From assembly GCA_965140415.1 (NCBI GenBank), contig OZ223209.1, positions 1,984,001-2,048,000 on the forward strand: a stretch of 64,000 nucleotides of DNA, given 5' to 3'. The notes under the pieces are model-generated. The model did no database searches. It worked only from the letters and a program-made list of their open reading frames with translations, and was not told where the DNA came from. How positions within the stretch are numbered: position 1 is the stretch's first letter; each line of letters starts with the position of its first letter. This document shows, in pieces, positions 1 through 64,000 of this stretch. The position numbers were made by a program, and so were the translations under genes. Origin of the DNA: Myxococcota bacterium (GTDB lineage: Bacteria > Myxococcota_A > SURF-8).

Positions 1-254
1 ACTTGTCCCTTACTGCTTTTTTGTCTCTTGGTGAGTTTGGAGTGATAATTCTGAGTAAACGTTGCCCGAAAGTTTTCCGCTTTCTTGTAATAATCGCGCA
101 ATCCTTCCACAGCCTGAAGCACTTCTGCGGGTGCTTTGGGGTCTGCTTTGGGTGGTGTTAGCTTTACGGTGGATTGCTGCGCCCATGAGGCATTCAACTC
201 GCACAACGAAAGGGCGATCATCAGGCAAAGCAGTTGCATAGAAATCCGCGTCAT
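1..254 (-). CDS. lolA: Outer-membrane lipoprotein carrier LolA, 5' part (runs off window); absent from the ORF track
   Basis: Manual translation from ATG at 254 after a GGAGG RBS: MTRISMQLLCLMIALSL...YYKKAENFRATFTQNYHSKLTKRQKSSKGQ. Signal peptide, LolA-like F-x-A-x-F-x-Q...G strand and typical position downstream of ftsK. Confidence 0.75.
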   Translation of the reverse strand, partial: MTRISMQLLCLMIALSLCELNASWAQQSTVKLTPPKADPKAPAEVLQAVEGLRDYYKKAENFRATFTQNYHSKLTKRQKSSKGQ

Positions 255-331
255 CCTACCTCCTATTATTTTTAACTCCGAAATGCGGAGAATTATTCCC
301 TGGCGTCGTTTCGTGTTTATCCGTCGTTCTA

Positions 332-1639
332 TTAAAAGGTACTTTGCTTTTTCCATTGCTGCCACAAAAACATGAATAAAATAGGCAATAACGCATTACG
401 AGCGAAAAGCCAACCGATTCCGACCGGTTTCATCTGCACCAGATCGAGATAATGATTGGGATAAACCTGATGAGTAAAAGCAAGCAACGCTCCCATGCAT
501 AGCACGGTCCAAACAATTGAATGACGGTTATACGGCAACACGAGAACGAGTGGCGTCAGCCAGCTAAGGAACTGGGCGGAAAAGATTTTGGAGCCGATGA
601 TCAGAATCAACAGCAGCAGCGTTGCGCCAATCAGCGCCATTCCGAACCCATTTTCTTTGTGCCACAACATTTCCCGTTTTTGCCACAATAGCCATAAAAA
701 CGAAAGCGAAGCCGTTATCAGTAGCACAGTCCATAGTTGCGCGAGTATTGCGGAGCCGGGAAAAGAAACCGAAACCGCCAGCGCTTCTTCGTAGAGTTTC
801 AATGTGCCGCCTAGAAGATATTGCAAAATGCCCAGGGATGCCGGAATGGATTCAAGCTGCAGCCCGCGCTGAGTCTGGTAGGCGATGAAGCTGAAAGCAT
901 CCTGTCCCGCTGCGATCCAGAAGGGAAGGAATCCGGCCAGAATTCCCATTAATCCGGCGATGGCTGCTCGCATTCGATACGGATGGCCTTTGGCATCGGT
1001 TTGCGTCCAAACCCAGATGAGCAGGGGGGGAGCAAGTACGATGGGCGATAGCTTCAACGCCGCTGCCAGACCGAGAATGAAAGCGGCAGGGATGAATGCG
1101 CGTCTGGCGGCTAAAGCTAGCGCTGCAATGGTGGTCGCTGCAACGGCAAGATCCAGCTTATTGTATAGAATATAGGGACATAACAGCGGTAAAACGATGT
1201 AGAACGCTTGTCGCCAGGCGAGTTGGGCGGTACTGATGGTTGGTACGACGACCCGTATAACAAGAGGTAACAGTAAAAAAACGAACAGATCCAGAAGCAT
1301 CATTTGAAGGTGGAAGAATAGGTTGTACGTTTCGAACAGATCGGAACCGGCAAGAGATGCAATCATTCCCGGCGTTAACACGAAGGCGAGCATAAGCGGA
1401 GGATATTCGAACGAATTCTCACTGAAAAAGCTTTTCCCTTGTTCTCCGGCTAGTTGAAACTGTTGGTAATAGTGGTGATACAGAGGGACGTCGCTTAGTG
1501 ACAAGGGACCTTGAAGCGTCGGAGCAGTGATACTGAAATATACATAAACGGCCCGGCTGATCAGAAATAATGCAACCATTCCTAAAAGCAGGGCGCGCGT
1601 ATTCGAATTGGATTGTTGTTGTTTCGAAATCGTACTCAT
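332..1639 (-). CDS. Polytopic membrane GT-C glycosyltransferase (GT87/DUF2029-like)
   Basis: Many hydrophobic segments; D..Y, EYPPL, D-L-A, K-L-S-P, RGLQLES and SAQFLSW motifs typical of GT87-like proteins. Confidence 0.75.
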   Translation of the reverse strand: MSTISKQQQSNSNTRALLLGMVALFLISRAVYVYFSITAPTLQGPLSLSDVPLYHHYYQQFQLAGEQGKSFFSENSFEYPPLMLAFVLTPGMIASLAGSDLFETYNLFFHLQMMLLDLFVFLLLPLVIRVVVPTISTAQLAWRQAFYIVLPLLCPYILYNKLDLAVAATTIAALALAARRAFIPAAFILGLAAALKLSPIVLAPPLLIWVWTQTDAKGHPYRMRAAIAGLMGILAGFLPFWIAAGQDAFSFIAYQTQRGLQLESIPASLGILQYLLGGTLKLYEEALAVSVSFPGSAILAQLWTVLLITASLSFLWLLWQKREMLWHKENGFGMALIGATLLLLILIIGSKIFSAQFLSWLTPLVLVLPYNRHSIVWTVLCMGALLAFTHQVYPNHYLDLVQMKPVGIGWLFARNALLPILFMFLWQQWKKQSTF

Positions 1640-1642
1640 CCC

Positions 1643-4426
1643 TCAATCCATCGAAATCGGGCGACCGTACACCGGGCGTCCTTTTACCCCGTCGGAGGGG
1701 CCGACAATTCCCTCTTCCTCCATCTTTTCCACAATGCGCGCCGCGCGATTGTAGCCGATGCGCAACTTGCGTTGCAGCATGGAGATCGATGCCTTGCCGC
1801 TATCGCAGACGATGGCCACCGCTGCATCGTATTCGGAGTCGTATTCTTCCGATTCGATCTTGGCTTCCTCTGCTTTTTGTTCGATACGGTCAAGAATATC
1901 CGATTGATAGGTCGCCTGGCGTTGGTGGCGCACAAAATCGACGATCGAAGCGGTTTCCTGCTCCGAAACGAAGGCTCCGTGGATGCGCTGCAAGTCTCCC
2001 GAACCGGTGCGATAGAGCATATCACCCATACCCAATAGCGATTCCGCGCCGTTCATATCCAGAATGGTGCGGCTGTCCACCTTCTGCGACACGCGGAAGG
2101 AGATGCGCGCCGGGAAGTTGTTCTTGATCAAGCCGGTGAGCACGTCAGTTGAAGGTCGCTGGGTGGCGACGATCAGGTGAATACCGCTGGCTCGCGCCAA
2201 CTGTGCCAAGCGCGCAATGGAGATTTCCACTTCTTTACCGGCCACCATCATCAAATCGGCCAGTTCGTCGATCACCACCACGATGTAAGGAATGCGTTTG
2301 GGTGGCGGGCTGCTTTTCAGCTTGCGTCCCAGGGTGCGCAGATCGCCGCCTTCGCTGGCGGAGAATTCCTCGATTACGCGCTCGATATCGCCGCCTTTCT
2401 GATCATAGGCGTCTTCCAGGTGCTTAACGAGGCGATTGTAGCTGTCGATGTTTTTCGTGCCCCACTCCGAGAGCAGCTTGTAGCGCTGGTCCATTTCGTG
2501 CACCGTCCAGGCCAGAGCCAGTGCTGCCTGCTTGGGATCGGTGACGACCGGTAGCAGCAGGTGCGGGATGCCTTCGTAGAAGTTGAACTCCAGCCGTTTG
2601 GGATCGATCAGGATGAATTTGACGTCGTCGGGCGTGGCGCGGTAGAGGATCGACAGGATCATGCCGTTGACCCCGACCGATTTACCCGCGCCGGTTGCAC
2701 CGGCGATGAGCAAGTGGGGCATCTTTTGCAGATTCGCCACCACAGGATAGCCGAAGATGTCCTTGCCCAGCGCTACCGTCAATTTGCCTTTGGATTTCGC
2801 GAATTTGCGATGCGCGATGATTTCCTTTAAGTATACTGTTTCACGGTTGGCGCTTGGGACTTCGATACCTACCACGCTTTTGCCCGGAATCGGAGCCACG
2901 ATACGTACTTTCAAGGCTGCCAAAGCCATGGCCAGATCGTCTTCCAGGTTGGAAATACGGGAGATTTTGGTACCGCGCGCCGGGGCAAACTCGTACATGG
3001 TAATGACCGGCCCGGGATGAATTTCCTGTACCTTGCCTTCGATTTTGTAATCCATCAAGGTCTGTTCGAGCAGACGCGCGTTGCTGTATAACTGCTCACG
3101 ATCCAGCTCGTTGATTCCTTCGTTGGTGTAGGACAACAGCGAAAGCGGCGGTAGTTCGTAGGGTTCCTCCTGCTCTTCGCTTTCAAAGGATAGATCCGGC
3201 AGTTCTTCCGCGCTGGGGCGCTTCGGGCGTTGATCCACGATCTGCGGTTCTTCTTCGTCGCGCTTTTTGCGTCGTCGGTTGGTGGAAGAGGGTGGGGTGG
3301 TGGCTTCTACAGATTCCAGAGCTTCCTGATCTGGGGAGGCGTTCTCTTCTTCTTGGATTTCTTCCTCTATTTCCTCGATGATTTCCGCATTCTCAACAGG
3401 TCGTTCCGTTTCTGAAACCGGACGCCGCACCTGGATCGCCACTTCGCGTTCGCCGTGATCCAGTAATTTAACCCGTTCTACTTCTGCATCACTGGATTCG
3501 GGATTTACGGGACTGTCTTGCCCATTGGCTTGGATGATCTGAGGTTTTGCGTTTTCCTGAACGCTGGAAGTGGCTGGAACTTCCTGCTTATTCGGAATTT
3601 CATTTTCCAGTTCCGCACGTGCTGCTGCGGCTAACGCTCGTTTTTCACGCCAGCTTTGCAGGCTGTTTCGCAGCCCGTTCCATAATTTTTGCAACAGCTT
3701 GGCAAAAAGGACCGCAACCCGCACGATAGCGTGCCAGAATCCAAGCGCTACGCGGCGCAGCGTTTGCCAGAAAAACAGCAATAGATGACCGGCAGTGCGC
3801 ATGGGAGGTACGCTGGTGGCCAGCACTACCGCCAGAATCAACACCAGACCGCTGACGATCCCCAGGCCCCAGTCTCCCAATAATGGCTGTAATAGCCTTG
3901 CAAACAGACCGCCTACCAGCCCACCGGGCGCGTACGGCATGTTCTTTGCGGAAAGCAGCAGTTCCAACAGCACCGAGCAGCAGATCACGATCAGGAAAAT
4001 TCCAAGGCTTTCCCGCAGTTTCAGTGCTACCGTGCGCCGCATACCCAGCACGATGCCCAACGCACCGATGCAGAAGGTCGCCAGATAAGCGCTGTAGCCG
4101 AAGCCTTGTAAGGCCGCCAATGCGATATACGCCCCTGCGCGACCGATCAGATTGCGGGCCGCGCCGTTTTCCGTGACGATGCCCGGATCTGCCGGCGTAT
4201 AGGTGATCAGCGAAAGCAGCATGACAACCGCCAGCGCCAGCAGCAGTAAGCCCCAGATTTCCAAACGCAGACCGCTATCGCCGCCTGGCTGTTTTGCAGC
4301 GGAAGTGTTGGCTTTTGCTTTCTTTTCTGCCGGTTTGCTCGCTGCCTGGCGTTTGGTCGCCACGCGACGTACCTCTTTTGTGCTATTTTTCTTCGGTGTT
4401 TTCGCTTTAGTAGATTTTGCTGCCAT
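1643..4426 (-). CDS. ftsK: DNA translocase FtsK
   Basis: N-terminal TM domain, acidic linker, PHLLIAGATGAGKS Walker A, IDELADLMM, ATQRPS, C-terminal gamma domain (SISMLQRKLRIGYNRAARIVE). Confidence 0.97.
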   Translation of the reverse strand: MAAKSTKAKTPKKNSTKEVRRVATKRQAASKPAEKKAKANTSAAKQPGGDSGLRLEIWGLLLLALAVVMLLSLITYTPADPGIVTENGAARNLIGRAGAYIALAALQGFGYSAYLATFCIGALGIVLGMRRTVALKLRESLGIFLIVICCSVLLELLLSAKNMPYAPGGLVGGLFARLLQPLLGDWGLGIVSGLVLILAVVLATSVPPMRTAGHLLLFFWQTLRRVALGFWHAIVRVAVLFAKLLQKLWNGLRNSLQSWREKRALAAAARAELENEIPNKQEVPATSSVQENAKPQIIQANGQDSPVNPESSDAEVERVKLLDHGEREVAIQVRRPVSETERPVENAEIIEEIEEEIQEEENASPDQEALESVEATTPPSSTNRRRKKRDEEEPQIVDQRPKRPSAEELPDLSFESEEQEEPYELPPLSLLSYTNEGINELDREQLYSNARLLEQTLMDYKIEGKVQEIHPGPVITMYEFAPARGTKISRISNLEDDLAMALAALKVRIVAPIPGKSVVGIEVPSANRETVYLKEIIAHRKFAKSKGKLTVALGKDIFGYPVVANLQKMPHLLIAGATGAGKSVGVNGMILSILYRATPDDVKFILIDPKRLEFNFYEGIPHLLLPVVTDPKQAALALAWTVHEMDQRYKLLSEWGTKNIDSYNRLVKHLEDAYDQKGGDIERVIEEFSASEGGDLRTLGRKLKSSPPPKRIPYIVVVIDELADLMMVAGKEVEISIARLAQLARASGIHLIVATQRPSTDVLTGLIKNNFPARISFRVSQKVDSRTILDMNGAESLLGMGDMLYRTGSGDLQRIHGAFVSEQETASIVDFVRHQRQATYQSDILDRIEQKAEEAKIESEEYDSEYDAAVAIVCDSGKASISMLQRKLRIGYNRAARIVEKMEEEGIVGPSDGVKGRPVYGRPISMD

Positions 4427-4503
4427 GATCGTTCTTATCCATCATCCGTCGTCGGGACGGTGCGTGTTCGCCCCCAAATCGCAACGCCGTTGTTACTACA
4501 GGG

Positions 4504-6234
4504 CTATTTCGGCGCCGGGACTTCGTGAATTCCTTCCGGGCGGGGAAGGAATCCCTTGCGTTTCGATTGTTTCGAAGTTTTTCGGTGCTTGCGTTTATTC
4601 TTTGCCACTTTACGTTCCGGCTGCGTGGCGTCCTGATATCCGGGTGGCAGCGCCGGTCCGTAAAACTGGGGCAGTTCGATGGCTTCCAGCTTTCCTTGAA
4701 GCAAAGCCCGCGCCTCGGCCCAGCGGTCGTGGTATTTCTTTGCCAGCGGTTTGCCCGGCTCGTACTTGACTTTCAACGGGTTGATGTATTTGCCATACTT
4801 CTTCAGACCGAAATGCAGGTGCGGCCCGGTGCTTCGTCCCGTGGTGCCCACGCGGCCAACCAGTTGTTTCTGGCGGATTTTCTGCCCGGCGTTCATGGCG
4901 ATGGAACTCAGGTGGCAGTAAATCGACTCGTAACCGTTGGCGTGTTTGAGCACCACGCCCTTGCCGCAGGCGCCCATCCATCCGGCTTTCTTCACACGTC
5001 CGCTGGCGATGGCCCAGATCGGCGTACCGACCGGCGCGCCATAATCGACGCCGTTGTGCTGTTTGCGTTTGCCTAGCGTGGGGTGCATGCGGAAACCGAA
5101 ACGCGACGTCACGCGGGTGGTGTCCAGCGGGGCGCGCAAAAAGCTTTTTTGCAGCGCGTTGCCTTCGCTGTCGAAGTATTCCGCGCGAGATTGATCCGGG
5201 GTTTCGAAATAGTAGGCATGCAGGTCTCCCACCAGATCGCCGTGGAAGCTGGCGGCCAGAATCTGTCCGTATTTCACGAACTTGCCCTTGTAATAGTGCT
5301 TCTCCACCAGTACGCGCCAGCTATCGCCTTTGCGGATATCGGAATAGAAATCGATGTCCCAGGCGAAGATCGAGGAGATCAGGTAGGTCAGCGCATCGCT
5401 TTCGCCCAGTTTCCAGACGGAGGTGCTTAGCGACTGCTCGATGGTGCCTGCCAAGGGGACGACGTACATCTCGGTTTCGCCATCCATGCGATAGCCGACC
5501 AGCGCGTCGTTTTCGCGTCGCGCGTAATAGTCTTCGAGCAGACGATAGTGGAAGTTGAAGGATTCGATCTGGCCGGTCGGATCGGTCTTGACTTCCCAGG
5601 TGTTTCCCGCGTGGATGCTGCGGAAATTGAAGACGTCTTTAAATGCGGCGATCACTTCCATGGCGGCGGCATATTCCAGCCCGGCGCGCATGAACGAGGT
5701 GCTTAAGGTGTCGTTCTTTTCAATCGTGCCTTTGACCGTGCGCGCCAGCGAGGTTTCCTCTACGACCTCGGTTTCATCCGTGGCGGGCTGGGTGGCATCT
5801 TGCGTGGTGTCATTTGGCAGGACGGTATCCGGCGCGGCGGCGGCTTCTTTCATTGGCTCCAACTCGTCCGGGTCGATTTCCATGCCCATGGGCTGCTCGG
5901 ATTCCGCGTTGGCCTGCGGTTTTTCCTTTGTGTTTTCAGCAGGTTCCGTATTTGTTGGAGCTTCCGCTTTAACGGCTTGCGGTTCGGCTGCTGCGTTTGT
6001 GTTATCTACAAAATCCTTAGCGATATCGGCAGGTTGACTGTCCACCGTGGCGGGTTGCTCCGGGGCGGGCTCGTTTTGCTTGCCGGTGGCGTCGTCTTCC
6101 GGCCACAAGCCCCATAGCAGCGAGGCGCAGGCAAATCCCAATAGGAAGACGAAGACCGGGGAAGACCACAGGGAAACACGCCGGGAGCGGTGTGGTGACG
6201 ACGATTGACTGGATGGGCTGTATATTTTCTGCAC
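4504..6234 (-). CDS. M23 family peptidoglycan DD-endopeptidase (MepM-like)
   Basis: N-terminal TM anchor, WDIDF segment, HNGVDY (HxxxD) and STGPHLHF (HxH) zinc motifs. Confidence 0.92.
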   Translation of the reverse strand: MQKIYSPSSQSSSPHRSRRVSLWSSPVFVFLLGFACASLLWGLWPEDDATGKQNEPAPEQPATVDSQPADIAKDFVDNTNAAAEPQAVKAEAPTNTEPAENTKEKPQANAESEQPMGMEIDPDELEPMKEAAAAPDTVLPNDTTQDATQPATDETEVVEETSLARTVKGTIEKNDTLSTSFMRAGLEYAAAMEVIAAFKDVFNFRSIHAGNTWEVKTDPTGQIESFNFHYRLLEDYYARRENDALVGYRMDGETEMYVVPLAGTIEQSLSTSVWKLGESDALTYLISSIFAWDIDFYSDIRKGDSWRVLVEKHYYKGKFVKYGQILAASFHGDLVGDLHAYYFETPDQSRAEYFDSEGNALQKSFLRAPLDTTRVTSRFGFRMHPTLGKRKQHNGVDYGAPVGTPIWAIASGRVKKAGWMGACGKGVVLKHANGYESIYCHLSSIAMNAGQKIRQKQLVGRVGTTGRSTGPHLHFGLKKYGKYINPLKVKYEPGKPLAKKYHDRWAEARALLQGKLEAIELPQFYGPALPPGYQDATQPERKVAKNKRKHRKTSKQSKRKGFLPRPEGIHEVPAPK

Positions 6235-6663
6235 GAAACCTCTTGATCGGGAGCCTGGCTGTCCGATTGATTCAAAGTGTTACGACATCGCGACGCTGCC
6301 GGTCGCGTACAACTCGGACATTCGCCGGATTCTGTAGCGATGCCCCAAGATACTTAATATCATTTTATCATACTTTATAGAAAGGTTTCAACGGCAATCG
6401 TTGGCTTAAAGCGGGAAAATCTGTGGAAATCGCGAGAAATCGCTCCGCCTGGCGCAGCATCGGCAAGGCAAGCCGAAACCTGCGTGCCGATTACTGCCAT
6501 TTCGACGGTGGACGTCTGGCAGTCCGGGGGAGCAATCCCCCTGTTCCGGCCAAAAGATGACAAACAAAGTCGGTGTGGAAAAAGGTTTGTACTATTTTTC
6601 ATGACCGTGCTATTTTTACCGCACATCAACTTAGTCGAGATCCATTCATGCTGGGGAGTTCAG

Positions 6664-9600
6664 ATGCCGGAAGCGACCGTTTCGATACAGGACTTTATTT
6701 CGCGTTGGAAAACCAGTGGGGCCTCCGAACGCTCCAACTACCAGCTCTTTTTATCGGAGTTGTGCAAGATCATCGGTGTGATGGGACCGGAGCCCAGCCA
6801 GCCCGATAACGAAAAGAACACCTACGTTTTCGAGAAGGCCGTCAGTCAGCACCATGCCGACGGTTCCACCTCGCAGCGTTTCATCGATCTTTACAAGCGT
6901 GGTTGCTTTGTGCTGGAAGCCAAGCAGGGCGCGGAAAAACGCGAGCATGATGAACTTGCCCTGAAATCAAAAAAGCTTAAAACCGGCCACGGTACGCGCG
7001 GCTCGCATGGCTGGGATGTCACCATGACCGCCGCCCGGCATCAGGCGGAAGGGTACGCCAAGGCGCTGCCAGTAGAGGAAGGCTGGCCGCCGTTAATTAT
7101 GGTGGCGGATGTGGGCCACGTGATCGAGGTCTTCGCGGATTTCAGCGGCACCGGTAAGGTCTACCAGCAGTTCCCGGATGCGCAGAACTTTCGCATCTAT
7201 CTGGACGATCTCCAGAAAGATGACGTTCGCGAGCGCCTGAAACTTATCTGGAGCGATCCGCATTCATTAGACCCCGCTAAGCGTAGCGCCGCCGTTACGC
7301 GCGAAGTGGCCGACCGACTGGCGAAGCTGGCGAAAAGCCTGGAAGGCAGCGAGCACGAACCCAAAGTCGTGTCCGAATTTCTCATGCGCTGCCTCTTTAC
7401 CATGTTTGCAGAGGACGTGGGTCTTTTGCCCAAGGACGCTTTTACCCGGCTTCTAGCCGAGTTGAAGGCCGAGCCGAGAAAGTTCCAGCCCATGCTTCAA
7501 TCGATGTGGGCGGATATGGATAAAGGTGGATTCTGCGGCGTGTTGCGCGATACCGTTTTGCGTTTCAATGGCGGCCTCTTTGCCGATCGCACGGCGCTGC
7601 CTTTGACCGGAGAGCAGATCGAACTTTTGGAGCACGCCGCCAAGGCGGATTGGAAAGACGTGGAGCCGCGTATCTTCGGCACCTTGCTGGAGCGCGCCTT
7701 AGATCCTAAAGAACGCCATAAACTGGGGGCGCACTTCACGCCGCGTGCCTATGTGGAGCGGCTGATCGAGCCGACACTTCTGGAGCCCTTGCGCGAGCAG
7801 TGGGAAAACGCCAAAGCCGCCGCGCTGATGGACGCCGACAAGGGCGATTTGAAATCCGCTACCGAGCGCGTCAAGACTTTCCACCGCCTGTTGTGCGACA
7901 CGAAGGTGCTGGACCCGGCCTGCGGCTCCGGCGACTTTTTGTACGTCGCGCTGGAGCACATGAAGCGGCTGGAGGGCGAGGTGCTGACCCTGATGGAGGA
8001 TTTCGGCGTGGAGTCGCGCGGGCTGGAGTTGACCGGCCTGACCGTCGATCCGCATCAGTTCCTCGGCATCGAGATCAACCCCCGCGCTACGGCGATTGCC
8101 GAGATGGTGCTGTGGATCGGTTATCTGCAATGGCATTTTCGCACCAAGGGCAATGTGAACCCGCCCGAACCGGTTTTGCGCGATTTCAAAAATATCGAGT
8201 GCCGCGACGCGCTTTTGGTGTGGGATCGCTGCGAAATCGCCACGGATAAAGACGGCAAGCCCCTTAGCCGCTGGGATGGCGAGACGATGAAGACGCACCC
8301 GGCCACCGGCGAACTGGTGCCGGATGAGACGGCCCGCGTCCCGCAACTGCAATACCTCAATCCCCGCAAGGCCGAATGGCCCCAGGCCGATTATGTCATC
8401 GGCAATCCGCCGTTTCTGGGAAAGGGCGAATTGATACGCGAGGCATTGGGGGACGGCTATGTGGAAGCACTTTGGAAAAATTATCCAGAAATGCCCCGTT
8501 CAGCGGATTTTGTACTGTACTGGTGGAATAAAGCAGCCCATTTGCTGAGAGATGGTAAGCTCAAGCGATTTGGTTTCATCACCACCAACTCAATTCACCA
8601 GACCTTTAACCGGAAAGTCCTTGATAGGCATATGACGGCGAAAGATCCGCTATCCATTCATTTCGCCATTCCCGATCATCCCTGGGTGGATAACACAGAT
8701 GGCGCTGACGTTCGAATTGCTATCACTGTAGCACGAGCTGGGGAATATTCAGGAAACGTAGCAAATATCGAGCGAGAAGTAAAAAGCGACCAAGATACCC
8801 GGATGGTACTGCTTGCAGAAAGCAAAGGAGTAATTCACAGCAATCTGCGTATTGGCGCTGATGTAGGTTCTGCTGTCGCGTTAATGGCTAACCAAAATCT
8901 CAGTTGGAATGGCATTATGACTGCGGGTCGCGGTTTCCTTGTCACGCATGAACAAGCAGAAAAGCTAGGGTTTGGAAAATCGGAGACTCTGAGCAAACGT
9001 ATTCGCCCCTTCATGAATGGACGAGATATCAATCAAACTCCAAGAGGAATGTATGTGATCGATCTTTTTGGATTAGAAATCAAAGAAGTCCAGATGCAGT
9101 GTCCTGATTTGTATCAATGGGTCTACGAAAATGTTAAGCCGGATAGAGATGTAAAAAGGGACAAGAAATTTAGAGAACGTTGGTGGGATTTTGGACGACC
9201 AAGACCTGACTTCAGGAAAGCTACAGAAACCCTTGAAAGATTCATTGCGACGGTTGAAACTTCAAAACACCGAATGTTCGTTTTCCTTTCTTCTGAAATA
9301 TTGCCAGAGCATAAACTGGTGAATATTGCTCTTGATGATGCGTTTTTTCTAGGCGTTCTATCGAGTCGAGCGCATGTATGCTGGGCGTTAGCCTCCGGTG
9401 GTCGTTTGGGGGTTGGTAACGATCCTGTTTATGTGAAATCCAGATGTCTAGACACCTTCCCCTTCCCGGATGCCACGGACGAGCAGAAGGCCCACATCCG
9501 CGACCTGGCCGAGCGCCTGGACGCCCACCGCAAGCAGCGCCAGGCCGAACACGAAAACCTGACCATGACCGGCATGTACAACGTGCTGGAAAAGCTGCGC

Positions 9601-10113
9601 AGCGGCGAGGCGTTGACCAAGAAGGAGCAGCATATTCACGAATGGGCGGCCACAACCGTGTTGAAGGAGTTGCACGACGAGTTGGACGCCGCCGTTTTCG
9701 ACGCCTACGGCTGGCCCGCCGACCTGGACGACGAGGACATCCTGGAGCGGTTGGTGGCGCTCAACCATGAACGCGCCGACGAGGAAAAGCGGGGGGTGAT
9801 CCGCTGGCTCAGGCCCGACTACCAGAACCCGGACGGCCACAGCGCCGCCACGCAGACCGAAGCCGAACTTGCCGAACGCACCCCGGCCAAGGCCAAAGCC
9901 GCCGCCATGAAAAAACGCCCCTGGCCCAAAGCCCTGCCCGAGCAGGTGCAGGCCGTGCGCGAGGTGCTGGCCGAACTCCCGGAAGCGGCCGACGAGGCGA
10001 CCATCGCCAAAGCCTTTAAAGGCGCACGCAAGGACAAGCTTTCCGAAATCCTGGCGACATTGGAAGTTATGGGTGGGGCCAAGCGGACGGATGAGGGTTT
10101 GTGGAGTTGCTGA
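6664..10113 (+). CDS. MmeI-like type IIL restriction-modification enzyme (fused endonuclease, adenine methyltransferase and TRD)
   Basis: IDLYKRGCFVLEAK nuclease motif, LGAHFTP, LDPACGSG (motif I), GNPPF (motif IV), HxxLDxAVxxAYGW tail. Start moved to ATG 6664 after a GGGGAG RBS. Confidence 0.9.
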   Translation: MPEATVSIQDFISRWKTSGASERSNYQLFLSELCKIIGVMGPEPSQPDNEKNTYVFEKAVSQHHADGSTSQRFIDLYKRGCFVLEAKQGAEKREHDELALKSKKLKTGHGTRGSHGWDVTMTAARHQAEGYAKALPVEEGWPPLIMVADVGHVIEVFADFSGTGKVYQQFPDAQNFRIYLDDLQKDDVRERLKLIWSDPHSLDPAKRSAAVTREVADRLAKLAKSLEGSEHEPKVVSEFLMRCLFTMFAEDVGLLPKDAFTRLLAELKAEPRKFQPMLQSMWADMDKGGFCGVLRDTVLRFNGGLFADRTALPLTGEQIELLEHAAKADWKDVEPRIFGTLLERALDPKERHKLGAHFTPRAYVERLIEPTLLEPLREQWENAKAAALMDADKGDLKSATERVKTFHRLLCDTKVLDPACGSGDFLYVALEHMKRLEGEVLTLMEDFGVESRGLELTGLTVDPHQFLGIEINPRATAIAEMVLWIGYLQWHFRTKGNVNPPEPVLRDFKNIECRDALLVWDRCEIATDKDGKPLSRWDGETMKTHPATGELVPDETARVPQLQYLNPRKAEWPQADYVIGNPPFLGKGELIREALGDGYVEALWKNYPEMPRSADFVLYWWNKAAHLLRDGKLKRFGFITTNSIHQTFNRKVLDRHMTAKDPLSIHFAIPDHPWVDNTDGADVRIAITVARAGEYSGNVANIEREVKSDQDTRMVLLAESKGVIHSNLRIGADVGSAVALMANQNLSWNGIMTAGRGFLVTHEQAEKLGFGKSETLSKRIRPFMNGRDINQTPRGMYVIDLFGLEIKEVQMQCPDLYQWVYENVKPDRDVKRDKKFRERWWDFGRPRPDFRKATETLERFIATVETSKHRMFVFLSSEILPEHKLVNIALDDAFFLGVLSSRAHVCWALASGGRLGVGNDPVYVKSRCLDTFPFPDATDEQKAHIRDLAERLDAHRKQRQAEHENLTMTGMYNVLEKLRSGEALTKKEQHIHEWAATTVLKELHDELDAAVFDAYGWPADLDDEDILERLVALNHERADEEKRGVIRWLRPDYQNPDGHSAATQTEAELAERTPAKAKAAAMKKRPWPKALPEQVQAVREVLAELPEAADEATIAKAFKGARKDKLSEILATLEVMGGAKRTDEGLWSC

Positions 10114-10245
10114 AGATAGGGAAACAGCACCATAACCGAATTGCGCATATTTTTTCCCCCGCCCTGACGTCTTCGCTTTACAAAATGGTGAAACGGGGTA
10201 AGGTCGGCAGGGTGAGTTCAACCCCTTGTTTCAAAGGAAGCCGCC

Positions 10246-10434
10246 ATGCCTGAATTGACCGATACCCAGGTGCTGATTCTCTTCGTTGCCGCCTGGTTCA
10301 TCTTGCAGCGTTTCATTCTGCCCCGCCTGGGCGTGTCCACCTGAATGGCCGAATCCTGTCGCGTGCCGACGGAAAACAAATCCTCCCAAACGGAACCGCA
10401 AGCTTCCGACACAGACGAAGACGAAACGAAGTAG
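10246..10434 (+). CDS. Small single-TM protein; 32 aa if UGA 10342-10344 is a stop, 62 aa if read as selenocysteine
   Basis: AAGGAAG RBS, then MPELTDTQVLILFVAAWFILQRFILPRLGVST-UGA-MAESCRVP...ETK-UAG; hairpin right after the UGA. Confidence 0.6.
10354..10373 (+). promoter_or_regulatory. Candidate bacterial SECIS hairpin
   Basis: UCC-(bulged U)-GUCG / loop CGUGC / CGACGGA; the loop starts 17 nt after the in-frame UGA and has G at its second position. Confidence 0.5.
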
Positions 10435-10637
10435 CGCAGGGCAACTTGCTGCATTGCAAGGTTTTAGGGGGGAATCCATTTCCGGGAGGCCGTGTGTAAC
10501 TTAATGAAAACACACAGCCTTCCACGATCTAGGATCGCGTAAGACTATGGCACAAAATCAAGGAATCAGTGGCTATAAATGACGGATACCCAGTTTAGTC
10601 GTTCAGATTGTGCGTGAGCGAAAACCGTTGGGCGAGT

Positions 10638-11225
10638 TTATTTCTCTTTCCCTTTGCGTTGGGCGGCTTGCTGCTTGGCCTTTTCCGGGCCGGTGGGTTC
10701 CAGTCGCGCCAGCATGACGTGCGACTCCATGAAAAAGCCCGCCTGCCGGTAGAGATTCATGGCGTTGTCGTTTTTCTGCAACACATTCAAGCGCAGAAAG
10801 CGCGCGCCCGCCTTTTGCGAACGGCGCTTGAATTCGTTCATTAGCCGTTTGCCGATGCCCATCTGGCGGTAATCCGGGGCCACCACCAGTGAATACAAAA
10901 AGCCGATGGTCTCCGGGAAAAAGAGATCCTCGTCCACGCCGTACCAGGCCACACCCACGATGCTGCCCTCGATCACCGCTACAAGCACCTTGTGCTTTTC
11001 CTGGCGGTACCACTGCGCCAGCAGTTTGCGATGCTCGCGAATCAGTTCCGCCTCGCGCAGAGGACGCCCGGAGAGCGGGTGGATGTCCCAGTTTTCCCGG
11101 AGGTTGTCGCGATCCACCGCCCAGACCTGTCTCATTTCCTCCGGTTTGGCATAGCGAATCGAAACCCGCCCCTTACGCGAAGACGCCGCCGCTTTGGCTT
11201 TCGTGGCTGTCCCCTGCTTCTCCAC
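10638..11225 (-). CDS. GNAT family N-acetyltransferase
   Basis: LVVAPDYRQMGIGKRLM motif A, N..A..LY...GF. Start reassigned to GTG 11225 (GAGGT RBS) to avoid overlap with the upstream gene. Confidence 0.88.
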   Translation of the reverse strand: MEKQGTATKAKAAASSRKGRVSIRYAKPEEMRQVWAVDRDNLRENWDIHPLSGRPLREAELIREHRKLLAQWYRQEKHKVLVAVIEGSIVGVAWYGVDEDLFFPETIGFLYSLVVAPDYRQMGIGKRLMNEFKRRSQKAGARFLRLNVLQKNDNAMNLYRQAGFFMESHVMLARLEPTGPEKAKQQAAQRKGKEK

Positions 11226-11230
11226 GATAC

Positions 11231-11626
11231 TTACCTCTTTTTCCGTTGTTGGGATTTCTCCGGCGCCGGGTAGCGCAGTTCCTGCAATTGTTCGCGCTCC
11301 ATGCCGATCCAGAAGTCGTCCGGGTTGCCCGGTGGATGAAAGAGCCATTCCTCGACATTCTGCTTGAATTCGTTCGGCTCGGCCTTGCGCAGAAAGACGA
11401 AGGGCACGCCGTCGTCGCGTAAAAGTTCATCGCCCGGCTGTAACGCATCGGCATCGACCGGACGGCCATTCATCCAGCTTTCCGGCGGACCGGAAGGCGC
11501 GTCTTTGGCGTTCAACTCCGACATTTTACCGGAGAAAAAGCGCACGATCACGCCGAAAAACGCAAAGAATAGAATCACTTTGAGAATCTGCCACCACAGG
11601 GGATTGTCGGCTAACGTCCCTTCCAC
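11231..11626 (-). CDS. Hypothetical protein with N-terminal membrane anchor
   Basis: Hydrophobic N-terminus; fits tightly between the crotonase and GNAT genes in the same orientation. Confidence 0.6.
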   Translation of the reverse strand: MEGTLADNPLWWQILKVILFFAFFGVIVRFFSGKMSELNAKDAPSGPPESWMNGRPVDADALQPGDELLRDDGVPFVFLRKAEPNEFKQNVEEWLFHPPGNPDDFWIGMEREQLQELRYPAPEKSQQRKKR

Positions 11627-12387
11627 TCCGGTTTCCTTTTCTGTAAGAACGAGAGCACCCCCTCGCGGGCGTCTTCGGTCTGCATGTTCAGCGCGTGTTG
11701 CGCCAGTAAATACTGCATGGATTCCGCATAGCTCATCCGGTCGATGGCCTGGAAGGCTTCCCGTCCCAACCGAATGGCCGCCGGGGAGAAATCCGCAATC
11801 TTTCCAAGTAGATCATCCACCTTCGCATCCAGTTCTTCCCTGGCTACGACCGCATTGAGCATCCCCAGTTTTTCAGCCTGGGCGGCGGTTACTTGCTGGG
11901 CGGTCAATACCAGTTCCTGCGCCTTTTTGGGACCGACGTGCCGCTGCAACAGCGCCAGAATCAACATGGGAAACAGACCCACTTTCAATTCCGGGCAGCC
12001 CAGACGAACGTCCGGGCAGGCCAGCGCCAGATCACAGGCCAGCAGAATCGCCAGTCCGATTCCCAGGGCGTGACCGTTCACGCGCGCCAGAATCGGCTTT
12101 TGCAACTGGTTGATATCAATCAACAAGTCCACGATATCACGGTTTGCGTCGTAGCGGGAAATGACTCCGGCGTCGTTCTGATCGCGCCCCAGATCGCCTC
12201 CCGCACAGAATACGGTATCGCCAGCGCCTGTCAGCACGATGGCGCGCACGTCGTGATCGTGATTGGCGCGGCTCAAGTTCGCACGCAGAACATTGACGAC
12301 GGCGGACGTGATGCTGTTTCGTCGTTGTGGACGATTGATGGTGATCCAGGCGATCAATCCCCGTTTTTCGTAGAGAACCTCATCCAT
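11611..12387 (-). CDS. Enoyl-CoA hydratase/isomerase (crotonase) family protein
   Basis: ITINRPQRRNS, FCAGGDL, KPILARVNGHALG, PELKVGLFP, EGVLSFLQKRKPEWKG. Confidence 0.93.
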   Translation of the reverse strand: MDEVLYEKRGLIAWITINRPQRRNSITSAVVNVLRANLSRANHDHDVRAIVLTGAGDTVFCAGGDLGRDQNDAGVISRYDANRDIVDLLIDINQLQKPILARVNGHALGIGLAILLACDLALACPDVRLGCPELKVGLFPMLILALLQRHVGPKKAQELVLTAQQVTAAQAEKLGMLNAVVAREELDAKVDDLLGKIADFSPAAIRLGREAFQAIDRMSYAESMQYLLAQHALNMQTEDAREGVLSFLQKRKPEWKGR

Positions 12388-12524
12388 GACCCACTCTCCC
12401 GCAGCCAATCAATCAACAAAGCCTAGCAGAGCCAGGCAGTGAAGTAAAGGAAATGCGTATTGGCATGAACGCCTGAATATCGGACACGAAATGGATGTTT
12501 ATGCAAGTAGGATAGGGGGTTACC

Positions 12525-12845
12525 TTAGCCGGGGAGAACGACTTTCGGTTCTTCGGGATGCGGCGCGTACAGCATGATCACATGCCCGATTTTCTGAACG
12601 CAGGTGGCCGACGTTTCCGCCTCGATCTGGGCGATGATCAGTTTGGGGTCCAATGCGCAGCCCTTACCGATGCGAACTTTGATGATTTCGTGGTCCAGCA
12701 GCGCCAGCCGAATGGCCTCCAGTTGCGGCAGATCCACTCCGTTTTTTCCAAGGATGACCACGGCGTCCAGATGATGCCCCAACGAGCGAAGATAGCGTTT
12801 TTGTTTTCCGGTCAGTTTCACGTTGCGTCCTTTCGATCCAAACAT
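12525..12845 (-). CDS. yhbY: CRM-domain RNA-binding protein YhbY
   Basis: LTGKQKRYLRSLGHHL..V..GKNG, HEIIKV, VQKIG; true start may be the GTG of VKLTG. Confidence 0.9.
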   Translation of the reverse strand: MFGSKGRNVKLTGKQKRYLRSLGHHLDAVVILGKNGVDLPQLEAIRLALLDHEIIKVRIGKGCALDPKLIIAQIEAETSATCVQKIGHVIMLYAPHPEEPKVVLPG

Positions 12846-12992
12846 GGATGCACGCCTATATCATGGGTTTATCAAAGATGCAACTGGAGATTTTCAAATG
12901 CTCCAGAATGATTAATAATATTAGGAATTACGGAACGCTACAAGAAGTTACGGAACGCAACAAAATTAATGAATTTCGGTTCATGTTAAACC

Positions 12993-13020
12993 TTGACATG
13001 AAATCTAACAGGAATATAAT
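12993..13020 (+). promoter_or_regulatory. Consensus sigma70 promoter upstream of the Cys-rich gene cluster
   Basis: TTGACA (12993-12998), 16-nt spacer, TATAAT (13015-13020), AT-rich upstream region. Confidence 0.8.
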
Positions 13021-13142
13021 CAAGTATCGGATCTTTTGTAGGTTCGCCACGGGCCTGCCGAAGTAAATCATGTGGAGATCATTACGAAAAGCCCTCGTGT
13101 GTCTCTGGTTTTTTATGTTGAGGGACGGAAGGAAGAGTTGTG

Positions 13143-14234
13143 ATGCGAATGGCGAATTACGGATGGTGCAAGTATGGCATGATGCTGGCCTTGTTGCTCG
13201 TTGCCTCTCTGGCGATGCTGCAATGTGATGATTCCGGATCCACGGGTGTTGATGGCGACGACACCACTTCTCAATGTGTTTCGCATCAGGATTGCCCCAT
13301 CGGTTTCTCCTGTAATATAACCAGTGGCGTTTGCGGTCAGGATCCTTACGCGGTGCTGTGCACCTCGGATGTCGATTGCAACGTCGATTATACCTGCTAC
13401 ATTTCAGCGGATTCGCTGGATGGCACCGGCAAATGCGTTCCGATTACCGTTGTTGACGGCGATCCGAATATCGGCGATGGCGATACCAGCACGGGATGCA
13501 CGACGGATGACCAGTGCGAAGCCACCGAGTTCTGCTATCAGGGAACCTGCCAGGACAAGAACCCCACCTGCACCGGCAATGCCGATTGCTGGCCGGGTCA
13601 GTATTGTGATCCCACCGATGGCATCTGCAAGGGTGAGATTGTGATTGATGGTGACAAAGACACGGTCGATGGCGATCCGGATGCGGTGATCGATGGCGAT
13701 GATGACAACGTCGTAGACGGCGATCCTGACACGGTTGACGGTGATGAGGATGAACCGGTCGATGGTGACATTCCGGTCGGTCAGCCCTGCGATCGCACCA
13801 GCGACTGCCCCGTTGGCTCTGTCTGCGGCCCCTCGGGTGTCTGCATCGAGCATTGTCAGACTTCCGGTTGCACGGCTCCGGCCCACTGCAACCCCAACAA
13901 TGGCTACTGCGAATACTGTGATCAGACCTGCGCTGCCAGCCAGTGCTGCAACTACAACGTGGACTTCTGGTACTGCGGCGGCTGCTGTGTACCTCCCTGC
14001 TCCGCGGGTAACGCCTGCCAGGCGGGAACCTGCATTCCGTTGCAGTGCCCCACCTGCTCGCCGGGTGAATACTGCGATGGCGCCAACACCGGTTACATCT
14101 GCGTGGACGATCCCACTCAGGACACCGGCGAAGGCGAGCGCGGCAACGTAAGCTGCCTGCCGGCCAACTCCGCCTGCATCGAAGGCGTGGACATCTGTTG
14201 CAGTGGCACCTGCCTGATGGGCACCTGCCTGTAA
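13143..14234 (+). CDS. Secreted Cys-rich protein (probable lipoprotein) with DGD linkers and a C-terminal knottin-like module
   Basis: Signal ending in MLQC; C-x4-D/E-C repeats; VDGD repeats; CCNYxxDFWYCG module; terminal C-C-CC-C-C. Confidence 0.85.
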   Translation: MRMANYGWCKYGMMLALLLVASLAMLQCDDSGSTGVDGDDTTSQCVSHQDCPIGFSCNITSGVCGQDPYAVLCTSDVDCNVDYTCYISADSLDGTGKCVPITVVDGDPNIGDGDTSTGCTTDDQCEATEFCYQGTCQDKNPTCTGNADCWPGQYCDPTDGICKGEIVIDGDKDTVDGDPDAVIDGDDDNVVDGDPDTVDGDEDEPVDGDIPVGQPCDRTSDCPVGSVCGPSGVCIEHCQTSGCTAPAHCNPNNGYCEYCDQTCAASQCCNYNVDFWYCGGCCVPPCSAGNACQAGTCIPLQCPTCSPGEYCDGANTGYICVDDPTQDTGEGERGNVSCLPANSACIEGVDICCSGTCLMGTCL

Positions 14235-14257
14235 TCGCACACAGCGCATAAACATGC

Positions 14258-14294
14258 AAAACCGGCGAGTCTTTTCGGCTCGTCGGTTTTTTTT
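14258..14294 (+). terminator. Rho-independent terminator
   Basis: ACCGGCGAGTC / GGCTCGTCGGT stem followed by a long T run. Confidence 0.85.
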
Positions 14295-14401
14295 GTTGAA
14301 CCGATTGTATGTAAGCTGTTACACTTCTTTCATCTGCAACAAGTACAACACATTCGCATCGATATCGAATCCTTGGTAGCGCTGTAGGAAAGGAGCGAAA
14401 G

Positions 14402-15751
14402 ATGGGCCATTTCAAAGGTATTGCATGGCGTTTGGCCGCTTTGCTGATTTCTGGAATTGTCGTAATCGGCTGTTACGATCAGACCTCTTTGACCTTTGGA
14501 GCAGGTGATGAGGATACGGCACCGGGCGGCTGCCGGACCGATCTCGATTGCCCGGAAGGATACTCCTGCGATGCCGATGGGCAATGCGTGCAAGATCCTT
14601 ATGCCAACGGATGCAGCGAAGACAGTGATTGTGTGAGTGGATACGAATGTGTTATCGATCCGAAAACAGGGGAGGGTATCTGTCGCCTGCTGGTTGATGG
14701 CGATGTGGAACCGGAATGCGTGAAAGACGAAGATTGCAGTACGGGGATGATTTGCGTACAGGGAGAATGCCGGATCAAGCGAGATTGCGAGCGCGATGCA
14801 GACTGTCCCCCCAATTTCCGATGTAACCAGCAGACTTGGCAGTGCGAAGAGGTTATTGGTCCTGTCGATGGGGATTTCGATGCGGACCTGGAGCTGGAAC
14901 TGGAACAGGAAGAAGATGCGTTCCCACTGACCTGTCAAGGCACGGCTAATTGTCCGGTTGGATATGTGTGCAGCTTGGATGGAATCTGCATTCCAAGCTG
15001 CGAGCAGACCGGTTGCTTGTATGGCATCTGCAATGTCGAAAGCGGTTTGTGTGAATACTGCGATCCGCCTTGCCCGGATACCCAGTGTTGTAATTACGCA
15101 TTCGACTTTTGGTACTGTGGAACATGTTGCCGACCGCCCTGTCCTCCAAATCAAGTTTGTCAAGCGGGTGACTGTATCAGTGTCGAATGCCCACCTTGTC
15201 CGCCGGGGCAAATATGCGGAGCTGAAACCGGCTTTATCTGCATGGATATCATCCAACCGGATGGCGACGTCGAACAGGATGCGGACCCGGACCTTATACC
15301 ATCGTTCTGCCGGTCTACTGAGGATTGTCCACGCGGGTATGTTTGCAACGAGCAGGGCAAGTGCGAACCTTCTTGCATCCTGACCGGCTGTGAATTCGGC
15401 ACCTGTAATACGAACACCGGAGAATGCGAATTCTGCGATCCGCCTTGTCCGGATGGAAGGTGCTGTAATTACAACATGGATTTCTGGTATTGTGGAAGCT
15501 GTTGCAATCCTCCCTGCGAAGACGGCATGGCTTGTCAGGGAGGAGCCTGCATTCCCCTGCAATGTCCGCGTTGTCCGCCCTGGCAGCAGTGTGGACCGGA
15601 AACCGGGTATGTTTGCGAGGATATCTGGACCGATGGCGATGTGATCTGGGGAAAACAAGGCAAAACAACGTGTTTGCCGGCAAATTCCTCCTGCATCGAA
15701 GGCGTGGATTTTTGTTGCAGCGGCACCTGTCTGATGGGCACCTGCCTGTAA
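14402..15751 (+). CDS. Cys-rich lipoprotein, paralogue of 13143-14234, with two CCNYxxDFWYCG modules
   Basis: Lipobox VIGC; QDPYA motif and C-terminal 26 aa shared with the upstream gene. Confidence 0.85.
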   Translation: MGHFKGIAWRLAALLISGIVVIGCYDQTSLTFGAGDEDTAPGGCRTDLDCPEGYSCDADGQCVQDPYANGCSEDSDCVSGYECVIDPKTGEGICRLLVDGDVEPECVKDEDCSTGMICVQGECRIKRDCERDADCPPNFRCNQQTWQCEEVIGPVDGDFDADLELELEQEEDAFPLTCQGTANCPVGYVCSLDGICIPSCEQTGCLYGICNVESGLCEYCDPPCPDTQCCNYAFDFWYCGTCCRPPCPPNQVCQAGDCISVECPPCPPGQICGAETGFICMDIIQPDGDVEQDADPDLIPSFCRSTEDCPRGYVCNEQGKCEPSCILTGCEFGTCNTNTGECEFCDPPCPDGRCCNYNMDFWYCGSCCNPPCEDGMACQGGACIPLQCPRCPPWQQCGPETGYVCEDIWTDGDVIWGKQGKTTCLPANSSCIEGVDFCCSGTCLMGTCL

Positions 15752-15833
15752 ACGTCGAATAGTGTAACGAGTTGACTTTCCTTTGTGAAAACGGGTTTAT
15801 ATGGGCGAATGGTCGGCGAAACGTCCGGTTTCG

Positions 15834-16002
15834 TCCGGTTCTCGCTTACAATGATGGGGTGCATCACAAGAAGTTGCAAATCTGTATGATTATAGGGTGG
15901 CGCGGGCTAAGCCGCAGGCTTGCCCGTGTTCGAGGGACACATGGGCAAGCTCCGTTTCTCTTCGCTTGGCCAATGCCACCCATCCGGTTCTCGCTTACAA
16001 TG
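15834..16002. repeat. 20-bp direct repeats flanking a long imperfect palindrome (REP-like)
   Basis: TCCGGTTCTCGCTTACAATG at 15834 and 15983; GGGTGGC...GCTTGCCCGTGT/ACATGGGCAAGC...GCCACCC at 15895-15981. Confidence 0.7.
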
Positions 16003-16099
16003 CGGAATACATCGGAAAATTGGTTTACACGGCGGCGGATTCGAGCTAGCATACAAGATGGTTTTTGGAACGCCTAACTGTAAGTGATAGGAAGAAGAT

Positions 16100-17911
16100 A
16101 TGTTCAAATCGAGGTGGATAACTGCTGGTTGTATTTTCATATTGTTGTTCATAGCGGGTTGCAATGGCAACGACACGAACATGATTTTCACCGATGGCGA
16201 CGAGCAGATTCCCGCAGACGGCGACGGGGATTTGGATGTGCCGGAAAACGAAATCGACCAGGAAGTCATTCCTTGTGAAGAAGGCGAGCTACTCTGCGAA
16301 GATGACAGCACCCTGCTGGTATGCAATGCCGAGGGAATCTGGGTATTGAAGAAGGTTTGTGAGAACGGCGAAAGCTGCATCGATGGTAGTTGCCAATCTC
16401 CGCTACCCGACGGCGACAATCTCCTGCCGGATGGCGATGACCCACAGCCCGATGGCGATGACCCACAGCCCGATGGCGATGACCCTCAGCCCGACGGCGA
16501 CGATCCTCAGCCCGACGGCGACGATCCACTGCCGGATGGCGATCAGGTCGTTCATTGTGTGGAACATACGGACTGTGCCTATGGTATGGCTTGCAATCCT
16601 ACCGGTGCCGGTGATGGCTGCGAAATGCGCATGGCGTGCAACGAAGATGCCGATTGCGAGAATCCGCGCCTGATGTGTGCTGAAATGGAAAACTGGAAGG
16701 AATGTGCACCCACACCGGATGAATGCATGGAAGATGACGAATGCGAGTTCGGCTTTGCCTGTCAAGAGGGAGAAGACGGCTATAACGATTGCGTAGACAC
16801 CAACGAGTGCGCATTGTCTACCGACTGTGACGAGAATATGGTGTGCGTCCAAACGGATACGCGCTGGGTGTGTCAACCGGATGGCCAGGCTTGTACCGAG
16901 CATAGCGACTGTGAATTCGGCTACGAATGTCACACCGAGTTCGAGCAGCCGATCTGTTTGTATGCCAGCGAGTGTACCGTCGATGCGGATTGCCCTTCCT
17001 ATCAGCGTTGCCAGGTGGAAGAAAACTGGAAAGCCTGCAAGATCGATTTCAATGCGTTCTGTCAAAGCGATGCCGATTGCGAGTTCGGCGAAACCTGCGA
17101 CATTCTATTTTCCAATTACGGTTCCTGCAAATCCATGAACATCTGTACTTCCGATCGCGAATGTCCGACCGGTTTCGAATGCGAAAGTAACGGAACCTAC
17201 ATGGATTGCGTTGAAGTTGCCCCCTGCGTAACCGATGCCGATTGCGGTTTCGGATTCCGTTGCGTAGCTCAGCAGCCGAAAAACCTTTGTGAATACGCCA
17301 ACCAGTGCAGTTCCGATGCCGATTGCGGCTATATGCAGGAATGCGCCGTCAGCGGCAATTGGACGAGTTGTACCACGCATTTCCCGGATGTGTGCACCGG
17401 CGATGATAGTTGCGCCGAGGATGAATACTGCGACACGCTACTGGGACCACTGGGCGAGTGCCGCTCGAAGAGCCAGTGCTTCGTCGATGAGGATTGTGGC
17501 GAAGGGATGGCTTGCGAGAGCAACGGTACCTTCAATGAGTGCGTGGCTGCCGACCCGGATGCCTGCTGGTTTGATTTCCAGTGCCAGGAAGACTGGCTCT
17601 GCCTGGACAATACCTGCAAGCCTCAATATGAAGGAATGTGTACGGATATCGAGGGCTTGTGGACGGTCTGGATTTCCGACTGCACCTTGATCATGACCGG
17701 CCAGACCTATGAATTCGTTCCGAAAGACGGATGCAACGGGGACATTCGCCTGGGTGATACGCAAGTTCCGGCTGGTTCTTTCGATGAAACGTCTACCAGT
17801 CATTACGATCTGACGATTGCTCTTGTGTTGCAATGTACTTCCGAAGTGACGCTGAACACCGTGATGTCGGTTGATTGCGGTAGTTGCACTGTGCAGTTAG
17901 GTCGGCTGTAA
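16100..17911 (+). CDS. Cys-rich repeat lipoprotein with a PDGDDPQ tandem repeat
   Basis: Lipobox IAGC; more than ten C-x4-[DE]-C-x4-C repeats; beta-rich C-terminus. Confidence 0.85.
   Translation: MFKSRWITAGCIFILLFIAGCNGNDTNMIFTDGDEQIPADGDGDLDVPENEIDQEVIPCEEGELLCEDDSTLLVCNAEGIWVLKKVCENGESCIDGSCQSPLPDGDNLLPDGDDPQPDGDDPQPDGDDPQPDGDDPQPDGDDPLPDGDQVVHCVEHTDCAYGMACNPTGAGDGCEMRMACNEDADCENPRLMCAEMENWKECAPTPDECMEDDECEFGFACQEGEDGYNDCVDTNECALSTDCDENMVCVQTDTRWVCQPDGQACTEHSDCEFGYECHTEFEQPICLYASECTVDADCPSYQRCQVEENWKACKIDFNAFCQSDADCEFGETCDILFSNYGSCKSMNICTSDRECPTGFECESNGTYMDCVEVAPCVTDADCGFGFRCVAQQPKNLCEYANQCSSDADCGYMQECAVSGNWTSCTTHFPDVCTGDDSCAEDEYCDTLLGPLGECRSKSQCFVDEDCGEGMACESNGTFNECVAADPDACWFDFQCQEDWLCLDNTCKPQYEGMCTDIEGLWTVWISDCTLIMTGQTYEFVPKDGCNGDIRLGDTQVPAGSFDETSTSHYDLTIALVLQCTSEVTLNTVMSVDCGSCTVQLGRL
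16406..16545 (+). repeat. 21-bp coding tandem repeat, about 7 units (PDGDDPQ)
   Basis: Variants of cccgatggcgatgacccacag repeated in frame. Confidence 0.9.
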
Positions 17912-18080
17912 CAGCTAGAATTTGTTACGAAAATTGTTTTTTGCGCGGCTTGTCTCTTCATGAGACGGCAAAGGTGTTTTCGGTTACGATGTCAGCGGCG
18001 TCCCCTTGACTTTTTTTGTCGACGGGGCTAGTGTGGCTTCGTAGCCTGAAGATAGAAATCGGTATTGCGAGGTAACGAGG

Positions 18081-19331
18081 ATGACACGGAAATTCCAGAA
18101 CTGGATAGGTCTTTTGCTGGCTATGTTGCTGATCGTCACCGGGGTTGTGTTGGCCTGCTCCAGCCTCGATTCGGGTGCATCGTCGGTTACGATTGGGCAT
18201 AGTTGTACCAATCTTGCAGATTGTTCCTACGGAGAGGAATGCGTAACCTATGGTGTTCGTTGCGACGATGCCGGGGAAAATTGCGAAGGCGCCTCGCTTT
18301 GCGTACCTCAATTCTGTGTAACCCATGCCGATTGCATCAATACCGACGAAATGAAATGCTGCAAGGGCCAGTGTGCCGACCGTGAAGCCTTTTGCGATGG
18401 TCCCTGCCAGGATAACAGCGATTGCGAAGAAGGGCTCTGTGTGGCGGGCGTTTGTACGAACATTCCGGGCGTTACCGGCGGCAGTTGTACAACCATCGAC
18501 GATTGCCCGGAAAATACGGTCTGCGTGGCCGGGCTGTGCATTGCCAATCCCGGTATCGATGGCGGCCAGTGCGACGATGATTCGGATTGCGAATCGGGAA
18601 ACTGCACGATGGGTTTCTGTACGCAGAGTGAAGGCCAGGATGGTCGTTGCGAAACGGCTGCGGATTGTACGGAAGAGGGTGCGGTCTGCGTGTTGGGACT
18701 GTGCATCGGTGGGAATTCTTCCATCGAATGTCAGAGCGATGAAGATTGTTTGCCGGGACAGAGTTGTGAAAATGGAACCTGCGAAGGCGATGTCGTGCTG
18801 ACCTGTGAAGTAAATGACGACTGCCCCAGTGGTTTTTACTGCGCCAGCGGCTTGTGTCGCCCGGAAATCACCGATTCTTGCATCCTGGATGAAGATTGCC
18901 AGGAAGGTCTGGTCTGCACGGAAGGGCAGTGTTTGCCTGAAGGTGTGGAGCTATGTGAAGATGATAGCGATTGCAGTAACGGTGCAACCTGCATTGCCGG
19001 TTTCTGCTTGGGCGGCGACAATCCCAGCGACGGTCGCTGCGAAGACGATTACGACTGTCCCGAGGGTGAAAGCTGTCTGATGACCTTCTGCGTGGAAGAC
19101 GGTCAGACTCCCGATACCTGCGAAGACGACTGGGATTGCCTGGGCGGAGAGCGCTGCATTCTTGGCGTTTGCATCGGCACGCCCCAGCCGGGTGGTCCCT
19201 GCCAGACCAACGATGACTGCTACAACGGCATCTGCCTGTTCGGTCAATGTTGGGGTTCCGGTCCGCAAACCTGTGAATCCGACTACGATTGTCCCACTGG
19301 ACAGGAATGCATTCTGCAAACCTGTATCTAG
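18081..19331 (+). CDS. Cys-rich repeat lipoprotein
   Basis: Lipobox VLAC; almost entirely C-x4-DC-x3-5-C-x2-G-x-C repeats. Confidence 0.85.
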   Translation: MTRKFQNWIGLLLAMLLIVTGVVLACSSLDSGASSVTIGHSCTNLADCSYGEECVTYGVRCDDAGENCEGASLCVPQFCVTHADCINTDEMKCCKGQCADREAFCDGPCQDNSDCEEGLCVAGVCTNIPGVTGGSCTTIDDCPENTVCVAGLCIANPGIDGGQCDDDSDCESGNCTMGFCTQSEGQDGRCETAADCTEEGAVCVLGLCIGGNSSIECQSDEDCLPGQSCENGTCEGDVVLTCEVNDDCPSGFYCASGLCRPEITDSCILDEDCQEGLVCTEGQCLPEGVELCEDDSDCSNGATCIAGFCLGGDNPSDGRCEDDYDCPEGESCLMTFCVEDGQTPDTCEDDWDCLGGERCILGVCIGTPQPGGPCQTNDDCYNGICLFGQCWGSGPQTCESDYDCPTGQECILQTCI

Positions 19332-19395
19332 GTGAAGTAAATTAAACTTCTTGTTCTTGCATGACCTCCCGGTAGTCTCATTTCGTGAGCTTCAT

Positions 19396-19456
19396 TGGTA
19401 GGGCAAATGTCCTGCCCGACACCAATCGGAATTGTCGGGTGAAATCACCCGACCTG
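19396..19456. repeat. REP-like double-hairpin element, copy 1
   Basis: GGGCA..TGCCC and GTCGGGTGA/TCACCCGAC hairpins; 19-nt core identical to 21619-21637. Confidence 0.6.
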
Positions 19457-19735
19457 TAACTGGCTTTGTGCCGACAAAGGTAGATCGAGCAAACAGATCG
19501 TCAATAGGATTGCAATCATCACGGTTACAGGCATCCGCATCTTTCACCTCATTCCATAATCGAAGGTGGTCCATTTTAAATAACAGCATGGTTACAAGAA
19601 TTTGTTACAAGAATTCGAATTGTGTTTTAATCGGTATTGATCTTAAATTTAAAAGATTATGATTTGCTTCAAGCATATAATCCTCTCTGTTTCATCGGAT
19701 AATATCCAATAAATAGTTCAAGAAAATTCACATTG

Positions 19736-21325
19736 TCAGGGAAACCGGATGCAGATTGTTTTTCGATCAAACGCTAACCAGACACTTCGATCTCCTCGCC
19801 ACACCCGGGCCTTCGTAATATAATTTACCGACACTTTATATTCCCATCCTTCATCGCAACCTAAGCCTACCCAACTATTAAATATAAAAGACTCTGTTTC
19901 CATATTCGCTGAGCTAAGGGATTCCAGAAAATAAAACCTCATATGGAGTAAACACATTTCTGGCCACCAAAGGCTCTCTATTACAATATCAATTGTCATC
20001 AATGGCCAGCCGCCCATACCGAAAGTCGTAACCAATCTGTCATCGTTTTCGGATTCAGGCACTGGCAGCAAATCGTGATAGGACGTGGTTTCTCCACTAA
20101 TCGGGTTATAGTGGATTTGATCTTTCAGCGCCCGATAATCGAGGCCGCTGTCATCCGGAAAATGCCTGGAGATCCACAGACCGTTTTCATCGACGCCGAT
20201 CAGGCGCGAAAGATCTTCTCCGAAATCGGTTCCAAAGTCGCGAATCGAGGTGCAATCGGTAGCTTCGGGTGTCAAAGCATAGAGCCGGTTGCCACCCATT
20301 AGGTAATAGGTTTCTCCGAACCAGTAACCAACTTCGTTGAACTGCGCCAGCATGTCCTCGCAGGGCGGGACGCGGTTCCAAGCTTGTGTAGTGGTGAAAA
20401 AGAAATGAGTGGAATCGTATTCCCGACCAGTTTCATAGACGCCAGTATTGGAAGCGTAAGCAACGTTCAGGGCAACGACCGCGCCTTGCACCTTCAGGCT
20501 GTAGGGATGTTTCACTTCTTCAACGCCTTCTGAATCGATGGCTGTTTCGTTCTGCACGAGATCAGCGGGTAGATCGAAAAAGCTCCATTCGCCTTGAACC
20601 AGGCGTCCGAGCCGGGTCGCCGTCGCGATCCAGATTTCCACCTGGCCTTCCAGCAAGCGACCATCCAAAGAAAAGACTTCCTCATTCACCCGTTCGTCGC
20701 AGCGCAGTTCGTTACTGGCTTCATCGTATTCCCAGAAACGATTGCCTGCAAACCAGGTTTTACCTGCATCATTTGACCAGACATCCAGAGCGTTGAAAGC
20801 TCCGCCACCCTCACAGCGAACGACGGTGGTATCTTCAAAAGGAAAGGTGTCCATACTCAGGTTCAGGGCTTCGATATCCGGTTCCTGGTCCATCTCGGAG
20901 GCACTATCCGATTCGGTTTCCACATCCGGTTCGAGCTCGATATTGTCCACATTGTCCGGGTCGGCGTCGAGTTCCAAGGTGTCTCCGTCCGTTTCCGGTG
21001 TTTCGTTATCGAGATCATGATCGCCATCCGCATCGGAATCGCCATCTGTATCTGTATCGCCGTCCGAATCCGGATCGGCGTCCCGGTCTCCATCCACCGG
21101 TGTTTCATCCAGATCGGCGGGGGGAGGATCACTATCGGGAAGGTCGGCGTCCAAATCTCCATCGGAAGAATTCTCACGATCAACGAGTTCCGTATCCTGG
21201 TCGGCGGGCGGCAGGTCGCCATCCGTCGAGGAACCGTCGTCCGAGCAGGCAGGCAACAGCAGTAAGCAGACAAGCAGGAACCACACAATCCCAACGCACT
21301 GCTTCTTGTGGAGAATGGGTGACAT
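19736..21325 (-). CDS. Lipoprotein with a long DGD/acidic linker and beta-rich C-terminal region
   Basis: Lipobox LPAC-SDD; CAGGAGG RBS; about 125-aa Asp-rich linker. Confidence 0.8.
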   Translation of the reverse strand: MSPILHKKQCVGIVWFLLVCLLLLPACSDDGSSTDGDLPPADQDTELVDRENSSDGDLDADLPDSDPPPADLDETPVDGDRDADPDSDGDTDTDGDSDADGDHDLDNETPETDGDTLELDADPDNVDNIELEPDVETESDSASEMDQEPDIEALNLSMDTFPFEDTTVVRCEGGGAFNALDVWSNDAGKTWFAGNRFWEYDEASNELRCDERVNEEVFSLDGRLLEGQVEIWIATATRLGRLVQGEWSFFDLPADLVQNETAIDSEGVEEVKHPYSLKVQGAVVALNVAYASNTGVYETGREYDSTHFFFTTTQAWNRVPPCEDMLAQFNEVGYWFGETYYLMGGNRLYALTPEATDCTSIRDFGTDFGEDLSRLIGVDENGLWISRHFPDDSGLDYRALKDQIHYNPISGETTSYHDLLPVPESENDDRLVTTFGMGGWPLMTIDIVIESLWWPEMCLLHMRFYFLESLSSANMETESFIFNSWVGLGCDEGWEYKVSVNYITKARVWRGDRSVWLAFDRKTICIRFP

Positions 21326-21597
21326 GAGAACCTCCTGATCGTCGATACTTAATAACGCTCGGAATATTATGCTGTATAGTTATAGTTACTTCATAATTCT
21401 TATCAATGCAAGCGGATTCATGGTAGCCCAGAGAGTGTTGCCAGCGGAAGATTTAGAAAATTGTAACTGCCGCCGGTGAATAAGATCCTACCATCCTGCA
21501 ATCGTGTGACGCGTGTGGGGAAACCTTCGTGAGCTGTAGTTAAAAAGCGTGGATTGGATATAGAACCGTGCGAAAGGATATCCCAACCTGCGGGATT

Positions 21598-21667
21598 TCG
21601 TGGGTTGGGCAAGTGCCTTGCCCGACACCAATCGGAAATGTAGGATACACTTTACCCGATCCACGAC
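21598..21667. repeat. REP-like double-hairpin element, copy 2 (degenerate)
   Basis: GTTGGGCAAG/CTTGCCCGAC hairpin, shared core TGCCCGACACCAATCGGAA, outer TCGTGG...CCACGA. Confidence 0.6.
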
Positions 21668-21703
21668 TCCCTGCAACTTTGTCAATATCTGTCAATTTGA
21701 ACG

Positions 21704-21736
21704 AAAAAAGGACTTGGCCAAAATGGCTAAGTCCTT
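21704..21736 (-). terminator. Terminator hairpin after the tRNA pair
   Basis: AAGGACTTAGCCA / TGGCCAAGTCCTT plus T run on the minus strand. Confidence 0.75.
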
Positions 21737-21744
21737 GAAATCTA

Positions 21745-21819
21745 TGGTGGGCGATGGCAGGTTTGAACTGCCGACTTCTACCGTGTGAAGGTAGCACTCT
21801 ACCGCTGAGTTAATCGCCC
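21745..21819 (-). tRNA. tRNA-Val(CAC)
   Basis: GGGCGATTAACTCAGCGGTAGAGTG-CTACC-TTCACAC-GGTAG...GTTCAAAC...ATCGCCCACCA cloverleaf with encoded CCA. Confidence 0.96.
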
Positions 21820-21854
21820 ATTCGATTTGTAAAAGTTCGTGAACTTGATTGCTC

Positions 21855-21931
<77 letters not shown>

Positions 21932-22090
21932 AATGGGACAGGATATATACCACCGGAGATAAAGTCGGTCAAGGCTTTTTTCAAGCAGTATTGGAACAAA
22001 GCAAGCCGATGCGAAGTGCCGGTGCGCGCAAGGGATACAATCGGTTCTCGATAAGTCGATTGCAACCCGCATAATAATGGCATCTCGCCA

Positions 22091-22483
22091 TTAACTGCCA
22101 CAAGAGCTCGTTTCCCCTCCAGGTTGAACTGGTTTATGATAGCCGTGGGGTTGGGGAACGATACAGATCATACGAAGGCGAGTTTTCCCGACATTCCGAA
22201 AATAGTGCTCCTCGTTCGGCTCGATAAATACCGCGTCGTAGACTTGGACCGGTACAAAGGTTCCATTCCGGAAGACCTCTGCTTCTCCTTCCAAAATGAA
22301 GGTTTCATGCTCGTATGGATGTGTATGATGAGGAGTCTGGCCACCCGGCTCGATGTCGAACACACGAAAATTGAAGTTCGGGGCACCATCCGCTTCACTG
22401 AACAACACGCGCATACCAACTCCCTTTGCACCGTCCAGTTCCACCTGCTCTGCCTTGATCTCTTCAACCGATTTTTTGATCAT
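22091..22483 (-). CDS. Cupin domain protein
   Basis: GAPNF, PGGQTPHHTHPYEHE..ILEG, EPNEEHYFRN. Confidence 0.92.
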   Translation of the reverse strand: MIKKSVEEIKAEQVELDGAKGVGMRVLFSEADGAPNFNFRVFDIEPGGQTPHHTHPYEHETFILEGEAEVFRNGTFVPVQVYDAVFIEPNEEHYFRNVGKTRLRMICIVPQPHGYHKPVQPGGETSSCGS

Positions 22484-22590
22484 TGCACGATTCTCCTGTT
22501 TTCACTCTCTGTTAAAAGACAGAAAAAAGAAGGGTTTTCATCCCATGATGAAAGGAATTTGCCGATTAACCACGGCTTGCTCGATTATTC

Positions 22591-23613
22591 TCAGTCTTCT
22601 TCATTCATGTCTTTAAACAGTTGATCCTGGCGTTCGGAATAGGAAGGCAAAATGCCGAAGCCGTCGGCGCTACGCACGGCATCTTCAATGGCGCGGGCCA
22701 CGCAACGACTGGCCAAGGTGCCTACACGATCGACATCCGCTTCAACATACCCGGTGGCTGCGCAGAAAATCACATCCCCATCGAAAGGAGCCAGCGCCGG
22801 GCGCATGACAAGGCGCAGGCCATCCTCGGCTCGATTGGCTACCTGCACACACAGAGGTTTATCCAGCCTGGCGTTTGTCAACACTGCCATCAACACTGTA
22901 TTTTCATTTTTAGGCGGTACAAAGCCAAGCGGTTTGGTGGTCCCTTCGCGCACGGCACGTTGACTGCCCATCAGATCCATCGAATCCGGTGCCATCCGCG
23001 CACCTGCCAGAATCTCTTCGCTGTCCGGATCGTGGACATCACCGAAACCATTGCAGGCTGCAATGACCTGTACCGACAAATCCCCCTCAACCATCGAGCT
23101 TGTTCCGATTCCGCCTTTCATCGCGCATTCAATGCCGGAAAATTTTCCGACTGTGGCTCCGCAACCTGCACCAACCGAACCTACCGCCATGCGATTGGGC
23201 TCGGCGACTTCACAGGCTTCCATGGCCATCTGGGCGGTCGGTCGCACGTTAAAGGAACCAAATCCCAGATCGAACAGCGCCGCCGTAGGGCAGATCGGTA
23301 CCGGTCCATAGCGCGTTGGTAATCCTCGTCCATTGTTTTCCAGAAACTGCAAAACACCACCGGTCGCACATAAGCCATACGCACTTCCTCCGGTAAAGAC
23401 AAAAGCATCCACCCTGTCTACTAAATGGGAGATCCGCAGTGAATCAGCCTGGCGCGTACTGGTTGAATGGCCGCAGAAATGTCCACCCGCCGGTGTGGCC
23501 TGATCGAACAACACGACTGTCACCCCCGTCTTTCCGTCGATATCTTGCACCTGGCCAACCCGAACGCCTGGAACGCGAATATCTCGATAGGTAATGCCGA
23601 CAGGCCCCCTCAT
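22591..23613 (-). CDS. P1/S58 (DmpA-like) peptidase
   Basis: TGVTVV, TGGSAYGL, GSVGAGCGA, KGGIG, ENT..., TNA.L, DGDVIF. Confidence 0.9.
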   Translation of the reverse strand: MRGPVGITYRDIRVPGVRVGQVQDIDGKTGVTVVLFDQATPAGGHFCGHSTSTRQADSLRISHLVDRVDAFVFTGGSAYGLCATGGVLQFLENNGRGLPTRYGPVPICPTAALFDLGFGSFNVRPTAQMAMEACEVAEPNRMAVGSVGAGCGATVGKFSGIECAMKGGIGTSSMVEGDLSVQVIAACNGFGDVHDPDSEEILAGARMAPDSMDLMGSQRAVREGTTKPLGFVPPKNENTVLMAVLTNARLDKPLCVQVANRAEDGLRLVMRPALAPFDGDVIFCAATGYVEADVDRVGTLASRCVARAIEDAVRSADGFGILPSYSERQDQLFKDMNEED

Positions 23614-23655
23614 GCCGCTCTCCTTTCATTTATCAGATGCATTGCTGTGGGATCT

Positions 23656-23690
23656 AAAAAAAATGCCCCCGCCATAATAGCGGAGGCACT
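23656..23690 (-). terminator. Rho-independent terminator
   Basis: TGCCTCCGC/GCGGGGGCA stem plus T run on the minus strand. Confidence 0.8.
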
Positions 23691-23739
23691 TATTTACCGA
23701 AGTAATCGTTTGCTTTTCATTCCACCTGCCAAGAGTTCA

Positions 23740-26700
23740 TTAGGGCAGACAGAGTGTATCGTAATCCACATCAATCGTGCTTCCACCTGGCGGTTCCTGA
23801 CCTTCCGGGTAAATGATGCTGTTGCTGTCTTCATCATACTCCCAGGTGTTGTCGATCACACCGTCGACCTTGACCACGATGGTATCGGGATCGGCCTGGC
23901 GGGTTAGGAAGAACTGGTTGAAGAGCACGAACAGGTTTTCGGCCATGGTGTTGAAAACATCATCGAAGGAATCTTCGCAGATCGACTCGAAATGCTCGTT
24001 GTCGTGGCGGTTGCAGGCGTCGGAGACTTCGATATAGCGCGGTCCTGCAGAGGCGTCGCCGGTATTCTCGTTCTGGCAACCACCGGGATCGTCACCGACG
24101 ATGGCGTAGGTTTCGATCATCGAAGTGTTACGCATACCTTTGATGCTACGCAGAAAATCGATGAAGAAGGGCACTTCCGAAGAGGAATTGTCCGGTTCAT
24201 CACTGACGAAAATGATCGACAGTTTGGCTTCATCGCGCAGGAATCCGGCATTCTCGTTGCTGATCAAAGGTTCAGACAAAGCCAAGTGTGCGGCTTCCAG
24301 ACCGGCTTCCGTATTGCCGTCGCAACTGGTACCCAGTTTTACGCAGTCTTTGAATTCGCTCTTGATTTGAGCGTCCGTGAGTGCATCGGGACCGGAGTTG
24401 GACAATACTGCCGGAGAACATTGCAGTTTACCGGAATGATCCGGGTCCACGATGTCCATGGAGGTGACTCCGATGTGCAGATCGACCGCACCTTCACCCC
24501 ACTGAAGGGCGTCGTTGATGAAGTTATCGAAGTTGTCTGCCAGATTGTCCTGCTCTTCCTGCATCGATCCGGAACAGTCGACCACCCACAGAATGTCCAC
24601 CATGGGGTATTGGTTCTGGGTGAAGTGATCGGTCGCATGACTGAGCAGCGTACCTTCGCCCTGTAGCGGTACAACCAACTGTGCGTTGTTTGCATCGTCG
24701 CTTATAATTTCCACACGTCCTACATGTGGTCCTTCATGGCTTGGACAGAACTTGACTTCAAAAGAGAAGCTCTGTGGATGCCCACCACCCAAGGTAATCG
24801 GGAAGTCTCCCTGTCCAGGACCGCTAACGATTTCAAAACGCTCGTCACTACCGGCACCAATTTGCATATCGGTGATGGTCAATTCAAGGTTACCTACGTT
24901 CCAGACCTTAACTTCTTCCGCCCGCGAGCAGCACTCCAGAGTTACCAATCCGAAGTCCAATTTGGATGGAATAACTTCGATTCCGCGCCGTGCACCAACA
25001 CCTTCGATTCCGACGACGGTCGGCACCGTCGGGTCCGGCACGAAATTCGGATCCAGCCACATCAGTTTTTCAGCATTGGTGAAGAACTGGAAGCCTGCGG
25101 TATAGCGGGAATTCTCCGTGGGAGGTGTGAAGGTGATGTTGACGTAAATCGTTTCGCCACGTTGCAGGGTATAGTCATGGAAACTGCCGTAATCTTCGTA
25201 GAAAGGCCGCGGTTCGATCATTGCAGGTGGGAAGTCGTACAGCGCGTTCCAAGCCAGACCGGTCACGCTTAAAGGAAGGTCACCGCAATTGCTGAAGGAT
25301 ACCTGCCGCGTGTTGGGAACATTCATTTGCGAATAACCGAAGTCGATACCGGGACCGGGAACATCGCCAAAGCCCCAAATACCTGAAGAGCCGTCCAGCG
25401 GTTGCACGTCAAGGCAAGCCGGCTGACGCTCGGTGACACAACCCACCAGGTCCACCTGGATCTTCTTTTCCGCCTGATCTTTGTCAAGCCACACGACTTC
25501 CATAAAGCCAACCTGCTGGCTGTCGTAGGGATGTACGTTTTCAATCGGTTTGTAGTTTACCGTGATGGCTTGTGCGCCACTTGCGTCCAGGGAAAACGGG
25601 GGTTGGTTTTCCGGGGTCCATTCGATGGTGTATGCGCCGTTGGAATCGTCGAGCATATTGACAGCTACAACCTGAGCCGTGGCGCAACCGGTATTTTTGA
25701 CCAGCACGTATTTGCGGTTGTCGAAGCCAGGGGCCTGGCAGCCGTAGCTGATCGCAGCCCGTTCCACTACTATCTGGGGAACACACTTGGCTTCCGAAGA
25801 CAGTCGAAGGCGCGTAATCGGTTGGCTGGGATCATCGGTCAGTAAAACCAACATGCCTTGCTGCGGCTCATCTCCTTCTGGAGCGAATTCCACAATCAGG
25901 TCTTCATCCAAGCCGGAAGCAATCGATTTGCCATCGGGCCAATCATCGGGATTGGCTAAAGAGAACTCGGTACTTGTTTCAGGTGTAAAGAACAACCCTT
26001 CGATATTCAGTGCCCCGTCTCCGTTATTGGACACGCTGACTTCCTGGTATTTGATTTCACCCGCAGACACGGCACCGAAACGGAACTCGGTAGGACGTAC
26101 ATCGATGCGTCCTGTACCTGCCGCTTGTTTGGGGGTCAGCGTAATGGTGCAGTTGTCATTGCAATTCAGTACAACAGTGTCGTTGCCGCTATTGAAGTTG
26201 CCCGTACAGGTTTTTCCGTTATCGGTTTCGATGGATGAACCGGTTACTTCACCTTCAATGCTCTCGCCTCCGTAGTAGAAGACCACGTCGCAAGTTGTGT
26301 AATCGACGACGACATAGGTGTCGTGATTTTCAACCGAACCGCAGGCGAATTCACCATCGTACAGACCCGTGAAATCTTCACAACCTTCAGTTTGATCTCC
26401 ATCAGGGGTCGTATCTCCATCAGGATCATCGGTACCGTCACCATCTACCGCGTTATCCTGATCGCCATCCGGGCCGATGCTTAACACACAGATGCCGGTA
26501 CCGGCGCAATAGGGCTTGGATGTTCCATACCAGCTTGCGCATTCCGTGTCGGTCTGGCAGTTTCCATGTTCCACGCAAACCTGACTGATCAGATCACAAG
26601 TGGGATTGGTACCGATGCAGTCGGCATTGGATGTACAACCCGTATTCGACGAGTTGTCTCCATCTGGTATTTGGTCGTCACCGCTACTGTCGGAACAGGC

Positions 26701-26766
26701 GGTAAAGAAAAACAAGACCAAAACGACAGACGCCAACCATAAGGTCAGGGTTTGTGTACGGCTCAT
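23740..26766 (-). CDS. Large lipoprotein: Cys-rich N-terminus, DGD linker, about four ASH/choice-of-anchor-D-like Ig domains, C-terminal vWA domain
   Basis: Lipobox FTAC; repeated (L/I)DFG...V.(V/F).N.G...L.I pattern; DILWVVDCSGSM MIDAS motif, FLRDEAKLSIIFVSDE. Confidence 0.85.
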   Translation of the reverse strand: MSRTQTLTLWLASVVLVLFFFTACSDSSGDDQIPDGDNSSNTGCTSNADCIGTNPTCDLISQVCVEHGNCQTDTECASWYGTSKPYCAGTGICVLSIGPDGDQDNAVDGDGTDDPDGDTTPDGDQTEGCEDFTGLYDGEFACGSVENHDTYVVVDYTTCDVVFYYGGESIEGEVTGSSIETDNGKTCTGNFNSGNDTVVLNCNDNCTITLTPKQAAGTGRIDVRPTEFRFGAVSAGEIKYQEVSVSNNGDGALNIEGLFFTPETSTEFSLANPDDWPDGKSIASGLDEDLIVEFAPEGDEPQQGMLVLLTDDPSQPITRLRLSSEAKCVPQIVVERAAISYGCQAPGFDNRKYVLVKNTGCATAQVVAVNMLDDSNGAYTIEWTPENQPPFSLDASGAQAITVNYKPIENVHPYDSQQVGFMEVVWLDKDQAEKKIQVDLVGCVTERQPACLDVQPLDGSSGIWGFGDVPGPGIDFGYSQMNVPNTRQVSFSNCGDLPLSVTGLAWNALYDFPPAMIEPRPFYEDYGSFHDYTLQRGETIYVNITFTPPTENSRYTAGFQFFTNAEKLMWLDPNFVPDPTVPTVVGIEGVGARRGIEVIPSKLDFGLVTLECCSRAEEVKVWNVGNLELTITDMQIGAGSDERFEIVSGPGQGDFPITLGGGHPQSFSFEVKFCPSHEGPHVGRVEIISDDANNAQLVVPLQGEGTLLSHATDHFTQNQYPMVDILWVVDCSGSMQEEQDNLADNFDNFINDALQWGEGAVDLHIGVTSMDIVDPDHSGKLQCSPAVLSNSGPDALTDAQIKSEFKDCVKLGTSCDGNTEAGLEAAHLALSEPLISNENAGFLRDEAKLSIIFVSDEPDNSSSEVPFFIDFLRSIKGMRNTSMIETYAIVGDDPGGCQNENTGDASAGPRYIEVSDACNRHDNEHFESICEDSFDDVFNTMAENLFVLFNQFFLTRQADPDTIVVKVDGVIDNTWEYDEDSNSIIYPEGQEPPGGSTIDVDYDTLCLP

Positions 26767-27024
26767 GAAACAACTCCTTTAGCAGTAAACTTATGCATTT
26801 GGTATGGGCGAAACCCGTGGCGACGAACTAGATAGTAAAACTCGACTGCGTAAAGCTAGAATACGCTGTCAGTTTCTTTACTTATTATCAATTAATGTGG
26901 TCCCTTGTCAAGCGTTACAGTACTATATAGTGTATCGCGTAATAGTGTATCGCGTAAACCATAGATCACCCTGTTTATCATACAGGTGATCTAAAGGGGG
27001 TATGTCTTACAGATACTGTCGGAC

Positions 27025-28503
27025 TTAGAATAAGAATTGGTATCCCGCCAACAGACTCAATCCGCCATGCTCGGCGTTTGTCAATTTGAACTCTCGATTT
27101 TGAGCCGCGCCGCCAAGGTTAGGAATTTCCTTGGAATAATCCGTTTGGGAAATCATGTAGCGCGCTTTGATAAATGGTCCACCCTGCCACACGTTGAACT
27201 GAACGCCTGCCCAGAATGCAGCCGCATAGGTCCATTTTCGAATTTCGACATCGGTGATATCCAGGTTCTTGTCCACCGGTACGCTACGGGAATCGACGGA
27301 AACGTAGTTGCCGCCCACACCCAACCCGACAAAGGGCTGAACCAGTCCTTTGGTGAGGATAAACACATTCAATTCCGCCATAATGGGGATGGACATGAGA
27401 GTCAGATCCATATCGCTTTCTTCGGAAGTACCACCGCTTAGGATTTCCGAGTAGCTATACCGGGAATAGTCTACCGATATTCCCAACCGCAGGCGTTCCG
27501 ACCAGACGGGCAAAATGTAATCCGCGCTCAATCCTGCTGCAAACATGGGGCGTACGTTGGTGCTGGTGTTGTAGGCTTTTTCGATTGGATCGTAAGTTTT
27601 TAGGCTTTGAATGGCCAGATTTGCTCCCAGGCGCACTTCGATCATAACATTATTGCGACCACCTTCATCTGTCTTCGGCGCTGCGGTTTCGGTTTGGGCT
27701 GCTTCTTGCGGCAGAGGCTCCTCGACAGGCGTCATCGGAATTTCATCCACCGGTGGAGGGATGGCTTCTTCGGATTCCTCGGTCGGTTTCGGTTGGGGTT
27801 CTGCGACCGGTGCAGGAGCAGGCTCTTCCTTTTTAACCGGTTCTGGTTCTGCGACCGGCTGAGGAGCAGGTTCTTCTGTGACTGGCGCAGGTTCGGGTTG
27901 GGCTTCAACCGGGGCTGGAGCGGCAGCCGGCTCCTCCGCCGGAGTCAAAGGCACTAGCGGCACCAACGGCACAAGAGGAATCAGTTCCGGTTCCGGTTCG
28001 GCTGCGGGTGCTTCGAAAGAAAGCTGTACCCCACCTCCCAGCATCGCGTCGGGAGCAATCAGAATTCCCATACGCCAGGTTTCTTCAGGTACGTCTATGG
28101 TCCACGTTTGTGGAGGACCGGGAAGATAGTCGCTTACTCCCTCATAGCTCAACTTTCCACCTGCTTTGGCGGCAGCGGAAATTGTGGTCAGGGGGGCATT
28201 GTTTTTATAGATGGAGAACGTAACCGGTTTTGCAGCATTGGCACGATCATTGGGGGCGTAGTGTTTGATCATACCGACAATCAGTTTGCCCGGACCTGTT
28301 ACTTCGAATTGAATGGGAGCGAATGCGGAAATCAGATAGACGTCTGAAGCGGCCGCCCCATCGAGAAGACGCACCTGCTGATTGGCACTCAAAACCCTGA
28401 TTGGTTCTGCCTGAGCGTGAGCTGAGAAATTTGTGCCGAATAGCCAGAGCGTACCCGCCAACAGCAGGATCAGGGCTCTTTTAGTCTGCAAGTTCGTCTT
28501 CAT
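27025..28503 (-). CDS. Secreted protein with a Pro/Glu-rich linker and C-terminal outer-membrane beta-barrel
   Basis: Signal peptide AHA-Q; PLVPLVPLVPL and EP-rich linker; PFVGLGVG strand; terminal GYQFLF. Confidence 0.8.
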   Translation of the reverse strand: MKTNLQTKRALILLLAGTLWLFGTNFSAHAQAEPIRVLSANQQVRLLDGAAASDVYLISAFAPIQFEVTGPGKLIVGMIKHYAPNDRANAAKPVTFSIYKNNAPLTTISAAAKAGGKLSYEGVSDYLPGPPQTWTIDVPEETWRMGILIAPDAMLGGGVQLSFEAPAAEPEPELIPLVPLVPLVPLTPAEEPAAAPAPVEAQPEPAPVTEEPAPQPVAEPEPVKKEEPAPAPVAEPQPKPTEESEEAIPPPVDEIPMTPVEEPLPQEAAQTETAAPKTDEGGRNNVMIEVRLGANLAIQSLKTYDPIEKAYNTSTNVRPMFAAGLSADYILPVWSERLRLGISVDYSRYSYSEILSGGTSEESDMDLTLMSIPIMAELNVFILTKGLVQPFVGLGVGGNYVSVDSRSVPVDKNLDITDVEIRKWTYAAAFWAGVQFNVWQGGPFIKARYMISQTDYSKEIPNLGGAAQNREFKLTNAEHGGLSLLAGYQFLF

Positions 28504-29081
28504 TCTCGTTTTACTCCCGAACAACCCAAAATTAATAATCACACACAAGAAGTGTTTCAGGGATGTGTGTATTTATGCGAAATCGCAGCAGGATCTTAAC
28601 GTAGGTCTCAAAGGGGCGTCAAGAAAAAACTCCGTAGGGAAATCAAGGCCTTTTAATGAAATCAGCATGATTTTAGCTTCTTCTGCTTTTCTTCTCCATG
28701 AATGAGAGACTACAGTGAATTTTATTTGGTGTTTTCTGTTTGTGCGAATAAAAGAATTTTCAACAAAGAAACAGGAGGGCAGAAGGTCGTTCGCAGCTTT
28801 TTTAGCATTGTCGCCTTCATTCTGTTTGAGTGAGCTTCACTCCTCATTCGGTGAGAATGGTTGGATACGGAGTCTGCTCTGCTTCACGAGTAAGGCGTTG
28901 CCATCGGCGATTCTTGTCATGGCCGATTTAGAAGTAATAGAATTGGGTGATCAAGGATGGTAAATATTGTACTTCGTGTCAATTTCTGAAAATTGGTTGC
29001 GGAAATCGGCGTCAGTTGGTATGATTCCCTGCAAATATGCGGCAGTATTCCCAAATGTTTTTATTCCCTTAGAGGTGATGA

Positions 29082-32000
29082 ATGAAGGTCACGTGCCAAA
29101 AGTGCTCTGCGCGCTTCAAAATCGATGACGCGAAAATCCCCGAGCAAGGACTGTCGATGAAATGCCCGAAATGCGCGGCTCCGATGGTCGTTCGTCTCGG
29201 AAACCCCGTCGAAACGCCAGTTGAAAGTGATCCGGTAATGCCGGATACTCCTGATGCGATAGAAGACACTGCAACGGCTCCCGCAGACGACTTGACTTCT
29301 CAAGAGGAACAAGTCTTGCCTCCGGAACCACCCGACTCACCTGAATTGGGATTTGGTGAACTGGATCTGGACACGTTGGGACAAACGCAGGCGGCACCGG
29401 ATGAACCGGATTTCGGTTTGTTGGATAATGCTCCGGATGAAAACTCCAATGTTCCAGACGAGACCGCTTTCGATTCGCCTCCCGCCATGTCTCCTCCCCC
29501 GGAAGAGGATGAGTTCTCCTTGGATATGGGCTTGGATGATATGGATGATGCATTGAGCATGGACGATCAGGAGTCTTTGCCGCCCAAGCCGGAAGAATTC
29601 GAATTGCCGGAACTCTCCACGACGACCGAGAACACGTTCGACGAAGCGATCGGTTCCTCGACGGTGGATTCATTGCAAGATGTGCTTCACGGAACGGAAC
29701 AGGCCGTTCCTTCCGCTCAAGAAGATGATTTTTCATTGGATATGCCTTCTTTATTGGAAAATGCTGCGGCGGAGTTGGAGCGCGAAATTTCCGGAGAGTT
29801 GAGTAGCGCGGAAGAATTACCGCAGCCGGAAGAAGCTTTCCCGGACGACGGGTTTAGTTTCGACGATATGTTGGGACAATCCGATTTGGTGAGTCCTGCT
29901 CAAGAGACAGGGGTGGGCGAAGCTTCAGAGGAGATTTTGCGGGAAACCGTAATCGAGCAGCCTTCATCTGAATTCGCCGAAACCATCAGCGGAATGGATG
30001 AGGACATCGCGTCCGATGGTCCCCCACTGGCTCAACCGTCCGATTTCCTTTCGGAACTGGGAGACTTCGAACAAAGCGAACAGGTCACGCTATATCAGAT
30101 CCGTCGTGATAGCGGTAAAGTATTCGGCCCGTTCCCATCCAGTACTGTGGAACAAATGATCCAGGATGGGAAATTGACTGGTTCGGAAGAAATCAGCGTT
30201 TCTGGTGGTGAATGGCAGGCGATTGAAACCATCGCCGAGTTCAGTTCCCTGCTTCCCGATCAAGCGAAGAAAGCGGGTGACAAGAAGACACGACCGGAAG
30301 AAACCAGCGCTATCGAACGTGAGAAGCAGAAGGTGCTGGAACAGCAGAGGCAGCGTCGTCGCGCGGGCTCACTGGATGTTGTCACCCCAATGAAGCAGAA
30401 TCGTTTCCGCTTGACGCCCAAGGTGATTATTCCCTTGGTTGTCGTGTTGTTGCTGTTGGTTGTAAGCGCCTACATGGAATTTGTTCAGGAAGTCAGCATT
30501 GTAGACGTATTGACTGGGCACGACGTTTCCGATTTGCCATTGGTTGAACAACTGCGCTCCAAACAGCGCAAAGTCTACGATAGTGCTGTCGAAGAGCTGG
30601 AAAAAGATAGCTATCAGGGCTTTATGAAGGCTCGCGAAATTACACAAAGTCTCTTAGCCAATCCGGATTTCAGAGGTGTTGAAGCAGTATGGGCTTTGTC
30701 TGCACGTATTGACTACGAAATCTTGATGCGTTTTTCAATTACAGCGGATCTCGTGGCCGATGCGAAAAAGGCAATGACGAATGTTGAACAGGTCAAACGT
30801 CAGGATCCTGAAATCACTTTCGCAAAAGCCGCTCAGCTTATGTACGAAAAGCAATATCCCAAAGCACGTGACCTGCTTAAAAAAGTGCTCATCGGTGACG
30901 ACACCAATCTTACCGCCCTGCATATGATTTCCGAATGTTATCTGCATCTTCCTGAAAAAGCGGAAGCGGAGAAATACCTGGCCAAAGCGGTTGCCAGCAA
31001 GCACGCCACCGTTCGCACCTATTACCTACAGGGTAGTTTGGCTATGGCGCTGAACGATTTTACGAAAGCACGTGCGGCATTCGAACAAGCCAGCAAACTT
31101 TCTCCGGAACACCTGGATACTCAGATCGAAATAGCCGGATTGAGTATGAAGGAACCGGGTGGGTTGAATAAAGCCGAGCGAGAACTGCAATCGATCCGAA
31201 GCACCTTTACTGATCGTATGAGTAAAAAGCAATTGGCTCGTTTGCATTACTATGCCGCACAGATCTACAAACAACGTAATGAACCGTACAAGGTCGTAAA
31301 AGAACTGTCTGCTGCCATCGAGAATGAGCAAGACAATTATCTGTACAATCTGATGCTCGGCGAATTCTATATGGATAAGCATGAGTATGGAAAAAGCCAG
31401 GAACAATATGGTCTCTGTTTGAAGAACAATCCTGTCGAGATCCGCTGCCACATCAAACTGGGCGAAAACCTGCTGATTCTGGAACGGGCTGATCAAGCGT
31501 TGTTCAAGTTGGAAGAAGCCGCCAAAATCGAGCCAAACAACGCACGAATTTATTTCCTGATCGGCAAAGCGCTCGAAAAGCTGTTCAAACCGGGAAAAGC
31601 GCTTGAGATGTTTGAAAAGGCAATCAAGCTGGACCCCAACGGTGTGGAGTACTACACCAGTGCGGCGATGTCTTATCTCAAGCAGGACAATCTGACTAAA
31701 GCCGGAGAGTATATCCAGAAGGCGAAACTGGTCGATGCGAACTCTCCATTGGTGCACAACTTCCTGGGGCAGATGCATCTGCATCAGAACGATGTGGACA
31801 AGGCCATCGAGGAATTCAAGCGGGCGATCGCTGTGGATCGCAACTTCATCGTTGCTCACCATCATCTGGCAGACACCTACCGAAAAATCGGTAAATATGA
31901 AGATTCCCTCAAGGAATACGAAACGGTGTTGAATCTGGATGATAAAAGCGACAAAGCCTACTATGGCAAAGGGCGCACTTATTTCCTGATGGGTGAAGTA

Positions 32001-32819
32001 GACAAGGCGATTGCGGAATATGAGAAGGCGTTGAACCTGAATTCCCGCAATTACGAATACTATCACCGTGCTGGCTTGGCCTACTACAGCAAAGGTGACA
32101 AAGAGAAAGCCCGCTCTTCTTTCGAAAAAGCGCTGGAACTTTCTCCCAGCTATGCAGAATCGGCGTTCTATCTCGGTCGGGTAGCAATGGATAAAGGTGC
32201 TTACGACCGGGCCACAGAGTATTTCGATCAGGCCATGCAACTGGACAAGCAGAACCCGGACATTCTGTACTACAATGGCTGGCTGCTGGAAAAGCAGGAG
32301 AAGTTCCAGGATGCCCTGGATTTCTACGACATGTCCCTCAAGATTCGCCCGAAGTTTGCTCCGGCGTATCTTAGAAAGGGCATCACGCTACGCGAACAGA
32401 ACAAATACCCGCAAGCGATCGCCATGTTCCGGAAAGCGAACAAAATCGATCCCACAATCAATACGGCGCGTATCGAATTGGGTGACTGCTACTTTGAAAT
32501 GAAGAGGTACAAGCAGTCCATCAAACAATACAAAGATGCCATCAAGTTGAATCCGGATAGTCCGGAAGCACATTTGAAATTAGGGATGGTTTATCAGGAG
32601 ATGGGCAATCCAAGGAATGCCGTGAAATACCTGAAGCGTGCAGTGGACTTTGACTTCAACGATCCTGTTCCTCATCTGAATCTCGGTTATGCGTTCAAAG
32701 CTCTGCGCAAACGTAGCGATGCCGTGCGCGAATTCGAAACCTACCTTGAATTGAACCCGACGGCGATTGACCGTCAGGATGTGGAAGACGAGATCTACTG
32801 GCTGAAAAACCGCCGCTAG
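29082..32819 (+). CDS. Zinc-ribbon (MJ0042-type), acidic linker, GYF_2-like domain, TM helix and multi-TPR protein
   Basis: MKVTCQKC..F.IDD.KIP.....KCPKC; GKVFGPF....V..MI..G.L.....IS..G..W; one TM helix; long TPR array. Confidence 0.88.
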   Translation: MKVTCQKCSARFKIDDAKIPEQGLSMKCPKCAAPMVVRLGNPVETPVESDPVMPDTPDAIEDTATAPADDLTSQEEQVLPPEPPDSPELGFGELDLDTLGQTQAAPDEPDFGLLDNAPDENSNVPDETAFDSPPAMSPPPEEDEFSLDMGLDDMDDALSMDDQESLPPKPEEFELPELSTTTENTFDEAIGSSTVDSLQDVLHGTEQAVPSAQEDDFSLDMPSLLENAAAELEREISGELSSAEELPQPEEAFPDDGFSFDDMLGQSDLVSPAQETGVGEASEEILRETVIEQPSSEFAETISGMDEDIASDGPPLAQPSDFLSELGDFEQSEQVTLYQIRRDSGKVFGPFPSSTVEQMIQDGKLTGSEEISVSGGEWQAIETIAEFSSLLPDQAKKAGDKKTRPEETSAIEREKQKVLEQQRQRRRAGSLDVVTPMKQNRFRLTPKVIIPLVVVLLLLVVSAYMEFVQEVSIVDVLTGHDVSDLPLVEQLRSKQRKVYDSAVEELEKDSYQGFMKAREITQSLLANPDFRGVEAVWALSARIDYEILMRFSITADLVADAKKAMTNVEQVKRQDPEITFAKAAQLMYEKQYPKARDLLKKVLIGDDTNLTALHMISECYLHLPEKAEAEKYLAKAVASKHATVRTYYLQGSLAMALNDFTKARAAFEQASKLSPEHLDTQIEIAGLSMKEPGGLNKAERELQSIRSTFTDRMSKKQLARLHYYAAQIYKQRNEPYKVVKELSAAIENEQDNYLYNLMLGEFYMDKHEYGKSQEQYGLCLKNNPVEIRCHIKLGENLLILERADQALFKLEEAAKIEPNNARIYFLIGKALEKLFKPGKALEMFEKAIKLDPNGVEYYTSAAMSYLKQDNLTKAGEYIQKAKLVDANSPLVHNFLGQMHLHQNDVDKAIEEFKRAIAVDRNFIVAHHHLADTYRKIGKYEDSLKEYETVLNLDDKSDKAYYGKGRTYFLMGEVDKAIAEYEKALNLNSRNYEYYHRAGLAYYSKGDKEKARSSFEKALELSPSYAESAFYLGRVAMDKGAYDRATEYFDQAMQLDKQNPDILYYNGWLLEKQEKFQDALDFYDMSLKIRPKFAPAYLRKGITLREQNKYPQAIAMFRKANKIDPTINTARIELGDCYFEMKRYKQSIKQYKDAIKLNPDSPEAHLKLGMVYQEMGNPRNAVKYLKRAVDFDFNDPVPHLNLGYAFKALRKRSDAVREFETYLELNPTAIDRQDVEDEIYWLKNRR

Positions 32820-32921
32820 GCTTGTCGTTCGTTTAACAGTTTTTGCAGCCGGTTTGCCAATTATGGGCATTCCGGCTGCATTCATGTTTGGCTCTGTTTT
32901 CGAGTTGTACTGGAGAAGAAC

Positions 32922-34163
32922 ATGTTTCGGCTCGCTTACGGTTCAACGGAGATCGAACTCGATTCCCCGCTCGTGCAACACGCTACAATCATTCAGCCGC
33001 GTTCGGCTACCCCTATTGAAGATCCCCCCGCCTACCTGAACAATCTATTGCAGAAGCAACATTTACTGTCGGACCAATTGAGCCATTCTGATCGTCTGCC
33101 GGTGACGCTGGTTATACCGGATCTGACGCGCGGCGAGCATTTTGCAACATTGCTGCCGGTGTTGATTCATTATCTGCAAAATCAGGGAGTAGGGCGGGAA
33201 GAGATCCGAATACTGGTGGGCGGTGGGGCGCATCGACTTCACACAAAGGAAGAAATGTTGCGTCTATTGGGCGAAGCCGCTTCATGGTGTCAATGGAGTA
33301 TGCATGACTGCGACAGCGATGTGCTTGTGGATCTCGGTCAAACGCAAAGGGGTACTTCCATAAAAGTGCATCCCTGGCTGACACAAGGTTCCGTCATCGT
33401 ACTTGGAGTTGTGAAGCACCACTATTTTGCAGGCTATTCAGGTGGACGCAAAGCGATCCTGCCCGGTTGCGCATCGCGTGATTCCATTCTGGCCAATCAT
33501 TCACTTTGCTTTGAGCGAGAGCAGGCCAAACGTCATCCCGGTGTGGGACTGGGACGCCTGACTGGCAACCCGGTGCATGAAGACATGCAGGAGGCAGTGG
33601 AAAAAGTGCGTGTAATCGCCGCTTTGCAATTAGTATTGGGAGCGGATCACCACCCGGCAGCCATGTTTTTCGGCGAATTGAGTCAGGCGTTCGATCTCGC
33701 TACCCAGCAGGCCGATCGATTGTTTCGTTTCGATCGTGGTGAAGGTGCGGATTATGTGTTGGCCAGTTGCTCCGGTTATCCGGGGGACATCAATTTCGTG
33801 CAGAGCCACAAAGGAATTCACCATGCGGCGAGTTTCGTGCGCCCTGGCGGCGTGATCGTGATCTTGGCGCAATGTCGGGAAGGCATTGGTAATCCTGATT
33901 TACTCGACTGGGCGAGCATCGGCGATCCGGTAGAGATGATTCAGCGTTTGAAGCGAAGTTATTCTGTTCCCGGTCAAACCGCTTTGGCGATGCTGGAAAA
34001 AGCGGCACGTTATCGTATTTTTCTGTTTAGCGAGTTGCCCCCAGAGCAGGTGAAATTGTTAGGAATGACACCGCTCGATTCTGCGCAGCAGGGCTTGCAA
34101 CAATTATCAGGACAGGGGAGGGGTGTGATTCTTCCTCATGCCGATCAAACCCTGGCGATATAG
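32922..34163 (+). CDS. larA: Nickel-pincer-dependent lactate racemase family (LarA)
   Basis: PDLTR, GGAHR, HDC, HHYFAGYSGGRKAILPG, NPVHEDM, GYP.DIN..QSHK. Confidence 0.85.
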   Translation: MFRLAYGSTEIELDSPLVQHATIIQPRSATPIEDPPAYLNNLLQKQHLLSDQLSHSDRLPVTLVIPDLTRGEHFATLLPVLIHYLQNQGVGREEIRILVGGGAHRLHTKEEMLRLLGEAASWCQWSMHDCDSDVLVDLGQTQRGTSIKVHPWLTQGSVIVLGVVKHHYFAGYSGGRKAILPGCASRDSILANHSLCFEREQAKRHPGVGLGRLTGNPVHEDMQEAVEKVRVIAALQLVLGADHHPAAMFFGELSQAFDLATQQADRLFRFDRGEGADYVLASCSGYPGDINFVQSHKGIHHAASFVRPGGVIVILAQCREGIGNPDLLDWASIGDPVEMIQRLKRSYSVPGQTALAMLEKAARYRIFLFSELPPEQVKLLGMTPLDSAQQGLQQLSGQGRGVILPHADQTLAI

Positions 34164-34184
34164 TCCTTTCTGGAAGTTGGTCCT

Positions 34185-34928
34185 CTAGCCCGTTCCTTCC
34201 TCCAGGATTTGTCCTTTGATGCCGATCTTGATGAAATTCAGCGGAATCTCGTTGCCGCTTTTCTTCAACGCCTCTTTGGTAAGGTGCAACAGACCCGAGC
34301 AGCAGGGAACCTCCATAATCGCGCAGGTGATCTGCTTGATCGGGTTCTCGAAGATGGCGGCCAGTCGCTGGATGGATTCATCCATTTTATCCAGTTTGGG
34401 ACAGGTCAGGATAATGGTGTTGCCACGAATCAGCTTTCGATGCAGATCAGGGAACGCCGCCGCAACGCAATCGGCGACTAGCACTACCTTCTTGTCATTA
34501 TAGAAAACACCGGACGGCGGCATTAAACGGAGTTGGATGGGCCACTGCGATAACTCGGAAGCCGCAGGCCCACGATCATCGGTAGAGGAATTCGCCACCG
34601 ATTCGTTGCTTTGCGATGCAGGCTGCAATACTTGCACCATGCTGCCGGCACAACCACAGGCCATTGTTTCCGCCGGGTTTGCCGCTTTATGCGCCAGGTG
34701 TGCTTCGACCGCTTTTTCGTCGAACTCGTCGGCTTCACGCTCGATGATTTCCAGCGCGCCCTCCGGGCAGGCTCCGAGGCATGCTCCTAAGCCATCACAA
34801 AAGCTGTCCTTGATAACACGCGCTTTGCCGTCGAGGATCTGCAACGCGCCTTCGGCGCAATCGATTACACAAAGTCCGCAACCGGTGCATTTTTCTTCGT
34901 CGATTTTAATAATTTTGCGTACGGGCAT
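34185..34928 (-). CDS. 4Fe-4S ferredoxin-domain protein of the hcp-associated type
   Basis: CTGCGLCVIDC, CDGLGACLGAC, LSQWPIQL, ADC, CPKLD, MEVPCC. Confidence 0.9.
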   Translation of the reverse strand: MPVRKIIKIDEEKCTGCGLCVIDCAEGALQILDGKARVIKDSFCDGLGACLGACPEGALEIIEREADEFDEKAVEAHLAHKAANPAETMACGCAGSMVQVLQPASQSNESVANSSTDDRGPAASELSQWPIQLRLMPPSGVFYNDKKVVLVADCVAAAFPDLHRKLIRGNTIILTCPKLDKMDESIQRLAAIFENPIKQITCAIMEVPCCSGLLHLTKEALKKSGNEIPLNFIKIGIKGQILEEGTG

Positions 34929-34942
34929 GATGCTGCATCCTC

Positions 34943-35206
34943 TCAGCTTGGGTCCGGGTTTTCCTGTTGTTCGCGTAGTGCTCGTGTAGCCAGAAATTCT
35001 TTATAGCGCTCTTCGCCAAGGCATTCCTTGGCAGCGGCGCACCATTCGGCGCAACTGGGAACGCTCTCTTTTTCGATCACTTCACGACAGTGGGGACAGC
35101 GGCGGCGAAATTCATCCGAGAAGATTTCCACTTCTGCGCCGCAATTGGGGCAACGGTAAAAAGCCGCTGTCAGTCGCCGCATGTCTTTTCCTGGACAGTT
35201 CGCCAT
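34943..35206 (-). CDS. Small Cys-rich zinc-ribbon-like protein
   Basis: CPG, CPNCG.EVEIFSDE....CPHC, C..WC....C; GGAG RBS. Confidence 0.75.
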   Translation of the reverse strand: MANCPGKDMRRLTAAFYRCPNCGAEVEIFSDEFRRRCPHCREVIEKESVPSCAEWCAAAKECLGEERYKEFLATRALREQQENPDPS

Positions 35207-35330
35207 GATTACTCCATGTTGATAAGCGTTCCAACCATTTAAACATCACCTGGAAACTATGAAATTGCAATGACCTGTTCGAGGACTCGAAATGCGGAAG
35301 GAGAAAGCTCCTTCTGCCATCTTTAAAACA

Positions 35331-36950
35331 TCAGGCCAGACAGGCTTTCAAATCCTCTTCCACTGTTGTGATCAGAGCGATGTTGAAATTTTCCACCAGC
35401 ACATTGAGAACGGGAGGCGTGACAAACGCCGGCAGCGTCGGTCCCAGACGAATGTCTTTGATTCCCAGGTGCAGCAATGTCAACAGAATCGCCACCGCCT
35501 TCTGCTCGTACCAACTCAGAATGAACGATAACGGCAGGCTGTTGACGTCGGTGTCAAACGCATTGGCCAAGGCCACTGCGATCTGCACGGCGGAATAAGC
35601 ATCGTTGCACTGGCCGATATCCAGCAGACGTGGAATGCCGCCGATGTCCCCATATTCCAATTTGTTGAAACGATATTTGCCGCAGGCGAGTGTCAAAATC
35701 ACGCAATCCTTCGGTACGGCTTGTGCGAAATCCGTGTAGTAATTGCGGCCCGATTTGGCGCCATCGCAGCCCCCGACCAGGAAGAAATGCTTGATATCGC
35801 CGTTTTTAACTGCGTCGATGACCTTGTCGGCCACACCCAGCACGGCATTTCGTGCAAAACCGATGGTAATCGTTTTTTCTTTTTCATCTTCGGTGAAGCC
35901 GGGAGCGGCCAGGGCGGCGTCGATCACCGGCGTAAAATCGTAACCGTCGATATGCTCCACTCCGGGCCAGGCGACCAGGTCGGTAGTGAAAATACGCGCT
36001 TTATACGATTCCTGTGGTTTCTGAATGCAGTTGGTGGTCATTAAAATCGCACCTGGGAACGCTTCGAATTCCTTGCGCTGATTCTGCCAGGCGGAACCAT
36101 AGTTTCCTGCCAGATGCTTGTATTTCTTCAAACCTGGATAGGCCAGCGTCGGCAGCATTTCCCCGTGGGTATACACATTGATGCCTTTGCCTTCGGTCTG
36201 TTGCAGCAGTTCGTCCAGATCCTTTAAATCATGTCCTGAAACCAGAATGCACTTGCCTTTTATCGGAGTGACGCGCACCGCCGTCGGTTCGGGGTGGCCA
36301 TAAGCGTCGGTATTGGCTGTATCTAATAGCTCCATCACCTTCAGGTTGACTTCACCGACTTTCAAGGCCATCCCGGTCAATTCTTCTACGGAGTGATCTT
36401 CCGTTATGAAGTTCAGCGCCTCATGCAAGAACGCATAGACATCGTCATCCGTGACACCCAGAATTTCGGCGTGATCCATGTAGGCGCAAAATCCCTTGAT
36501 GCCATAGGTAATCAACTCCTTGAGCCCGGTGATGTCCTCGCCTTCAATCGCCTTGCGATTTACGATGGAAATAGTTTCGCCTTTAGCCACGAGCAGACTT
36601 GGATCGCCATCAAGATCCATCGTCGCCAAACCATCTAAACCATTTCCCGCAGGTTGGGTCTGTTCGTACAATCCCTTGGCCACAGCACGCCATTCCGCCG
36701 CCTCTCCGATCAGACGTTGCAGTCGGTTGGGATCGAAATTGACATTGGTAATGGTGGTGAAAACCGCCTGCACCGTGAAGCGGTCGATCTCCTTGTGGCG
36801 CACTCCGGCGCGATGCATGTACATCGAGATGCCCTTGGTGGCCGCTAAAAGCAAATCCTGTAACGCGGCGACTTCCGGACTTTTTCCACATACACCGATG
36901 TTGGTGCATCCGCTGCCTTTGGCTGTCTGTTCACATTGATAGCAAAACAT
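35331..36950 (-). CDS. hcp: Hybrid cluster protein (hydroxylamine/NO reductase)
   Basis: MFCYQCEQT..GC..GVCGK, SGHDL, YTHGEMLP, GGCDG, LACGKYRFN, GQCND, SWYEQKAV. Confidence 0.98.
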   Translation of the reverse strand: MFCYQCEQTAKGSGCTNIGVCGKSPEVAALQDLLLAATKGISMYMHRAGVRHKEIDRFTVQAVFTTITNVNFDPNRLQRLIGEAAEWRAVAKGLYEQTQPAGNGLDGLATMDLDGDPSLLVAKGETISIVNRKAIEGEDITGLKELITYGIKGFCAYMDHAEILGVTDDDVYAFLHEALNFITEDHSVEELTGMALKVGEVNLKVMELLDTANTDAYGHPEPTAVRVTPIKGKCILVSGHDLKDLDELLQQTEGKGINVYTHGEMLPTLAYPGLKKYKHLAGNYGSAWQNQRKEFEAFPGAILMTTNCIQKPQESYKARIFTTDLVAWPGVEHIDGYDFTPVIDAALAAPGFTEDEKEKTITIGFARNAVLGVADKVIDAVKNGDIKHFFLVGGCDGAKSGRNYYTDFAQAVPKDCVILTLACGKYRFNKLEYGDIGGIPRLLDIGQCNDAYSAVQIAVALANAFDTDVNSLPLSFILSWYEQKAVAILLTLLHLGIKDIRLGPTLPAFVTPPVLNVLVENFNIALITTVEEDLKACLA

Positions 36951-36982
36951 GGGATTCTCCTTTTCAGGCTAATTAAGGAAAA

Positions 36983-37000
36983 AAGACTCCTAATACCGAA
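36983..37000. promoter_or_regulatory. Candidate Rrf2 operator upstream of hcp
   Basis: AAGACTCCTAATACCGAA, 17/18 identical to the site at 37537-37554. Confidence 0.65.
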
Positions 37001-37051
37001 AATGCCAACCAAGTTTACCTACTGCATTACTCATCGTTCAAACTCCAAAGT

Positions 37052-37507
37052 CTATGATTGTATTGGAAGCTGTCGTTCCGAACGCATGTCAAGAGCGGGA
37101 AGCAGTAGCAGCTCCGAAAGATGTATTTCGCCAAGTTCCCTGGTGACCAGATCCGTGACTCGTCTCATCAATCCTTGTAGGCGACAATGGCCTTTCTGGC
37201 ACACCGGTTCGCCTAAAAGACATTGTTCTCCGGCAAAAGGTCCATCGACTGCTACCAGGATTTGCAGCAGGGTGATGTCCTTCGGGTCATGATCGAAATA
37301 GAATCCGCCTCGTTTTCCTCGGGTGGACTGAATAAAGTTTTCGCGTGCCAGGCTTTGCAGCACCTTGCTTAAGTGAGATTCCGAAACCGAAATATCGGCA
37401 GCGATCCGGCTGGCGGATACCGGCTGATTGGGACCGAGCGTTGCCATGTATGCCAGGGCGTGAATGGCGAGGTTACTGGCTTCTGATAAATTAAGTAGGG
37501 ACTTCAT
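37052..37507 (-). CDS. Rrf2 family transcriptional regulator with three Cys
   Basis: AIHALAY, SHLSKVLQSL, STRGKRGGF, ITLLQILVAVDG, CLL....C....C. Confidence 0.95.
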   Translation of the reverse strand: MKSLLNLSEASNLAIHALAYMATLGPNQPVSASRIAADISVSESHLSKVLQSLARENFIQSTRGKRGGFYFDHDPKDITLLQILVAVDGPFAGEQCLLGEPVCQKGHCRLQGLMRRVTDLVTRELGEIHLSELLLLPALDMRSERQLPIQS

Positions 37508-37536
37508 TATGCCACCTGAAGAACAAAAACAATATT

Positions 37537-37572
37537 AAGACTCTTAATACCGAATAAAGGGGTGGATGTCAA
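37537..37572 (-). promoter_or_regulatory. rrf2 promoter with overlapping candidate operator
   Basis: Minus-strand TTGACA (37572-37567), 17 nt, TATTAA (37549-37544) lying inside AAGACTCTTAATACCGAA. Confidence 0.65.
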
Positions 37573-37774
37573 TATAAAAAATCTGGAAAAATCTCTATCA
37601 TCAGTGCGAAGTAAAACAATTTCTTATCATAACAATGGTTTAGGTGAATTTAGGCTTGAGCTTTTTCATATGGAAAAAATCGACACAGCATCTTAAAAAC
37701 GACGAAATCCCCACCGGAAGATGGGGATTCCAAGAACAATTCAAGCGAAGGAGTGAATTGTGATCGTTTGATAC

Positions 37775-39757
37775 TCAGGGGCAGATTACCGTGATGCAGT
37801 CGATCAACCCTTTTCCCGGTCCTTCGAAAAACGCCTCGCAGGTATCGGCATATTGACCGGACTCGATGATCGCCCATTGAGCGACGGCTTCCTGGTAGTT
37901 GTCGGCGGTCAGGTTATCGATGCAGGTTTGCAAATAGCCCGCTTCACAATTACCCATAATTTCACAACATTCGTTCAACAGTCCGCAATAATGGCTGATG
38001 CTGCTGTCCATGTAACTTCCTACAACCACGCACTGCTCGTTGATGCAGTGAACCTCTGCTTCCTGCGGGCAGGGATCTTCAGGCGGGCAAACTCCCGATG
38101 TGTAGGCGGTATAGTCGGAAGGATCGACGTTGACATTGGCTGCTGCACACACGCAACCCTTTGAAAACAGCTTACAATCGCTATCTTGCGCGCAGGTATC
38201 GTTCGGGTAATTGGACACGCAATGACCTTCCACGCAATCCACCGGCAGGAACTGACAGGAGTTGTCCGCCGTGCACTGCGGGTAGCTTGGAAAATGATGG
38301 ATATTCACGGGCGTACAGGAAAGGGGGTTCATCGGCAGACTGTCGCAACAACTCGATTCCGCTTCCATGCGATACGCCGTGCAATCGTCACGGGTGGTGC
38401 AGGTGTCGTCGAAGGTAATGCTGGTGCGTGTCGTGCAAAGTCCCTGGGTGTCTTCGATCAATGTGCGCGAAGAAGCAATGGCGGCTCCCAGCAGTTTCTG
38501 GTAAAGAGCTATCAAGGCGTCTTCGATGCTTTGTGAGTGAGATCTCTGTTCATCCGTGATTTCGTCGCCAGCCAAACAATAATAGGAAAAACCGATTCCG
38601 TCCTGGTACTTCGGCTCGAACAGCCATACTCTTCCCCCACCTGCATCTCCACAATCAGAATCCGAAACATCGCAAGGCAACTCGGGCAATTCCGTGTTGA
38701 GTAATTCCACCAAGTCGTCCCAGTCGGCAGTATCTACCCATCCCGTAACATTCGCCGGAAATCCACCGGTGCAGTTGTAATGCTGTAACTCATAGAAAAG
38801 AGTCTCGAAAATGCGAAGCGTAAAAATCTCGTATCCCTCTCCATCAAAAGACTGCTCTCTTGTGCAGTAATCACCCGAAGAGGGGCCGCCTGGATATATC
38901 GATGCATACAGAACTTCCTCGCCGATAAACCCCAATTCGCTGCGCTGCTTATGGCAGGCACTGGCACGGCTTTCCGGTTCGTCGTTCGTACCGGGAGATG
39001 GCGCCAAGCGATTGCTCTGCTGAGATTCCTCCTTGGAAGCCTGACCATCCCTATCCTGATCTTTGTACAGGGACAATGCCAGCTGCACCGCATTTTCCAC
39101 ACTGGCTAGCATATCTGCGTTGTGAGTCGCATCAACCCGTACAATGCCGTCGGTATCCGCTTCAAGTTGAGTTAGCAAACTATTTGGTAACAATACCCCG
39201 AGATCGACAAGCGCCAGCCAAAAATGGTAGGTATCCGATGAAAAACGAAAGACTTCGCCCGGAGTAAACACCAGTTGCCTCCCTAAATCCAGTTCCAATG
39301 AGACAGTTCGTCCCGCTTTCGTCATACCTTGTGCTCTAAACGTGCTGTTTTCAGGAAATTGCAGGCGCATTTGACAGAATTCTCGATCGGGGGGGACTTC
39401 CACCTGCAAACCGGGGCGTTCGTCGTCCAGAACGGACATTTGCGCCGCCTCTGTGGCTTCTAACAGCAAACCATCAGTGTCGTTGCAGGTCTGTTGATCC
39501 GGCCAGAAAACGGAATCGATGTCCAATTCCACCGTGTGCCATTCCACGGCAGCATCTTCATCGGAATCCGGAACGACATCGAAGTTCAGGAATATTGTAG
39601 CTTTAGGGTTGCCGTCTCCGCTACCGGTACCGAAAAGAACGTAGCTGCGCTGCAAGGCATCGAAGGTAATGTCGGATTTCTCCGAGCAGGCCGATCCAAG
39701 AATCAGCACTGTGCCAAGTAGCAGAAAAGTCCACAGAAATTTTGCACGATACGTCAT
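37775..39757 (-). CDS. Multi-domain lipoprotein with a Cys-rich C-terminus
   Basis: Start reassigned to ATG 39757 (AAGGAG RBS); lipobox GSAC; DQDRDGQ Ca-loop-like motif; C-x4-DC repeats. Confidence 0.75.
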   Translation of the reverse strand: MTYRAKFLWTFLLLGTVLILGSACSEKSDITFDALQRSYVLFGTGSGDGNPKATIFLNFDVVPDSDEDAAVEWHTVELDIDSVFWPDQQTCNDTDGLLLEATEAAQMSVLDDERPGLQVEVPPDREFCQMRLQFPENSTFRAQGMTKAGRTVSLELDLGRQLVFTPGEVFRFSSDTYHFWLALVDLGVLLPNSLLTQLEADTDGIVRVDATHNADMLASVENAVQLALSLYKDQDRDGQASKEESQQSNRLAPSPGTNDEPESRASACHKQRSELGFIGEEVLYASIYPGGPSSGDYCTREQSFDGEGYEIFTLRIFETLFYELQHYNCTGGFPANVTGWVDTADWDDLVELLNTELPELPCDVSDSDCGDAGGGRVWLFEPKYQDGIGFSYYCLAGDEITDEQRSHSQSIEDALIALYQKLLGAAIASSRTLIEDTQGLCTTRTSITFDDTCTTRDDCTAYRMEAESSCCDSLPMNPLSCTPVNIHHFPSYPQCTADNSCQFLPVDCVEGHCVSNYPNDTCAQDSDCKLFSKGCVCAAANVNVDPSDYTAYTSGVCPPEDPCPQEAEVHCINEQCVVVGSYMDSSISHYCGLLNECCEIMGNCEAGYLQTCIDNLTADNYQEAVAQWAIIESGQYADTCEAFFEGPGKGLIDCITVICP

Positions 39758-39809
39758 GGTATACTCCTTGTTATTCAGTATTTGGCTATCCCGTTTTAGA
39801 TTCAAGGTT

Positions 39810-40691
39810 TTATTTCGTTTTTGGCTCTTCAGTCGCATCGTCGAGCAGAGGAAAAAGCTGTACATTCAAGCGATAAGCCACTTCGATCGGTTCCGGTTCG
39901 ACGATCAGTTCTTTTACGTCGTTCAGTTGCTGCGCCAACAGTTCTTTTAGCGCCTCGGCCTGTCTGCGACTGATCGCCATGGTGATTCCGCTGATAAAAC
40001 GCCGTTGTTGCGGATAGGCTTCAATCGCTTCCGAACCGAGCCGGATCATCTCGCGATGAAAATTGCGCACTGACAAGCGGGCGGCTTTCGTCGAATCTTC
40101 CCGGTCGGCAAATTCACCGATAAACGGGTCGCGAGGCTGTAACTTACCCTGGGGATTCCTGCTCAGAAAGCCAAGCTCGATCAACCGGTTAAGTCCGCTG
40201 CGCGCCTGTCGTGGCGTAATGTGAGGTCGTAGTCGGGATGCAATCCAGGATGGATCTTCCTTGAAATCCTCAACACTCACAAGCTCCCGCAGTACCGGCA
40301 AGTACCATTGCGAATAAAACTCATGTCGAATCAGCTCCGCATTGTGCATGGCTCGTTTGCCTCCCAATCGTCGTAATTGCTCCATGATCATCTGGCGCTG
40401 CTCATCGTTGCTGGCCTGGTCCAACTCGACCAGGTGTAAAAAATAGCGGGTTTCACGGTTGCCGAGACCAAGCGCCTGCGCATAGCGTTGGGCGGCTCGT
40501 GGGCTCAGCTTGGCGTAGCCGGTTGCAATTTGCCAGAAGTGGTTGGATTTGTCGGAGTAGCCCGCTTTCTTCTGAAGGTATCGATGCGAGAAGGCGGCGT
40601 CCTGGCTGTTGTAGTCTGCGTAGATGTCCTGAAGAAATCTTTTATAGTCCAAATAATCATACGCAGTAATATTCTTTCTAAGTTTTTTCAT
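39810..40691 (-). CDS. TIGR02147/DUF4423-like protein (putative DNA-binding)
   Basis: YLDYKRFLQD, FS.R.L...AG, YSQWY..VLREL, W IA.RL.P, FHREMI, R..SG.T, YRLNVQLFPL. Confidence 0.88.
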   Translation of the reverse strand: MKKLRKNITAYDYLDYKRFLQDIYADYNSQDAAFSHRYLQKKAGYSDKSNHFWQIATGYAKLSPRAAQRYAQALGLGNRETRYFLHLVELDQASNDEQRQMIMEQLRRLGGKRAMHNAELIRHEFYSQWYLPVLRELVSVEDFKEDPSWIASRLRPHITPRQARSGLNRLIELGFLSRNPQGKLQPRDPFIGEFADREDSTKAARLSVRNFHREMIRLGSEAIEAYPQQRRFISGITMAISRRQAEALKELLAQQLNDVKELIVEPEPIEVAYRLNVQLFPLLDDATEEPKTK

Positions 40692-41014
40692 AACATCTAT
40701 ATTCCTTTGTAATCACGAGTATTAGTCTACTTTTAATTTTGGATTGCCGTCAACATGAAAACCTTGAATACTAAAATTATCGCGTAAAATCATTACGCGA
40801 GTAGATGTGCAGGAAAACTGTGGGTAAGCGGATTGACCCAAGAAACGGAGTTTTCGATGTTTTTTCCGGGAAGAAATCGCCTGAAACCTGGAATAAACCT
40901 GGTGGAAAGAGTGAAAACGAAGCGTCATTCAGTCAAAGATTGAAGACGGTTTTTTGCGAGCGAATTAGCGAGTAATATCAAGCAGATAGATCTGAAAAAA
41001 AGCACCGAAAAACG

Positions 41015-41043
41015 TTGACAGAATTTGGGGTTTGGCATATATT
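41015..41043 (+). promoter_or_regulatory. sigma70-like promoter of gyrA
   Basis: TTGACA, 17 nt, TATATT. Confidence 0.7.
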
Positions 41044-41149
41044 AAGTTGATTGTTTGACGGGCTGGATAATCGACGCTAAAAGCGGATTTTCGAGAATCC
41101 GGCGCGGTTTGCTATTTTTTTGATATTCGCGACATCAAAGGATGTAGAT

Positions 41150-43696
41150 ATGCTGTTTCAGCCGAAAGAAATTCCGGTCAATATCGAAGAGGAAATGAAA
41201 GAATCCTACATGGAATATGCCATGTCGGTCATCATTTCTCGTGCATTGCCGGATGTGCGTGACGGACTCAAGCCGGTTCATCGCCGGGTTTTGTACGCCA
41301 TGTACGAAATGAAAAACTTCCATAATCAGTCGTATAAGAAATCGGCCCGCGTGGTCGGTAACGTCATCGGTAAATACCACCCACACGGCGATTCTGCGGT
41401 GTACGACACGATCGTTCGTATGGCTCAACCGTTCTCGCTGCGTTACCCGATGGTCGACGGCCAGGGTAACTTCGGTTCGGTCGATGGCGATCCCGCAGCG
41501 GCTATGCGTTACACCGAAATCCGTTTGGAGAAAATCGCGGCGGAAGTGCTGACCGACCTGGAAAAGGAAACGGTCGATTTCCAGCCCAACTACGATGGGT
41601 CGGAGTTGGAACCTATGGTCATGCCGACGCGCCTGCCCAGCCTGTTGATTAACGGTGCTGCGGGTATCGCAGTTGGTATGGCGACCAATATCCCTCCCCA
41701 TAACCTGGGCGAAGTCGTCGATGCGGTAATCCAGTTGATCGAGAATCCGGATTTGGGCGTTAAAGAATTGATGGGGGTCATTCCCGGTCCCGACTTCCCC
41801 ACCGCCGGTTTCATTTACGGGCGGGAAGGTATTGAAAGCGCCTATACAACCGGACGCGGCATTATCAAACTGCGTGGACGAGCTGTCGTCGAGCGCAATC
41901 GGCGCAACGATCGGGAATCCATTGTCGTGACCGAAATTCCCTATATGGTCAACAAGTCCAAACTGATCGAAAATATTGCCGATCTGGTTAAAAAGAAAAA
42001 GCTGGAAGGTATCTCCGATCTGCGTGACGAGTCCGATCGCGAAGGCATGCGCATCGTCATGGAACTCAAGCGCGATGCGGTCGCTGGCGTGTTGTTGAAC
42101 AACCTGTATAAGCTCACTCAGATGCAGACCAGTTTCGGTGTGATTCTGCTTTCTCTGGTCAATGGCCAGCCCAAGGTGCTGGACATCAAGCAGATGTTGC
42201 AGTATTTCATCGATCACCGCCGCGATGTGGTGACGAGGCGCTGCATTTTCGAATTACGCAAAGCCGAAGAGCGCGAACACATTTTGGAAGGTTTGAAGAT
42301 CGCGCTGGACAACATCGACGAAGTCGTCAAGACGATTCGGGCGAGCAGTACTCCCAGCGAAGCCAAGGAACGCTTGATCGCTCGTTTCGGCCTTTCCACG
42401 CGCCAGGCCCAGGCTATTCTCGATATGCGCCTGCAACGCCTCACCGGTTTGGAGCGCGACAAGATCATCAGCGAGTTGAAACAGGTGCGTGAGGAAATCA
42501 AGCGTCTGAAAGCGATCTTGGGCAGCGAAGCGCTGTTGATGGACGTGATCAAGCAGGAACTTCAGGAAGTTCGCAACAAGTATTCCGATGCTCGCCGAAC
42601 GGAAATCGTCGGCGAATCCCGCGAATTGTCGGTGGAAGACCTGATCGTGGAAGAAGACATGGTCGTCACCGTTTCGCATTCGGGCTATATCAAGCGAAAT
42701 GCCATTTCCCTTTACCGCGCACAGCGCCGCGGCGGTAAGGGAAAGACCGGTATGACCCCCAAGGCCGAGGATCTAGTGACCGATCTCTTCGTGGCCAGTA
42801 CGCACGACACTATTCTGATTTTCTCCGACAAGGGCATTGTTTACTGGTTGAAAGTACATCAAATTCCGCAGGGTGGTCGCGCCACACGCGGCAAGGCGAT
42901 CGTCAACCTGGTGCAAATGGCCAACGGGGAACACGTGGCGGCGATTCTGCCGATTCGCGAGTATCGCGAGGACTACAATGTGATCTTCGCCACCAAGAAC
43001 GGCGTTGTTAAAAAGACCAGCCTGATGGCCTATTCCAATCCTCGCAGCGTAGGCACTAAAGCCATCAACCTGGATGAAGGCGATGAAATCATCGATGTTC
43101 GCCTGACCGATGGCAGCAAGCACATTCTGCTTTCCTCCTTGAAGGGTAAAGCGATTCGCTTCAAAGAGGAAGAAGCTCGCCCTATGGGACGTGTGTCGCG
43201 TGGAATCAAGGGAATCACACTGGCCGAGAATGACCGGCTGGTTTCGATGGAAGTCTTGTCGGAAGGTGCAACCATTCTGTCCGTGACCGAGAACGGCTAT
43301 GGAAAACGCAGCAGCACCGATGATTATCGCATTCAGGGCCGTGGCGGTCGTGGTATCATCACCATCAAGACGACGGAACGCAATGGCGATGTCGTAAGCG
43401 TGAAGCAGGTCACCGACGATGATGACTTGATGCTGATTACCAACAAGGGAATCATCATGCGTATGCGAACGGCGGGTTTGCGCGTGATGGGCCGCAATAC
43501 GCAGGGTGTCCGCCTGATCAACCTGGATGCGGAAAGCAAGGTGGTGTCCATCACCAAGTTGGCAGAGCAGGACGACAAAGCCGTTGATGGTATTGACGCC
43601 AAAGCGGACGGGTTCGAAGAAGAGCCGACACAAGAAGAGACCGAGAGCGCACAAGGTGAAGAGACGGATCCGAAATCGACTGATTCCAAAGACTAA
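41150..43696 (+). CDS. gyrA: DNA gyrase subunit A
   Basis: [37 protein letters not shown], GyrA-box QRRGGKG, CTD blades, acidic tail. Confidence 0.98.
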
Positions 43697-43726
43697 GGAT
43701 CCAATTGCGATATCTGTCATGAATAA

Positions 43727-43753
43727 CCCGCCCGTTTTCGGGCGGGATCTTTT
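43727..43753 (+). terminator. Probable terminator after gyrA
   Basis: CCCGCCCG/CGGGCGGG stem then ATCTTTT. Confidence 0.65.
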
Positions 43754-43780
43754 CGACTACGACGAACGAAACGGTGAACG

Positions 43781-45037
43781 ATGGATACGATACGTTGGTT
43801 GCTGTTGATTTTAGTATTGGTATCGGTCGGCGCGTTCTATCTGTTTCTCTACAAACCCTCCTATCAGAAATTCTACGATCGCGGAATCAAGCGCTATGCC
43901 GAGCAGGAATATGAACGCGCCGCGACGGAGTTTCTAAAAGCCATCAGCGAGGCGGAAGAAAGCGAGGCACAGCAGGCGCGTGAAGTGTTGATCGACGCCA
44001 GCATGATGACCGCGGAAATCTATAACCTTCGCCTGGGTAAGCTTCAGGAAGCCATTCAACAGTACGAAGAAGTTGCAAAAAACTTTCCTCATCATCGAAA
44101 AGCCGTTCTTGCACTGGACGAAATCGCATCCATCTATCTCAACAAGCTGGACGATCCACGCAAGGGTATCGAAACATTGGTTCAATTGGTCAACCGGGTG
44201 CCAAAACCGGATCATGTAATGCGTTACAAGCAACGAATTCTGCAAGCCTATCTGTCATTGCATGAGTTCGAACAGGCAGCCATCGAGGGGCTTGACTGGT
44301 TGAAGCAGGAACCGAATGCACCTGGCAACGGGCGTCTGCTTTTTCTGGTCGCCGATGCTCTTGGGTATCAGGCGAAATGGCAGCAGGCTATTGAATTGTA
44401 CAAGCGCATCGAGAATGAATACCCCAATGCTCCGGAAGCCAAGCTGGTGCATTTTGAGATCGGAAATTGCTACTTGAAGCTCAAGCGCTACGACGAGGCG
44501 ACCAAGGCTTTTGAAAAAGCGCTGGAAACCTATCCCAATGCCGATGTCGTCCGGTTACGCATTCAGGAAACCAAGGGGCGCTTGTTGAACGAAACGGATG
44601 ACGAGGGTCTGCCGCATTGGGTCAAGCAACGTAACCGGAACCGGGATGTAGAGCCTTTCCCGGAAGATCATTCCCGACGCAGCATCAAGCATATCATCAA
44701 AGACGATGACGAAAAGAAAGCCAAACCTTCCACTACCAAGCCTGCTAAAGCGAAACCGACAGTGAAATCCAAAGCGGTAAAAAAATCTCCCAAAACGAGC
44801 AATACCAAGCCGGAAAAAGCGCCAGCGAAGTCTGTGAAAGATTCGGTCCAGCCAGCCGCACAGAAGCCGACAACGATACCAAAGCAGCAACCAAAGCAAC
44901 CTGCTCAGAAAACGGAAAAGAATGCCGCTTCAAAAGCGGAAGCAAAACCCATAGCGAATTCTGCAAAGAAAACGGCAACTCCTCCAGCCGCCAAAGAAAC
45001 CGCCGCCCCTGAGCCGATTGTTCCCGTTACACCTTGA
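43781..45037 (+). CDS. Membrane-anchored TPR protein with a Lys/Pro/Ala-rich tail
   Basis: N-terminal TM; repeated A..Y......(F/Y)P TPR units; low-complexity C-terminus. Confidence 0.8.
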   Translation: MDTIRWLLLILVLVSVGAFYLFLYKPSYQKFYDRGIKRYAEQEYERAATEFLKAISEAEESEAQQAREVLIDASMMTAEIYNLRLGKLQEAIQQYEEVAKNFPHHRKAVLALDEIASIYLNKLDDPRKGIETLVQLVNRVPKPDHVMRYKQRILQAYLSLHEFEQAAIEGLDWLKQEPNAPGNGRLLFLVADALGYQAKWQQAIELYKRIENEYPNAPEAKLVHFEIGNCYLKLKRYDEATKAFEKALETYPNADVVRLRIQETKGRLLNETDDEGLPHWVKQRNRNRDVEPFPEDHSRRSIKHIIKDDDEKKAKPSTTKPAKAKPTVKSKAVKKSPKTSNTKPEKAPAKSVKDSVQPAAQKPTTIPKQQPKQPAQKTEKNAASKAEAKPIANSAKKTATPPAAKETAAPEPIVPVTP

Positions 45038-45054
45038 CGATTCAAGTATGACGC

Positions 45055-47931
45055 TTAAAAGTCGATGTTGTCACCGACTTCGTAGGATATGGGTTGCATG
45101 AAATCCCATGAGGCGAATGTGTCCAGATATACGGCGCGATAGGTGGCCATAATCGTTAATACTTTTTTGACGTAATTGCGGGTTTCGAGGAATTCAATCG
45201 ATTCGATGAATTCATCCCATTCCAATTCAGGATGACGTTGCAGCCAGATTTCGACGTTATGAGGGCCTCCGTTATAGGCTGCGATTGCCAACGGCCACTG
45301 TCCCTGAAATTTCTTCTTCAACTCCGATAGGTACCAGGCGCCGAAGCGAATACTGGTTTCCGGTTTGTACAGCAGCGAGTGGCTATGGCTCGCTTCACCG
45401 TTACTATCGGCGATCTTGGCACCGGTGGCGGGCATGATCTGCATCAATCCCAAGGCGTTCACTCGCGAAACGGCATGTGGTTTGAAATAGCTTTCCGTAC
45501 GCATAATCGAGAGCAGCAGGTCTTCCCGTACGTTCGATTCTTCGCTGAAACGACCAATGGTGTCGGCAAAAGCGGGAGGATAGGTCAACATGGTTCGGAA
45601 AGGCTGTGGAATCTGTTTTCGATCAGCCCTGGTTAATCCGGCAGTGAATACGCGAAAAGCGCCGGAAATATCTTGATACTCAAGAAAACAAGCCAGGATG
45701 TCGAAAGCGAATCGTTTTGGAACTTGTTGCAGGGCTTGCAGTCGCTCCATGCGCAAGGCAGCTTCAGCGGGTGTCTCGTCTTTGTAAGGCGTTTCATTTG
45801 TGCGTGACTGCAACTCGATCCAGCGCTCCACGAAACCTCGTAAAGCAGCGGAGGCTCGTTCGTAATATCCCAATTCCTGCCAGACGACGGCTTGTTTCAG
45901 CTTAGGAAAAAGTGCGGCATACGGTTTGACCCACTTCCTCAACCGACTGTGACGGCTCGATCTGGTAGCCACGAAACCGATTGCTTCCGTTTGAAAGCGT
46001 TCCATCATACTGTGATGAAAGAGCTGCGAAGTAAACAGTGGGGATTGTCGCAGGATATCCACAGCATCTCTCCAGTTTCGTTTACGTTCGCGAAGAACCA
46101 GCATCACATCCGGATCGTCAACGGTGGCCTCTTGGATGGGGTCCAAGTGCAAGGGGTCGAGTTCGCCGACGACAGCGTGGGTTTCATCGATCACCAAAAA
46201 GGAATTCAATCGAGCCTGAGCGGCCAGCCTGTAGTAGTGACGGCGCTCGTCTCCGGCCAGATAAACGAAATAGCTTTTGGCGCGTGTGTAGTCGTGACGC
46301 TGTTCATAGATACGCCCGATCCAGTAGCGACAGGCGGAGGCATAGGAAGAACGCGGGTAGTTGTCTAGCAAGTCCTTGAAACGGGATAATGCAATGTCGA
46401 ACTTTCCTGCACGATAGGCGAACCAGCCCCGAAACCACAAGGCTTTGCGCGCCAATGAGTCGCGTCGATAACGTTGCTGGAAATCTTGTAGCAGGCGGTC
46501 GGCGTCCTCGTAGCGACCGGAGCGATTTCCGGTCAGCCAGGCGGCCATAAAGCGCGCCATTTTGGCCAATCCCGATTTCGGAAAACTATCCGCCATTTCC
46601 AGGTAGGTATCGACCGCGCGTTGCAATTGGTTCTGTCGTCCCAGTGTTTTGGAGATCATGTACAGGTACTGGTCCTTTTCGCTTTGCAGACCGGATTCGG
46701 TATAATACAGATCCTGAAACACCTGTAGCGCCTCTGAATAACGAGTCAGATAAGAAAGCGTCTGCCCTTGTTCGTACAAAAGCTTGGCATTGACAGTCCG
46801 GTCAAATCCGTCGGAGCCGGGGGGATGTTCCTTCAAGTGCTGTTCGATCAACGCCAAGCGTTGCTCGTCGCGCCGCTCGGTTTTCAGACGGCTGACTTCC
46901 CGCAGTAACGCAGTCCCATACGCAACTGGGGGTTGGGCAATTTCCTCATTCAATTGCTTGCGACGTTCTTCCGCTACACCACAGTAACGACAACTCGGGT
47001 CGAAGGGCTGCATCCGGCGCAATAACAAACGCTCTTTTTCCGTTTGTTTCAATGCCCTGTAGGCGCGAGCGCGCAGCCAGTATAAGTCGTTTTGTCGGGG
47101 ATGCGAAGGAGGATCGTCTAACTCGAAACCCGGTAAGGTCTGGGCGTACGAGCTATACTCCCGTTCGAAATGCAAGGTCAACCGGGCAGCCTTGCCTGCT
47201 TCTCCTTCTTCAAGCAAACAAGCGACTTCACCCAGTTGTGCGTCGAAAAAGTGTGTGCGCTCCAATTTTCGGCGAATCGTTTCCGGGGAAGAACCCGCGC
47301 GAATCCAACGCAAACGGCGATATTGGCGTCGCGCCTGATCGTACTGACCTGTTTTAAAATGTGCTTCGGCCAGCATCCAGCGCAGATCGTCATTGATGGC
47401 GCTGAACGCGCCGATAGTCTCCGGAAGTAGCTGTGCTGCCAGTTGATCCTGATCGAGTTCCAGATAGGCACTGGCCAAGGCCAGCTTGATGCGCTTGTCC
47501 CAGGTTTTGTAAAATGGACTCTGTTGCAGCGCGAAAAAGATCTGCAACACTTCCAACCAGTTTCGCTTCCGAATCTGTTCGACTCCCTGCTCATACAGGG
47601 CGGCGGCTTCCTTTTTGCTATGACCCACGGCAAGACGGTATCGGTATCCCGGATCGCTCTGGTCGGTCGCGATGGAAAGCGGCTCCTGATGTTCTTGCAC
47701 TGATTCCGGTTGGCAGGATACATTCCGTTCGGCTTCGCCTTCGCGCTCGCGATCCCACTCGGGATCGGGGTCCGCATCCCAGTCCAGATCGGCGTCTACA
47801 GCCGAATTTTCAACCGCTTCGCCTTCAAAAGGATCGCCTTCTGCGAATGCGCTTGTCCAGGCGATCCAGATCAACAGCAACAGCAGGATAAGTTGAGACT
47901 TTTTCAGATGATAATATAATCTATTCAACAT
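45055..47931 (-). CDS. Lytic transglycosylase (SLT domain) with TPR scaffold
   Basis: IMRTES, A.GLMQIMPATG, AAYNGGP, ETRNYVKKV. Confidence 0.93.
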   Translation of the reverse strand: MLNRLYYHLKKSQLILLLLLIWIAWTSAFAEGDPFEGEAVENSAVDADLDWDADPDPEWDREREGEAERNVSCQPESVQEHQEPLSIATDQSDPGYRYRLAVGHSKKEAAALYEQGVEQIRKRNWLEVLQIFFALQQSPFYKTWDKRIKLALASAYLELDQDQLAAQLLPETIGAFSAINDDLRWMLAEAHFKTGQYDQARRQYRRLRWIRAGSSPETIRRKLERTHFFDAQLGEVACLLEEGEAGKAARLTLHFEREYSSYAQTLPGFELDDPPSHPRQNDLYWLRARAYRALKQTEKERLLLRRMQPFDPSCRYCGVAEERRKQLNEEIAQPPVAYGTALLREVSRLKTERRDEQRLALIEQHLKEHPPGSDGFDRTVNAKLLYEQGQTLSYLTRYSEALQVFQDLYYTESGLQSEKDQYLYMISKTLGRQNQLQRAVDTYLEMADSFPKSGLAKMARFMAAWLTGNRSGRYEDADRLLQDFQQRYRRDSLARKALWFRGWFAYRAGKFDIALSRFKDLLDNYPRSSYASACRYWIGRIYEQRHDYTRAKSYFVYLAGDERRHYYRLAAQARLNSFLVIDETHAVVGELDPLHLDPIQEATVDDPDVMLVLRERKRNWRDAVDILRQSPLFTSQLFHHSMMERFQTEAIGFVATRSSRHSRLRKWVKPYAALFPKLKQAVVWQELGYYERASAALRGFVERWIELQSRTNETPYKDETPAEAALRMERLQALQQVPKRFAFDILACFLEYQDISGAFRVFTAGLTRADRKQIPQPFRTMLTYPPAFADTIGRFSEESNVREDLLLSIMRTESYFKPHAVSRVNALGLMQIMPATGAKIADSNGEASHSHSLLYKPETSIRFGAWYLSELKKKFQGQWPLAIAAYNGGPHNVEIWLQRHPELEWDEFIESIEFLETRNYVKKVLTIMATYRAVYLDTFASWDFMQPISYEVGDNIDF

Positions 47932-47932
47932 G

Positions 47933-48379
47933 CTAGAATGATTGTTCCGCCTTGTATTTGAAAACGTCCAGTCGTTGCCGCATCAAGGTGTCGGCGAGGA
48001 AAGTTGAAAGAAAAGCGGGAATCGGTCCCTTTAAAGCGACTTTTTGACGAACAGACAAACGCAGGCGTTCCCGCTCCAGCGGTTCGATTCGAAACTCGCC
48101 GCTCCAATTGGAAAGAAAGCGTCCCTTCTGCAAGTTCCAACCCACTCGGTAAAAGGGTTCCTCCTGTAACGTAAGTGTAACAGGTAATTCCATTCCCCAG
48201 ACTTTCAAGCGCAGAGCCAGATGCTTTTCATGCCCGTCAACCGGTTGCTGCTCGATTTCCTGTATCTCGGGAATCGAAGCGGGGTAGGCTTCGTAATTCG
48301 TCAATACGGCAAACAGCCTTTGCGGGCTGGCCTGGATTTCCTTGGAGATCCGATTTTTGTCGCTAGTGAAACTACGCAT
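47933..48379 (-). CDS. SRPBCC/START (polyketide cyclase/RatA-like) protein
   Basis: IQASPQRLFAVLTNYEAYPASIP; W....G.F.....GEF.IEP. Confidence 0.8.
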   Translation of the reverse strand: MRSFTSDKNRISKEIQASPQRLFAVLTNYEAYPASIPEIQEIEQQPVDGHEKHLALRLKVWGMELPVTLTLQEEPFYRVGWNLQKGRFLSNWSGEFRIEPLERERLRLSVRQKVALKGPIPAFLSTFLADTLMRQRLDVFKYKAEQSF

Positions 48380-48686
48380 CGTTTCTTTTCGTTTCAGGGT
48401 GCATCAAGTAACACCGAATTGGCGCATTGTAGCGGAAATAGGAGAGCCGAGCAAGCGTGCTTATGAAAGGGGAGAATCAATCGTGAGATGTGGAATCTTT
48501 TTCCTTGCACCGCTGGCTTTATCCTGGTTATTGAAAGCTGCCATCGGTTTCGTTATCAATCCGAAAAAAAAAGATCGCTCTGGACGGTCGGAACAGAGCG
48601 AATGGGTTGGATGGAAATCACAATGCTTTTCTGGCCTTCCTATATGAAATTATGCTAAAAAATAACAGTTTCTTCATAGTTCACCA

Positions 48687-50885
48687 ATGAAAAGGAACGA
48701 AGTCATGCGTATCTCTGCTTTACGTGTTTTCGGCGTGTTTCTACTTTGCTGCCTGTTTCTATACGCCTGTTCTGATTCCTCTGAGGATTCGCCCTGGCAG
48801 GGAGATGCAGACGAACCGGAGTTGGAACTGGAATTGGAAGTGGAACTGGAGCAAGAGCAGGAAATCACACCGGTTAATATCGATGCCGCTACAAAAGGCT
48901 TTCAACTTTATTATAAAGAGCGGGTAGAGCGGGCGGTCATCGCATATAACCGCTACGCCATTTTCGGCGATGTCGGTCTGGGCACCAACATCGGAAAAGC
49001 GGGAATCAAAAAGAGCGGGCAGGACATCGAAGTCGTGGCCGGTCCCAACGATAACAACATGATCGGTTACAACACCTGGCATGCCTATATGGCGTATCGC
49101 GTGTTCGGTTCGCGCATCCTGGAGTTGACCCTGCTGCGTATGTTGGAAGGACTGAGCTTTCAAGAGGGCGTCAGCGGTCATCCCGGCCTGACAAATCGCA
49201 TGGCGTTGACCGGTTGGACACTGCAAATCGACGGCCTGAACGGCAGCAGCACAAGAACGCGCGATGGAGCGGAGGTTCAATCGCCCTACAGTATCGAAAG
49301 CGCGCTGGAAACGGAGATCATCCATGCATTTTTCGATCAGTTCCGTTTTACCTATCGTCTGAATCCGGCGGATTTCATGTTCGACTACATGCCCGGCGTT
49401 GAAGTCGGTCCCTATGCCGTGACCTACAGTTTCAGTATGTTGCCCGATTATATCCGTGTTTCCGACTGCTGCGCCACGATGATGCGCACCCCGGAAGGTT
49501 ATGAATGGGAGGGCGCATTCTGGAGCAATCACAACAGCCGCGACAATTTCCCGGATCTCGGTTTGGGGTATCTGGTGGCGCTGGCGTTGGAGCAGGATGA
49601 TTCCATCCCGGAAGAGTTGCATGTTGCCGCCACGCAAGCCATGCAAGCCGGGCAGCGTGTGGGCGATCTGGTGCAACAGTACGAGGGCAAACTGATGACC
49701 GTGGACGAGCACCATCCTTACGACTCGCTGGTGGTTGCCGGCGCGCTGCGCCCGGATGGAGAAACGGAAATCGAGGATCTGGGCAGTCTCTCCGATTGCC
49801 AGACGGCTTTTCTCGCTCGCGCGATTTCTTCTCAGGGCTTGCCCTTACCGGTTCCAGAACTTCCTTTGCCCGGTTCCATCGAGTTTCTGCTGGAAGGCTT
49901 GATCGATGAATGCCATGCCCCCGAAGGGGTTCGCATGTGTAGTGGTCTCGGTGATGCCTTCTGTGAAGGTACCTGGGGCGAGGCTGAGAACATGCACTTT
50001 TTCGGTCATCCCTGGTTGGAGTTCGCGCGGGAAATCGAAGAGGATTCCCCTGGTTCGGCGCAAACCCTGATCGGCTCGTTTCAGGATGACTACTACGAGA
50101 AGACCCTGGCTGTTGTCGCTATCGTCGTTTATGCTGAGACTGTCGGTGATGAAGCCCTGCTTGAGGAAGCGAGAGGAGTCTTGCTGGATATGACGAAGCT
50201 GATGCGCACCTTTGCAGATATCATCTACGAGAAAACCCAGCCGGATCGATGGGTTAACCGGCGCTATGAAGCGGCATTATTCGATGGTTATGGAGGTTTG
50301 GAGGTTCCGGTGGAAGATCTTAACGACTTCGCCCGCGCCGAATCCCACATGGCCCGTTTGGAATCGCTGCTCACCTTAACAGACACCGAACCGGCTGCTT
50401 TATTGACGGATGAAGAAATCTTCGCCCAGGCGGAGGAGCGGCTTGCCGGTCGCAGTGAGACCGTCAAGCAGCGCTATGAGGATCATTATGGCAGTACCCC
50501 TCCGATCCGCCGCACCGATGACGGCTACGAGGCGCGCCGTTACGAGTCGGAAGCGCTTACGGACTGGCAGCCTGTCTCTCGTCCGCAACACCAGATCGTC
50601 GGTGGGTTCAAACTGATGGAAGCGATCAGTTTATGTATTACTGCACCGGAACGGTTGGATTGCACCTGGGCTAAACTCGGTTGTGCGCGTCCCGATCTGA
50701 ACGCCGACCGCAAGGTGGATGAAAGTGACCAGCAGCAGTTCGATTCGCTTTTTCAAAATTATCAGGGACAAGCCTGCGATGACGGAAACCAGTTCTGCGA
50801 GGGGGTCGATTTAGACCAGAGTGGACTGGCGGACGAATACGACCAGGCGTTTATGCTGGCGGCGCAGGGGTGCTGGTACGAGTAG
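48687..50885 (+). CDS. Uncharacterised lipoprotein with a helical core and C-terminal dockerin/EF-hand-like pair
   Basis: Lipobox LYAC; GPNDNN, SGHPGLTNR and NHNSRDN motifs; DLNADRKVDESD and DLDQSGLADEYD. Confidence 0.75.
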   Translation: MKRNEVMRISALRVFGVFLLCCLFLYACSDSSEDSPWQGDADEPELELELEVELEQEQEITPVNIDAATKGFQLYYKERVERAVIAYNRYAIFGDVGLGTNIGKAGIKKSGQDIEVVAGPNDNNMIGYNTWHAYMAYRVFGSRILELTLLRMLEGLSFQEGVSGHPGLTNRMALTGWTLQIDGLNGSSTRTRDGAEVQSPYSIESALETEIIHAFFDQFRFTYRLNPADFMFDYMPGVEVGPYAVTYSFSMLPDYIRVSDCCATMMRTPEGYEWEGAFWSNHNSRDNFPDLGLGYLVALALEQDDSIPEELHVAATQAMQAGQRVGDLVQQYEGKLMTVDEHHPYDSLVVAGALRPDGETEIEDLGSLSDCQTAFLARAISSQGLPLPVPELPLPGSIEFLLEGLIDECHAPEGVRMCSGLGDAFCEGTWGEAENMHFFGHPWLEFAREIEEDSPGSAQTLIGSFQDDYYEKTLAVVAIVVYAETVGDEALLEEARGVLLDMTKLMRTFADIIYEKTQPDRWVNRRYEAALFDGYGGLEVPVEDLNDFARAESHMARLESLLTLTDTEPAALLTDEEIFAQAEERLAGRSETVKQRYEDHYGSTPPIRRTDDGYEARRYESEALTDWQPVSRPQHQIVGGFKLMEAISLCITAPERLDCTWAKLGCARPDLNADRKVDESDQQQFDSLFQNYQGQACDDGNQFCEGVDLDQSGLADEYDQAFMLAAQGCWYE

Positions 50886-50899
50886 GATAAACGAAAGAA

Positions 50900-50921
50900 G
50901 GCGCAGTCTTTCGACTGCGCC
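50900..50921. terminator. Hairpin terminator between convergent genes
   Basis: GGCGCAGTC-TTTC-GACTGCGCC. Confidence 0.75.
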
Positions 50922-50950
50922 CGCTTGTGGTAACTTGAAACTCCGTAGAG

Positions 50951-51883
50951 TTACTTGTAGCTCTTCAGATACTTGAACAGTTCGCTGTCGGTCGTCATGA
51001 TCAGCGAATTGTCCTGGCTTAACGTTTCACGGTAGATTTCCAGGGTTTTCACAAACGAGTAGAAATCCGGATCGCGGCTGTAGGCGTCTGCGTAGATGCG
51101 CGTAGATTCTGCGTCGGCTTTACCTTTGATCTCCTGAGAAGTTCTGTAAGCTTCCGAAGTGATCTGCTTAAGCATCTTATCCTTCTCACCTTCGATCTTC
51201 TGAGCTTCACCACGACCTTCCGAGCGGAATTTCTCCGCGATCTGCTTTCTTTCCGCAATCATGCGTCCGTAAACGGATTTGCGGACTTCCTCGACGTAAT
51301 TGATGCGCTTGATTTTTACATCGACCAGATCGATGCCGAATTTTTCCAACTTGGCGCGACTGGCTTTCAAGATGCCCTGGGTGATCTTCTCCCGTCCCAC
51401 TTTGACTTCGCCTAAGTGGCTCTTTTCTTTGGTCTCTTCCAGCCCGATCTCGAAGGTATCCAGTTCCCGGTTGGTTTTACGAACCGTCTCGATCAGGGGA
51501 TGACTGGTCACGAAGTTGCGCACTCCGGCGTCGATGATGTCGTCCAGGCGGGCCATCGCGCTACGTTCGTTATTCACGGTCTCCAGATATTTCAACGGAT
51601 CGACAATCCGCCAGCGGGCGAAGGTGTCTACCCACAGATAGGTTTTGTCCTTGGTCGGAATTTGACCGGGATCGCCATCCCACTCCAACAGGTTTTTAGG
51701 AAAGACATTCACCCGCTGGATAAATGGAAGTTTGAAATACAAACCCGGTTCGACCTTGGGCTCGCCCACTGATCTTCCGAATTGGGTAATAACCACTTGC
51801 TCGGTTTCGTCTACGGCAAAGGTGCAAGTTAGAAAAATGAAGACGGCCAGAATAATGACGGATAGGGCGATAAGCTGTTTCAT
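50951..51883 (-). CDS. hflC: FtsH protease modulator HflC
   Basis: V.ETEQVVITQFG, PGLYFKLPF, VDV.IKRI, RMIAER..IA..FRSEG, DPDFYSF. Confidence 0.96.
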   Translation of the reverse strand: MKQLIALSVIILAVFIFLTCTFAVDETEQVVITQFGRSVGEPKVEPGLYFKLPFIQRVNVFPKNLLEWDGDPGQIPTKDKTYLWVDTFARWRIVDPLKYLETVNNERSAMARLDDIIDAGVRNFVTSHPLIETVRKTNRELDTFEIGLEETKEKSHLGEVKVGREKITQGILKASRAKLEKFGIDLVDVKIKRINYVEEVRKSVYGRMIAERKQIAEKFRSEGRGEAQKIEGEKDKMLKQITSEAYRTSQEIKGKADAESTRIYADAYSRDPDFYSFVKTLEIYRETLSQDNSLIMTTDSELFKYLKSYK

Positions 51884-52905
51884 TTCGTCACCCCCTTTCC
51901 CTGACCGAGATTGAGTAGCGGCAGGAAGTTTTTCTGATCTTCGTCCACGATTGTCGTTTTGCCCATGCGCGGCAACAGGCCTTTCATGGTTTCGAGATAG
52001 TATCGCCTGCGGGTTACATCCCTCGCTTTGCTATATTCCTTGTACAGCGCCAGGAACCGGCTGGCGTCACCCTTCGCACGATTGACCCGGTCCATCGCGT
52101 AACCTTCCGCACCACGGATCATCTTTTCCGCCTCACCTCGTGCTGCCGGAATGGCCTTGTTATAATCTTCACGAGCCTGATAAATCATCTTCTCTTTTTC
52201 CTGAGTCGCCTGATTGACTTCGTTAAAAGAAGCCTGTACAGCTTCGGGAACGTTGGTCTTTTTCATTTCAATGGTCACGATGTCGATACCCGTTTCGGCG
52301 TCGTCCATTTCTTTTTGCAGCAGTTCGCGCGTTTGATCGGCGATTTCTTCGCGCTTGCTGATCACTTCATTGATCGAACGATCTCCGACGACCAGACGCA
52401 TGGTGGCTTCGGACAGATCGCGCAATGTTTTTTGCACGTCGCGAACTTTGAACAGGAAATTCTTTTCGTCCTTTACGCGATACTGTACGATCCAGGGCAC
52501 TACGGCGACATTGAGATCGCCGGTCAGCATGAGCGATTCTCCCAGATAGGCTCGTCCGCTGGCGTATTCGGTGCGCACTCCAGCGCGCAGCGTACGCAGA
52601 CCGAATTCCTCCTTGTACACGTACTTCACTTTGACTTTGGTAACCTTTTCGATCCCGACCGGAAGTTTGAAACTCATTCCGGGCTGGGCCGTGCGTTCGT
52701 ATTTTCCGAAACGCTGCACCACCCCGACTTCATCGACGGAAACCGTATACACGCAGGTTACTAGCCACAATCCAAGTAAAATCGGAAAGGCGAACCAAAT
52801 TCCCGATGCACTATTCTTCATTTTCTGCTTGAATTGTCTGACCACTTCATCCAGATCCGGTTGTCCGGACCCGTTCCCGTTTCCGGGATGAATCTCAAAA
52901 GGCAT
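51880..52905 (-). CDS. hflK: FtsH protease modulator HflK
   Basis: PDLDE, GVVQRFGK, MLTGDLN, VQASFNEV, A.G.A.RF, VTRRRYYLETM; 4-bp overlap with hflC. Confidence 0.96.
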   Translation of the reverse strand: MPFEIHPGNGNGSGQPDLDEVVRQFKQKMKNSASGIWFAFPILLGLWLVTCVYTVSVDEVGVVQRFGKYERTAQPGMSFKLPVGIEKVTKVKVKYVYKEEFGLRTLRAGVRTEYASGRAYLGESLMLTGDLNVAVVPWIVQYRVKDEKNFLFKVRDVQKTLRDLSEATMRLVVGDRSINEVISKREEIADQTRELLQKEMDDAETGIDIVTIEMKKTNVPEAVQASFNEVNQATQEKEKMIYQAREDYNKAIPAARGEAEKMIRGAEGYAMDRVNRAKGDASRFLALYKEYSKARDVTRRRYYLETMKGLLPRMGKTTIVDEDQKNFLPLLNLGQGKGVTK

Positions 52906-53176
52906 TGTTAACTCCTCATTCTCAAATTATGCGAGTTTCATACTATGCGATGCCAATGCTTGGGTCAAGGTAAGCCGGAAAAAGAAAGACGATTCTGATC
53001 TGTAATCTCATAAGTGGTTGGCATTATTGTGAAATATTTATAATAATTGAGAATTGGTAAATGTTGAATCAAGTAAATCGGTCCAAATTCCCTTGCTTCC
53101 ACACTCGGTTTGAATATGCTGAACGTCTGGAATGGCTTGTACAGTGAAACCTAATTGTTTGAAAGTGACGTACCGC

Positions 53177-55630
53177 ATGAAACACACTCATATCATTCTT
53201 TCCCTGATCCTTCTTCTCTGCTGGATTCCCATGACCGCCTGTGATTCTTCGGATGACGATCCGGTAATCGATGGCGATCTGGAATTGGAAGGTGAGCAAT
53301 CCGAGCTTGAAGAACTCGATGGGGATGTTGAAACCGAAACCGAAGCCGAAGACGAATCCGATCCCATGGCGCTTTTGCCCAACGAACCGGATGCAGCCGA
53401 TCCTGCGCGCGTGATGACCGACGAACCTTATCTTCAGGAGTTTAACCACACGACGAACGAAGTTCCCGAAGGCATGGGTGCTTTGGTTGCGTTAGTCGAA
53501 CCGCCGCAGAGCTTAACGGGCTTCAATCATCCCAGTTACATTGCGTCTCGCGGAATCTGGCGGCAGAACGAACAGGAAAGCTGGGAGATGGTGACAATTC
53601 CGGAAGCGTCATCGGGTCTGATCGCCGCTGAAACCGCCCTGGATACGCTCTTTCTCGCCAGTGCGGATACGCTTTACAAAGTCGAAATGGATGCCACGCT
53701 GTCGGTTGTTGCCGAAGTCACTCCGGGAGTTCAGATTACCAAGCTGGTTTTTGCGGATGACGAATTGATCCTGCTGACCACGAATGGTTGGGCGAGATAC
53801 AATGGAACCGATGCGCCCCAGTGGCAGGCGTTGGAAAATGTTCCGACAACCTTACTGAAAAAGGACGACACGCTTTATCTGGCCTGGGAGAACGTTCTGG
53901 CCGCTTATCCGATCGATGACTTGCCGCAAGTGAGTAACGAGAACTGGCGAGTTGCCCTGGAAATCGGCGTTCCGGTGGCGATTCTGGCCGACCGCACCTT
54001 GCCCGAAGCGCTAGATCTGGTTGTCGTCGGTTCCGATGGCCTTGCCGCATTCAATGTTGAGAGCGATCAGGCGACGAAAGTGCAACCCGACCTGTTCGAA
54101 ACGGGATACATTCCGCTAAACGGAGCCGTAACGGGGGTGGAAGATTCCAATGGTGGTTTTCTCGTCGCTGCCGATGGCGGTGCGTATCGTATTATCGATG
54201 ACGATCTCGGCCCGGAATTCCGGGTGTATGTCCCTGAACGCTGGATGCCCAGCGGCGACGTTCGTGACGTGCTGGTGCAGGGCGAGGGCGTGGGCGGCAA
54301 ACTCTTTTTCGCCACTTCCGCAGGTCCGGGCTGGGTGGATCGAAAAATGTGGACCATCAAGGACAAGACCGACGCCATGATCGAACGCATCGTTTTGCGT
54401 CACAATCGGGAAGGTGCGCTGGCGGATTCCCGCCTGACTGTTCCGGGCGATTTGTCTACCAGCATTCCTTATGACAGCGACAACGATGGCGGCTGGACCT
54501 GTTACTGGGTGCTTTCCGAATGTTTCCGTTACAAGCTTACTGGCGATGCCGAAGCCAAGGCGCATTTCGATGAGTCGCTGGCTCGTATGCTCAGCTTCCG
54601 CACATTGACCGGCACTGACTATTTCCTGGCGCGCTCGGTGATCCGCATCGACGGTTGCCAGTTGGATGACTGCGACGGTCCTGATGATGGTGAGTGGTTC
54701 AAGTCTCCTGACGGTGAATGGTGGGTCAAGGCCAATACCAGTAACGACGAAGTCACCTCGCACATGTTCATGATGGGCCAGGCGTATGATTACTGCGCAG
54801 ATGACGAGCAGAAAGAAGCCATCGCCGCGCATGTAGATGGCATCATCGGTGGAATCGTGGAAAACGGCTACATGCTGTTCGATCCACAAGACGGAAAATG
54901 TACGAAATACGGACAGTTCGATCCTTTCTATGTCAACGATTGGTTTGATGGTTCCGTTGGCGACGGTGGCCGTCGGTCGGCGCAGATGCTGGGCGCGCTC
55001 AATTTGGCATACTATCTTACCGGAAAGCAGAAGTACCTCGACGCCAAAGAAGAATTGATGAGCGAATATCATTACGATCTCAATATCAGTAACATCGCAG
55101 ACGCCGAAATTTATCCTTTCTGTGCGGGAAGCGGTGACTGTGACGAACTGGCCATGCAGGCGTTCTGGCCGCTTCTTCGTTACGAATGGGATCCGGCGTT
55201 GCGGGAACAATGGATGATCGGGTGGAATCGGCTTTACTCGCAGCTTGTCACACAGGAAGATATCTTCTGGGACATCACCAATGCCGCGTTCGGCGGTGAA
55301 ATGGATTACGATTTTACCAACGGCAAGCGCTGGTATCGTCGTTATCCGACCGATCTCGTGCGCTGGAACATTCGCAATCAGGGAAAACGCTTGGATGTCG
55401 GCTCTGTCCCCGCGTATTACATGGTCAAGGAAGAAAACCCCAACTATTTCAAGCGCGCGGACGATCACATTTTTCCCGGCGACGAGCGCCCGAACATTCG
55501 CCACAATGGCCCGCAGTTCCAGTTCTCCGGCGGCTGGGGAAGCTTGCGCGAGCTTGACGGCGGCGACGCGCTCTGGCCGTATTGGCTAGGTCGTTATTAT
55601 GGGTTTATTGCGGAGCCTGAAGCACGATAA
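53177..55630 (+). CDS. Uncharacterised lipoprotein: DGD linker, beta-propeller-like region, helical (six-hairpin-like) domain
   Basis: Lipobox MTAC; SDNDGGWT, NTSNDE..H and PYWLGRY.GF motifs shared with 58558-60483. Confidence 0.8.
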   Translation: MKHTHIILSLILLLCWIPMTACDSSDDDPVIDGDLELEGEQSELEELDGDVETETEAEDESDPMALLPNEPDAADPARVMTDEPYLQEFNHTTNEVPEGMGALVALVEPPQSLTGFNHPSYIASRGIWRQNEQESWEMVTIPEASSGLIAAETALDTLFLASADTLYKVEMDATLSVVAEVTPGVQITKLVFADDELILLTTNGWARYNGTDAPQWQALENVPTTLLKKDDTLYLAWENVLAAYPIDDLPQVSNENWRVALEIGVPVAILADRTLPEALDLVVVGSDGLAAFNVESDQATKVQPDLFETGYIPLNGAVTGVEDSNGGFLVAADGGAYRIIDDDLGPEFRVYVPERWMPSGDVRDVLVQGEGVGGKLFFATSAGPGWVDRKMWTIKDKTDAMIERIVLRHNREGALADSRLTVPGDLSTSIPYDSDNDGGWTCYWVLSECFRYKLTGDAEAKAHFDESLARMLSFRTLTGTDYFLARSVIRIDGCQLDDCDGPDDGEWFKSPDGEWWVKANTSNDEVTSHMFMMGQAYDYCADDEQKEAIAAHVDGIIGGIVENGYMLFDPQDGKCTKYGQFDPFYVNDWFDGSVGDGGRRSAQMLGALNLAYYLTGKQKYLDAKEELMSEYHYDLNISNIADAEIYPFCAGSGDCDELAMQAFWPLLRYEWDPALREQWMIGWNRLYSQLVTQEDIFWDITNAAFGGEMDYDFTNGKRWYRRYPTDLVRWNIRNQGKRLDVGSVPAYYMVKEENPNYFKRADDHIFPGDERPNIRHNGPQFQFSGGWGSLRELDGGDALWPYWLGRYYGFIAEPEAR

Positions 55631-55656
55631 AGCCCTATCGCATTTCATGAAACCAC

Positions 55657-55686
55657 AACGGCGACCTCATTTCCGAGGCCGCCGTT
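55657..55686. terminator. Hairpin terminator between convergent genes
   Basis: AACGGCGACCTC / GAGGCCGCCGTT. Confidence 0.7.
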
Positions 55687-55709
55687 AACATCTTTATGAC
55701 ATTATGACA

Positions 55710-57812
55710 TCAATAATTGATCAACATTTCCACATCTGCTTCCACCACCACATAACCACCTGATGAGGAAGGTGTAATAGAAATTTGACTACCACTATAG
55801 TTAATACAAGTGTCACTTAAATACGTTGTCGACCCCGACGTATCATAGGCGAATCGTGTCGGACTACTCGTTGAACTGGGCCAGTATGTTGCGGTCATGT
55901 TGGCGTACCAGAACGTCGCCGTCGTGTCGGTATCGCCAGTCAACCTGCCGTTCAAATAATAAGTCCGCGCACTTGTACTGGAATTTATAATGATAGACTT
56001 AAAGGAATAATGCCGACGGGCATTGCTACCCATATCCACCATCTCAGCCGGAATGGTTTCATGCACATAATAATAACTGCTGCTGCTACAATCATCCGCG
56101 CTGGTCCCGATATGCAATTCCAAAGTAGAGGACTCTCCCTTCATTTTCGGGTATCTTGCATCGGCTTGACTGCGGATTAAAAGATCATCATTGGAATCGT
56201 TATTAAGTATTCCTTCCTCCAATAGATCAGAATAGGCCGAGAACCGATCCGTGCTCAGCGTACCAGCAGTGATATTACTGGCGTTCTGATAATAGGAGCC
56301 CTGTTGTCCATCAAGCAGATCTGCGTCCAACCCGGAGCCGGCGCCATCGTCGTCCAGAATTTCGCCTAACGCTGCGCCGTCTGCCAGATCTGCCGCCGCC
56401 ACCGTGCCATCGACGATCATCGAAGAGGTGATGCTGTCCGCTTGATCCTCATTAACATAAGTTAAATCATGATCATGCGTGCTTAACGAGTAGCTTTCGG
56501 CCAAATCCGCCGCCGCCACCGTGCCATTAACGATCATGGAGGATGTTACGCTGTCGGTTTGGCCTTCATTAACGTAGGTTGTATCGTGATTGTGATCGTC
56601 TGCGGCATAGCCGTTATTGGCGACCCAGGTGTCGACCTGTTCTTCATCGACCGTCGTGTTTTCATCGGTTGCGCAGGTCCATTCTGTGCCGGTCCATTTG
56701 GCGATTTCGTTCTCGGCGCATTCCAGATCGGCCAGTGTATCGGTGTTTGGATCGGTGGTGTCGATATCGGTTGCGCAGGCCCATTCGGTGCCGGTCCATT
56801 TCGGGACTTCATTCTCGGCGCATTCCAGATCGGCCAGTGTATCGGTGTTTGGATCGGTGGTGTCGATATCGGTTGCGCAGGCCCATTCGGTGCCGGTCCA
56901 TTTGGCGACTTCGTTCTCGGCGCATTCCAGATCGGCCAGCGTATCGGTATTTGGATCGGTGGTGTCGATATCGATTGCGCAAGCCCATTCGGTGCCGGTC
57001 CATTTGGCGATTTCGTTCTCGGCGCATTCCAGATCGGCCAGTGTATCGGTATTTGGATCGACGAGATCCACGTCACATTCCCAGTCTGCCCCATTAAATC
57101 GAGCGATTTCACCGGTTAAGCAACTCAGTCCGCCTAGCGTGTCTTGATCTTCTGTGCTGTTTTCATCCGCTGCGCAGATCCACGCATTGCCATCCCATTT
57201 CGGAACCTGTCCGCTTTCGCAACTCAATGCTGCTAAAAGATCCGTATTGGTGTCAACCGTGTCGATATCCGGGGCGCAGATCCAGCTATTTCCATCCCAT
57301 TTCGGAATTTCATTGGCAGCACAGGCAAGCGTGGCTTTGGCCAAAGTGTTGACAGTCGGATCGCTTTCTTCTGTCAGATAGCCTTGCTCGTCGAAAAGAT
57401 CGCGAATTTCACCTTCACTGAGCGCATTGTCCGCTACTTGCGCGCGAGAAGCATAGGGCGCGGAGGCAATCGGCTGGCGCGGCGCAAGTTCCTCGTCGTC
57501 GCCGATGCGGATGCCGATCCAAAGTGGTGAACCGCTAAATACGTTGGCATCCAGTGGATTGATGGCTCCACCCAGTTCGACATTCAGCACGCCAAGTGCA
57601 ATCTCGACATTCTTTGTCTGCTGCCAGATGACATCTCCATCTGTCGCTGCATTGTAAAGTGTAAATACAATGACATAGCTGCCATCCAGCGCCTCTCCAT
57701 CGGTGTCGGTCAGATAGCCTTGAAAGGTCATGCTTTCCGGCACTTCGGCAAAAGCCGTCATGCAGAGAAGCATAAGCAGCGCTCCAAATATTGCGTTTGT
57801 AATGGTTTTCAT
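55710..57812 (-). CDS. Secreted tail-fibre-like protein with C-x7-W-x-G-x-x-W-x-C repeats
   Basis: Signal peptide AFA-E; (F/Y)QG.LTD..G...G....F.LY...PR......PYA head domain; 7 Cys/Trp repeats; HxHD motifs; GSGLDADLLDG. Confidence 0.8.
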   Translation of the reverse strand: MKTITNAIFGALLMLLCMTAFAEVPESMTFQGYLTDTDGEALDGSYVIVFTLYNAATDGDVIWQQTKNVEIALGVLNVELGGAINPLDANVFSGSPLWIGIRIGDDEELAPRQPIASAPYASRAQVADNALSEGEIRDLFDEQGYLTEESDPTVNTLAKATLACAANEIPKWDGNSWICAPDIDTVDTNTDLLAALSCESGQVPKWDGNAWICAADENSTEDQDTLGGLSCLTGEIARFNGADWECDVDLVDPNTDTLADLECAENEIAKWTGTEWACAIDIDTTDPNTDTLADLECAENEVAKWTGTEWACATDIDTTDPNTDTLADLECAENEVPKWTGTEWACATDIDTTDPNTDTLADLECAENEIAKWTGTEWTCATDENTTVDEEQVDTWVANNGYAADDHNHDTTYVNEGQTDSVTSSMIVNGTVAAADLAESYSLSTHDHDLTYVNEDQADSITSSMIVDGTVAAADLADGAALGEILDDDGAGSGLDADLLDGQQGSYYQNASNITAGTLSTDRFSAYSDLLEEGILNNDSNDDLLIRSQADARYPKMKGESSTLELHIGTSADDCSSSSYYYVHETIPAEMVDMGSNARRHYSFKSIIINSSTSARTYYLNGRLTGDTDTTATFWYANMTATYWPSSTSSPTRFAYDTSGSTTYLSDTCINYSGSQISITPSSSGGYVVVEADVEMLINY
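56660..57060 (-). repeat. 102-bp coding tandem repeat, 4 near-identical units
   Basis: CATTCCAGATCGGCC recurs at 56719, 56821, 56923 and 57025 (34-aa unit). Confidence 0.95.
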
Positions 57813-57876
57813 AATGGTCTCCTTGTGATCTCAAGAGAAAATAGAGTATTTCTAACGTAGTTTTTCATTTCTTCGT

Positions 57877-58356
57877 TTATTGCTGCGGCATGATTAGCGG
57901 TTTGAATTGCAACCGGTATTGGTCGCTTTGAGCTTGCAACATCAGTGGTGCCGGTGCAAAACTGAAATGCAATTGGTATTCACTGGATTGTACACGCCCT
58001 CCGGCACTGACCCAGCGACCGCCAGTTAAACCGTCAGGCATGACGACGCTGCTATCGCCATCAGCCTGATCGCCGTCGGGTATATCTCCATCCGATTGAT
58101 CGCCATCGGGCGAATCTCCATCCGGGAGATCACCGTCTGAGAAATCGCCATCCGGGTTGTCGCCATCCGGAAGATCACCATCCGACTGATCGCCGTCTGC
58201 ATGATCTCCATCCGGGAGATCACCATCGGAAAGATCCCCATCCGTAATTGTATCTCCGTCGGAAATATCGCCATCGGCTGGGGGGGACGTCGTGTCATCG
58301 CTGCAACCACTTACCAGCACGATAGCTACAACGAGTAAAAGGACTGAAAGCCGCAT
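57877..58356 (-). CDS. Small lipoprotein with 15 DGDxx repeats and a short C-terminal beta segment
   Basis: Lipobox VSGC-SDD; GGAGG RBS; directly upstream of the fibre gene. Confidence 0.82.
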   Translation of the reverse strand: MRLSVLLLVVAIVLVSGCSDDTTSPPADGDISDGDTITDGDLSDGDLPDGDHADGDQSDGDLPDGDNPDGDFSDGDLPDGDSPDGDQSDGDIPDGDQADGDSSVVMPDGLTGGRWVSAGGRVQSSEYQLHFSFAPAPLMLQAQSDQYRLQFKPLIMPQQ

Positions 58357-58557
58357 TATCCACCTCCGAAAGTCTATGAAAGGAAAGAGGTTTCCTAAAA
58401 ATACAGGGAAAGCACACCAAACCCGATCAAGTGTTTACGTTAACTTGATCTTTGTATACAGCTTTTATTGACGCTCTCTGTTGAATGGACTACGTTATTT
58501 ACCAGTAGGATATCATTCTTCACTGTGCTGTCAACCCACTTGTTTTCTGGAGGAACC

Positions 58558-60483
58558 ATGAGTAAACGAAACGCCATCATCGCTCTGATCCTGGTTTTAT
58601 GCCTGTGTGCTTTCATCACCGCTTGTTCATCGGATTCTTCCGAGATCGACGGCGATCAGATCGATGGCGACACGATCGATGGCGATGATTCTGAATCGGA
58701 AGAACTCGAAGGCGAATGCAGCAACGGAGAAGCCTACTGTTCCGAAGATGGGCGTATGCTCGAAATCTGCGAGGATGGTCAGTGGCAGTCGCAGGATTGC
58801 TGGCGTGTTGCAACCGGAAGCTGCGTGGATGGCGCTTGCGTTCCCGTGTGGTCGGCCTGGCAGGGGAAAGGGCTGTTTTCTTCCTGTGAAGACGATCCTC
58901 ACGCCGTGTCCTATTCGCTGGCGGAAAAGGCGGCGCATCTGGACAAACTGATGCCCGCCCTGCACATCTATCCCACGCATGGACTGGTGACGCCTGTTCG
59001 ATTGCGGGAAGATTATTTCAGTGACTGGGCGACTGCCAACGGCACGAGCGTTGATCAGATGACGGAGGCTCAATACCTGCAAGCCGAGGAAGACGCCACC
59101 AAGGATGATGTGATCGCTAGGGATACCGGGGAGAATGACGGCTTGTTTTCCAGTATTTACGTCGCTTCCCAGATTTTGCGCTATGCCGCGACGAAGGAGC
59201 AGGAAGCACTGGAGAACATCAAGTTGTCACTTGGAGGGACATATCGCCAGTTGCTGATTACCGGAACACCGGGAGTGTACACGCGCGAAATTAAAACACC
59301 GGGAGTTCCGGGCATGAGTTGTCCGGAGAACGACTGCCGCTATTTCCCGGACATCAATCGTGACGATATGGATAAGGACGACAATCGCTGGGTGCGCGTG
59401 CAGAATGGCTGTATCCAGCATTTTGGCGGCGAAAACGCCACCTATACCAGCGATACCGAATGCACCGGGGAATGGATCACGGAAGAAACCTGCGGTTTGG
59501 ATGAGTATAATGGTTATTGCTGGCTGGATAACGTCTCGCAGGATGAATACTCCGGTCATATGATGGCGGCGGCGCTGGCGGCGAAACTGGTCGATGATGA
59601 CGAGGTTCAGGCCATCGCCAAGGACATTTACGATCAGGTGCTCAATCATCTGGTAGACAACGACCTGGGGTTGATCGATCACGACGGTCTGACTACCGAG
59701 CATGGGCGTTTCTGGGCCTATTCTCTTACGGATTATCCCGGCTTCAATGCATTGTTCGTTTTAAGCTGGTTTTTGTCCGGTATCGAAGCGACCGGGCAAG
59801 AACGGCTGTTGGAGTATTACGAAAACTGCCTGTGGAAGTCGGAAGGGCCGTCGGATTGCATTCCGCATCTGATGGAGAAACCGGATAAAGCCTACATCGA
59901 ATACATGGAGGAAGCCCTGATTTTGTATGTGGGCGAGAATGCCTGCATGTCCAACTGGAACAACTTCAGTATGGCGTTCTTGTCGATTCTGCCTCTGATC
60001 ATGAACGAGACCGATCCCGTGCGACGCGCCCGTTACCAGTACGTGCTGGAAGAGCATATGATTCGTGAGAAAGTGGCTGGAACGGAGAACTACAACGTGC
60101 GTTCCGTCATCGTGCAGAACAATCCGATGTACAACTTCATCTATGCTGCCATGCGCGACAACAGCGAGGGTCCCGATATTGACGCCGTTAACGGTGCGAT
60201 CTGCCAGCTTCGCCAGTTCCCCATTTCCAAGGCCGATTACGATCGTGACGTTTCCCACGACGGTCGCCCGGAAAATACCGAGTGTACCGCGCGTAATGGC
60301 GGCTATCTGGCCGACACCCCACTGGAAATCTGGCAGCGTTGCCCGCAGACGAACGTTTTCTGGAACAACCCCTACAAATGGGAAAGCTGTTCGGAAAATC
60401 ATAATCGCATCCATCCCGGTTCCGACTACCTATTTACCTATTGGCTGGGGCGTTACTTCGGATTCCTTGGTGAGGCGGATTAG
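58558..60483 (+). CDS. Uncharacterised lipoprotein, paralogue of the C-terminal domain of 53177-55630
   Basis: GGAGG RBS, lipobox ITAC; GENDGLFS, NVSQDE..GH, YWLGRYFGF. Confidence 0.82.
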   Translation: MSKRNAIIALILVLCLCAFITACSSDSSEIDGDQIDGDTIDGDDSESEELEGECSNGEAYCSEDGRMLEICEDGQWQSQDCWRVATGSCVDGACVPVWSAWQGKGLFSSCEDDPHAVSYSLAEKAAHLDKLMPALHIYPTHGLVTPVRLREDYFSDWATANGTSVDQMTEAQYLQAEEDATKDDVIARDTGENDGLFSSIYVASQILRYAATKEQEALENIKLSLGGTYRQLLITGTPGVYTREIKTPGVPGMSCPENDCRYFPDINRDDMDKDDNRWVRVQNGCIQHFGGENATYTSDTECTGEWITEETCGLDEYNGYCWLDNVSQDEYSGHMMAAALAAKLVDDDEVQAIAKDIYDQVLNHLVDNDLGLIDHDGLTTEHGRFWAYSLTDYPGFNALFVLSWFLSGIEATGQERLLEYYENCLWKSEGPSDCIPHLMEKPDKAYIEYMEEALILYVGENACMSNWNNFSMAFLSILPLIMNETDPVRRARYQYVLEEHMIREKVAGTENYNVRSVIVQNNPMYNFIYAAMRDNSEGPDIDAVNGAICQLRQFPISKADYDRDVSHDGRPENTECTARNGGYLADTPLEIWQRCPQTNVFWNNPYKWESCSENHNRIHPGSDYLFTYWLGRYFGFLGEAD

Positions 60484-60489
60484 GGAAGC

Positions 60490-60966
60490 ATGACAGCCTT
60501 TCGAATTATCCTATTGGCGGAAGTTCCTTTCGCCATTCCGGTTCTTGTTCGCCTGTTCGTTGAAGAATGGTATTCCTGGTATGGGCCGGAAGGCTCGGGG
60601 AATGCTGAAGCCGACCTGAAACGGTGCTACAACCGGGAAAAACTCCCGATTGCGTTAGTCGCGTTGAACGCCGAAAGCGAGGTTTTAGGGACGATTTCTC
60701 TGAAACAGGAATCCCTTGGCAGTGAGTATGGTTTCACGCCCTGGGCTGCAGCGATGGTCGTTCAGCCTGCCTATCGACGCCGAGGCGTTGGAAACGCACT
60801 CATCGAAGCGATTGAAAACCTTGGAAAGCGACTTGGATTCGACGCACTCTATGCGTCGACGGACTCCGCCTCCGGCATTCTGTTGAAAAGGAACTGGACA
60901 GCGACGGGACTGACTGCGAAGTCGCAGCGAGGAAGCGTTTCAATTTATGCGAAACTCCTGGTTTAA
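60490..60966 (+). CDS. GNAT family N-acetyltransferase
   Basis: PWAAAMVVQPAYRRRGVGNALI. Confidence 0.9.
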   Translation: MTAFRIILLAEVPFAIPVLVRLFVEEWYSWYGPEGSGNAEADLKRCYNREKLPIALVALNAESEVLGTISLKQESLGSEYGFTPWAAAMVVQPAYRRRGVGNALIEAIENLGKRLGFDALYASTDSASGILLKRNWTATGLTAKSQRGSVSIYAKLLV

Positions 60967-61007
60967 ATTGTTCGGTTTGTAATTTCGGCCAGAGATGCTC
61001 TATGAAT

Positions 61008-61895
61008 TCAGTTTTCCCTGTTGCGGTCGCGGATCAAGCCTTCCTGTGCGGTAGAGGCGATCAGTTTGCCGTCGCGGCTGAAGATGCGACCGAAATTCAA
61101 ACCGCGCGCCCCGGTCGCGCTGGGACTATGCATGGCGTACAGCAGCCAGTCGTCCATTCTGAAATCGTGATGGAACCACATGGCGTGATCCAAACTGGCC
61201 ACCTGCATCGTCGGATCCCAGAACGTTCGGCCGTGTGGATACAACGACGTTCCCACCAGTCCGAAATCCGAGGCATACGCCAGCAGATAGCGGTGAATGA
61301 CCGGGTCGTCCGGGAGTTCCTGTAAGGATTTGAACCAGGCAAAGCGCACCGGCTCCTGTTTCTCCGGGGTGAATGGGTCTACCGGATTGACAGGGCGAAT
61401 GACGATAGGACGGTCACAGAGCAGCTTGTTGCGCAAGAATGCCGGGATTTTGTCTTTGACTTTGCGCGCCAGTTCCAACTCGGAAACGAAGCCTTCCGGG
61501 CCCGGAACCTGCGGCATGACTGCTTGATGCTCGAAACCTCTTTCGCGAAGCTGGAAGGAAGCGGACATTGAAAAGATGGCCCGACCTTTTTGAATGGCCA
61601 CCACGCGCCGGGTGGTGAAGGAGCGACCGTCGCGGATGGGATCAACATCGTAGACAATCGGCAGCTTTGGATCGCCGGGACGAAGGAAATAGGCGTGTAG
61701 ACTGTGTACCGGGCGAGCCTTTTCCACGGTTTGAGAGGCCGCCGACAAAGCCTGCCCGAGCACCTGACCTCCGAAAATATTGCCGAAGCCCAAGTCCTGG
61801 CTTTTACCCCGGAAAATGTTTTCCTCGATCTTTTCCAGGTTGAGTAAGGTCAATAACTCCGCCAATACATTTTTCTGTTTTCCGCATTCCGTCAT
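61008..61895 (-). CDS. tesB: Acyl-CoA thioesterase II
   Basis: FGGQVLGQAL, HSLHAYFLRPG, RDGRSFTTRRV, YASD, ASLDHAMWFH, QEGLIR. Confidence 0.96.
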   Translation of the reverse strand: MTECGKQKNVLAELLTLLNLEKIEENIFRGKSQDLGFGNIFGGQVLGQALSAASQTVEKARPVHSLHAYFLRPGDPKLPIVYDVDPIRDGRSFTTRRVVAIQKGRAIFSMSASFQLRERGFEHQAVMPQVPGPEGFVSELELARKVKDKIPAFLRNKLLCDRPIVIRPVNPVDPFTPEKQEPVRFAWFKSLQELPDDPVIHRYLLAYASDFGLVGTSLYPHGRTFWDPTMQVASLDHAMWFHHDFRMDDWLLYAMHSPSATGARGLNFGRIFSRDGKLIASTAQEGLIRDRNREN

Positions 61896-62190
61896 TGGTT
61901 ACCTCAATAATTCATCGCAAAATCACGCCTTAAAGACGTTTTAGCAGGCCGTTTTCATCCAAGATTATAGTATTATTTCGGTGGAGAACGCAGGCAAATC
62001 TCAATTCTTTTCAGGCTTCTGGTTACCAGCTAGCATTGTTTTTCGTTAATGGAAGCTCGGCAATCATAACCAATTCATTACATTGAAACGAACGAAATCT
62101 AATTGTTCACTCATCAAATCATGACTTAACCCCTGTAGTACATCTACCTGAAGACGTTGACTCGTCAACAATCAAATAGGGAGGATAACC

Positions 62191-63819
62191 ATGATCGCCG
62201 GCGTTCAGAAAAATATTCCGAACATGCAGGGGATATCACTTCACAGTATCGTGGACGTTGTCGCTGTAAAAGTTACGTTGCTGCTTGTGGCGCTATTTCT
62301 AGTTGCCTGCGGGTCATCCGATCAATTGGATGAGGAACCGGTTAGCGAAAGTCAGGAGGAAACGACTGCCGCCGGATATGGAGCGGAACGTTCGAATGTG
62401 TTTGCATCCTGTGACCCCACAACGGATGAACAGTGGATCGATTTCGTTCACGTTGCGGATCTACATGCTCACTACGCGGTGAAGGAGAGTCATCTACAGG
62501 ATAGTCCGTACGCTCGTATCAAGGAGTTTCAGTACGAAATACTTGAAGAGAATCCTTTTACATTGTTAACAGATGGCGGTGACGATCATGAAAAGGGTTC
62601 CGTCGCCGAATTGATCAGCAATGGCGAAAGCACTAAAGAAATTGTGGATGCCATGGATTTCGATTTGCGGGTGATCGGCAATCACGATTTCGCATACGGC
62701 GAAAACCATCTTCTGGAATTTTCAAACGACTTGGACCATGTGGTGCTGGCTTCCAACACGAGCTATACGGGGGGATCTGAAATCGGATTCGGCGCATCGG
62801 AGTTTTCCCTGTTGCGTGTGGGATGTGTCACAATCGGCGTCTTCGGTATGGTTGGAAAACCCTGGAACGAGCATCACCGGCAATACAATGGCCAGTTTAT
62901 GGAAAACTTTGAATCCCGCTTCGACTTGTCCACCCGAGCGACGGAATTGACGAAGAAATTACGTGAAAAGGGTGCGGAACTGGTTGTGATGGTCAGTCAC
63001 CTGGGATTGAGCTTGGATGAGGACGTGGCGCAGAATGTGAATGATGCTTTAGAAGAACAAGGGAAACGCGGTCTGGATGTGATACTGGGTGGCCATTCCC
63101 ATTCCAAATTACGGGAACTTCGCAAGATCGGAGATACCCGCATCGTTCACGCGGGAAGTAAGGCTCAGTACATCGGACATCTTCGAATTCTGGTGAACAA
63201 CGATAGCGGTCAGATTGAAGAAGACGAATTCGAGTTGGTCGACAACGGTCCGGGAAGCCGTGAGCCGGACCCGGTGATGCAGGCCGTTATTGCAGAAGTG
63301 ATGGATACCTACGCTCCTGAAGCCTTTCATGTATTGGGTGCAGTCAGCCGCGATATGGATCATATCGAACTGGGAGATCTGGCAGCCAGAATCGCAAAGG
63401 AACGCCTGGCAGCACAGGCGGCGCTGATTCGCCAGGAAGTCAATACGCCAACCTGGGAAAAGGGGATGTTGACTCAGCAGAACATTCTGGATACGTTCCG
63501 TGTCAACCGCATGCCCAGTGGTACTCCCGGAATAAATAGCTTATTTCTGACTACTCTTCCGGCGGATGACTTATTCAGTCTGTACGATCCGCTGCCAGAT
63601 GGCTGGAGCTTCATTGGCCCGAGTTGCATCAAACCCGGTGTGAGTTACCGTATTGCCATCCAGAAGCGAGCCGCACTAAATCCCGAAGACGAAACGCCGT
63701 TGCCTTTGACATTGACCGATCCACAACCGGTAATGGAATTATGGGAACTGGTCGAGGAATATGCTCGGGAGCGGAATGCGGAAGGACTCTTTTTGGATAG
63801 CGATTCTTCCATATTGTAA
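62191..63819 (+). CDS. Metallophosphoesterase / 5'-nucleotidase-like lipoprotein
   Basis: LVAC lipobox; DLHAH, DGGD, GNHDF, SHLG, GGHSH; start codon uncertain. Confidence 0.88.
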   Translation: MIAGVQKNIPNMQGISLHSIVDVVAVKVTLLLVALFLVACGSSDQLDEEPVSESQEETTAAGYGAERSNVFASCDPTTDEQWIDFVHVADLHAHYAVKESHLQDSPYARIKEFQYEILEENPFTLLTDGGDDHEKGSVAELISNGESTKEIVDAMDFDLRVIGNHDFAYGENHLLEFSNDLDHVVLASNTSYTGGSEIGFGASEFSLLRVGCVTIGVFGMVGKPWNEHHRQYNGQFMENFESRFDLSTRATELTKKLREKGAELVVMVSHLGLSLDEDVAQNVNDALEEQGKRGLDVILGGHSHSKLRELRKIGDTRIVHAGSKAQYIGHLRILVNNDSGQIEEDEFELVDNGPGSREPDPVMQAVIAEVMDTYAPEAFHVLGAVSRDMDHIELGDLAARIAKERLAAQAALIRQEVNTPTWEKGMLTQQNILDTFRVNRMPSGTPGINSLFLTTLPADDLFSLYDPLPDGWSFIGPSCIKPGVSYRIAIQKRAALNPEDETPLPLTLTDPQPVMELWELVEEYARERNAEGLFLDSDSSIL

Positions 63820-63857
63820 TTGCGGGGTGATCGATCGATTCGGGGCTGGGACTACAC

Positions 63858-64000
63858 TCAGGTTTTATTGCGGTCGATCAGCTTCCGCACCGTGTCCACC
63901 AGGTTACGACCCCCGGCGGTGAAGCCGGTCAGTAACTCGACACGCTGCACGAGTCGGGAGGCGGCACGCCGCTCCGCAGCGCTTTCGCCGTTTTTCTTAA
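63858..64000 (-). CDS. 3' end of an unidentified gene entering from the right edge
   Basis: Open frame KKNGESAAERRAASRLVQRVELLTGFTAGGRNLVDTVRKLIDRNKT-stop. Confidence 0.45.
   Translation of the reverse strand, partial: KKNGESAAERRAASRLVQRVELLTGFTAGGRNLVDTVRKLIDRNKT

What the first reader, a model, noticed from the sequence alone, without database searches (positions are those of the whole stretch)
10246..10434. Hidden small membrane selenoprotein candidate (in-frame UGA plus SECIS-like hairpin)
Seen: a good RBS, a 32-codon TM peptide ending LPRLGVST, then UGA. The frame stays open for 29 more codons (MAESC...), giving U-x4-C. Nine nt after the UGA is a stem with a bulged U and a CGUGC loop. 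Known: bacterial SECIS elements lie directly 3' of the Sec codon with a G early in the apical loop, and the E. coli fdhF element has a bulged U. Inference: a 62-aa membrane-anchored redox or metal-binding selenopeptide that gene callers truncate or miss.
Basis: partly seen in the sequence, partly recalled or inferred. Interest (0 to 1): 0.8.

Follow-up and report, generated by a model that had tools for sequence, protein, structure and literature searches.

The report
Small membrane selenoprotein, unlisted family
A 62-codon gene that gene callers cut short at an in-frame UGA most likely encodes a tiny membrane-anchored selenocysteine protein of a widespread family that no database names, often partnered with the unexplained DUF302 domain.

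Summary
Window 10246-10434 (+) has a Shine-Dalgarno site, 32 codons for one membrane helix, TGA, then 29 more open codons (U-x4-C).

Evidence that the TGA encodes selenocysteine:
- The genome carries tRNA-Sec, selA, selB and two selD.
- In 26 of 26 translated related loci of the same phylum the codon is TGA, with conservation on both sides. In 5 further loci it is Cys.
- A second, metagenomic clade has TGA in 77 of 80 loci.
- Of the 150 best database relatives, 122 have Cys there, mostly as C-x4-C.
- A hairpin fitting the bacterial SECIS model follows the UGA in 25 of 26 and 75 of 76 Sec forms, and in 0 of 5 Cys forms, with compensatory changes.
- On its own, the window's hairpin is not beyond chance.

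No Pfam or NCBIfam model matches. The family is not in a 2026 table of 119 prokaryotic selenoprotein families.

Relatives are fused to DUF302 or directly followed by it, and lie beside ArsR-type or ECF/anti-sigma regulators, rhodanese and OsmC. This points to thiol/selenol chemistry at the inner membrane face. Function is inferred only.

Two close relatives keep the TGA although selA and selB were not found in their assemblies.

The parts
10234..10239 (+). Shine-Dalgarno-like AAGGAA, 6 nt before the start codon
   Evidence: Read directly from the sequence. The ATG lies 32 codons before the UGA; relatives start 28-29 codons before it.
10246..10434 (+). Full reading frame of the proposed 62-residue selenoprotein (stop TAG at 10432-10434)
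   Evidence: The read-through length of 62 aa fits the Cys-form relatives, whose median is 67 aa.
10261..10326 (+). Single hydrophobic helix (residues 6-27), proposed membrane anchor with the N-terminus outside and the C-terminus inside
   Evidence: AlphaFold2 with a 29-row alignment gives helix 6-27 at pLDDT 82-94 per 10-residue block and the rest disordered. K+R averages 0.74 on the N side and 1.74 on the C side over 151 family members.
10318..10341 (+). Family signature LPRLGVST directly before the Sec codon
   Evidence: P26, G29, T32 and the U/C column are invariant in 29 aligned sequences; L25 and V30 are at 90% or more.
10342..10344 (+). In-frame TGA, proposed selenocysteine codon (U33)
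   Evidence: TGA stands at this column in 26 of 26 translated Sec-form loci and in 77 of 80 metagenome loci. Cys stands there in 122 of 150 database relatives.
10357..10359 (+). Cys38 codon (TGT), five residues after U33; also the 5' part of the hairpin
   Evidence: Cys lies at +5 in 16 of 17 U-M-type relatives and at +6 in one. It lies at +5 in 110 of 122 Cys forms.
10354..10373 (+). SECIS-like hairpin inside the coding sequence; loop CGUGC at 10362-10366 begins 17 nt after the UGA
   Evidence: In the 9 nearest relatives 94.4% of cells pair. Pair 18-28 is U-A in 6 and C-G in 3, with none unpaired. Slid controls pair at 17-67%.
10374..10431 (+). Acidic, poorly conserved, predicted disordered C-terminal tail
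   Evidence: no conserved columns. pLDDT is 54-62.

Best explanation
Window 10246-10434 is one gene for a 62-residue selenoprotein. It has an N-terminal single membrane helix, the signature LPRLGVST and selenocysteine at residue 33, encoded by UGA and inserted by SelB with the help of the hairpin at 10354-10373. Cys38 and an acidic disordered tail follow.

It is the Sec form of a large, unnamed family of 50-90-residue membrane peptides whose common form has C-x4-C.

Inferred, about 40% likely given that the gene is real: the U/C-x4-C pair sits at the cytoplasmic face of the membrane. There it cycles between the selenol/thiol state and a selenenylsulfide, or binds a thiophilic species such as a persulfide, a selenium compound or a soft metal(loid). 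It would be recycled by thioredoxin and would work with a DUF302 protein. In this genome that protein is encoded elsewhere.

Shown here: gene anatomy, Sec machinery, Sec/Cys pairing across homologues, the conserved and covarying hairpin, and gene linkage in relatives.

Not shown here: selenium incorporation, membrane topology, chemistry, or any partner.
For: Sec machinery in the window's genome
- tRNA-Sec scores 69.5 bits against a cut-off of 47, and ARAGORN calls anticodon tca.
- selA 453 bits, selB 315 bits, and two selD at 393 and 356 bits.

Sec/Cys pairing in the phylum sample
- 45 of 401 genomes of the phylum match the profile. 35 of the matches hold TGA, 10 hold no stop, and none has TAA or TAG at the column.
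- I translated 31 of these loci. 26 have TGA at the column with conservation on both sides, and 5 have Cys.

Cys forms in protein databases
- An exhaustive HMMER search gave 1809 hits at E<=1e-3.
- Among the best 150 the column reads C 122, W 18, R 4, S 3, G 2, and 1 is truncated. C-x4-C occurs in 110 of the 122 Cys forms.

Metagenome clade
- The DNA behind a 'W' entry reads TGA, and 77 of 80 metagenome loci of that clade have TGA.

Hairpin
- A hairpin with a stem of at least 5 bp, a G in the first two loop bases and a loop starting 14-26 nt after the UGA occurs in 25 of 26 and 75 of 76 Sec forms, and in 0 of 5 Cys forms. Background in this genome is 23-27%.
- Covariation on ungapped alignments: 57 sequences are 82.0% paired against 74.4% in shuffles (0 of 500 reach it), the score is 0.185 against 0.100 (0 of 500), and 6 of 8 pairs change on both sides. 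The 9 nearest relatives are 94.4% paired.

Link to Sec use
- selA is present in 33 of the 35 genomes whose match holds TGA, against 247 of all 401.

Functional leads from relatives
- Cys forms are fused to DUF302.
- A DUF302 gene lies directly downstream in 6 Sec loci of the phylum and in 40 of 80 metagenome loci. Three representatives were tested with Pfam.
- Neighbours include ArsR-type regulators, OsmC, rhodanese and an ECF sigma factor with a zinc-finger anti-sigma domain.
- One database protein (P0098, 208 aa) is the module fused to thioredoxin.
Against: - The window's hairpin alone is weak: -5.5 kcal/mol and z +0.83.
- Two of the closest relatives, G001 (3 contigs) and G002, keep the TGA form but showed no selA and no selB above cut-off. 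Their tRNA-Sec scores are 42.5 and 50.5 bits. The same two genomes also keep an in-frame TGA in formate-dehydrogenase-type genes and have selD. The gap is therefore not specific to this gene, but it remains unexplained.
- In the window the gene has no DUF302, regulator or rhodanese neighbour. It sits between a long restriction-modification-like ORF and a convergent ORF. Its nearest relatives share no neighbour.
- Part of the amino-acid conservation after the UGA (SCRVP, PRRSA, RVESR) coincides with the hairpin. It cannot be credited to the protein alone.
- There is no expression or selenium data.
- Rows of kin are not independent, so the counts overstate the support.
Confidence: 0.85

Rival explanations
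1. The UGA is an ordinary stop in this organism. The product is the 32-residue membrane peptide, and the sequence after it is a relic of a former Sec or Cys form, or serves as RNA only.
For: - G001 and G002 keep the TGA form while selA and selB were not found in them.
- The window's hairpin is weak on its own.
- One database entry is annotated as a 29-residue protein ending at the column (P0134).
Against: - The genome has the full Sec machinery.
- TGA makes up only 1096 of 3210 stops of long frames here. Even so, all 26 translated Sec-form loci and 77 of 80 metagenome loci use TGA, never TAA or TAG.
- Cys forms read straight through to C-x4-C.
- The hairpin covaries.
- G001 and G002 also keep TGA in FdhA-type genes.
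Confidence: 0.06
2. There are two translationally coupled mini-genes. A 32-codon membrane peptide ends at TGA, and a separate 29-codon peptide starts at the adjacent ATG (TGA-ATG).
For: ATG directly follows the TGA in the window and in all 17 U-M-type relatives.
Against: - Seven of the nine other Sec forms have no ATG after the TGA; six of those seven are still conserved there (U-AVPxPRRSA).
- In Cys forms the same Met is an internal residue of one protein (T-C-M-S-G-A-C).
- No Shine-Dalgarno site precedes that ATG beyond the coding sequence.
Confidence: 0.03
3. The gene is a true member of the Sec family but is a silent orphan in this genome. It would have been carried in with mobile DNA next to the restriction-modification-like ORF and is not expressed.
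For: - There is no conserved neighbour and no DUF302 beside it.
- No sigma-70-type promoter or terminator was found by the simple scan of 9900-10800.
Against: - Frame, start, signature, Cys38 and hairpin are all intact.
- Stand-alone copies are common in the family, for example L074 and L075.
- The scan covers only one promoter type.
Confidence: 0.05
4. Chance open frame in an intergenic region; not a gene.
For: The frame is short, and no protein family model matches it.
Against: Homologues reach E values down to 6e-15 with a single query and 2e-30 with the profile. An exhaustive search gave 1809 database relatives.
Confidence: 0.01

Closest known systems
Bacterial selenoprotein genes decoded through a SECIS hairpin inside the coding sequence (type example: E. 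coli fdhF)
   Same: - In-frame UGA with a hairpin right after it.
- G among the first two loop bases, and a loop 17 nt after the UGA. That lies within the 16-37 nt range of the consensus model quoted in PMC13188914 (passage seen).
- Cys-containing homologues exist.
- From memory: the fdhF loop is GGUC with a bulged U below it. GGUC is the loop in 7 of the 9 U-AVPxPRRSA-type relatives.
   Different: The protein is unrelated to FdhF. The bulged U is possible only in the window and in G004. The window's stem is short, at 6 pairs.
The 119 prokaryotic selenoprotein families/subfamilies in Table 1 of PMC13188914 (AEM 2026), including TsoA (LULAxC) and TsoB (UxxxxU)
   Same: The proposed Sec sits in a short Cys-containing motif, and most listed families are presumed redox proteins. 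The nearest listed motifs by spacing are U-x3-C (TsoA) and U-x4-U (TsoB). I saw the table rows only.
   Different: Nearly every listed family carries a Pfam, NCBIfam, TIGRFAM, cd or PTHR id. The window's protein and eight Cys relatives match no Pfam-A or NCBIfam model for this module. No listed family is described as a small single-helix membrane protein. Families listed by cd or PTHR ids could not be scanned here.
Eukaryotic SELENOK / SELENOS
   Same: From memory, not tested: small single-pass membrane proteins with a disordered cytosolic tail that carries the Sec.
   Different: No sequence relation appeared in the Pfam scan. In those proteins the Sec is near the C-terminus and is decoded by a 3'-UTR SECIS. 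Here it lies six residues after the helix and is decoded by an in-frame hairpin.
DUF302 (PF03625) proteins
   Same: Relatives of the window's peptide are fused to DUF302 (88.6 and 87.5 bits) or directly followed by it. The partner DUF302s have two invariant Cys, in GACNPP and PCN.
   Different: The window's gene has no DUF302 beside it. The genome's single DUF302 gene lies about 1.5 Mb away. The function of DUF302 is itself unknown. It has been noted in sox clusters (PMC5037610, passages seen).
MerT-type mercury transport selenoproteins (PF02411 row of the same table)
   Same: Membrane proteins with a Cys/Sec pair near the membrane surface, thought to bind a soft metal (table row seen; mechanism recalled).
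   Different: MerT has several helices. There was no Pfam match.

Membership tests
Bacterial SelB/SECIS-decoded selenoprotein gene | In-frame UGA with an open frame on both sides, a start codon and a ribosome-binding site | tested here: met
Bacterial SelB/SECIS-decoded selenoprotein gene | tRNA-Sec, SelA, SelB and SelD in the same genome | tested here: met
   all score over the curated cut-offs.
Bacterial SelB/SECIS-decoded selenoprotein gene | Hairpin after the UGA with its apical loop 16-37 nt away and a G in the first two loop bases | tested here: met
   The window's loop CGUGC begins 17 nt after the UGA. The feature is weak alone but is conserved and covaries in relatives.
Bacterial SelB/SECIS-decoded selenoprotein gene | Homologues with Cys aligned to the UGA | tested here: met
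   5 loci, 122 of 150 database relatives, and L125 with TGC.
Bacterial SelB/SECIS-decoded selenoprotein gene | Homologues with UGA at the same column and conservation on both sides | tested here: met
   26 of 26 translated Sec-form loci and 77 of 80 metagenome loci.
Bacterial SelB/SECIS-decoded selenoprotein gene | Selenium actually incorporated at the UGA | not testable with these tools
   This needs 75Se labelling or mass spectrometry. No RNA run was listed for the stretch.
Any selenoprotein family already listed (Table 1 of PMC13188914) or modelled in Pfam-A / NCBIfam r20 | A match to the family's model | tested here: not met
   NCBIfam gave 0 families at E<=10. Pfam gave only sub-threshold hits to membrane segments. 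The same holds for Cys relatives. Families listed by cd or PTHR ids could not be scanned.
Peptide plus DUF302 two-gene or fused module | DUF302 fused to the peptide gene or directly downstream of it | tested here: not met
   In the window the next gene is convergent, and the only DUF302 is at C1:3490402-3490593. The feature is met in relatives.
Lipoprotein signal peptide (considered because a hydrophobic helix is followed by Cys/Sec) | Basic N-region and a lipobox with a small residue before the Cys | tested here: not met
   The N-terminus is acidic (MPELTD) and Thr precedes the U. The lipobox rule itself is recalled.

The most novel reading that the evidence does not exclude
The UGA works as a selenium-dependent switch. 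With selenium, cells make a 62-residue membrane selenopeptide. Without it, or where SelB is lacking, they make a 32-residue truncated anchor that is itself functional or regulatory. Together with DUF302, the full form would be a so far undescribed membrane-associated system for sensing or detoxifying reactive sulfur or selenium species or soft metal(loid)s, under ArsR or ECF/anti-sigma control. That would give DUF302 its first biochemical context.
Probability: 0.12. Interest if true: 0.85.

Novelty: new member of a known kind. Interest (0 to 1): 0.68.

Why it matters
- It would add a selenoprotein family that current inventories and annotation models miss.
- No family in the 119-family table is described as a small single-helix membrane selenoprotein in bacteria.
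- It exposes two database artefacts: entries cut at the UGA, and entries where the UGA was read as Trp.
- The repeated fusion and adjacency to DUF302, with two invariant Cys in the partner, gives a testable lead to the function of a widespread domain of unknown function.

Tried and rejected
- Word-indexed protein search with the read-through product found no candidate. This is expected, since callers truncate the gene.
For a natural Cys relative it returned only an unnamed 'hypothetical protein' cluster at 0.85.
- The genome-contig scan with the broad alignment failed for lack of a conserved stretch. With the narrow alignment it found only two Cys forms, in Acidobacteriota MAGs.
- The covariance model built on a MAFFT alignment that mixed hairpin registers gave a poorly registered alignment, 67.4% paired. 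I replaced it with ungapped alignments of single registers.
- MFE parsing missed hairpins that direct enumeration found.
- No RNA holder was listed for the stretch, and read laying was not used.
- The simple promoter/terminator scan found nothing.
- AlphaFold2 of the fused Cys form left the linker with the Cys at pLDDT under 50, so it says nothing on docking to DUF302.
- The lipoprotein signal-peptide reading was rejected because of the acidic N-terminus and the Thr before the U.
- Older papers with unnamed families (the OS_HP and GOS_A-C families) could not be compared from the papers themselves, because their figures and supplements are not held. Those of these families that appear in the 2026 table carry NCBIfam or Pfam ids there, and those models do not match.

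Full report
**What is in the window**

- AAGGAA lies at 10234-10239 and the ATG at 10246.
- 32 codons follow (MPELTDTQVLILFVAAWFILQRFILPRLGVST), then TGA at 10342-10344.
- 29 more open codons (MAESCRVPTENKSSQTEPQASDTDEDETK) run to TAG at 10432-10434.
- The Cys codon at 10357-10359 gives U-x4-C.

The gene sits in a 525-base gap. On one side is a 1209-codon ORF ending at 10113. On the other is a convergent 236-codon ORF ending at 10638.

The hairpin exists. Its arms are 10356-10361 and 10367-10372 and its loop is CGUGC. It can also be drawn with a bulged U10357 and three more pairs. Alone it is unremarkable:
- z = +0.83, and 159 of 200 shuffles fold at least as well.
- In this genome 22.9% of 1096 TGA stops of long frames and 27.2% of 1333 in-frame Cys codons are followed by some hairpin meeting the same rule.
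- 5.1% and 7.2% are followed by one as stable as -5 kcal/mol; the window's is -5.5.

**Sec machinery**

The window lies at C1:1984001-2048000 of a one-contig genome of 5.98 Mb.
- tRNA-Sec (69.5 bits, anticodon tca), selA (453 bits) and selB (315 bits) lie together at C1:1259252-1262658.
- Two selD genes are present, at 393 and 356 bits.
- A formate-dehydrogenase-type frame with one in-frame TGA is also present.

**Relatives in genomes of the same phylum**

A six-frame search that reads through stops found five clear relatives among 60 related genomes. Each had one TGA inside the match and alignment on both sides of it.

A profile of these six sequences matched 45 of 401 genomes of the phylum at E<=0.01. 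35 matches hold TGA, 10 hold no stop, and none has TAA or TAG at the column.

I translated 31 of the 45. The other 14 (9 with TGA, 5 without) were not inspected.
- 26 have TGA exactly after G-V-x-T, with the start codon 28-29 codons upstream (32 in the window).
- 17 of these continue U-M-x3-C; the window belongs to this type. Cys is at +5 in 16 and at +6 in one.
- The other 9 lack the U-M-x3-C continuation; 7 of them (G223 and G244 excepted) continue as variants of U-AVPxPRRSA.
- 5 have Cys at the column. In those the peptide is the N-terminus of a protein of about 175 residues whose remainder is DUF302 (88.6 and 87.5 bits).

TGA accounts for only 1096 of 3210 stops of long frames in this genome. 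Its invariance here is therefore not a matter of base composition.

**Relatives in protein databases**

The window's protein and its Cys relatives match no NCBIfam model. In Pfam-A they give only sub-threshold hits to hydrophobic segments.

An exhaustive HMMER search of 1.84 billion representatives with a 29-row profile gave 1809 hits at E<=1e-3 and 88 at E<=1e-10. I read the best 150 and tallied them:
- Median length is 67 residues.
- The column is C in 122, W in 18, R in 4, S in 3 and G in 2. One entry, of 29 residues, ends there.
- A second Cys lies at +5 in 110 of the 122 Cys forms (T-C-M-S-G-A-C).
- The only name the sources give is 'hypothetical protein'.

**The 'W' entries are misread UGA**

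I fetched DNA for relatives of one W entry (P0030) from metagenome contigs.
- Two loci 98% identical to P0030 carry TGA where the database protein has W.
- Of the 80 loci, 77 have TGA at the column, one has TGC, and two were not resolved by my motif search.
- I infer that the other W entries, and perhaps the G entries, are also UGA read under another code. The R and S entries remain unexplained.

**The hairpin across the family**

The rule was a perfect stem of at least 5 pairs, a loop of 3-10 bases with G among the first two, and a loop beginning 14-26 nt after the codon.
- It is met in 25 of 26 Sec forms of the phylum. The exception, G203, has an interrupted stem.
- It is met in 0 of 5 Cys forms.
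- It is met in 75 of 76 TGA forms of the metagenome set.
- 22 of the 26 are at or below -5 kcal/mol.

The stems differ in sequence between clades (UGUCG/CGACA, UGCCG/CGGCA, GCUCCC/GGGAGC, UGCGACCG/CGGUCGCA, CCGCGCC/GGCGCGG, GUCGA/UCGAC and others), yet they keep their place.

Two ungapped MAFFT alignments, neither fitted to a structure, gave formal counts.
- 57 distinct metagenome sequences: 82.0% of cells paired against 74.4% in shuffles (0 of 500 reach it). The covariation score is 0.185 against 0.100 (0 of 500). 6 of 8 pairs change on both sides. Slid controls pair at 19-42%.
- The window's own type, 9 sequences: 94.4% paired. Pair 18-28 is U-A in six and C-G in three. Slid controls pair at 17-67%.

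The hairpin overlaps the codons of SCRVP, PRRSA or RVESR. Cys forms lack these motifs but keep the second Cys. Part of the conservation after the UGA is therefore RNA-level, while the C-x4-C spacing is protein-level.

**Link to Sec use, and an open point**

selA was found in 247 of the 401 genomes and in 33 of the 35 whose match holds TGA.

The two exceptions are close relatives, G001 (3 contigs) and G002 (180 contigs), both about 94% complete.
- No selA at E<=1e-3, and no selB above cut-off.
- tRNA-Sec scores of 42.5 and 50.5 bits against a cut-off of 47.
- Both have selD.
- Both keep an in-frame TGA in formate-dehydrogenase-type frames. One of these is a full FdhA match of 1350 bits.

The missing genes therefore look like an assembly gap or a very recent loss. 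I could not settle which.

**Shape and topology**

AlphaFold2 gives one helix at residues 6-27, with pLDDT of 82-94 per block, and a disordered remainder. Basic residues favour the C-terminal side: the means are 0.74 and 1.74, and 100 of 151 proteins have more on the C side while 15 have fewer. By the positive-inside rule, which is established knowledge, this suggests N-out and C-in. The U-x4-C motif would then sit at the cytoplasmic membrane face. This is inference.

**Neighbours**

In the window and its nearest relatives no neighbour is conserved. The neighbours found were DHH, SNF2, Lnt, 3-hydroxyacyl-CoA dehydrogenase, beta-eliminating lyase and class V aminotransferase. The genome's only DUF302 gene lies about 1.5 Mb away.

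Elsewhere the linkage is strong.
- Six Sec loci of the phylum have a DUF302 gene of about 130 codons directly after the peptide gene, often overlapping its stop.
- In the metagenome set 40 of 80 loci share a downstream same-strand ORF. 58 of the loci extend at least 600 nt downstream. Three representatives of that ORF are DUF302 at 79-87 bits.
- 22 loci share an upstream ArsR-type regulator, 11 an OsmC-like protein and 9 a beta-eliminating lyase. Three, one and one representatives respectively were tested.
- The Cys/DUF302 fusions lie beside a rhodanese and an ECF sigma factor fused to a zinc-finger anti-sigma domain.
- One database protein (P0098, 208 aa) is the module fused to thioredoxin (105.7 bits, cut-off 96.8). 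Its tail looks frameshifted, so it may reflect adjacency rather than fusion.
- The partner DUF302s have two invariant Cys.
- The fused model left the linker at low confidence, so it shows no contact.

**Proposed mechanism**

Shown: a standard bacterial Sec-decoding set-up on a small membrane peptide with a conserved U/C-x4-C.

Inferred, about 40% likely: the pair forms a selenenylsulfide or holds a thiophilic species at the membrane. It would be recycled by thioredoxin and would cooperate with DUF302, as part of a response to reactive sulfur or selenium species or to soft metal(loid)s. The regulators and the rhodanese and OsmC neighbours suggest this role.

**Is it known?**

- A May 2026 review tabulates 119 prokaryotic selenoprotein families, nearly all with model ids (PMC13188914; Table 1 read). 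None is described as a small single-helix membrane protein, and the models do not match ours.
- Haft and Gwadz 2022 (passages), deep-Sep (passages) and BSepDB (passages) do not describe it.
- 'selenoprotein' together with 'DUF302' occurs in one unrelated paper.
- Figures and supplements of older surveys could not be seen.

I file it as a new member of a known kind: an ordinary decoding mechanism in an undescribed protein family.

Noticed in passing
database proteins P0030, P0047, P0056 and 15 others; L074, L075: 18 of the 150 best database relatives have Trp at the Sec column. For P0030 the DNA reads TGA, so metagenome gene callers read the UGA under a Trp code. Two G, four R and three S entries at the same column are unexplained.
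   Followed up: partly
G001 and G002 (relatives): Two genomes of the window's family keep TGA in this gene and in FdhA-type genes and have selD. No selA or selB was found in them, and tRNA-Sec is at or under the cut-off.
   Followed up: partly
L046, L047, L058: Several U-AVPxPRRSA-type peptides end ...C-TGA or ...CS-TGA, with the DUF302 start overlapping that stop. Whether this second TGA is only a stop was not examined.
   Followed up: no
alignment A6: The DUF302 partners have two invariant cysteines (ILGACNPP and LPCN). These are candidates for a thiol relay with the peptide.
   Followed up: no
window 6484-10113 (+): A 1209-codon ORF containing a GNPPF motif, which from memory is typical of N6-adenine methyltransferases fused to restriction enzymes. 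It lies directly upstream of the small gene. It was not scanned against Pfam.
   Followed up: no
window 10638-11348 (-) and 11611-12408 (-): Convergent 236-codon ORF and a 265-codon ORF beyond it. By eye they look like an acetyltransferase and an enoyl-CoA hydratase. Neither was tested.
   Followed up: no
G000 C1:2076098-2077012 (about 28 kb beyond the window's end): A second selD copy (356 bits), in addition to the one at C1:1066875-1067798.
   Followed up: no
L013 (G001) and 9 metagenome loci: A beta-eliminating lyase gene recurs next to the peptide gene in distant clades. It might supply or remove a sulfur or selenium group.
   Followed up: no

Follow-up and report, generated by a model that had tools for sequence, protein, structure and literature searches.

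Two neighbouring genes of the window, i.e. the whole stretch of 64,000 nucleotides of Myxococcota DNA analysed here, encode Cys-rich proteins that end in almost the same six-cysteine peptide. Knottins are prized as drug and imaging scaffolds and are regarded as essentially eukaryotic and viral, and the locus raises the question of whether a bacterial lineage makes a true knot and what this knot would do at the extremity of proteins carrying a lipoprotein-type signal. The features of both genes, ORF A and ORF B, are collected in Table 1. Past its lipobox-like Cys29, the mature chain of ORF A holds 44 Cys, an even number. Both proteins carry a lipoprotein-type signal, and their display at the cell surface, proposed in the initial annotation, is putative.

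Table 1. Features of ORF A, ORF B and their flanks, in window positions
Feature	Position	Strand	Remarks
Promoter-like site 5' of ORF A	12993..13020	+	TTGACA, 16 nt, TATAAT; 12/12 consensus positions; pattern match only
ORF A, Cys-rich protein	13140..14234	+	364 aa, 12.6% Cys, lipoprotein-type signal
Signal peptide of ORF A	13140..13226	+	ends in lipobox-like ...LAMLQC (Cys29); read from translation
22-Cys domain of ORF A	13788..14102	+	CCNYN..FWYCG.CC.PPC signature
Acidic linker of ORF A	14103..14153	+	variable length, last residues GERGNVS; pLDDT 63-77
Six-Cys knottin-like module of ORF A	14154..14231	+	26 aa; stop codon 14232-14234
Terminator-like hairpin 3' of ORF A	14258..14290	+	14 pairs then T-run; pattern match only
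ORF B, Cys-rich protein	14402..15751	+	449 aa, 14.9% Cys, lipoprotein-type signal
Signal peptide of ORF B	14402..14473	+	ends in lipobox ...VVIGC (Cys24)
22-Cys domain of ORF B, first copy	14933..15241	+	no knot after; C1:1998933-1999241, E 1.3e-28
22-Cys domain of ORF B, second copy	15308..15616	+	C1:1999308-1999616, E 6.1e-29
Linker of ORF B	15617..15670	+	last residues GKQGKTT
Six-Cys knottin-like module of ORF B	15671..15748	+	26 aa; stop codon 15749-15751

The initial annotation had proposed that both genes end in 26-aa modules that are 24/26 identical and much more conserved than the remainder of the two proteins, each preceded by a short linker. This description is borne out: the spacing C-x6-C-x6-CC-x3-C-x4-C is present in both modules, which stop one residue past the last Cys, the linker ends are as stated, and identity in the preceding Cys-rich domain falls to 58/103 residues. 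The ends first given, 14234 and 15751, take in the stop codons, and the modules proper are those of Table 1. At the DNA level, 8 synonymous and 2 non-synonymous changes separate the two modules (pS 0.44 and pN 0.033 by the Nei-Gojobori method), which indicates that their identity is kept by selection on the peptide; the 8 synonymous differences rule out a recent gene conversion.

A search for other carriers, which the initial annotation had suggested, was carried out in the genome and among protein representatives. In a six-frame regex scan of the 5.98-Mb genome, the exact spacing occurs at only 3 sites, all of them one residue before a stop codon, and the third genomic copy of the module lies in a gene at C1:4717923-4718003. 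Among 1.84 billion representative proteins, 21 matches were retrieved, 20 of which are true, and all but one of the 21 run to the very last residue of the protein. With so few occurrences in either set, a chance or low-complexity Cys pattern is ruled out. All 10 genomes of one uncultured Myxococcota order carry the module, in 1-4 copies per genome; of 391 other Myxococcota sampled, one gave a match, and this match is weak. All carriers, of 320-3713 aa, have lipoprotein-type signals. For 27 members the signal was recognised, and 26 of these have an even Cys count past the lipobox Cys. Six DsbA-family domains and a VKOR-DsbA fusion are also encoded in the genome. ORF A and ORF B are members of a rare, disulfide-packed lipoprotein-signal family specific to one Myxococcota order. 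No description of this family was found in the literature, and the matches listed for knottin and myxobacteria did not contain the word 'knottin'.

Across this family, the module is the most conserved part of the proteins. Of 36 distinct tails, 35 have a module of exactly 26 residues and one has a 7-residue loop 2; the six Cys are invariant in 30/30 sequences. Over 28 modules the invariant positions read C, G, CCSG, C, G, C, with L9 and M29 at least 90% conserved, and exactly one hydrophobic residue (L or M) separates the last Cys from the stop. Averaged over all pairs of 30 sequences, identity amounts to 74% in the module vs 49% in the 22-Cys domain, and 66% vs 36% once the Cys columns are removed. 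Its composition is hydrophobic and acidic, and basic residues are absent. In venom knottins the cysteines are kept and the loops vary; the near-invariant loops of the module display the opposite pattern and argue against a toxin shaped by a venom-like arms race.

This near-invariance had been overlooked in the initial annotation, as had the 22-Cys domain of about 105 aa that precedes the module in 36/36 distinct family tails. The module is never found by itself, and together with the domain it forms a portable cassette of about 140 aa, which terminates proteins of 320-530 aa, one protein of 1458 aa and one LRR protein of 3713 aa. Longer homologues, searched in the range of 787-2245 aa, gave no candidate, and no complete short stand-alone form was retrieved, the single short match being a fragment with part of the 22-Cys domain. 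The 22-Cys domain is also present without a knot, as in its first copy in ORF B, and 3 loci with a match to this domain gave no match to the motif regex, so that the cassette is not obligatory for the 22-Cys domain. Both parts are joined by an acidic linker whose length varies over the family alignment. Comparison of 10 regions revealed no gene conserved beside family members, the shared neighbours reflecting only the plain synteny of two close genomes.

Does this peptide fold as a knot? Prediction of its structure and comparison with ICK folds, a check put forward in the initial annotation, gave a confident model with knottin neighbours and weak scores. AF2 models the isolated module with a pLDDT of about 91 (91-92); within a 150-aa tail the module keeps a value of about 90, while the linker falls to 63-77. 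In the model of the module, DSSP shows only isolated bridges. The top row of the Foldseek search is omega-conotoxin MVIIA (1omg), with an rmsd of 1.6 Å over 25 columns of this 25-residue chain, although the best E-value of the search is only 2.1; the initial annotation had equated the Cys spacing of the module with that of this toxin. Delta-conotoxin TxVIA superposes at 1.1 Å over 26 columns. All structural neighbours retrieved are small, disulfide-rich peptides of the toxin or inhibitor kind, with ion-channel toxins dominating, and the shortness of the module keeps their scores weak. Sequence profiles of the PDB retrieved only bidentatide, kappa-conotoxin PVIIA and spider toxins (mu-agatoxin, tarantula), with a best E-value of 0.013 that is sub-threshold. 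The Pfam Conotoxin family (PF02950) matches 28/28 modules below threshold, with 17.6 bits for the first member against a cut-off of 25.1, a best E-value of 0.0016, and 13.8-15.2 bits within 150-aa tails, while Pfam Toxin_35 matches 10/28 modules.

The C-C-CC-C-C order within about 25-40 residues and a modelled backbone like that of solved knottins are those of the knottin class. The proposal of a bacterial knottin agrees with four computational lines, AF2, PDB profiles and Pfam among them, even though each score is weak or sub-threshold. A match to an already described bacterial Cys-rich repeat would have spoken against it, as the initial annotation had pointed out; none covers the module in Pfam or NCBIfam, and none is found among the matches to 28 isolated modules. 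The described Cys-rich families TIGR04201 (Myxo_Cys_RPT) and PF23416 (DUF7107) are sub-threshold and concern the N-terminal parts of A and B only. Judged from the model, the mini-domain probably adopts an inhibitor-cystine-knot (knottin) fold, and from the superpositions on knottin chains at 1.0-1.6 Å we infer a I-IV, II-V, III-VI connectivity, with the reservation that AF2 could echo a Cys pattern learned from toxins.

The closest known systems are the O-superfamily conotoxins of framework VI/VII (omega-MVIIA, 1omg; delta-TxVIA, 1fu3; delta-EVIA, 1g1z; kappa-PVIIA; PF02950), which share the C-C-CC-C-C framework, superpose on the module at 1.1-1.6 Å over 25-27 residues and likewise have small residues after the CC pair. 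Conotoxins are, however, made from small signal-pro-toxin precursors and have hypervariable loops, whereas the module forms the last 26 aa of far larger bacterial proteins, keeps its loops, is acidic and hydrophobic without basic residues, and scores below the PF02950 cut-off. Common descent with conotoxins cannot be shown from so short and Cys-dominated a match. Among plant knottins, we compared bidentatide (8hjc/8hjd), the spinach trypsin inhibitor SOTI-III (4aoq), gurmarin (1c4e), the cactus peptide Ep-AMP1 (2mfs) and the amaranth alpha-amylase inhibitor (1clv). Bidentatide, the best PDB profile match, is 46% identical over 26 aligned residues, with an rmsd of 1.1 Å, and has the CCSG.C motif in common with the module. 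Plant knottins are free secreted mini-proteins, whereas here the knot is a tethered terminal domain, to which their function is not transferable.

As a bacterial precedent, the sorting tag MYXO-CTERM carries a transmembrane helix and an Arg-rich end. This tag, found for instance on TraA, is presented as a short motif that has one invariant Cys and continues into further parts, and forms a conserved Cys-containing extreme C-terminus on myxobacterial surface proteins with a Cys-rich stalk (PMC11980579). It is a precedent for a shared C-terminal handle but differs from the module, which has six Cys, neither hydrophobic helix nor Arg tail, and ends in C-[LM]-stop. Tags of the MYXO-CTERM, PEP-CTERM and T9SS types are ruled out by this anatomy (26 aa, no helix, no basic tail) and by the absence of any NCBIfam or Pfam match to them. 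A RiPP precursor (SCIFF/ranthipeptide or lanthipeptide) is also ruled out, neither a maturase or exporter nor any other neighbour being conserved over the 10 regions compared and the carriers being large proteins with lipoprotein-type signals. A lead to Stig1, which came from ESM Atlas scores of 0.82-0.84 (below the lead level of 0.9), was abandoned because ten 150-aa tails gave no Stig1 match in Pfam at E<=10.

As for its role, we tentatively prefer to see the module as a tethered knob that docks to a conserved partner, and not as an arms-race toxin, at a confidence that stays somewhat short of even. The knot would sit at the distal tip of a stalk-like protein with a lipid anchor, would present a near-invariant hydrophobic and acidic surface (CLPAN..., CCSGTCLMGTCL) devoid of basic residues, and may plug by this surface into one conserved partner of the lineage, candidates being a receptor of the envelope, a component of sorting or export, and a similar protein on an adjacent cell. 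Docking to one conserved partner would explain why the same tail stands on quite different protein bodies; the lack of any gene kept beside the family in the 10 regions compared speaks against it, and so does the occurrence of the 22-Cys domain without a knot. The linker is also relevant here. A Lys or Arg occurs at positions -8 to -1 before the module in 28/36 tails, compared with an expectation of about 26% at a K/R content of 3.6%, and these basic residues are most frequent at -5 to -3, after an acidic residue, a placement which agrees with cleavage and release no less than with docking. The lipoprotein could then be the carrier of a pro-peptide, in which a protease would cut at this basic residue and free a knottin of about 30 aa, which would work at a distance, either as a signal or as a toxin aimed at prey or competitors. 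Many Myxococcota are predators, the linker is predicted to be flexible from its pLDDT, and the Pfam Conotoxin alignments start a few positions ahead of the mature-toxin part of that model (75 positions in length), all of which would suit a released toxin. We nevertheless regard this cleavage as rather unlikely, since 8/36 tails, the LRR-protein forms included, lack such a basic residue, the loops hardly vary within a whole order, the acidic and hydrophobic peptide differs from most antimicrobial peptides, and there is neither a small stand-alone precursor nor a protease or exporter gene conserved nearby in the compared regions.

Two further readings appear less probable than such a cleavage. 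The knot could be a tethered inhibitor that blocks a conserved enzyme, like the plant knottin inhibitors of proteases, carboxypeptidases and amylases, one candidate target being a secreted hydrolase of the producer itself, whose envelope would thereby be protected; inhibition would then come from the invariant loop 1 (LPAN) or from the free C-terminal C-L. Its probability is low, given that no inhibitor family matches the module above threshold, that no hydrolase gene is conserved beside the family in the regions compared, and that the structural neighbours are mostly ion-channel toxins, the fold alone being no pointer to inhibition. Moreover, potato carboxypeptidase inhibitor acts through a longer C-terminal tail than the one residue left here past the last Cys. 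It is just as improbable that the module is no cystine knot at all and that its six Cys pair otherwise or with the 22-Cys domain, in which case it would be a last stalk repeat, a structural cap with no binding role. Against this stand the low-confidence, variable-length linker which separates both domains, the spacing fixed at 26 residues in all tails but one, and a conservation above that of any other protein part, which is unlike a generic stalk repeat. AF2 is also reported in a 2025 preprint not to be prone to false knottin calls (10.1101/2025.05.13.653811). A complex prediction of the 22-Cys domain with the knot in trans gave no answer (score 0.01), which counts neither for nor against these readings.

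The docking knob, or indeed any use of a bacterial knot, has to be set against what is reported for bacteria. The KNOTTIN database paper indicates that knottin sequences are known from bacteria and that their structures are theoretical models only, none being experimental (PMC5753296). In the above preprint, AF2 predicted no knottins in the bacterial proteomes tested, the bacterial literature is said to be without reports, and an ER-like feature is proposed to be perhaps needed for knottin folding (10.1101/2025.05.13.653811). With a conserved bacterial family and a confident knot prediction, folding of a bacterial knottin without an ER becomes directly testable, and the family offers, by prediction, a knot naturally made in the bacterial envelope. 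A far-reaching and, as a whole, speculative scenario to which we give little credence is that of a first well-supported bacterial family of true knots, which would have originated within Cys-rich lipoproteins of a single Myxococcota order, separately from the knottins of animals and plants, and would fold in the periplasm, in the absence of an ER, by means of a VKOR-DsbA type system. Knot and 22-Cys domain together would then form the recognition handle of a system of that order for sorting, surface anchoring or cell-to-cell docking or, if cut at the conserved basic site, would yield a bacterial 'conotoxin'. In its evolutionary mode, the module, a tethered domain whose loops stay invariant, is the opposite of venom knottins.

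The 22-Cys domain, for which 11 disulfides including a Cys55-Cys68 bond are predicted, adds to this a confidently modelled fold for which no match was found in the PDB. Its Cys55 and Cys68 are lost together in 7/30 sequences and singly in none.

ORF A and ORF B, two adjoining genes for Cys-rich proteins with lipoprotein-type signals (see table), end in a conserved and selected mini-domain that is established as common to different protein bodies with lipoprotein-type carriers, in a disulfide-forming setting and within one uncultured Myxococcota order. Translation confirmed the 26-residue strings and the linkers GERGNVS and GKQGKTT that the initial annotation had placed at both C-termini, and its statement that this six-cysteine module is more conserved than the rest of the proteins holds: 24/26 residues are identical between A and B versus 58/103 in the adjoining upstream Cys-rich domain. 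The two module DNAs differ by eight synonymous and two non-synonymous changes (pS 0.44, pN 0.033), so purifying selection acts on the peptide, and no recent copying between the genes accounts for the identity.

Features of ORF A and ORF B (window positions)
Feature	Position	Strand	Remark
Promoter of ORF A, sigma-70-like	12993-13020		12/12; pattern match only
ORF A	13140-14234	+	364 aa, tandem with ORF B
22-Cys domain copies	13788-14102, 14933-15241, 15308-15616		~105 aa
Module of ORF A	14154-14231	+	GERGNVS directly before, stop codon directly after
Hairpin of ORF A, 14 bp with T-run	14258-14290		pattern match only
ORF B	14402-15751	+	449 aa, tandem with ORF A
Module of ORF B	15671-15748	+	GKQGKTT directly before, stop codon directly after

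In a six-frame search of the whole genome (5.98 Mb, 52% GC), the spacing C-x6-C-x6-CC-x3-C-x4-C occurs in three places only, in every case with a single residue left before the stop codon; the third forms the end of a 447-aa paralogue (G000:C1:4717923-4718003, on the contig of the window's own genome). The profile search suggested by the initial annotation gave 21 matches at E<=1e-3 among 1.84 billion representative proteins, 20 of which extend to the very C-terminus. The remaining one, P0028, is an unrelated tandem Cys-rich-repeat protein (metagenome, 342 aa) whose C-x6-C-x5-CC-SGNC units resemble a string of knottins, and it is the sole non-C-terminal match. The module is limited to one order: all ten species-level genomes of the order have it, in one to four copies, and among 401 genomes evenly drawn from the phylum, it was matched in 1 of the 391 outside the order, weakly (E 5.9e-4) and within a long open frame. 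Furthermore, scanning 185,579 species genomes for the pattern gave eight loci, all titled "MAG: Myxococcota bacterium" or "Myxococcales bacterium". A previously described bacterial Cys-rich repeat was also sought; no Pfam or NCBIfam family covers the module in A or B, whose N-terminal parts gave sub-threshold DUF7107, Dickkopf_N and Myxo_Cys_RPT matches and nothing else.

The module never stands alone among the 36 distinct family tails, being preceded in every one by a conserved ~105-aa domain with 22 cysteines (signature CCNYN..FWYCG.CC.PPC) and an acidic linker of variable length. ORF B and the database protein P0018 carry this domain twice and the terminal knot once; the domain also exists without the knot, followed by other sequence or, once, at the frame end. 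Neither a matching PDB fold nor a Pfam family was found for it, and the domain may itself represent a novel disulfide-rich fold. Its Cys55 and Cys68 are replaced jointly in 7/30 sequences and singly in none, a covariation that speaks for a disulfide. The domain opens with a hairpin, C..SDCP.G.VCGP.G.C, in the initial 25 residues of the tail as modelled (13782-13856). This hairpin overlays EETI-II, a squash trypsin inhibitor, at 0.5-0.8 A and is 44-48% identical to it over 23-25 residues, so the ordinary repeats of the family would themselves be knottin-like fragments. In a relative (G006), the cassette of domain, linker and module also ends a 3713-aa LRR protein and a 1458-aa protein, both with lipoprotein-type leader signals; loop 2 of the knot has seven residues in the latter (locus L029), which also shows Disintegrin and Dicty_CTDC matches. 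In the former (L028 494-11635), two LRR blocks (LRR_4, E 2.6e-55) accompany some nine Cys-rich repeats that are almost identical to one another.

A hydrophobic leader ending in Cys was recognised by regex in 27 of 33 distinct members; five of the other six are fragments and the sixth, P0013, shows one on visual inspection. In 26 of these 27 the cysteine count after the leader Cys is even, which fits a lipidated first cysteine with all others disulfide-paired. The genome (94% complete) has six DsbA-family domains, of which three stand in tandem within a single 658-aa frame, and a VKOR-DsbA fusion (404 aa), with no match to DsbB or DsbC_N; given how many multi-disulfide lipoproteins its proteome contains, this disulfide-forming set is unusual. 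The two loci lie at G000:C1:2245907-2247601 and G000:C1:4501179-4502303.

The initial annotation had proposed a bacterial knottin with the spacing of omega-conotoxin MVIIA. AF2, given the 28-sequence alignment, modelled the module blocks at pLDDT 91-92; over the C-terminal 150 aa of ORF A, it gave ~90 for the module, 63-77 for the linker and 94-97 for the 22-Cys domain. Foldseek gave no significant match in PDB (best E 2.1). Its 15 rows consist of toxins from cone snails, spiders or sea anemones, a trypsin inhibitor of spinach and an engineered disulfide-rich peptide; MVIIA heads them (25 columns, rmsd 1.6 A), and delta-TxVIA aligns at 1.1 A over 26. A profile search of PDB sequences returned solely bidentatide (E 0.013), kappa-conotoxin PVIIA, mu-agatoxin and tarantula toxins. 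In the one formal membership test at hand, all 28 modules matched Pfam Conotoxin below threshold (17.6 bits for the first member against a cut-off of 25.1), and 10/28 matched Toxin_35. Each line is weak because 26 residues cannot score high; together, these lines agree in direction, and the module is predicted to be a flexibly tethered cystine knot. By these models it would work like a knottin, closest in look to framework VI/VII conotoxins and plant CCSG-type knottins, while its precursor architecture is quite unlike theirs. According to the KNOTTIN database paper (PMC5753296), there are bacterial knottin sequences, but the models of them are all theoretical; a 2025 preprint (10.1101/2025.05.13.653811) states that scanned bacterial proteomes yielded none, that the bacterial literature lacks such reports and that AF2 is not inclined to over-call knots. 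Our search of the literature outside supplementary files found no description of this family.

As to its role, the non-Cys residues G18, S24, G25 and G30 are invariant across 28 modules, L9 and M29 reach 90% conservation or more, and CLPAN and CLMGTCL are mostly retained; mean identity at non-Cys positions of the 22-Cys domain is 36%. This frozen hydrophobic and acidic surface suggests that the module meets a single conserved macromolecular partner, and for this reason a tethered knob for docking or sorting is the reading we favour, while giving it slightly less than an even chance. The main rival is a knot freed by cleavage, for which a basic residue at positions -8 to -1 in 28/36 tails (~26% expected), peaking at -5 to -3, would speak, although the remaining eight tails have none there; another rival is that the tethered module inhibits an enzyme. 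All 36 tails end in C-[L/M]-stop (33 L, 3 M). The ten regions compared have no conserved neighbour gene in common, so genomic context is uninformative on role.

Directly downstream of ORF B, two further Cys-rich genes with lipoprotein-type leaders complete a run of four: 16100-17911, with several tandem PDGDD(P/Q) units, and 18081-19331, with eight DUF7107 repeats (E 3.9e-27) and EB and Dickkopf_N matches. Next, on the opposite strand, lies a gene for an acidic 529-aa protein (19736-21325). Elsewhere in the window, a 1209-aa ORF with an NPPF motif (…VIGNPPFLGKG…; 6484-10113) looks, from its translation, like a type IIG-like enzyme in which restriction and modification are fused.

Follow-up and report, generated by a model that had tools for sequence, protein, structure and literature searches.

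Acidic, cysteine-rich putative lipoproteins of a Myxococcota bacterium carry an apparently undescribed 22-cysteine module and a knottin-like C-terminal tail

Introduction

Several described systems combine export with repeated cysteine-rich domains. In Myxococcus xanthus, the Cys-rich repeats of TraA have been proposed to form a rigid stalk (PMC3325183). More broadly, passages of two other sources describe the secreted cysteine-rich repeat proteins, or SCREPs (PMC6262176), and the "bacterial knottins" of the KNOTTIN database (PMC5753296); according to both, such sequences occur in bacteria, the bacterial knottins being without experimental structure.

In this work we analyse four neighbouring genes for Cys-rich proteins in a 64,000-nt stretch of a Myxococcota genome (the whole stretch is hereafter called the window). 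An initial annotation had described them as a tandem array behind one promoter, an observation that we confirm in part. It had interpreted the array as a highly expressed surface system, and here the exported, modular and disulfide-rich nature of the proteins is supported, while the single-promoter, four-gene system is not. The reading that we favour, with modest confidence, is that of lipid-anchored stalk-and-tip surface proteins, separately transcribed, whose tip binds a conserved partner. Stalk-and-tip disulfide-rich lipoproteins are of a kind common in Myxococcota.

Results and Discussion

Architecture of the four proteins

The genes and their parts are the following (all on the + strand):

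13140-14234: gene 1, putative acidic lipoprotein of 364 aa with an MLQC signal, a 4-Cys repeat stalk, an Asp-rich linker, one 22-Cys module and a knottin-like tail
13275-13628: gene 1 N-terminal Cys-repeat region (aa 46-163), 30-43% identity in relatives
13629-13775: gene 1 Cys-free, Asp-rich linker (aa 164-212, VDGD-type), a 53-residue Cys gap in the translation
13788-14102: gene 1 DFWYCG module (aa 217-321, 22 Cys), from alignments A1 and A2; AF2 pLDDT 94-96 here; no Pfam family
14154-14231: gene 1 tail, 26 aa, C-x6-C-x6-CC-x3-C-x4-C-L-stop, inhibitor-cystine-knot-like, the most conserved part of the family
14402-15751: gene 2, putative lipoprotein of 449 aa (VIGC) with repeats, module A, module B and tail
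14933-15241: gene 2 module A (aa 178-280), with no tail after it
15308-15616: gene 2 module B (aa 303-405), from alignment and Cys spacing
15671-15748: gene 2 knottin-like tail (aa 424-449), 92% identical to the gene 1 tail
16100-17911: gene 3, putative lipoprotein of 603 aa (IAGC) with a PDGDDPQ tandem repeat, ~13 four-Cys units and a 97-aa C-terminal domain of unknown type
16406-16543: gene 3 21-nt tandem repeat, 5.6 copies, encoding PDGDDPQ, from repeat analysis
18081-19331: gene 4, putative lipoprotein of 416 aa (VLAC) with ~14 units C-x5-C-x5-C-x4-C, a DUF7107/EB/Dickkopf_N member by its matches

As first described, the four genes are co-oriented and rich in cysteine (46, 67, 66 and 61 Cys in genes 1-4, or 12.6, 14.9, 10.9 and 14.7%), and each product starts with a hydrophobic signal ending in Cys. 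The signals are of the lipoprotein type; genes 2-4 have VIGC, IAGC and VLAC, and the MLQC of gene 1 is atypical. All four products have a pI of ~4. The repeat C-x4-DC-x4-5-C-x3-5-C, initially attributed to the whole array, was recovered exactly in genes 1, 2 and 4 (1, 3 and 11 copies) and not in gene 3 (0 copies), whose units follow the looser pattern C-x5-C-x5-C-x8-9-C (~13 copies).

Gene 4 scored above the Pfam cut-offs for DUF7107 (94.8 bits), EB (41.7) and Dickkopf_N (33.3) and is, judged by these matches, an ordinary protein of such repeats. To the same repeat type (a DUF7107/Dickkopf_N-like class) gene 3 belongs as well, its full-length relatives carrying Dickkopf_N/DUF7107 in precomputed annotation; a protein-atlas search with its C-terminal 97-aa domain returned weak leads only. 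Small deletions in the PDGDDPQ repeat were seen in one contig of run X1. The N-terminal repeats of gene 1 matched DUF7107 weakly (18.5 bits, below the 24.6 cut-off).

Gene 1 contains the DFWYCG motif once (aa 275) and gene 2 contains it twice (aa 235 and 360), in agreement with the initial annotation, and the module around it is real, with 22 Cys; what that description had left out is the 26-aa C-terminal tail. Together, module and tail hold 28 Cys, 26 of them invariant and 2 at least 90% conserved in an alignment of 30 proteins. Unlike the repeats of gene 4, the DFWYCG module gave no match in Pfam or NCBIfam. The AF2 model of module plus tail is confident (pLDDT 90.3, only linker residues 121-124 falling below 50). 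Against solved structures, Foldseek returned no match to the module model at E<=1e-3, and structural comparison gave none at Z>=2 among 48,161 chains or among 339 re-aligned chains. Based on these searches and on the predicted model, the module would be an undescribed domain with a fold not seen in solved structures.

In the stalk-and-tip reading, each protein would leave the cytoplasm through Sec and receive its lipid at the lipobox Cys, a VKOR/DsbA-type system would oxidise it in the periplasm, and the strings of 4-Cys units and Asp-rich spacers would form a stiff, negatively charged stalk. At its far end, in genes 1 and 2, the 22-Cys module, a short flexible linker and the 26-residue knottin-like tail would be placed. 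Module and tail would be the working tip, which, we infer, serves adhesion or ligand capture by binding a conserved partner located on the cell surface or outside it.

The C-terminal tail

The predicted shape of the tail resembles that of cone-snail and spider toxins, through matches that are weak throughout. When its profile was compared with PDB sequences, all 12 matches were to short peptides rich in disulfides, for the most part ICK toxins of cone snails and spiders (best E 0.0042, sub-threshold), and the Pfam Conotoxin family was matched over the mature-toxin part of its profile (E 0.0077, 17.6 bits for a cut-off of 25.1). With the tail model, 17 of 18 Foldseek matches were knottin-type peptides (best E 0.55), and omega-conotoxins superposed over all 25 residues (rmsd 1.3-1.5, target-normalised TM 0.65-0.76).

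The tail is also the most conserved part of the protein. Its mean column identity is 82%, its amino-acid identity 0.77 (core 0.52, first sub-domain 0.42, linker 0.28) and its pN the lowest of any region. Since synonymous sites are close to saturation (pS 0.55, and 0.44-0.76 when the copies of this genome are compared), recent gene conversion does not explain this conservation, and the tail is, by these substitution patterns, under the strongest purifying selection within the protein; for that reason the partner would be a conserved one rather than a fast-evolving target.

The toxin-like pattern raises the question of whether the large protein is a carrier from which the 26-aa tail is cleaved and released as a stable bioactive peptide (for instance a toxin, antimicrobial, channel blocker or protease inhibitor). 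The C-C-CC-C-C arrangement, the matches just described, the flexible linker before the tail and the R or K that stands at most six residues before the first tail Cys in most homologues (judged by eye in alignment A1) all fit this possibility, but that basic residue is not invariant and each knottin match lies under its significance threshold. In venom and defence knottins the loops are usually variable, whereas here they are conserved and not diversified. Additionally, all 14 tails examined are anionic (net charge -2 to -4) and none is cationic, no free-standing protein of 30-199 aa bearing the tail was found, and neither a peptidase gene nor an exporter gene recurs in the neighbourhood. We therefore consider release of the tail unlikely.

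Distribution of the module and tail

Relatives of genes 1 and 2 are few. A third copy lies in the same genome, 2.7 Mb away and outside the window (G000:C1:4716660-4718003), and the family gave 31 matches among 5.8 billion clusters and 34 clusters at E<=1e-10 among 1.84 billion representative proteins. We located 14 loci in 8 Myxococcota MAGs. Concerning taxonomic spread, 9 of 9 further genomes sampled from the same order contained the family, and 0 of 391 from the rest of the phylum sample did; copies number 1-7 per genome. By these searches the gene 1/2 family is rare and confined to one order. In its relatives the module is, from its placement, a mobile tip domain: it stands C-terminally in giant LRR/Dicty_CTDC proteins (L008, >2153 aa; L009, 1458 aa; L010) and, without the tail, near the N-terminus of lipoproteins of 622-963 aa (L014 and L015). 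Across the family loci there was no conserved gene neighbour able to name the partner.

This distribution bears on another explanation, in which module and tail, or the tail alone, direct or fasten passenger proteins to a component of the envelope or matrix. The tail is always at the extreme C-terminus, it is far better conserved than its passengers, and these are very unlike each other, ranging from small Cys-repeat lipoproteins to the giant LRR/Dicty_CTDC proteins. Nevertheless, for a sorting system the copies per genome are few, the tail lacks both the hydrophobic helix and the basic cluster of the MYXO-CTERM/PEP-CTERM kind, and no processing gene recurs among the neighbours. The examined loci and genome show no tail that is unaccompanied by the module, whereas the module does occur near an N-terminus without the tail. 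A role as sorting or anchoring tag thus seems quite improbable.

Cysteines and oxidative folding

After the lipobox Cys, genes 1-4 hold 44, 66, 64 and 60 Cys, all even numbers, and a script found even counts in 26 of 28 homologues, having chosen, in the two odd cases, a later Cys than the lipobox of alignment A1. The initial annotation had suggested looking for Dsb machinery, and the genome contains one VKOR match in fusion with a DsbA-like domain and five Thioredoxin_4 matches, with DsbA-like domains also outside the VKOR fusion; no DsbB was found in it. Together with the lipobox-type signals, these observations support exported, modular proteins with many disulfides, which are probably lipidated and disulfide-paired and may lie at the cell surface or, as far as the sequences tell, in the periplasm. 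Gene 1 and ~12 of 27 homologues have Q at position -1 of the lipobox, and lipidation of this subgroup is unsure because Q is not canonical there.

The window also contains genes for a hybrid-cluster protein and a ferredoxin, and the host organism may, from this context, be an anaerobe, in which case so much disulfide chemistry would be less self-evident and metal binding would stay possible. In a metal or redox reading, the proteins would lack a disulfide scaffold, and would bind Ca2+ on the Asp spacers or thiophilic metals on the Cys, or buffer redox stress in the envelope. Such a function, with which the composition (11-15% Cys, 60-132 D+E residues per mature protein) and the anaerobic-looking context agree, is in our view very unlikely, given the even Cys counts, the knottin-like and Dickkopf-like Cys spacings, the compact AF2 models that are confident without metal and the VKOR and DsbA-like genes.

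Transcription units

The elements around gene 1 (all on the + strand) are:

12923-12962: two tandem 20-nt direct repeats, 31 nt upstream of the gene 1 -35 hexamer, from a repeat search
12993-13020: sigma-70-type promoter TTGACA-16-TATAAT, 12/12 match, ~120 nt upstream of the gene 1 start
13044-13053: leader motif TCGCCACGGG, common to the leaders of relatives L002a, L002b and L013, and two letters different in L003
14258-14290: intrinsic-terminator-like hairpin (14 pairs, 7 G-C, loop of 5) with T run, between genes 1 and 2

The promoter initially assigned to the array is real and precedes gene 1 alone; upstream of genes 2-4, promoter-like sequences match at best 8-9 of 12 positions. Since a strong terminator-like hairpin follows gene 1, the promoter would serve this gene only. 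Promoter-like matches of at least 10/12 lie upstream of 9 of 14 family genes, compared with 52 of 2000 (2.6%) random 300-nt windows. The 11-nt core TTACGGAACGC of the direct repeats has just four occurrences genome-wide, and the repeats are a possible regulator site. In the leader, the 9-mer of the motif is too frequent in the genome to be diagnostic, and the RNA fold is nothing special (z -0.61).

That the four genes form one highly expressed operon for a coat or prey-contact system, as adjacency, common orientation and the perfect consensus promoter at the head had suggested, is scarcely credible in view of the hairpin, the spacers of 167, 348 and 169 nt (the second, between genes 2 and 3, containing a dispersed repeat element), the 0 of 13 gene 1/2-type loci with gene 3/4 relatives within 6 kb and the ~83 similar Cys-rich acidic genes scattered in the genome. 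Genes 1-4 would instead be separately transcribed genes for acidic, disulfide-rich lipoproteins.

Comparison with known systems

The favoured stalk-and-tip arrangement resembles that of TraA and other TIGR04201 surface proteins, also myxobacterial envelope proteins, in which a rigid stalk of Cys-rich tandem repeats has been proposed to present a binding domain (PMC3325183). In TraA, the anchor is a C-terminal MYXO-CTERM tag and the PA14 domain is N-terminal, whereas here the anchor would be an N-terminal lipobox and the special domain is C-terminal; TIGR04201 scores were 18.3, 15.0 and 14.5, below the cut-off of 25. With SCREPs and bacterial knottins, the proteins share secreted, repeated, independently folded disulfide-rich domains (PMC6262176, PMC5753296), but these are broad classes rather than families, and the passages concerned describe neither this module, nor the tail, nor a lipoprotein context.

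Regarding the repeats, DUF7107 (PF23416), Dickkopf_N (PF04706) and the EB module (PF01683) are short Cys-rich extracellular repeats, all three of which gene 4 matches. Genes 1-3 use the same 4-Cys unit C-x5-C-x5-C-x4-9-C, but score under the cut-offs, and the DFWYCG module and tail lie outside all three models.

Concerning the tip, the module begins with 25 residues (C-x5-C-x5-C-x5-C) that locally resemble the squash-type trypsin inhibitor EETI-II (PDB 1h9h and 1w7z), with "SDCP" and "VCGP-G-C" in common. Foldseek gave a probability of 0.97, a target-normalised TM of 0.74, an rmsd of 1.4 and 44% identity, with an E that is not significant, as was that of hmmsearch (0.068). The aligned part omits the protease-binding loop of the inhibitor and, in the printed alignment, the module has no Cys where EETI-II has one of its six, so that the module start is not a complete knottin. 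With the omega- and kappa-conotoxins, spider toxins and plant knottins (e.g. bidentatide), the tail shares six Cys in the order C-C-CC-C-C, but it differs from them in being anionic, in its conserved loops and in ending a bacterial lipoprotein rather than being a free peptide; all scores are sub-threshold and the knot topology is putative, and the similarity may be convergent.

Results

The four genes for predicted cysteine-rich lipoproteins

The initial annotation described a co-oriented array of genes with signals ending in Cys and dozens of cysteines each, and this description applies to all four ORFs (genes 1-4), which contain 46, 67, 66 and 61 Cys, respectively (11-15% of residues).

ORF calls of the array (window coordinates)
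13140-14234, +, gene 1, 364 aa
14402-15751, +, gene 2, 449 aa
16100-17911, +, gene 3, 603 aa
18081-19331, +, gene 4, 416 aa

DNA contigs from sequencing run X1 contain no letter differing from the assembly over 12900-15922, 15952-16459 and 16456-19400. The mature proteins are strongly acidic (pI of about 4; 60-132 acidic residues against 6-19 basic ones) and, on inspection of the translations, each gene encodes an N-terminal hydrophobic signal with a lipobox-like Cys at its end. The signal peptidase II lipobox follows the consensus [LVI][ASTVI][GAS]C; the boxes read VIGC (gene 2), IAGC (gene 3), VLAC (gene 4) and MLQC (gene 1), the last with a Q at -1 that also occurs, as xxQC, in approximately 12 of 27 homologues. 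Based on these boxes, the four products are predicted bacterial lipoproteins, the box of gene 1 being non-canonical. The cysteines that follow the lipobox Cys number 44, 66, 64 and 60, an even count in every case, and a script counted an even number in 26 of 28 homologues (in the two odd ones, it took a Cys further downstream than the lipobox visible in A1, our alignment of 30 family proteins).

Searches of the genome for oxidative-folding genes returned one match for VKOR and five for Thioredoxin_4, with no match for DsbB. On the source genome's contig, outside the window, a VKOR and a DsbA-like domain are fused in one 404-aa frame (G000:C1:4501176-4502303, -), and a 658-aa frame carries three tandem DsbA-like (Thioredoxin_4) domains (G000:C1:2245874-2247607, +). 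The set is unusual, and the genome that contains it encodes about 83 exported Cys-rich proteins.

Transcription and conservation of the array

The array had been placed behind a single consensus promoter. The promoter is indeed present (TTGACA-16-TATAAT at 12993-13020, 12/12 consensus positions); its array-wide role is not supported, given that it heads gene 1 only and that a terminator-like hairpin (14 pairs, with a T run after the stem) lies at 14258-14290. Genes 2-4 are preceded by promoter-like matches of 8-9/12 at best, and the spacers between the genes measure 167, 348 and 169 nt. From these signals, we infer that the four genes would be transcribed separately.

Genes 1 and 2 belong, together with a third genomic copy (G000:C1:4716660-4718003) and relatives in other MAGs (L-numbered loci such as L002 and L015), to one family. 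Of 14 family genes, 9 have a promoter match of at least 10/12 in the 300 nt before their start (a second perfect match precedes the L011 gene), compared with 52 of 2000 random 300-nt windows from the same loci, a contrast somewhat inflated by the picking of start codons from ORF lists and by intergenic DNA being AT-richer than the random windows. The predicted RNA fold of the gene 1 leader is nothing special, and an Rfam search returned two tRNAs only. Approximately 25 nt 3' of the -10 hexamer, this leader contains the motif TCGCCACGGG (13044-13053, +), also found in the leaders of the relatives L002a, L002b and L013; a second copy (26814-26823, -) lies 48 nt upstream of a 1008-aa ORF with Ig-like domains (23740-26766). 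The motif may be a leader element common to exported-protein genes, the 9-mer being, with 113 genome-wide matches, too common to judge. Tandem direct repeats occur directly upstream of the gene 1 promoter (2 x 20 nt, 12923-12962) and between gene 4 and the divergent lipoprotein gene (2 x 12 nt, GTTACAAGAATT, 19591-19615); both may be candidate regulator sites.

Relatives of genes 3 and 4 were found by tblastn within 6 kb of gene 1/2 relatives at none of 13 loci, the only two gene 4 matches being weak and located within the family genes. When all neighbours were compared with one another, no partner gene recurred; beyond the family, there was only a response-regulator-like group (7 ORFs in 4 loci). 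Additionally, 83 similar Cys-rich acidic ORFs were retrieved by a genome scan for frames of 150 aa or more that contain 7% Cys or more, a minimum of four Cys-repeat units and few basic residues; most have lipobox-like signals, and several lie in small clusters. One four-gene system, as initially proposed, is not conserved across the 13 loci.

The genes around the array are of housekeeping type (FtsK, M23 peptidase, GNAT acetyltransferase, enoyl-CoA hydratase, YhbY and two tRNAs), together with an MmeI-type fused restriction-modification enzyme of 1209 aa (6484-10113, +; 3 kb upstream of the array) that comprises MmeI_N, helicase spacer, methyltransferase and target-recognition domains. On the other side, 19736-21325 (-) encodes a 529-aa lipoprotein with an LPAC lipobox and a 130-aa Asp-rich spacer, which matches no Pfam family, C-terminal domain included, and has a 66% identical paralogue at G000:C1:644522-646057. 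The spacer between genes 2 and 3 contains a dispersed repeat of about 125 nt (15857-15981), with 77 further genomic copies (81-94% identity, both strands) and no Rfam match. Its predicted fold is a long hairpin (-56.6 kcal/mol, z -3.9, none of 200 shuffles as good) flanked by identical, target-duplication-like 20-nt direct repeats (15834-15853 and 15983-16002), and at this element the DNA-run contigs break, the summed depth rising from about 38 to about 1450. We describe it as MITE/REP-like.

Cysteine repeats of genes 3 and 4

The short C-x4-DC-x4-5-C-x3-5-C repeat, of which all four genes were said to be built, occurs 11 times in gene 4, three times in gene 2 and once in gene 1, and is absent from gene 3. 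The general repeat unit has four cysteines (C-x5-C-x5-C-x4-9-C), with about 14 units in gene 4 and about 13 in gene 3. Gene 4 passes the Pfam cut-offs of DUF7107 (PF23416; 94.8 bits over 8 stretches, cut-off 24.6), Dickkopf_N (PF04706; 33.3 bits, cut-off 25) and the EB module (PF01683; 41.7 bits, cut-off 24.3). The DUF7107 cut-off is not reached by gene 1 (18.5 bits), gene 2 (19.0) or gene 3 (14.3), nor that of Dickkopf_N by gene 2 (16.4) or gene 3 (10.7). Against TIGR04201 (Myxo_Cys_RPT, cut-off 25 bits), genes 2, 3 and 4 score 18.3, 15.0 and 14.5 bits, and gene 1 has no match.

Gene 3 has 16 other matches (42-52% identity, most near full length) from uncultured Myxococcales-type bacteria, 15 of which carry a precomputed Dickkopf_N annotation; for its 97-aa C-terminal domain, the protein atlas gave only weak leads (at most 0.81, below the tool's meaningful level). 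A 21-nt tandem repeat in this gene (16406-16543, 5.6 copies) encodes PDGDDPQ, and one run X1 contig has small deletions (3+1+2 nt) at 16483-16506, so this tract is heterogeneous in the sampled population. In gene 4, a second knottin-like Cys framework, C-x5-C-x7-CC-x3-C-x6-C, lies at residues 79-105 (18315-18395), within a series of four-Cys repeats that is regular elsewhere.

The DFWYCG module and its family

Of the roughly 105 residues in the module, 22 are Cys. Gene 1 has one module and gene 2 has two, exactly as initially counted, and the third genomic copy has one. The module was also correctly regarded as unrecognised, since residues 213-327 of gene 1 match no Pfam or NCBIfam family at E<=1. 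Among 5.8 billion protein clusters, a word-indexed search found 31 family proteins (genes 1 and 2 included), none with a Pfam domain and the only name given being 'hypothetical protein'; when 1.84 billion representatives were searched in full with the profile, 40 matched at E<=1e-3, of which 34 reached E<=1e-10 and 24 reached E<=1e-30. Confirmed occurrences among 185,579 species genomes amount to 14 loci in 8 MAGs, whose titles are all Myxococcota, Myxococcales or Deltaproteobacteria. In a 400-genome sample of the phylum, the family is found in 9/9 genomes from the same order, with 1-7 matches per genome, and in none of the remaining 391.

Across 30 aligned proteins, 26 Cys of the module and the knottin-like tail (the 26-aa C-terminal end of genes 1 and 2) are invariant and the other two are at least 90% conserved. 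Nine other residues are invariant (N39, N59, E46, Y66, L128, G137, G144, G149 and L152), and N42, G43, F64, W65, G68, P73, G118 and seven tail residues are conserved to at least 90%. The module tree has 3 well-supported inner branches out of 14 and, being poorly resolved, does not allow us to claim an order of duplication.

AlphaFold2, supplied with alignment A1, gave a mean pLDDT of 90.3 and a pTM of 0.67 (94-96 for the module, below 50 for a floppy linker at residues 121-124 and 86-89 for the tail). The whole module has no Foldseek match in the PDB at E<=1e-3, no VIA-align match at Z>=2 among 48,161 chains (nor among Foldseek's own 339 module matches when looked at again) and none in a viral library at E<=1e-3 (TM at most 0.22), with aligners that score small loop-rich disulfide proteins poorly. 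As judged from the predicted model, the module is likely a new fold. The profile of alignment A1 retrieves from the PDB sequences only Draxin (E 0.026, N-terminal repeats) and EETI-II (E 0.068), and protein atlas leads are weak (0.83, to Stig1-like and DUF7107 clusters, below the tool's meaningful level).

EETI-II, a squash knottin, is also the sole local structural match, in agreement with the profile, and covers the first 25 residues of the module (Foldseek probability 0.97, target-normalised TM 0.74, rmsd 1.4, 44% identity). In the alignment, the module lacks one of the inhibitor's six Cys, and the protease-binding loop falls outside the aligned part; the first sub-domain is thus a generic four-Cys unit and no inhibitor.

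The knottin-like tail

Family proteins of the common architecture all share the ending C-x6-C-x6-CC-x3-C-x4-C-L-stop, a spacing found in 13 of 14 tails (the remaining one has x7 in the second loop), with the consensus CLPANSxCxEGVDxCCSGTCLMGTCL and a mean column identity of 82% over the 14 tails. The pattern agrees with the knottin Cys order (six Cys, C-C-CC-C-C, within about 25-40 residues). The tail is the best conserved region of the family, with an amino-acid identity of 0.77, compared with 0.52 for the module core, 0.42 for the first sub-domain and 0.28 for the linker. Synonymous differences are high (pS 0.55; 0.44-0.76 among the genome's three copies), so the conservation of the tail reflects purifying selection and no recent gene conversion.

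Searched against the PDB, the tail profile gave 12 matches at E<=10, all of them disulfide-rich peptides of 26-37 residues: bidentatide (E 0.0042), kappa-conotoxin PVIIA, mu-agatoxin-I, omega-conotoxin MVIIC, ADO1 and pB1, and further jingzhao-, hainan- and theraphotoxins. The last 40 aa of gene 1 match Conotoxin (PF02950) with 17.6 bits (E 0.0077), below the 25.1-bit cut-off, over profile positions 42-75 of 75, i.e. the mature-toxin end. A separate AlphaFold2 model of the last 40 aa has a pLDDT of about 91 over the tail, and knottin-type peptides account for 17 of its 18 Foldseek matches (target-normalised TM 0.29-0.76, rmsd 1.0-4.3), every E-value being 0.55 or worse. Over all 25 tail residues, the model superposes on the omega-conotoxins MVIIA and FVIA (rmsd 1.3-1.5, target-normalised TM 0.65-0.76). 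In a cystine knot, disulfides I-IV and II-V form a ring threaded by III-VI. By its Cys pattern, weak sequence similarity and predicted backbone, the tail may be called knottin-like, as a putative member of the class.

Architectures

Three architectures carry the module. Architecture A (300-460 aa) comprises a lipobox, Cys repeats, an Asp-rich linker, the module and the tail, often in tandem pairs (L002, L006, and genes 1 and 2). In architecture B, a lipobox and an acidic stretch precede a tail-less module near the N-terminus, followed by 400-750 aa without a Pfam family; the examples, from two related MAGs, are L014 (622 aa, 5644-7512) and L015 (963 aa, 5635-8526). The remainder of these two proteins has the appearance of repeated beta-rich units, and their C-terminal domains show no relation to the 19736-21325 protein. 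In architecture C, module and tail form the end of giant proteins that carry LRR and Dicty_CTDC repeats (L008, more than 2153 aa; L009, 1458 aa; L010). Tails without the module were found neither in the source genome nor in the loci examined.

Discussion

In the arrangement that we propose, an N-terminal lipid anchor would be followed by a stiff, acidic, disulfide-rich stalk and by a special domain at its far end. Because of this anatomy, and because the end domain is reused on LRR-type giants, module and tail are read as a putative binding tip. Since the tail loops are conserved and the tails are anionic in 14 of 14 cases (net charge -2 to -4), a conserved partner seems likelier to us than an arms-race target. 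In a more novel reading, which we put forward as a doubtful possibility, module and tail would constitute an undescribed extracellular domain from one Myxococcota order, in which a novel-fold core carries a true bacterial ICK end with the omega-conotoxin Cys framework, and the knot, whether cleaved off or kept on the tip, would be the active ligand of a conserved receptor, channel or enzyme.

Other explanations have to be weighed against this one. A tail acting as a released knottin peptide seems unlikely to us: no free-standing tail protein of 30-199 aa turned up in a search that required shared 5-mers and was hence weak. Predicted docking of the tail (last 40 aa) on the module (aa 1-112) scored 0.10 and 0.00, relative to a mark of 0.32, and speaks neither for nor against any of the readings. 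Module and tail as a C-terminal sorting or anchoring unit, which we hold to be more unlikely still, would suit architectures A and C, where they are terminal, and fit poorly with architecture B, where the module lies near the N-terminus without the tail. The even Cys counts after the lipobox are compatible with complete disulfide pairing, and metal or redox binding appears quite improbable. The single operon of the initial annotation is very improbable, with its consensus promoter before gene 1 only and its gene set kept together at none of 13 loci.

To our knowledge, Cys-rich stalk lipoproteins are abundant in Myxococcota, with almost none of known function. Our analysis sets ordinary members (genes 3 and 4) apart from a small, sharply bounded family (genes 1, 2 and the third copy), kept in every sampled genome of one order, having a confident predicted fold without solved relatives and ending in a knottin-like tail under strong conservation. 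If the tail is a structural cap only, the outcome is a new domain annotation of modest interest; if it is a real cystine knot, it would provide an experimentally tractable bacterial knottin and an additional natural scaffold for peptide engineering.

In the open literature, we found nothing on the module, the tail or their lipoprotein context. The wider classes are already recognised, both for bacterial secreted Cys-rich repeat proteins (PMC6262176) and for sequence-predicted 'bacterial knottins' (PMC5753296), and the KNOTTIN database paper states that no bacterial knottin has an experimentally determined structure (PMC5753296). Compared with these, an active tail knot would, if true, be the first knottin family shown working from a bacterial lipoprotein.
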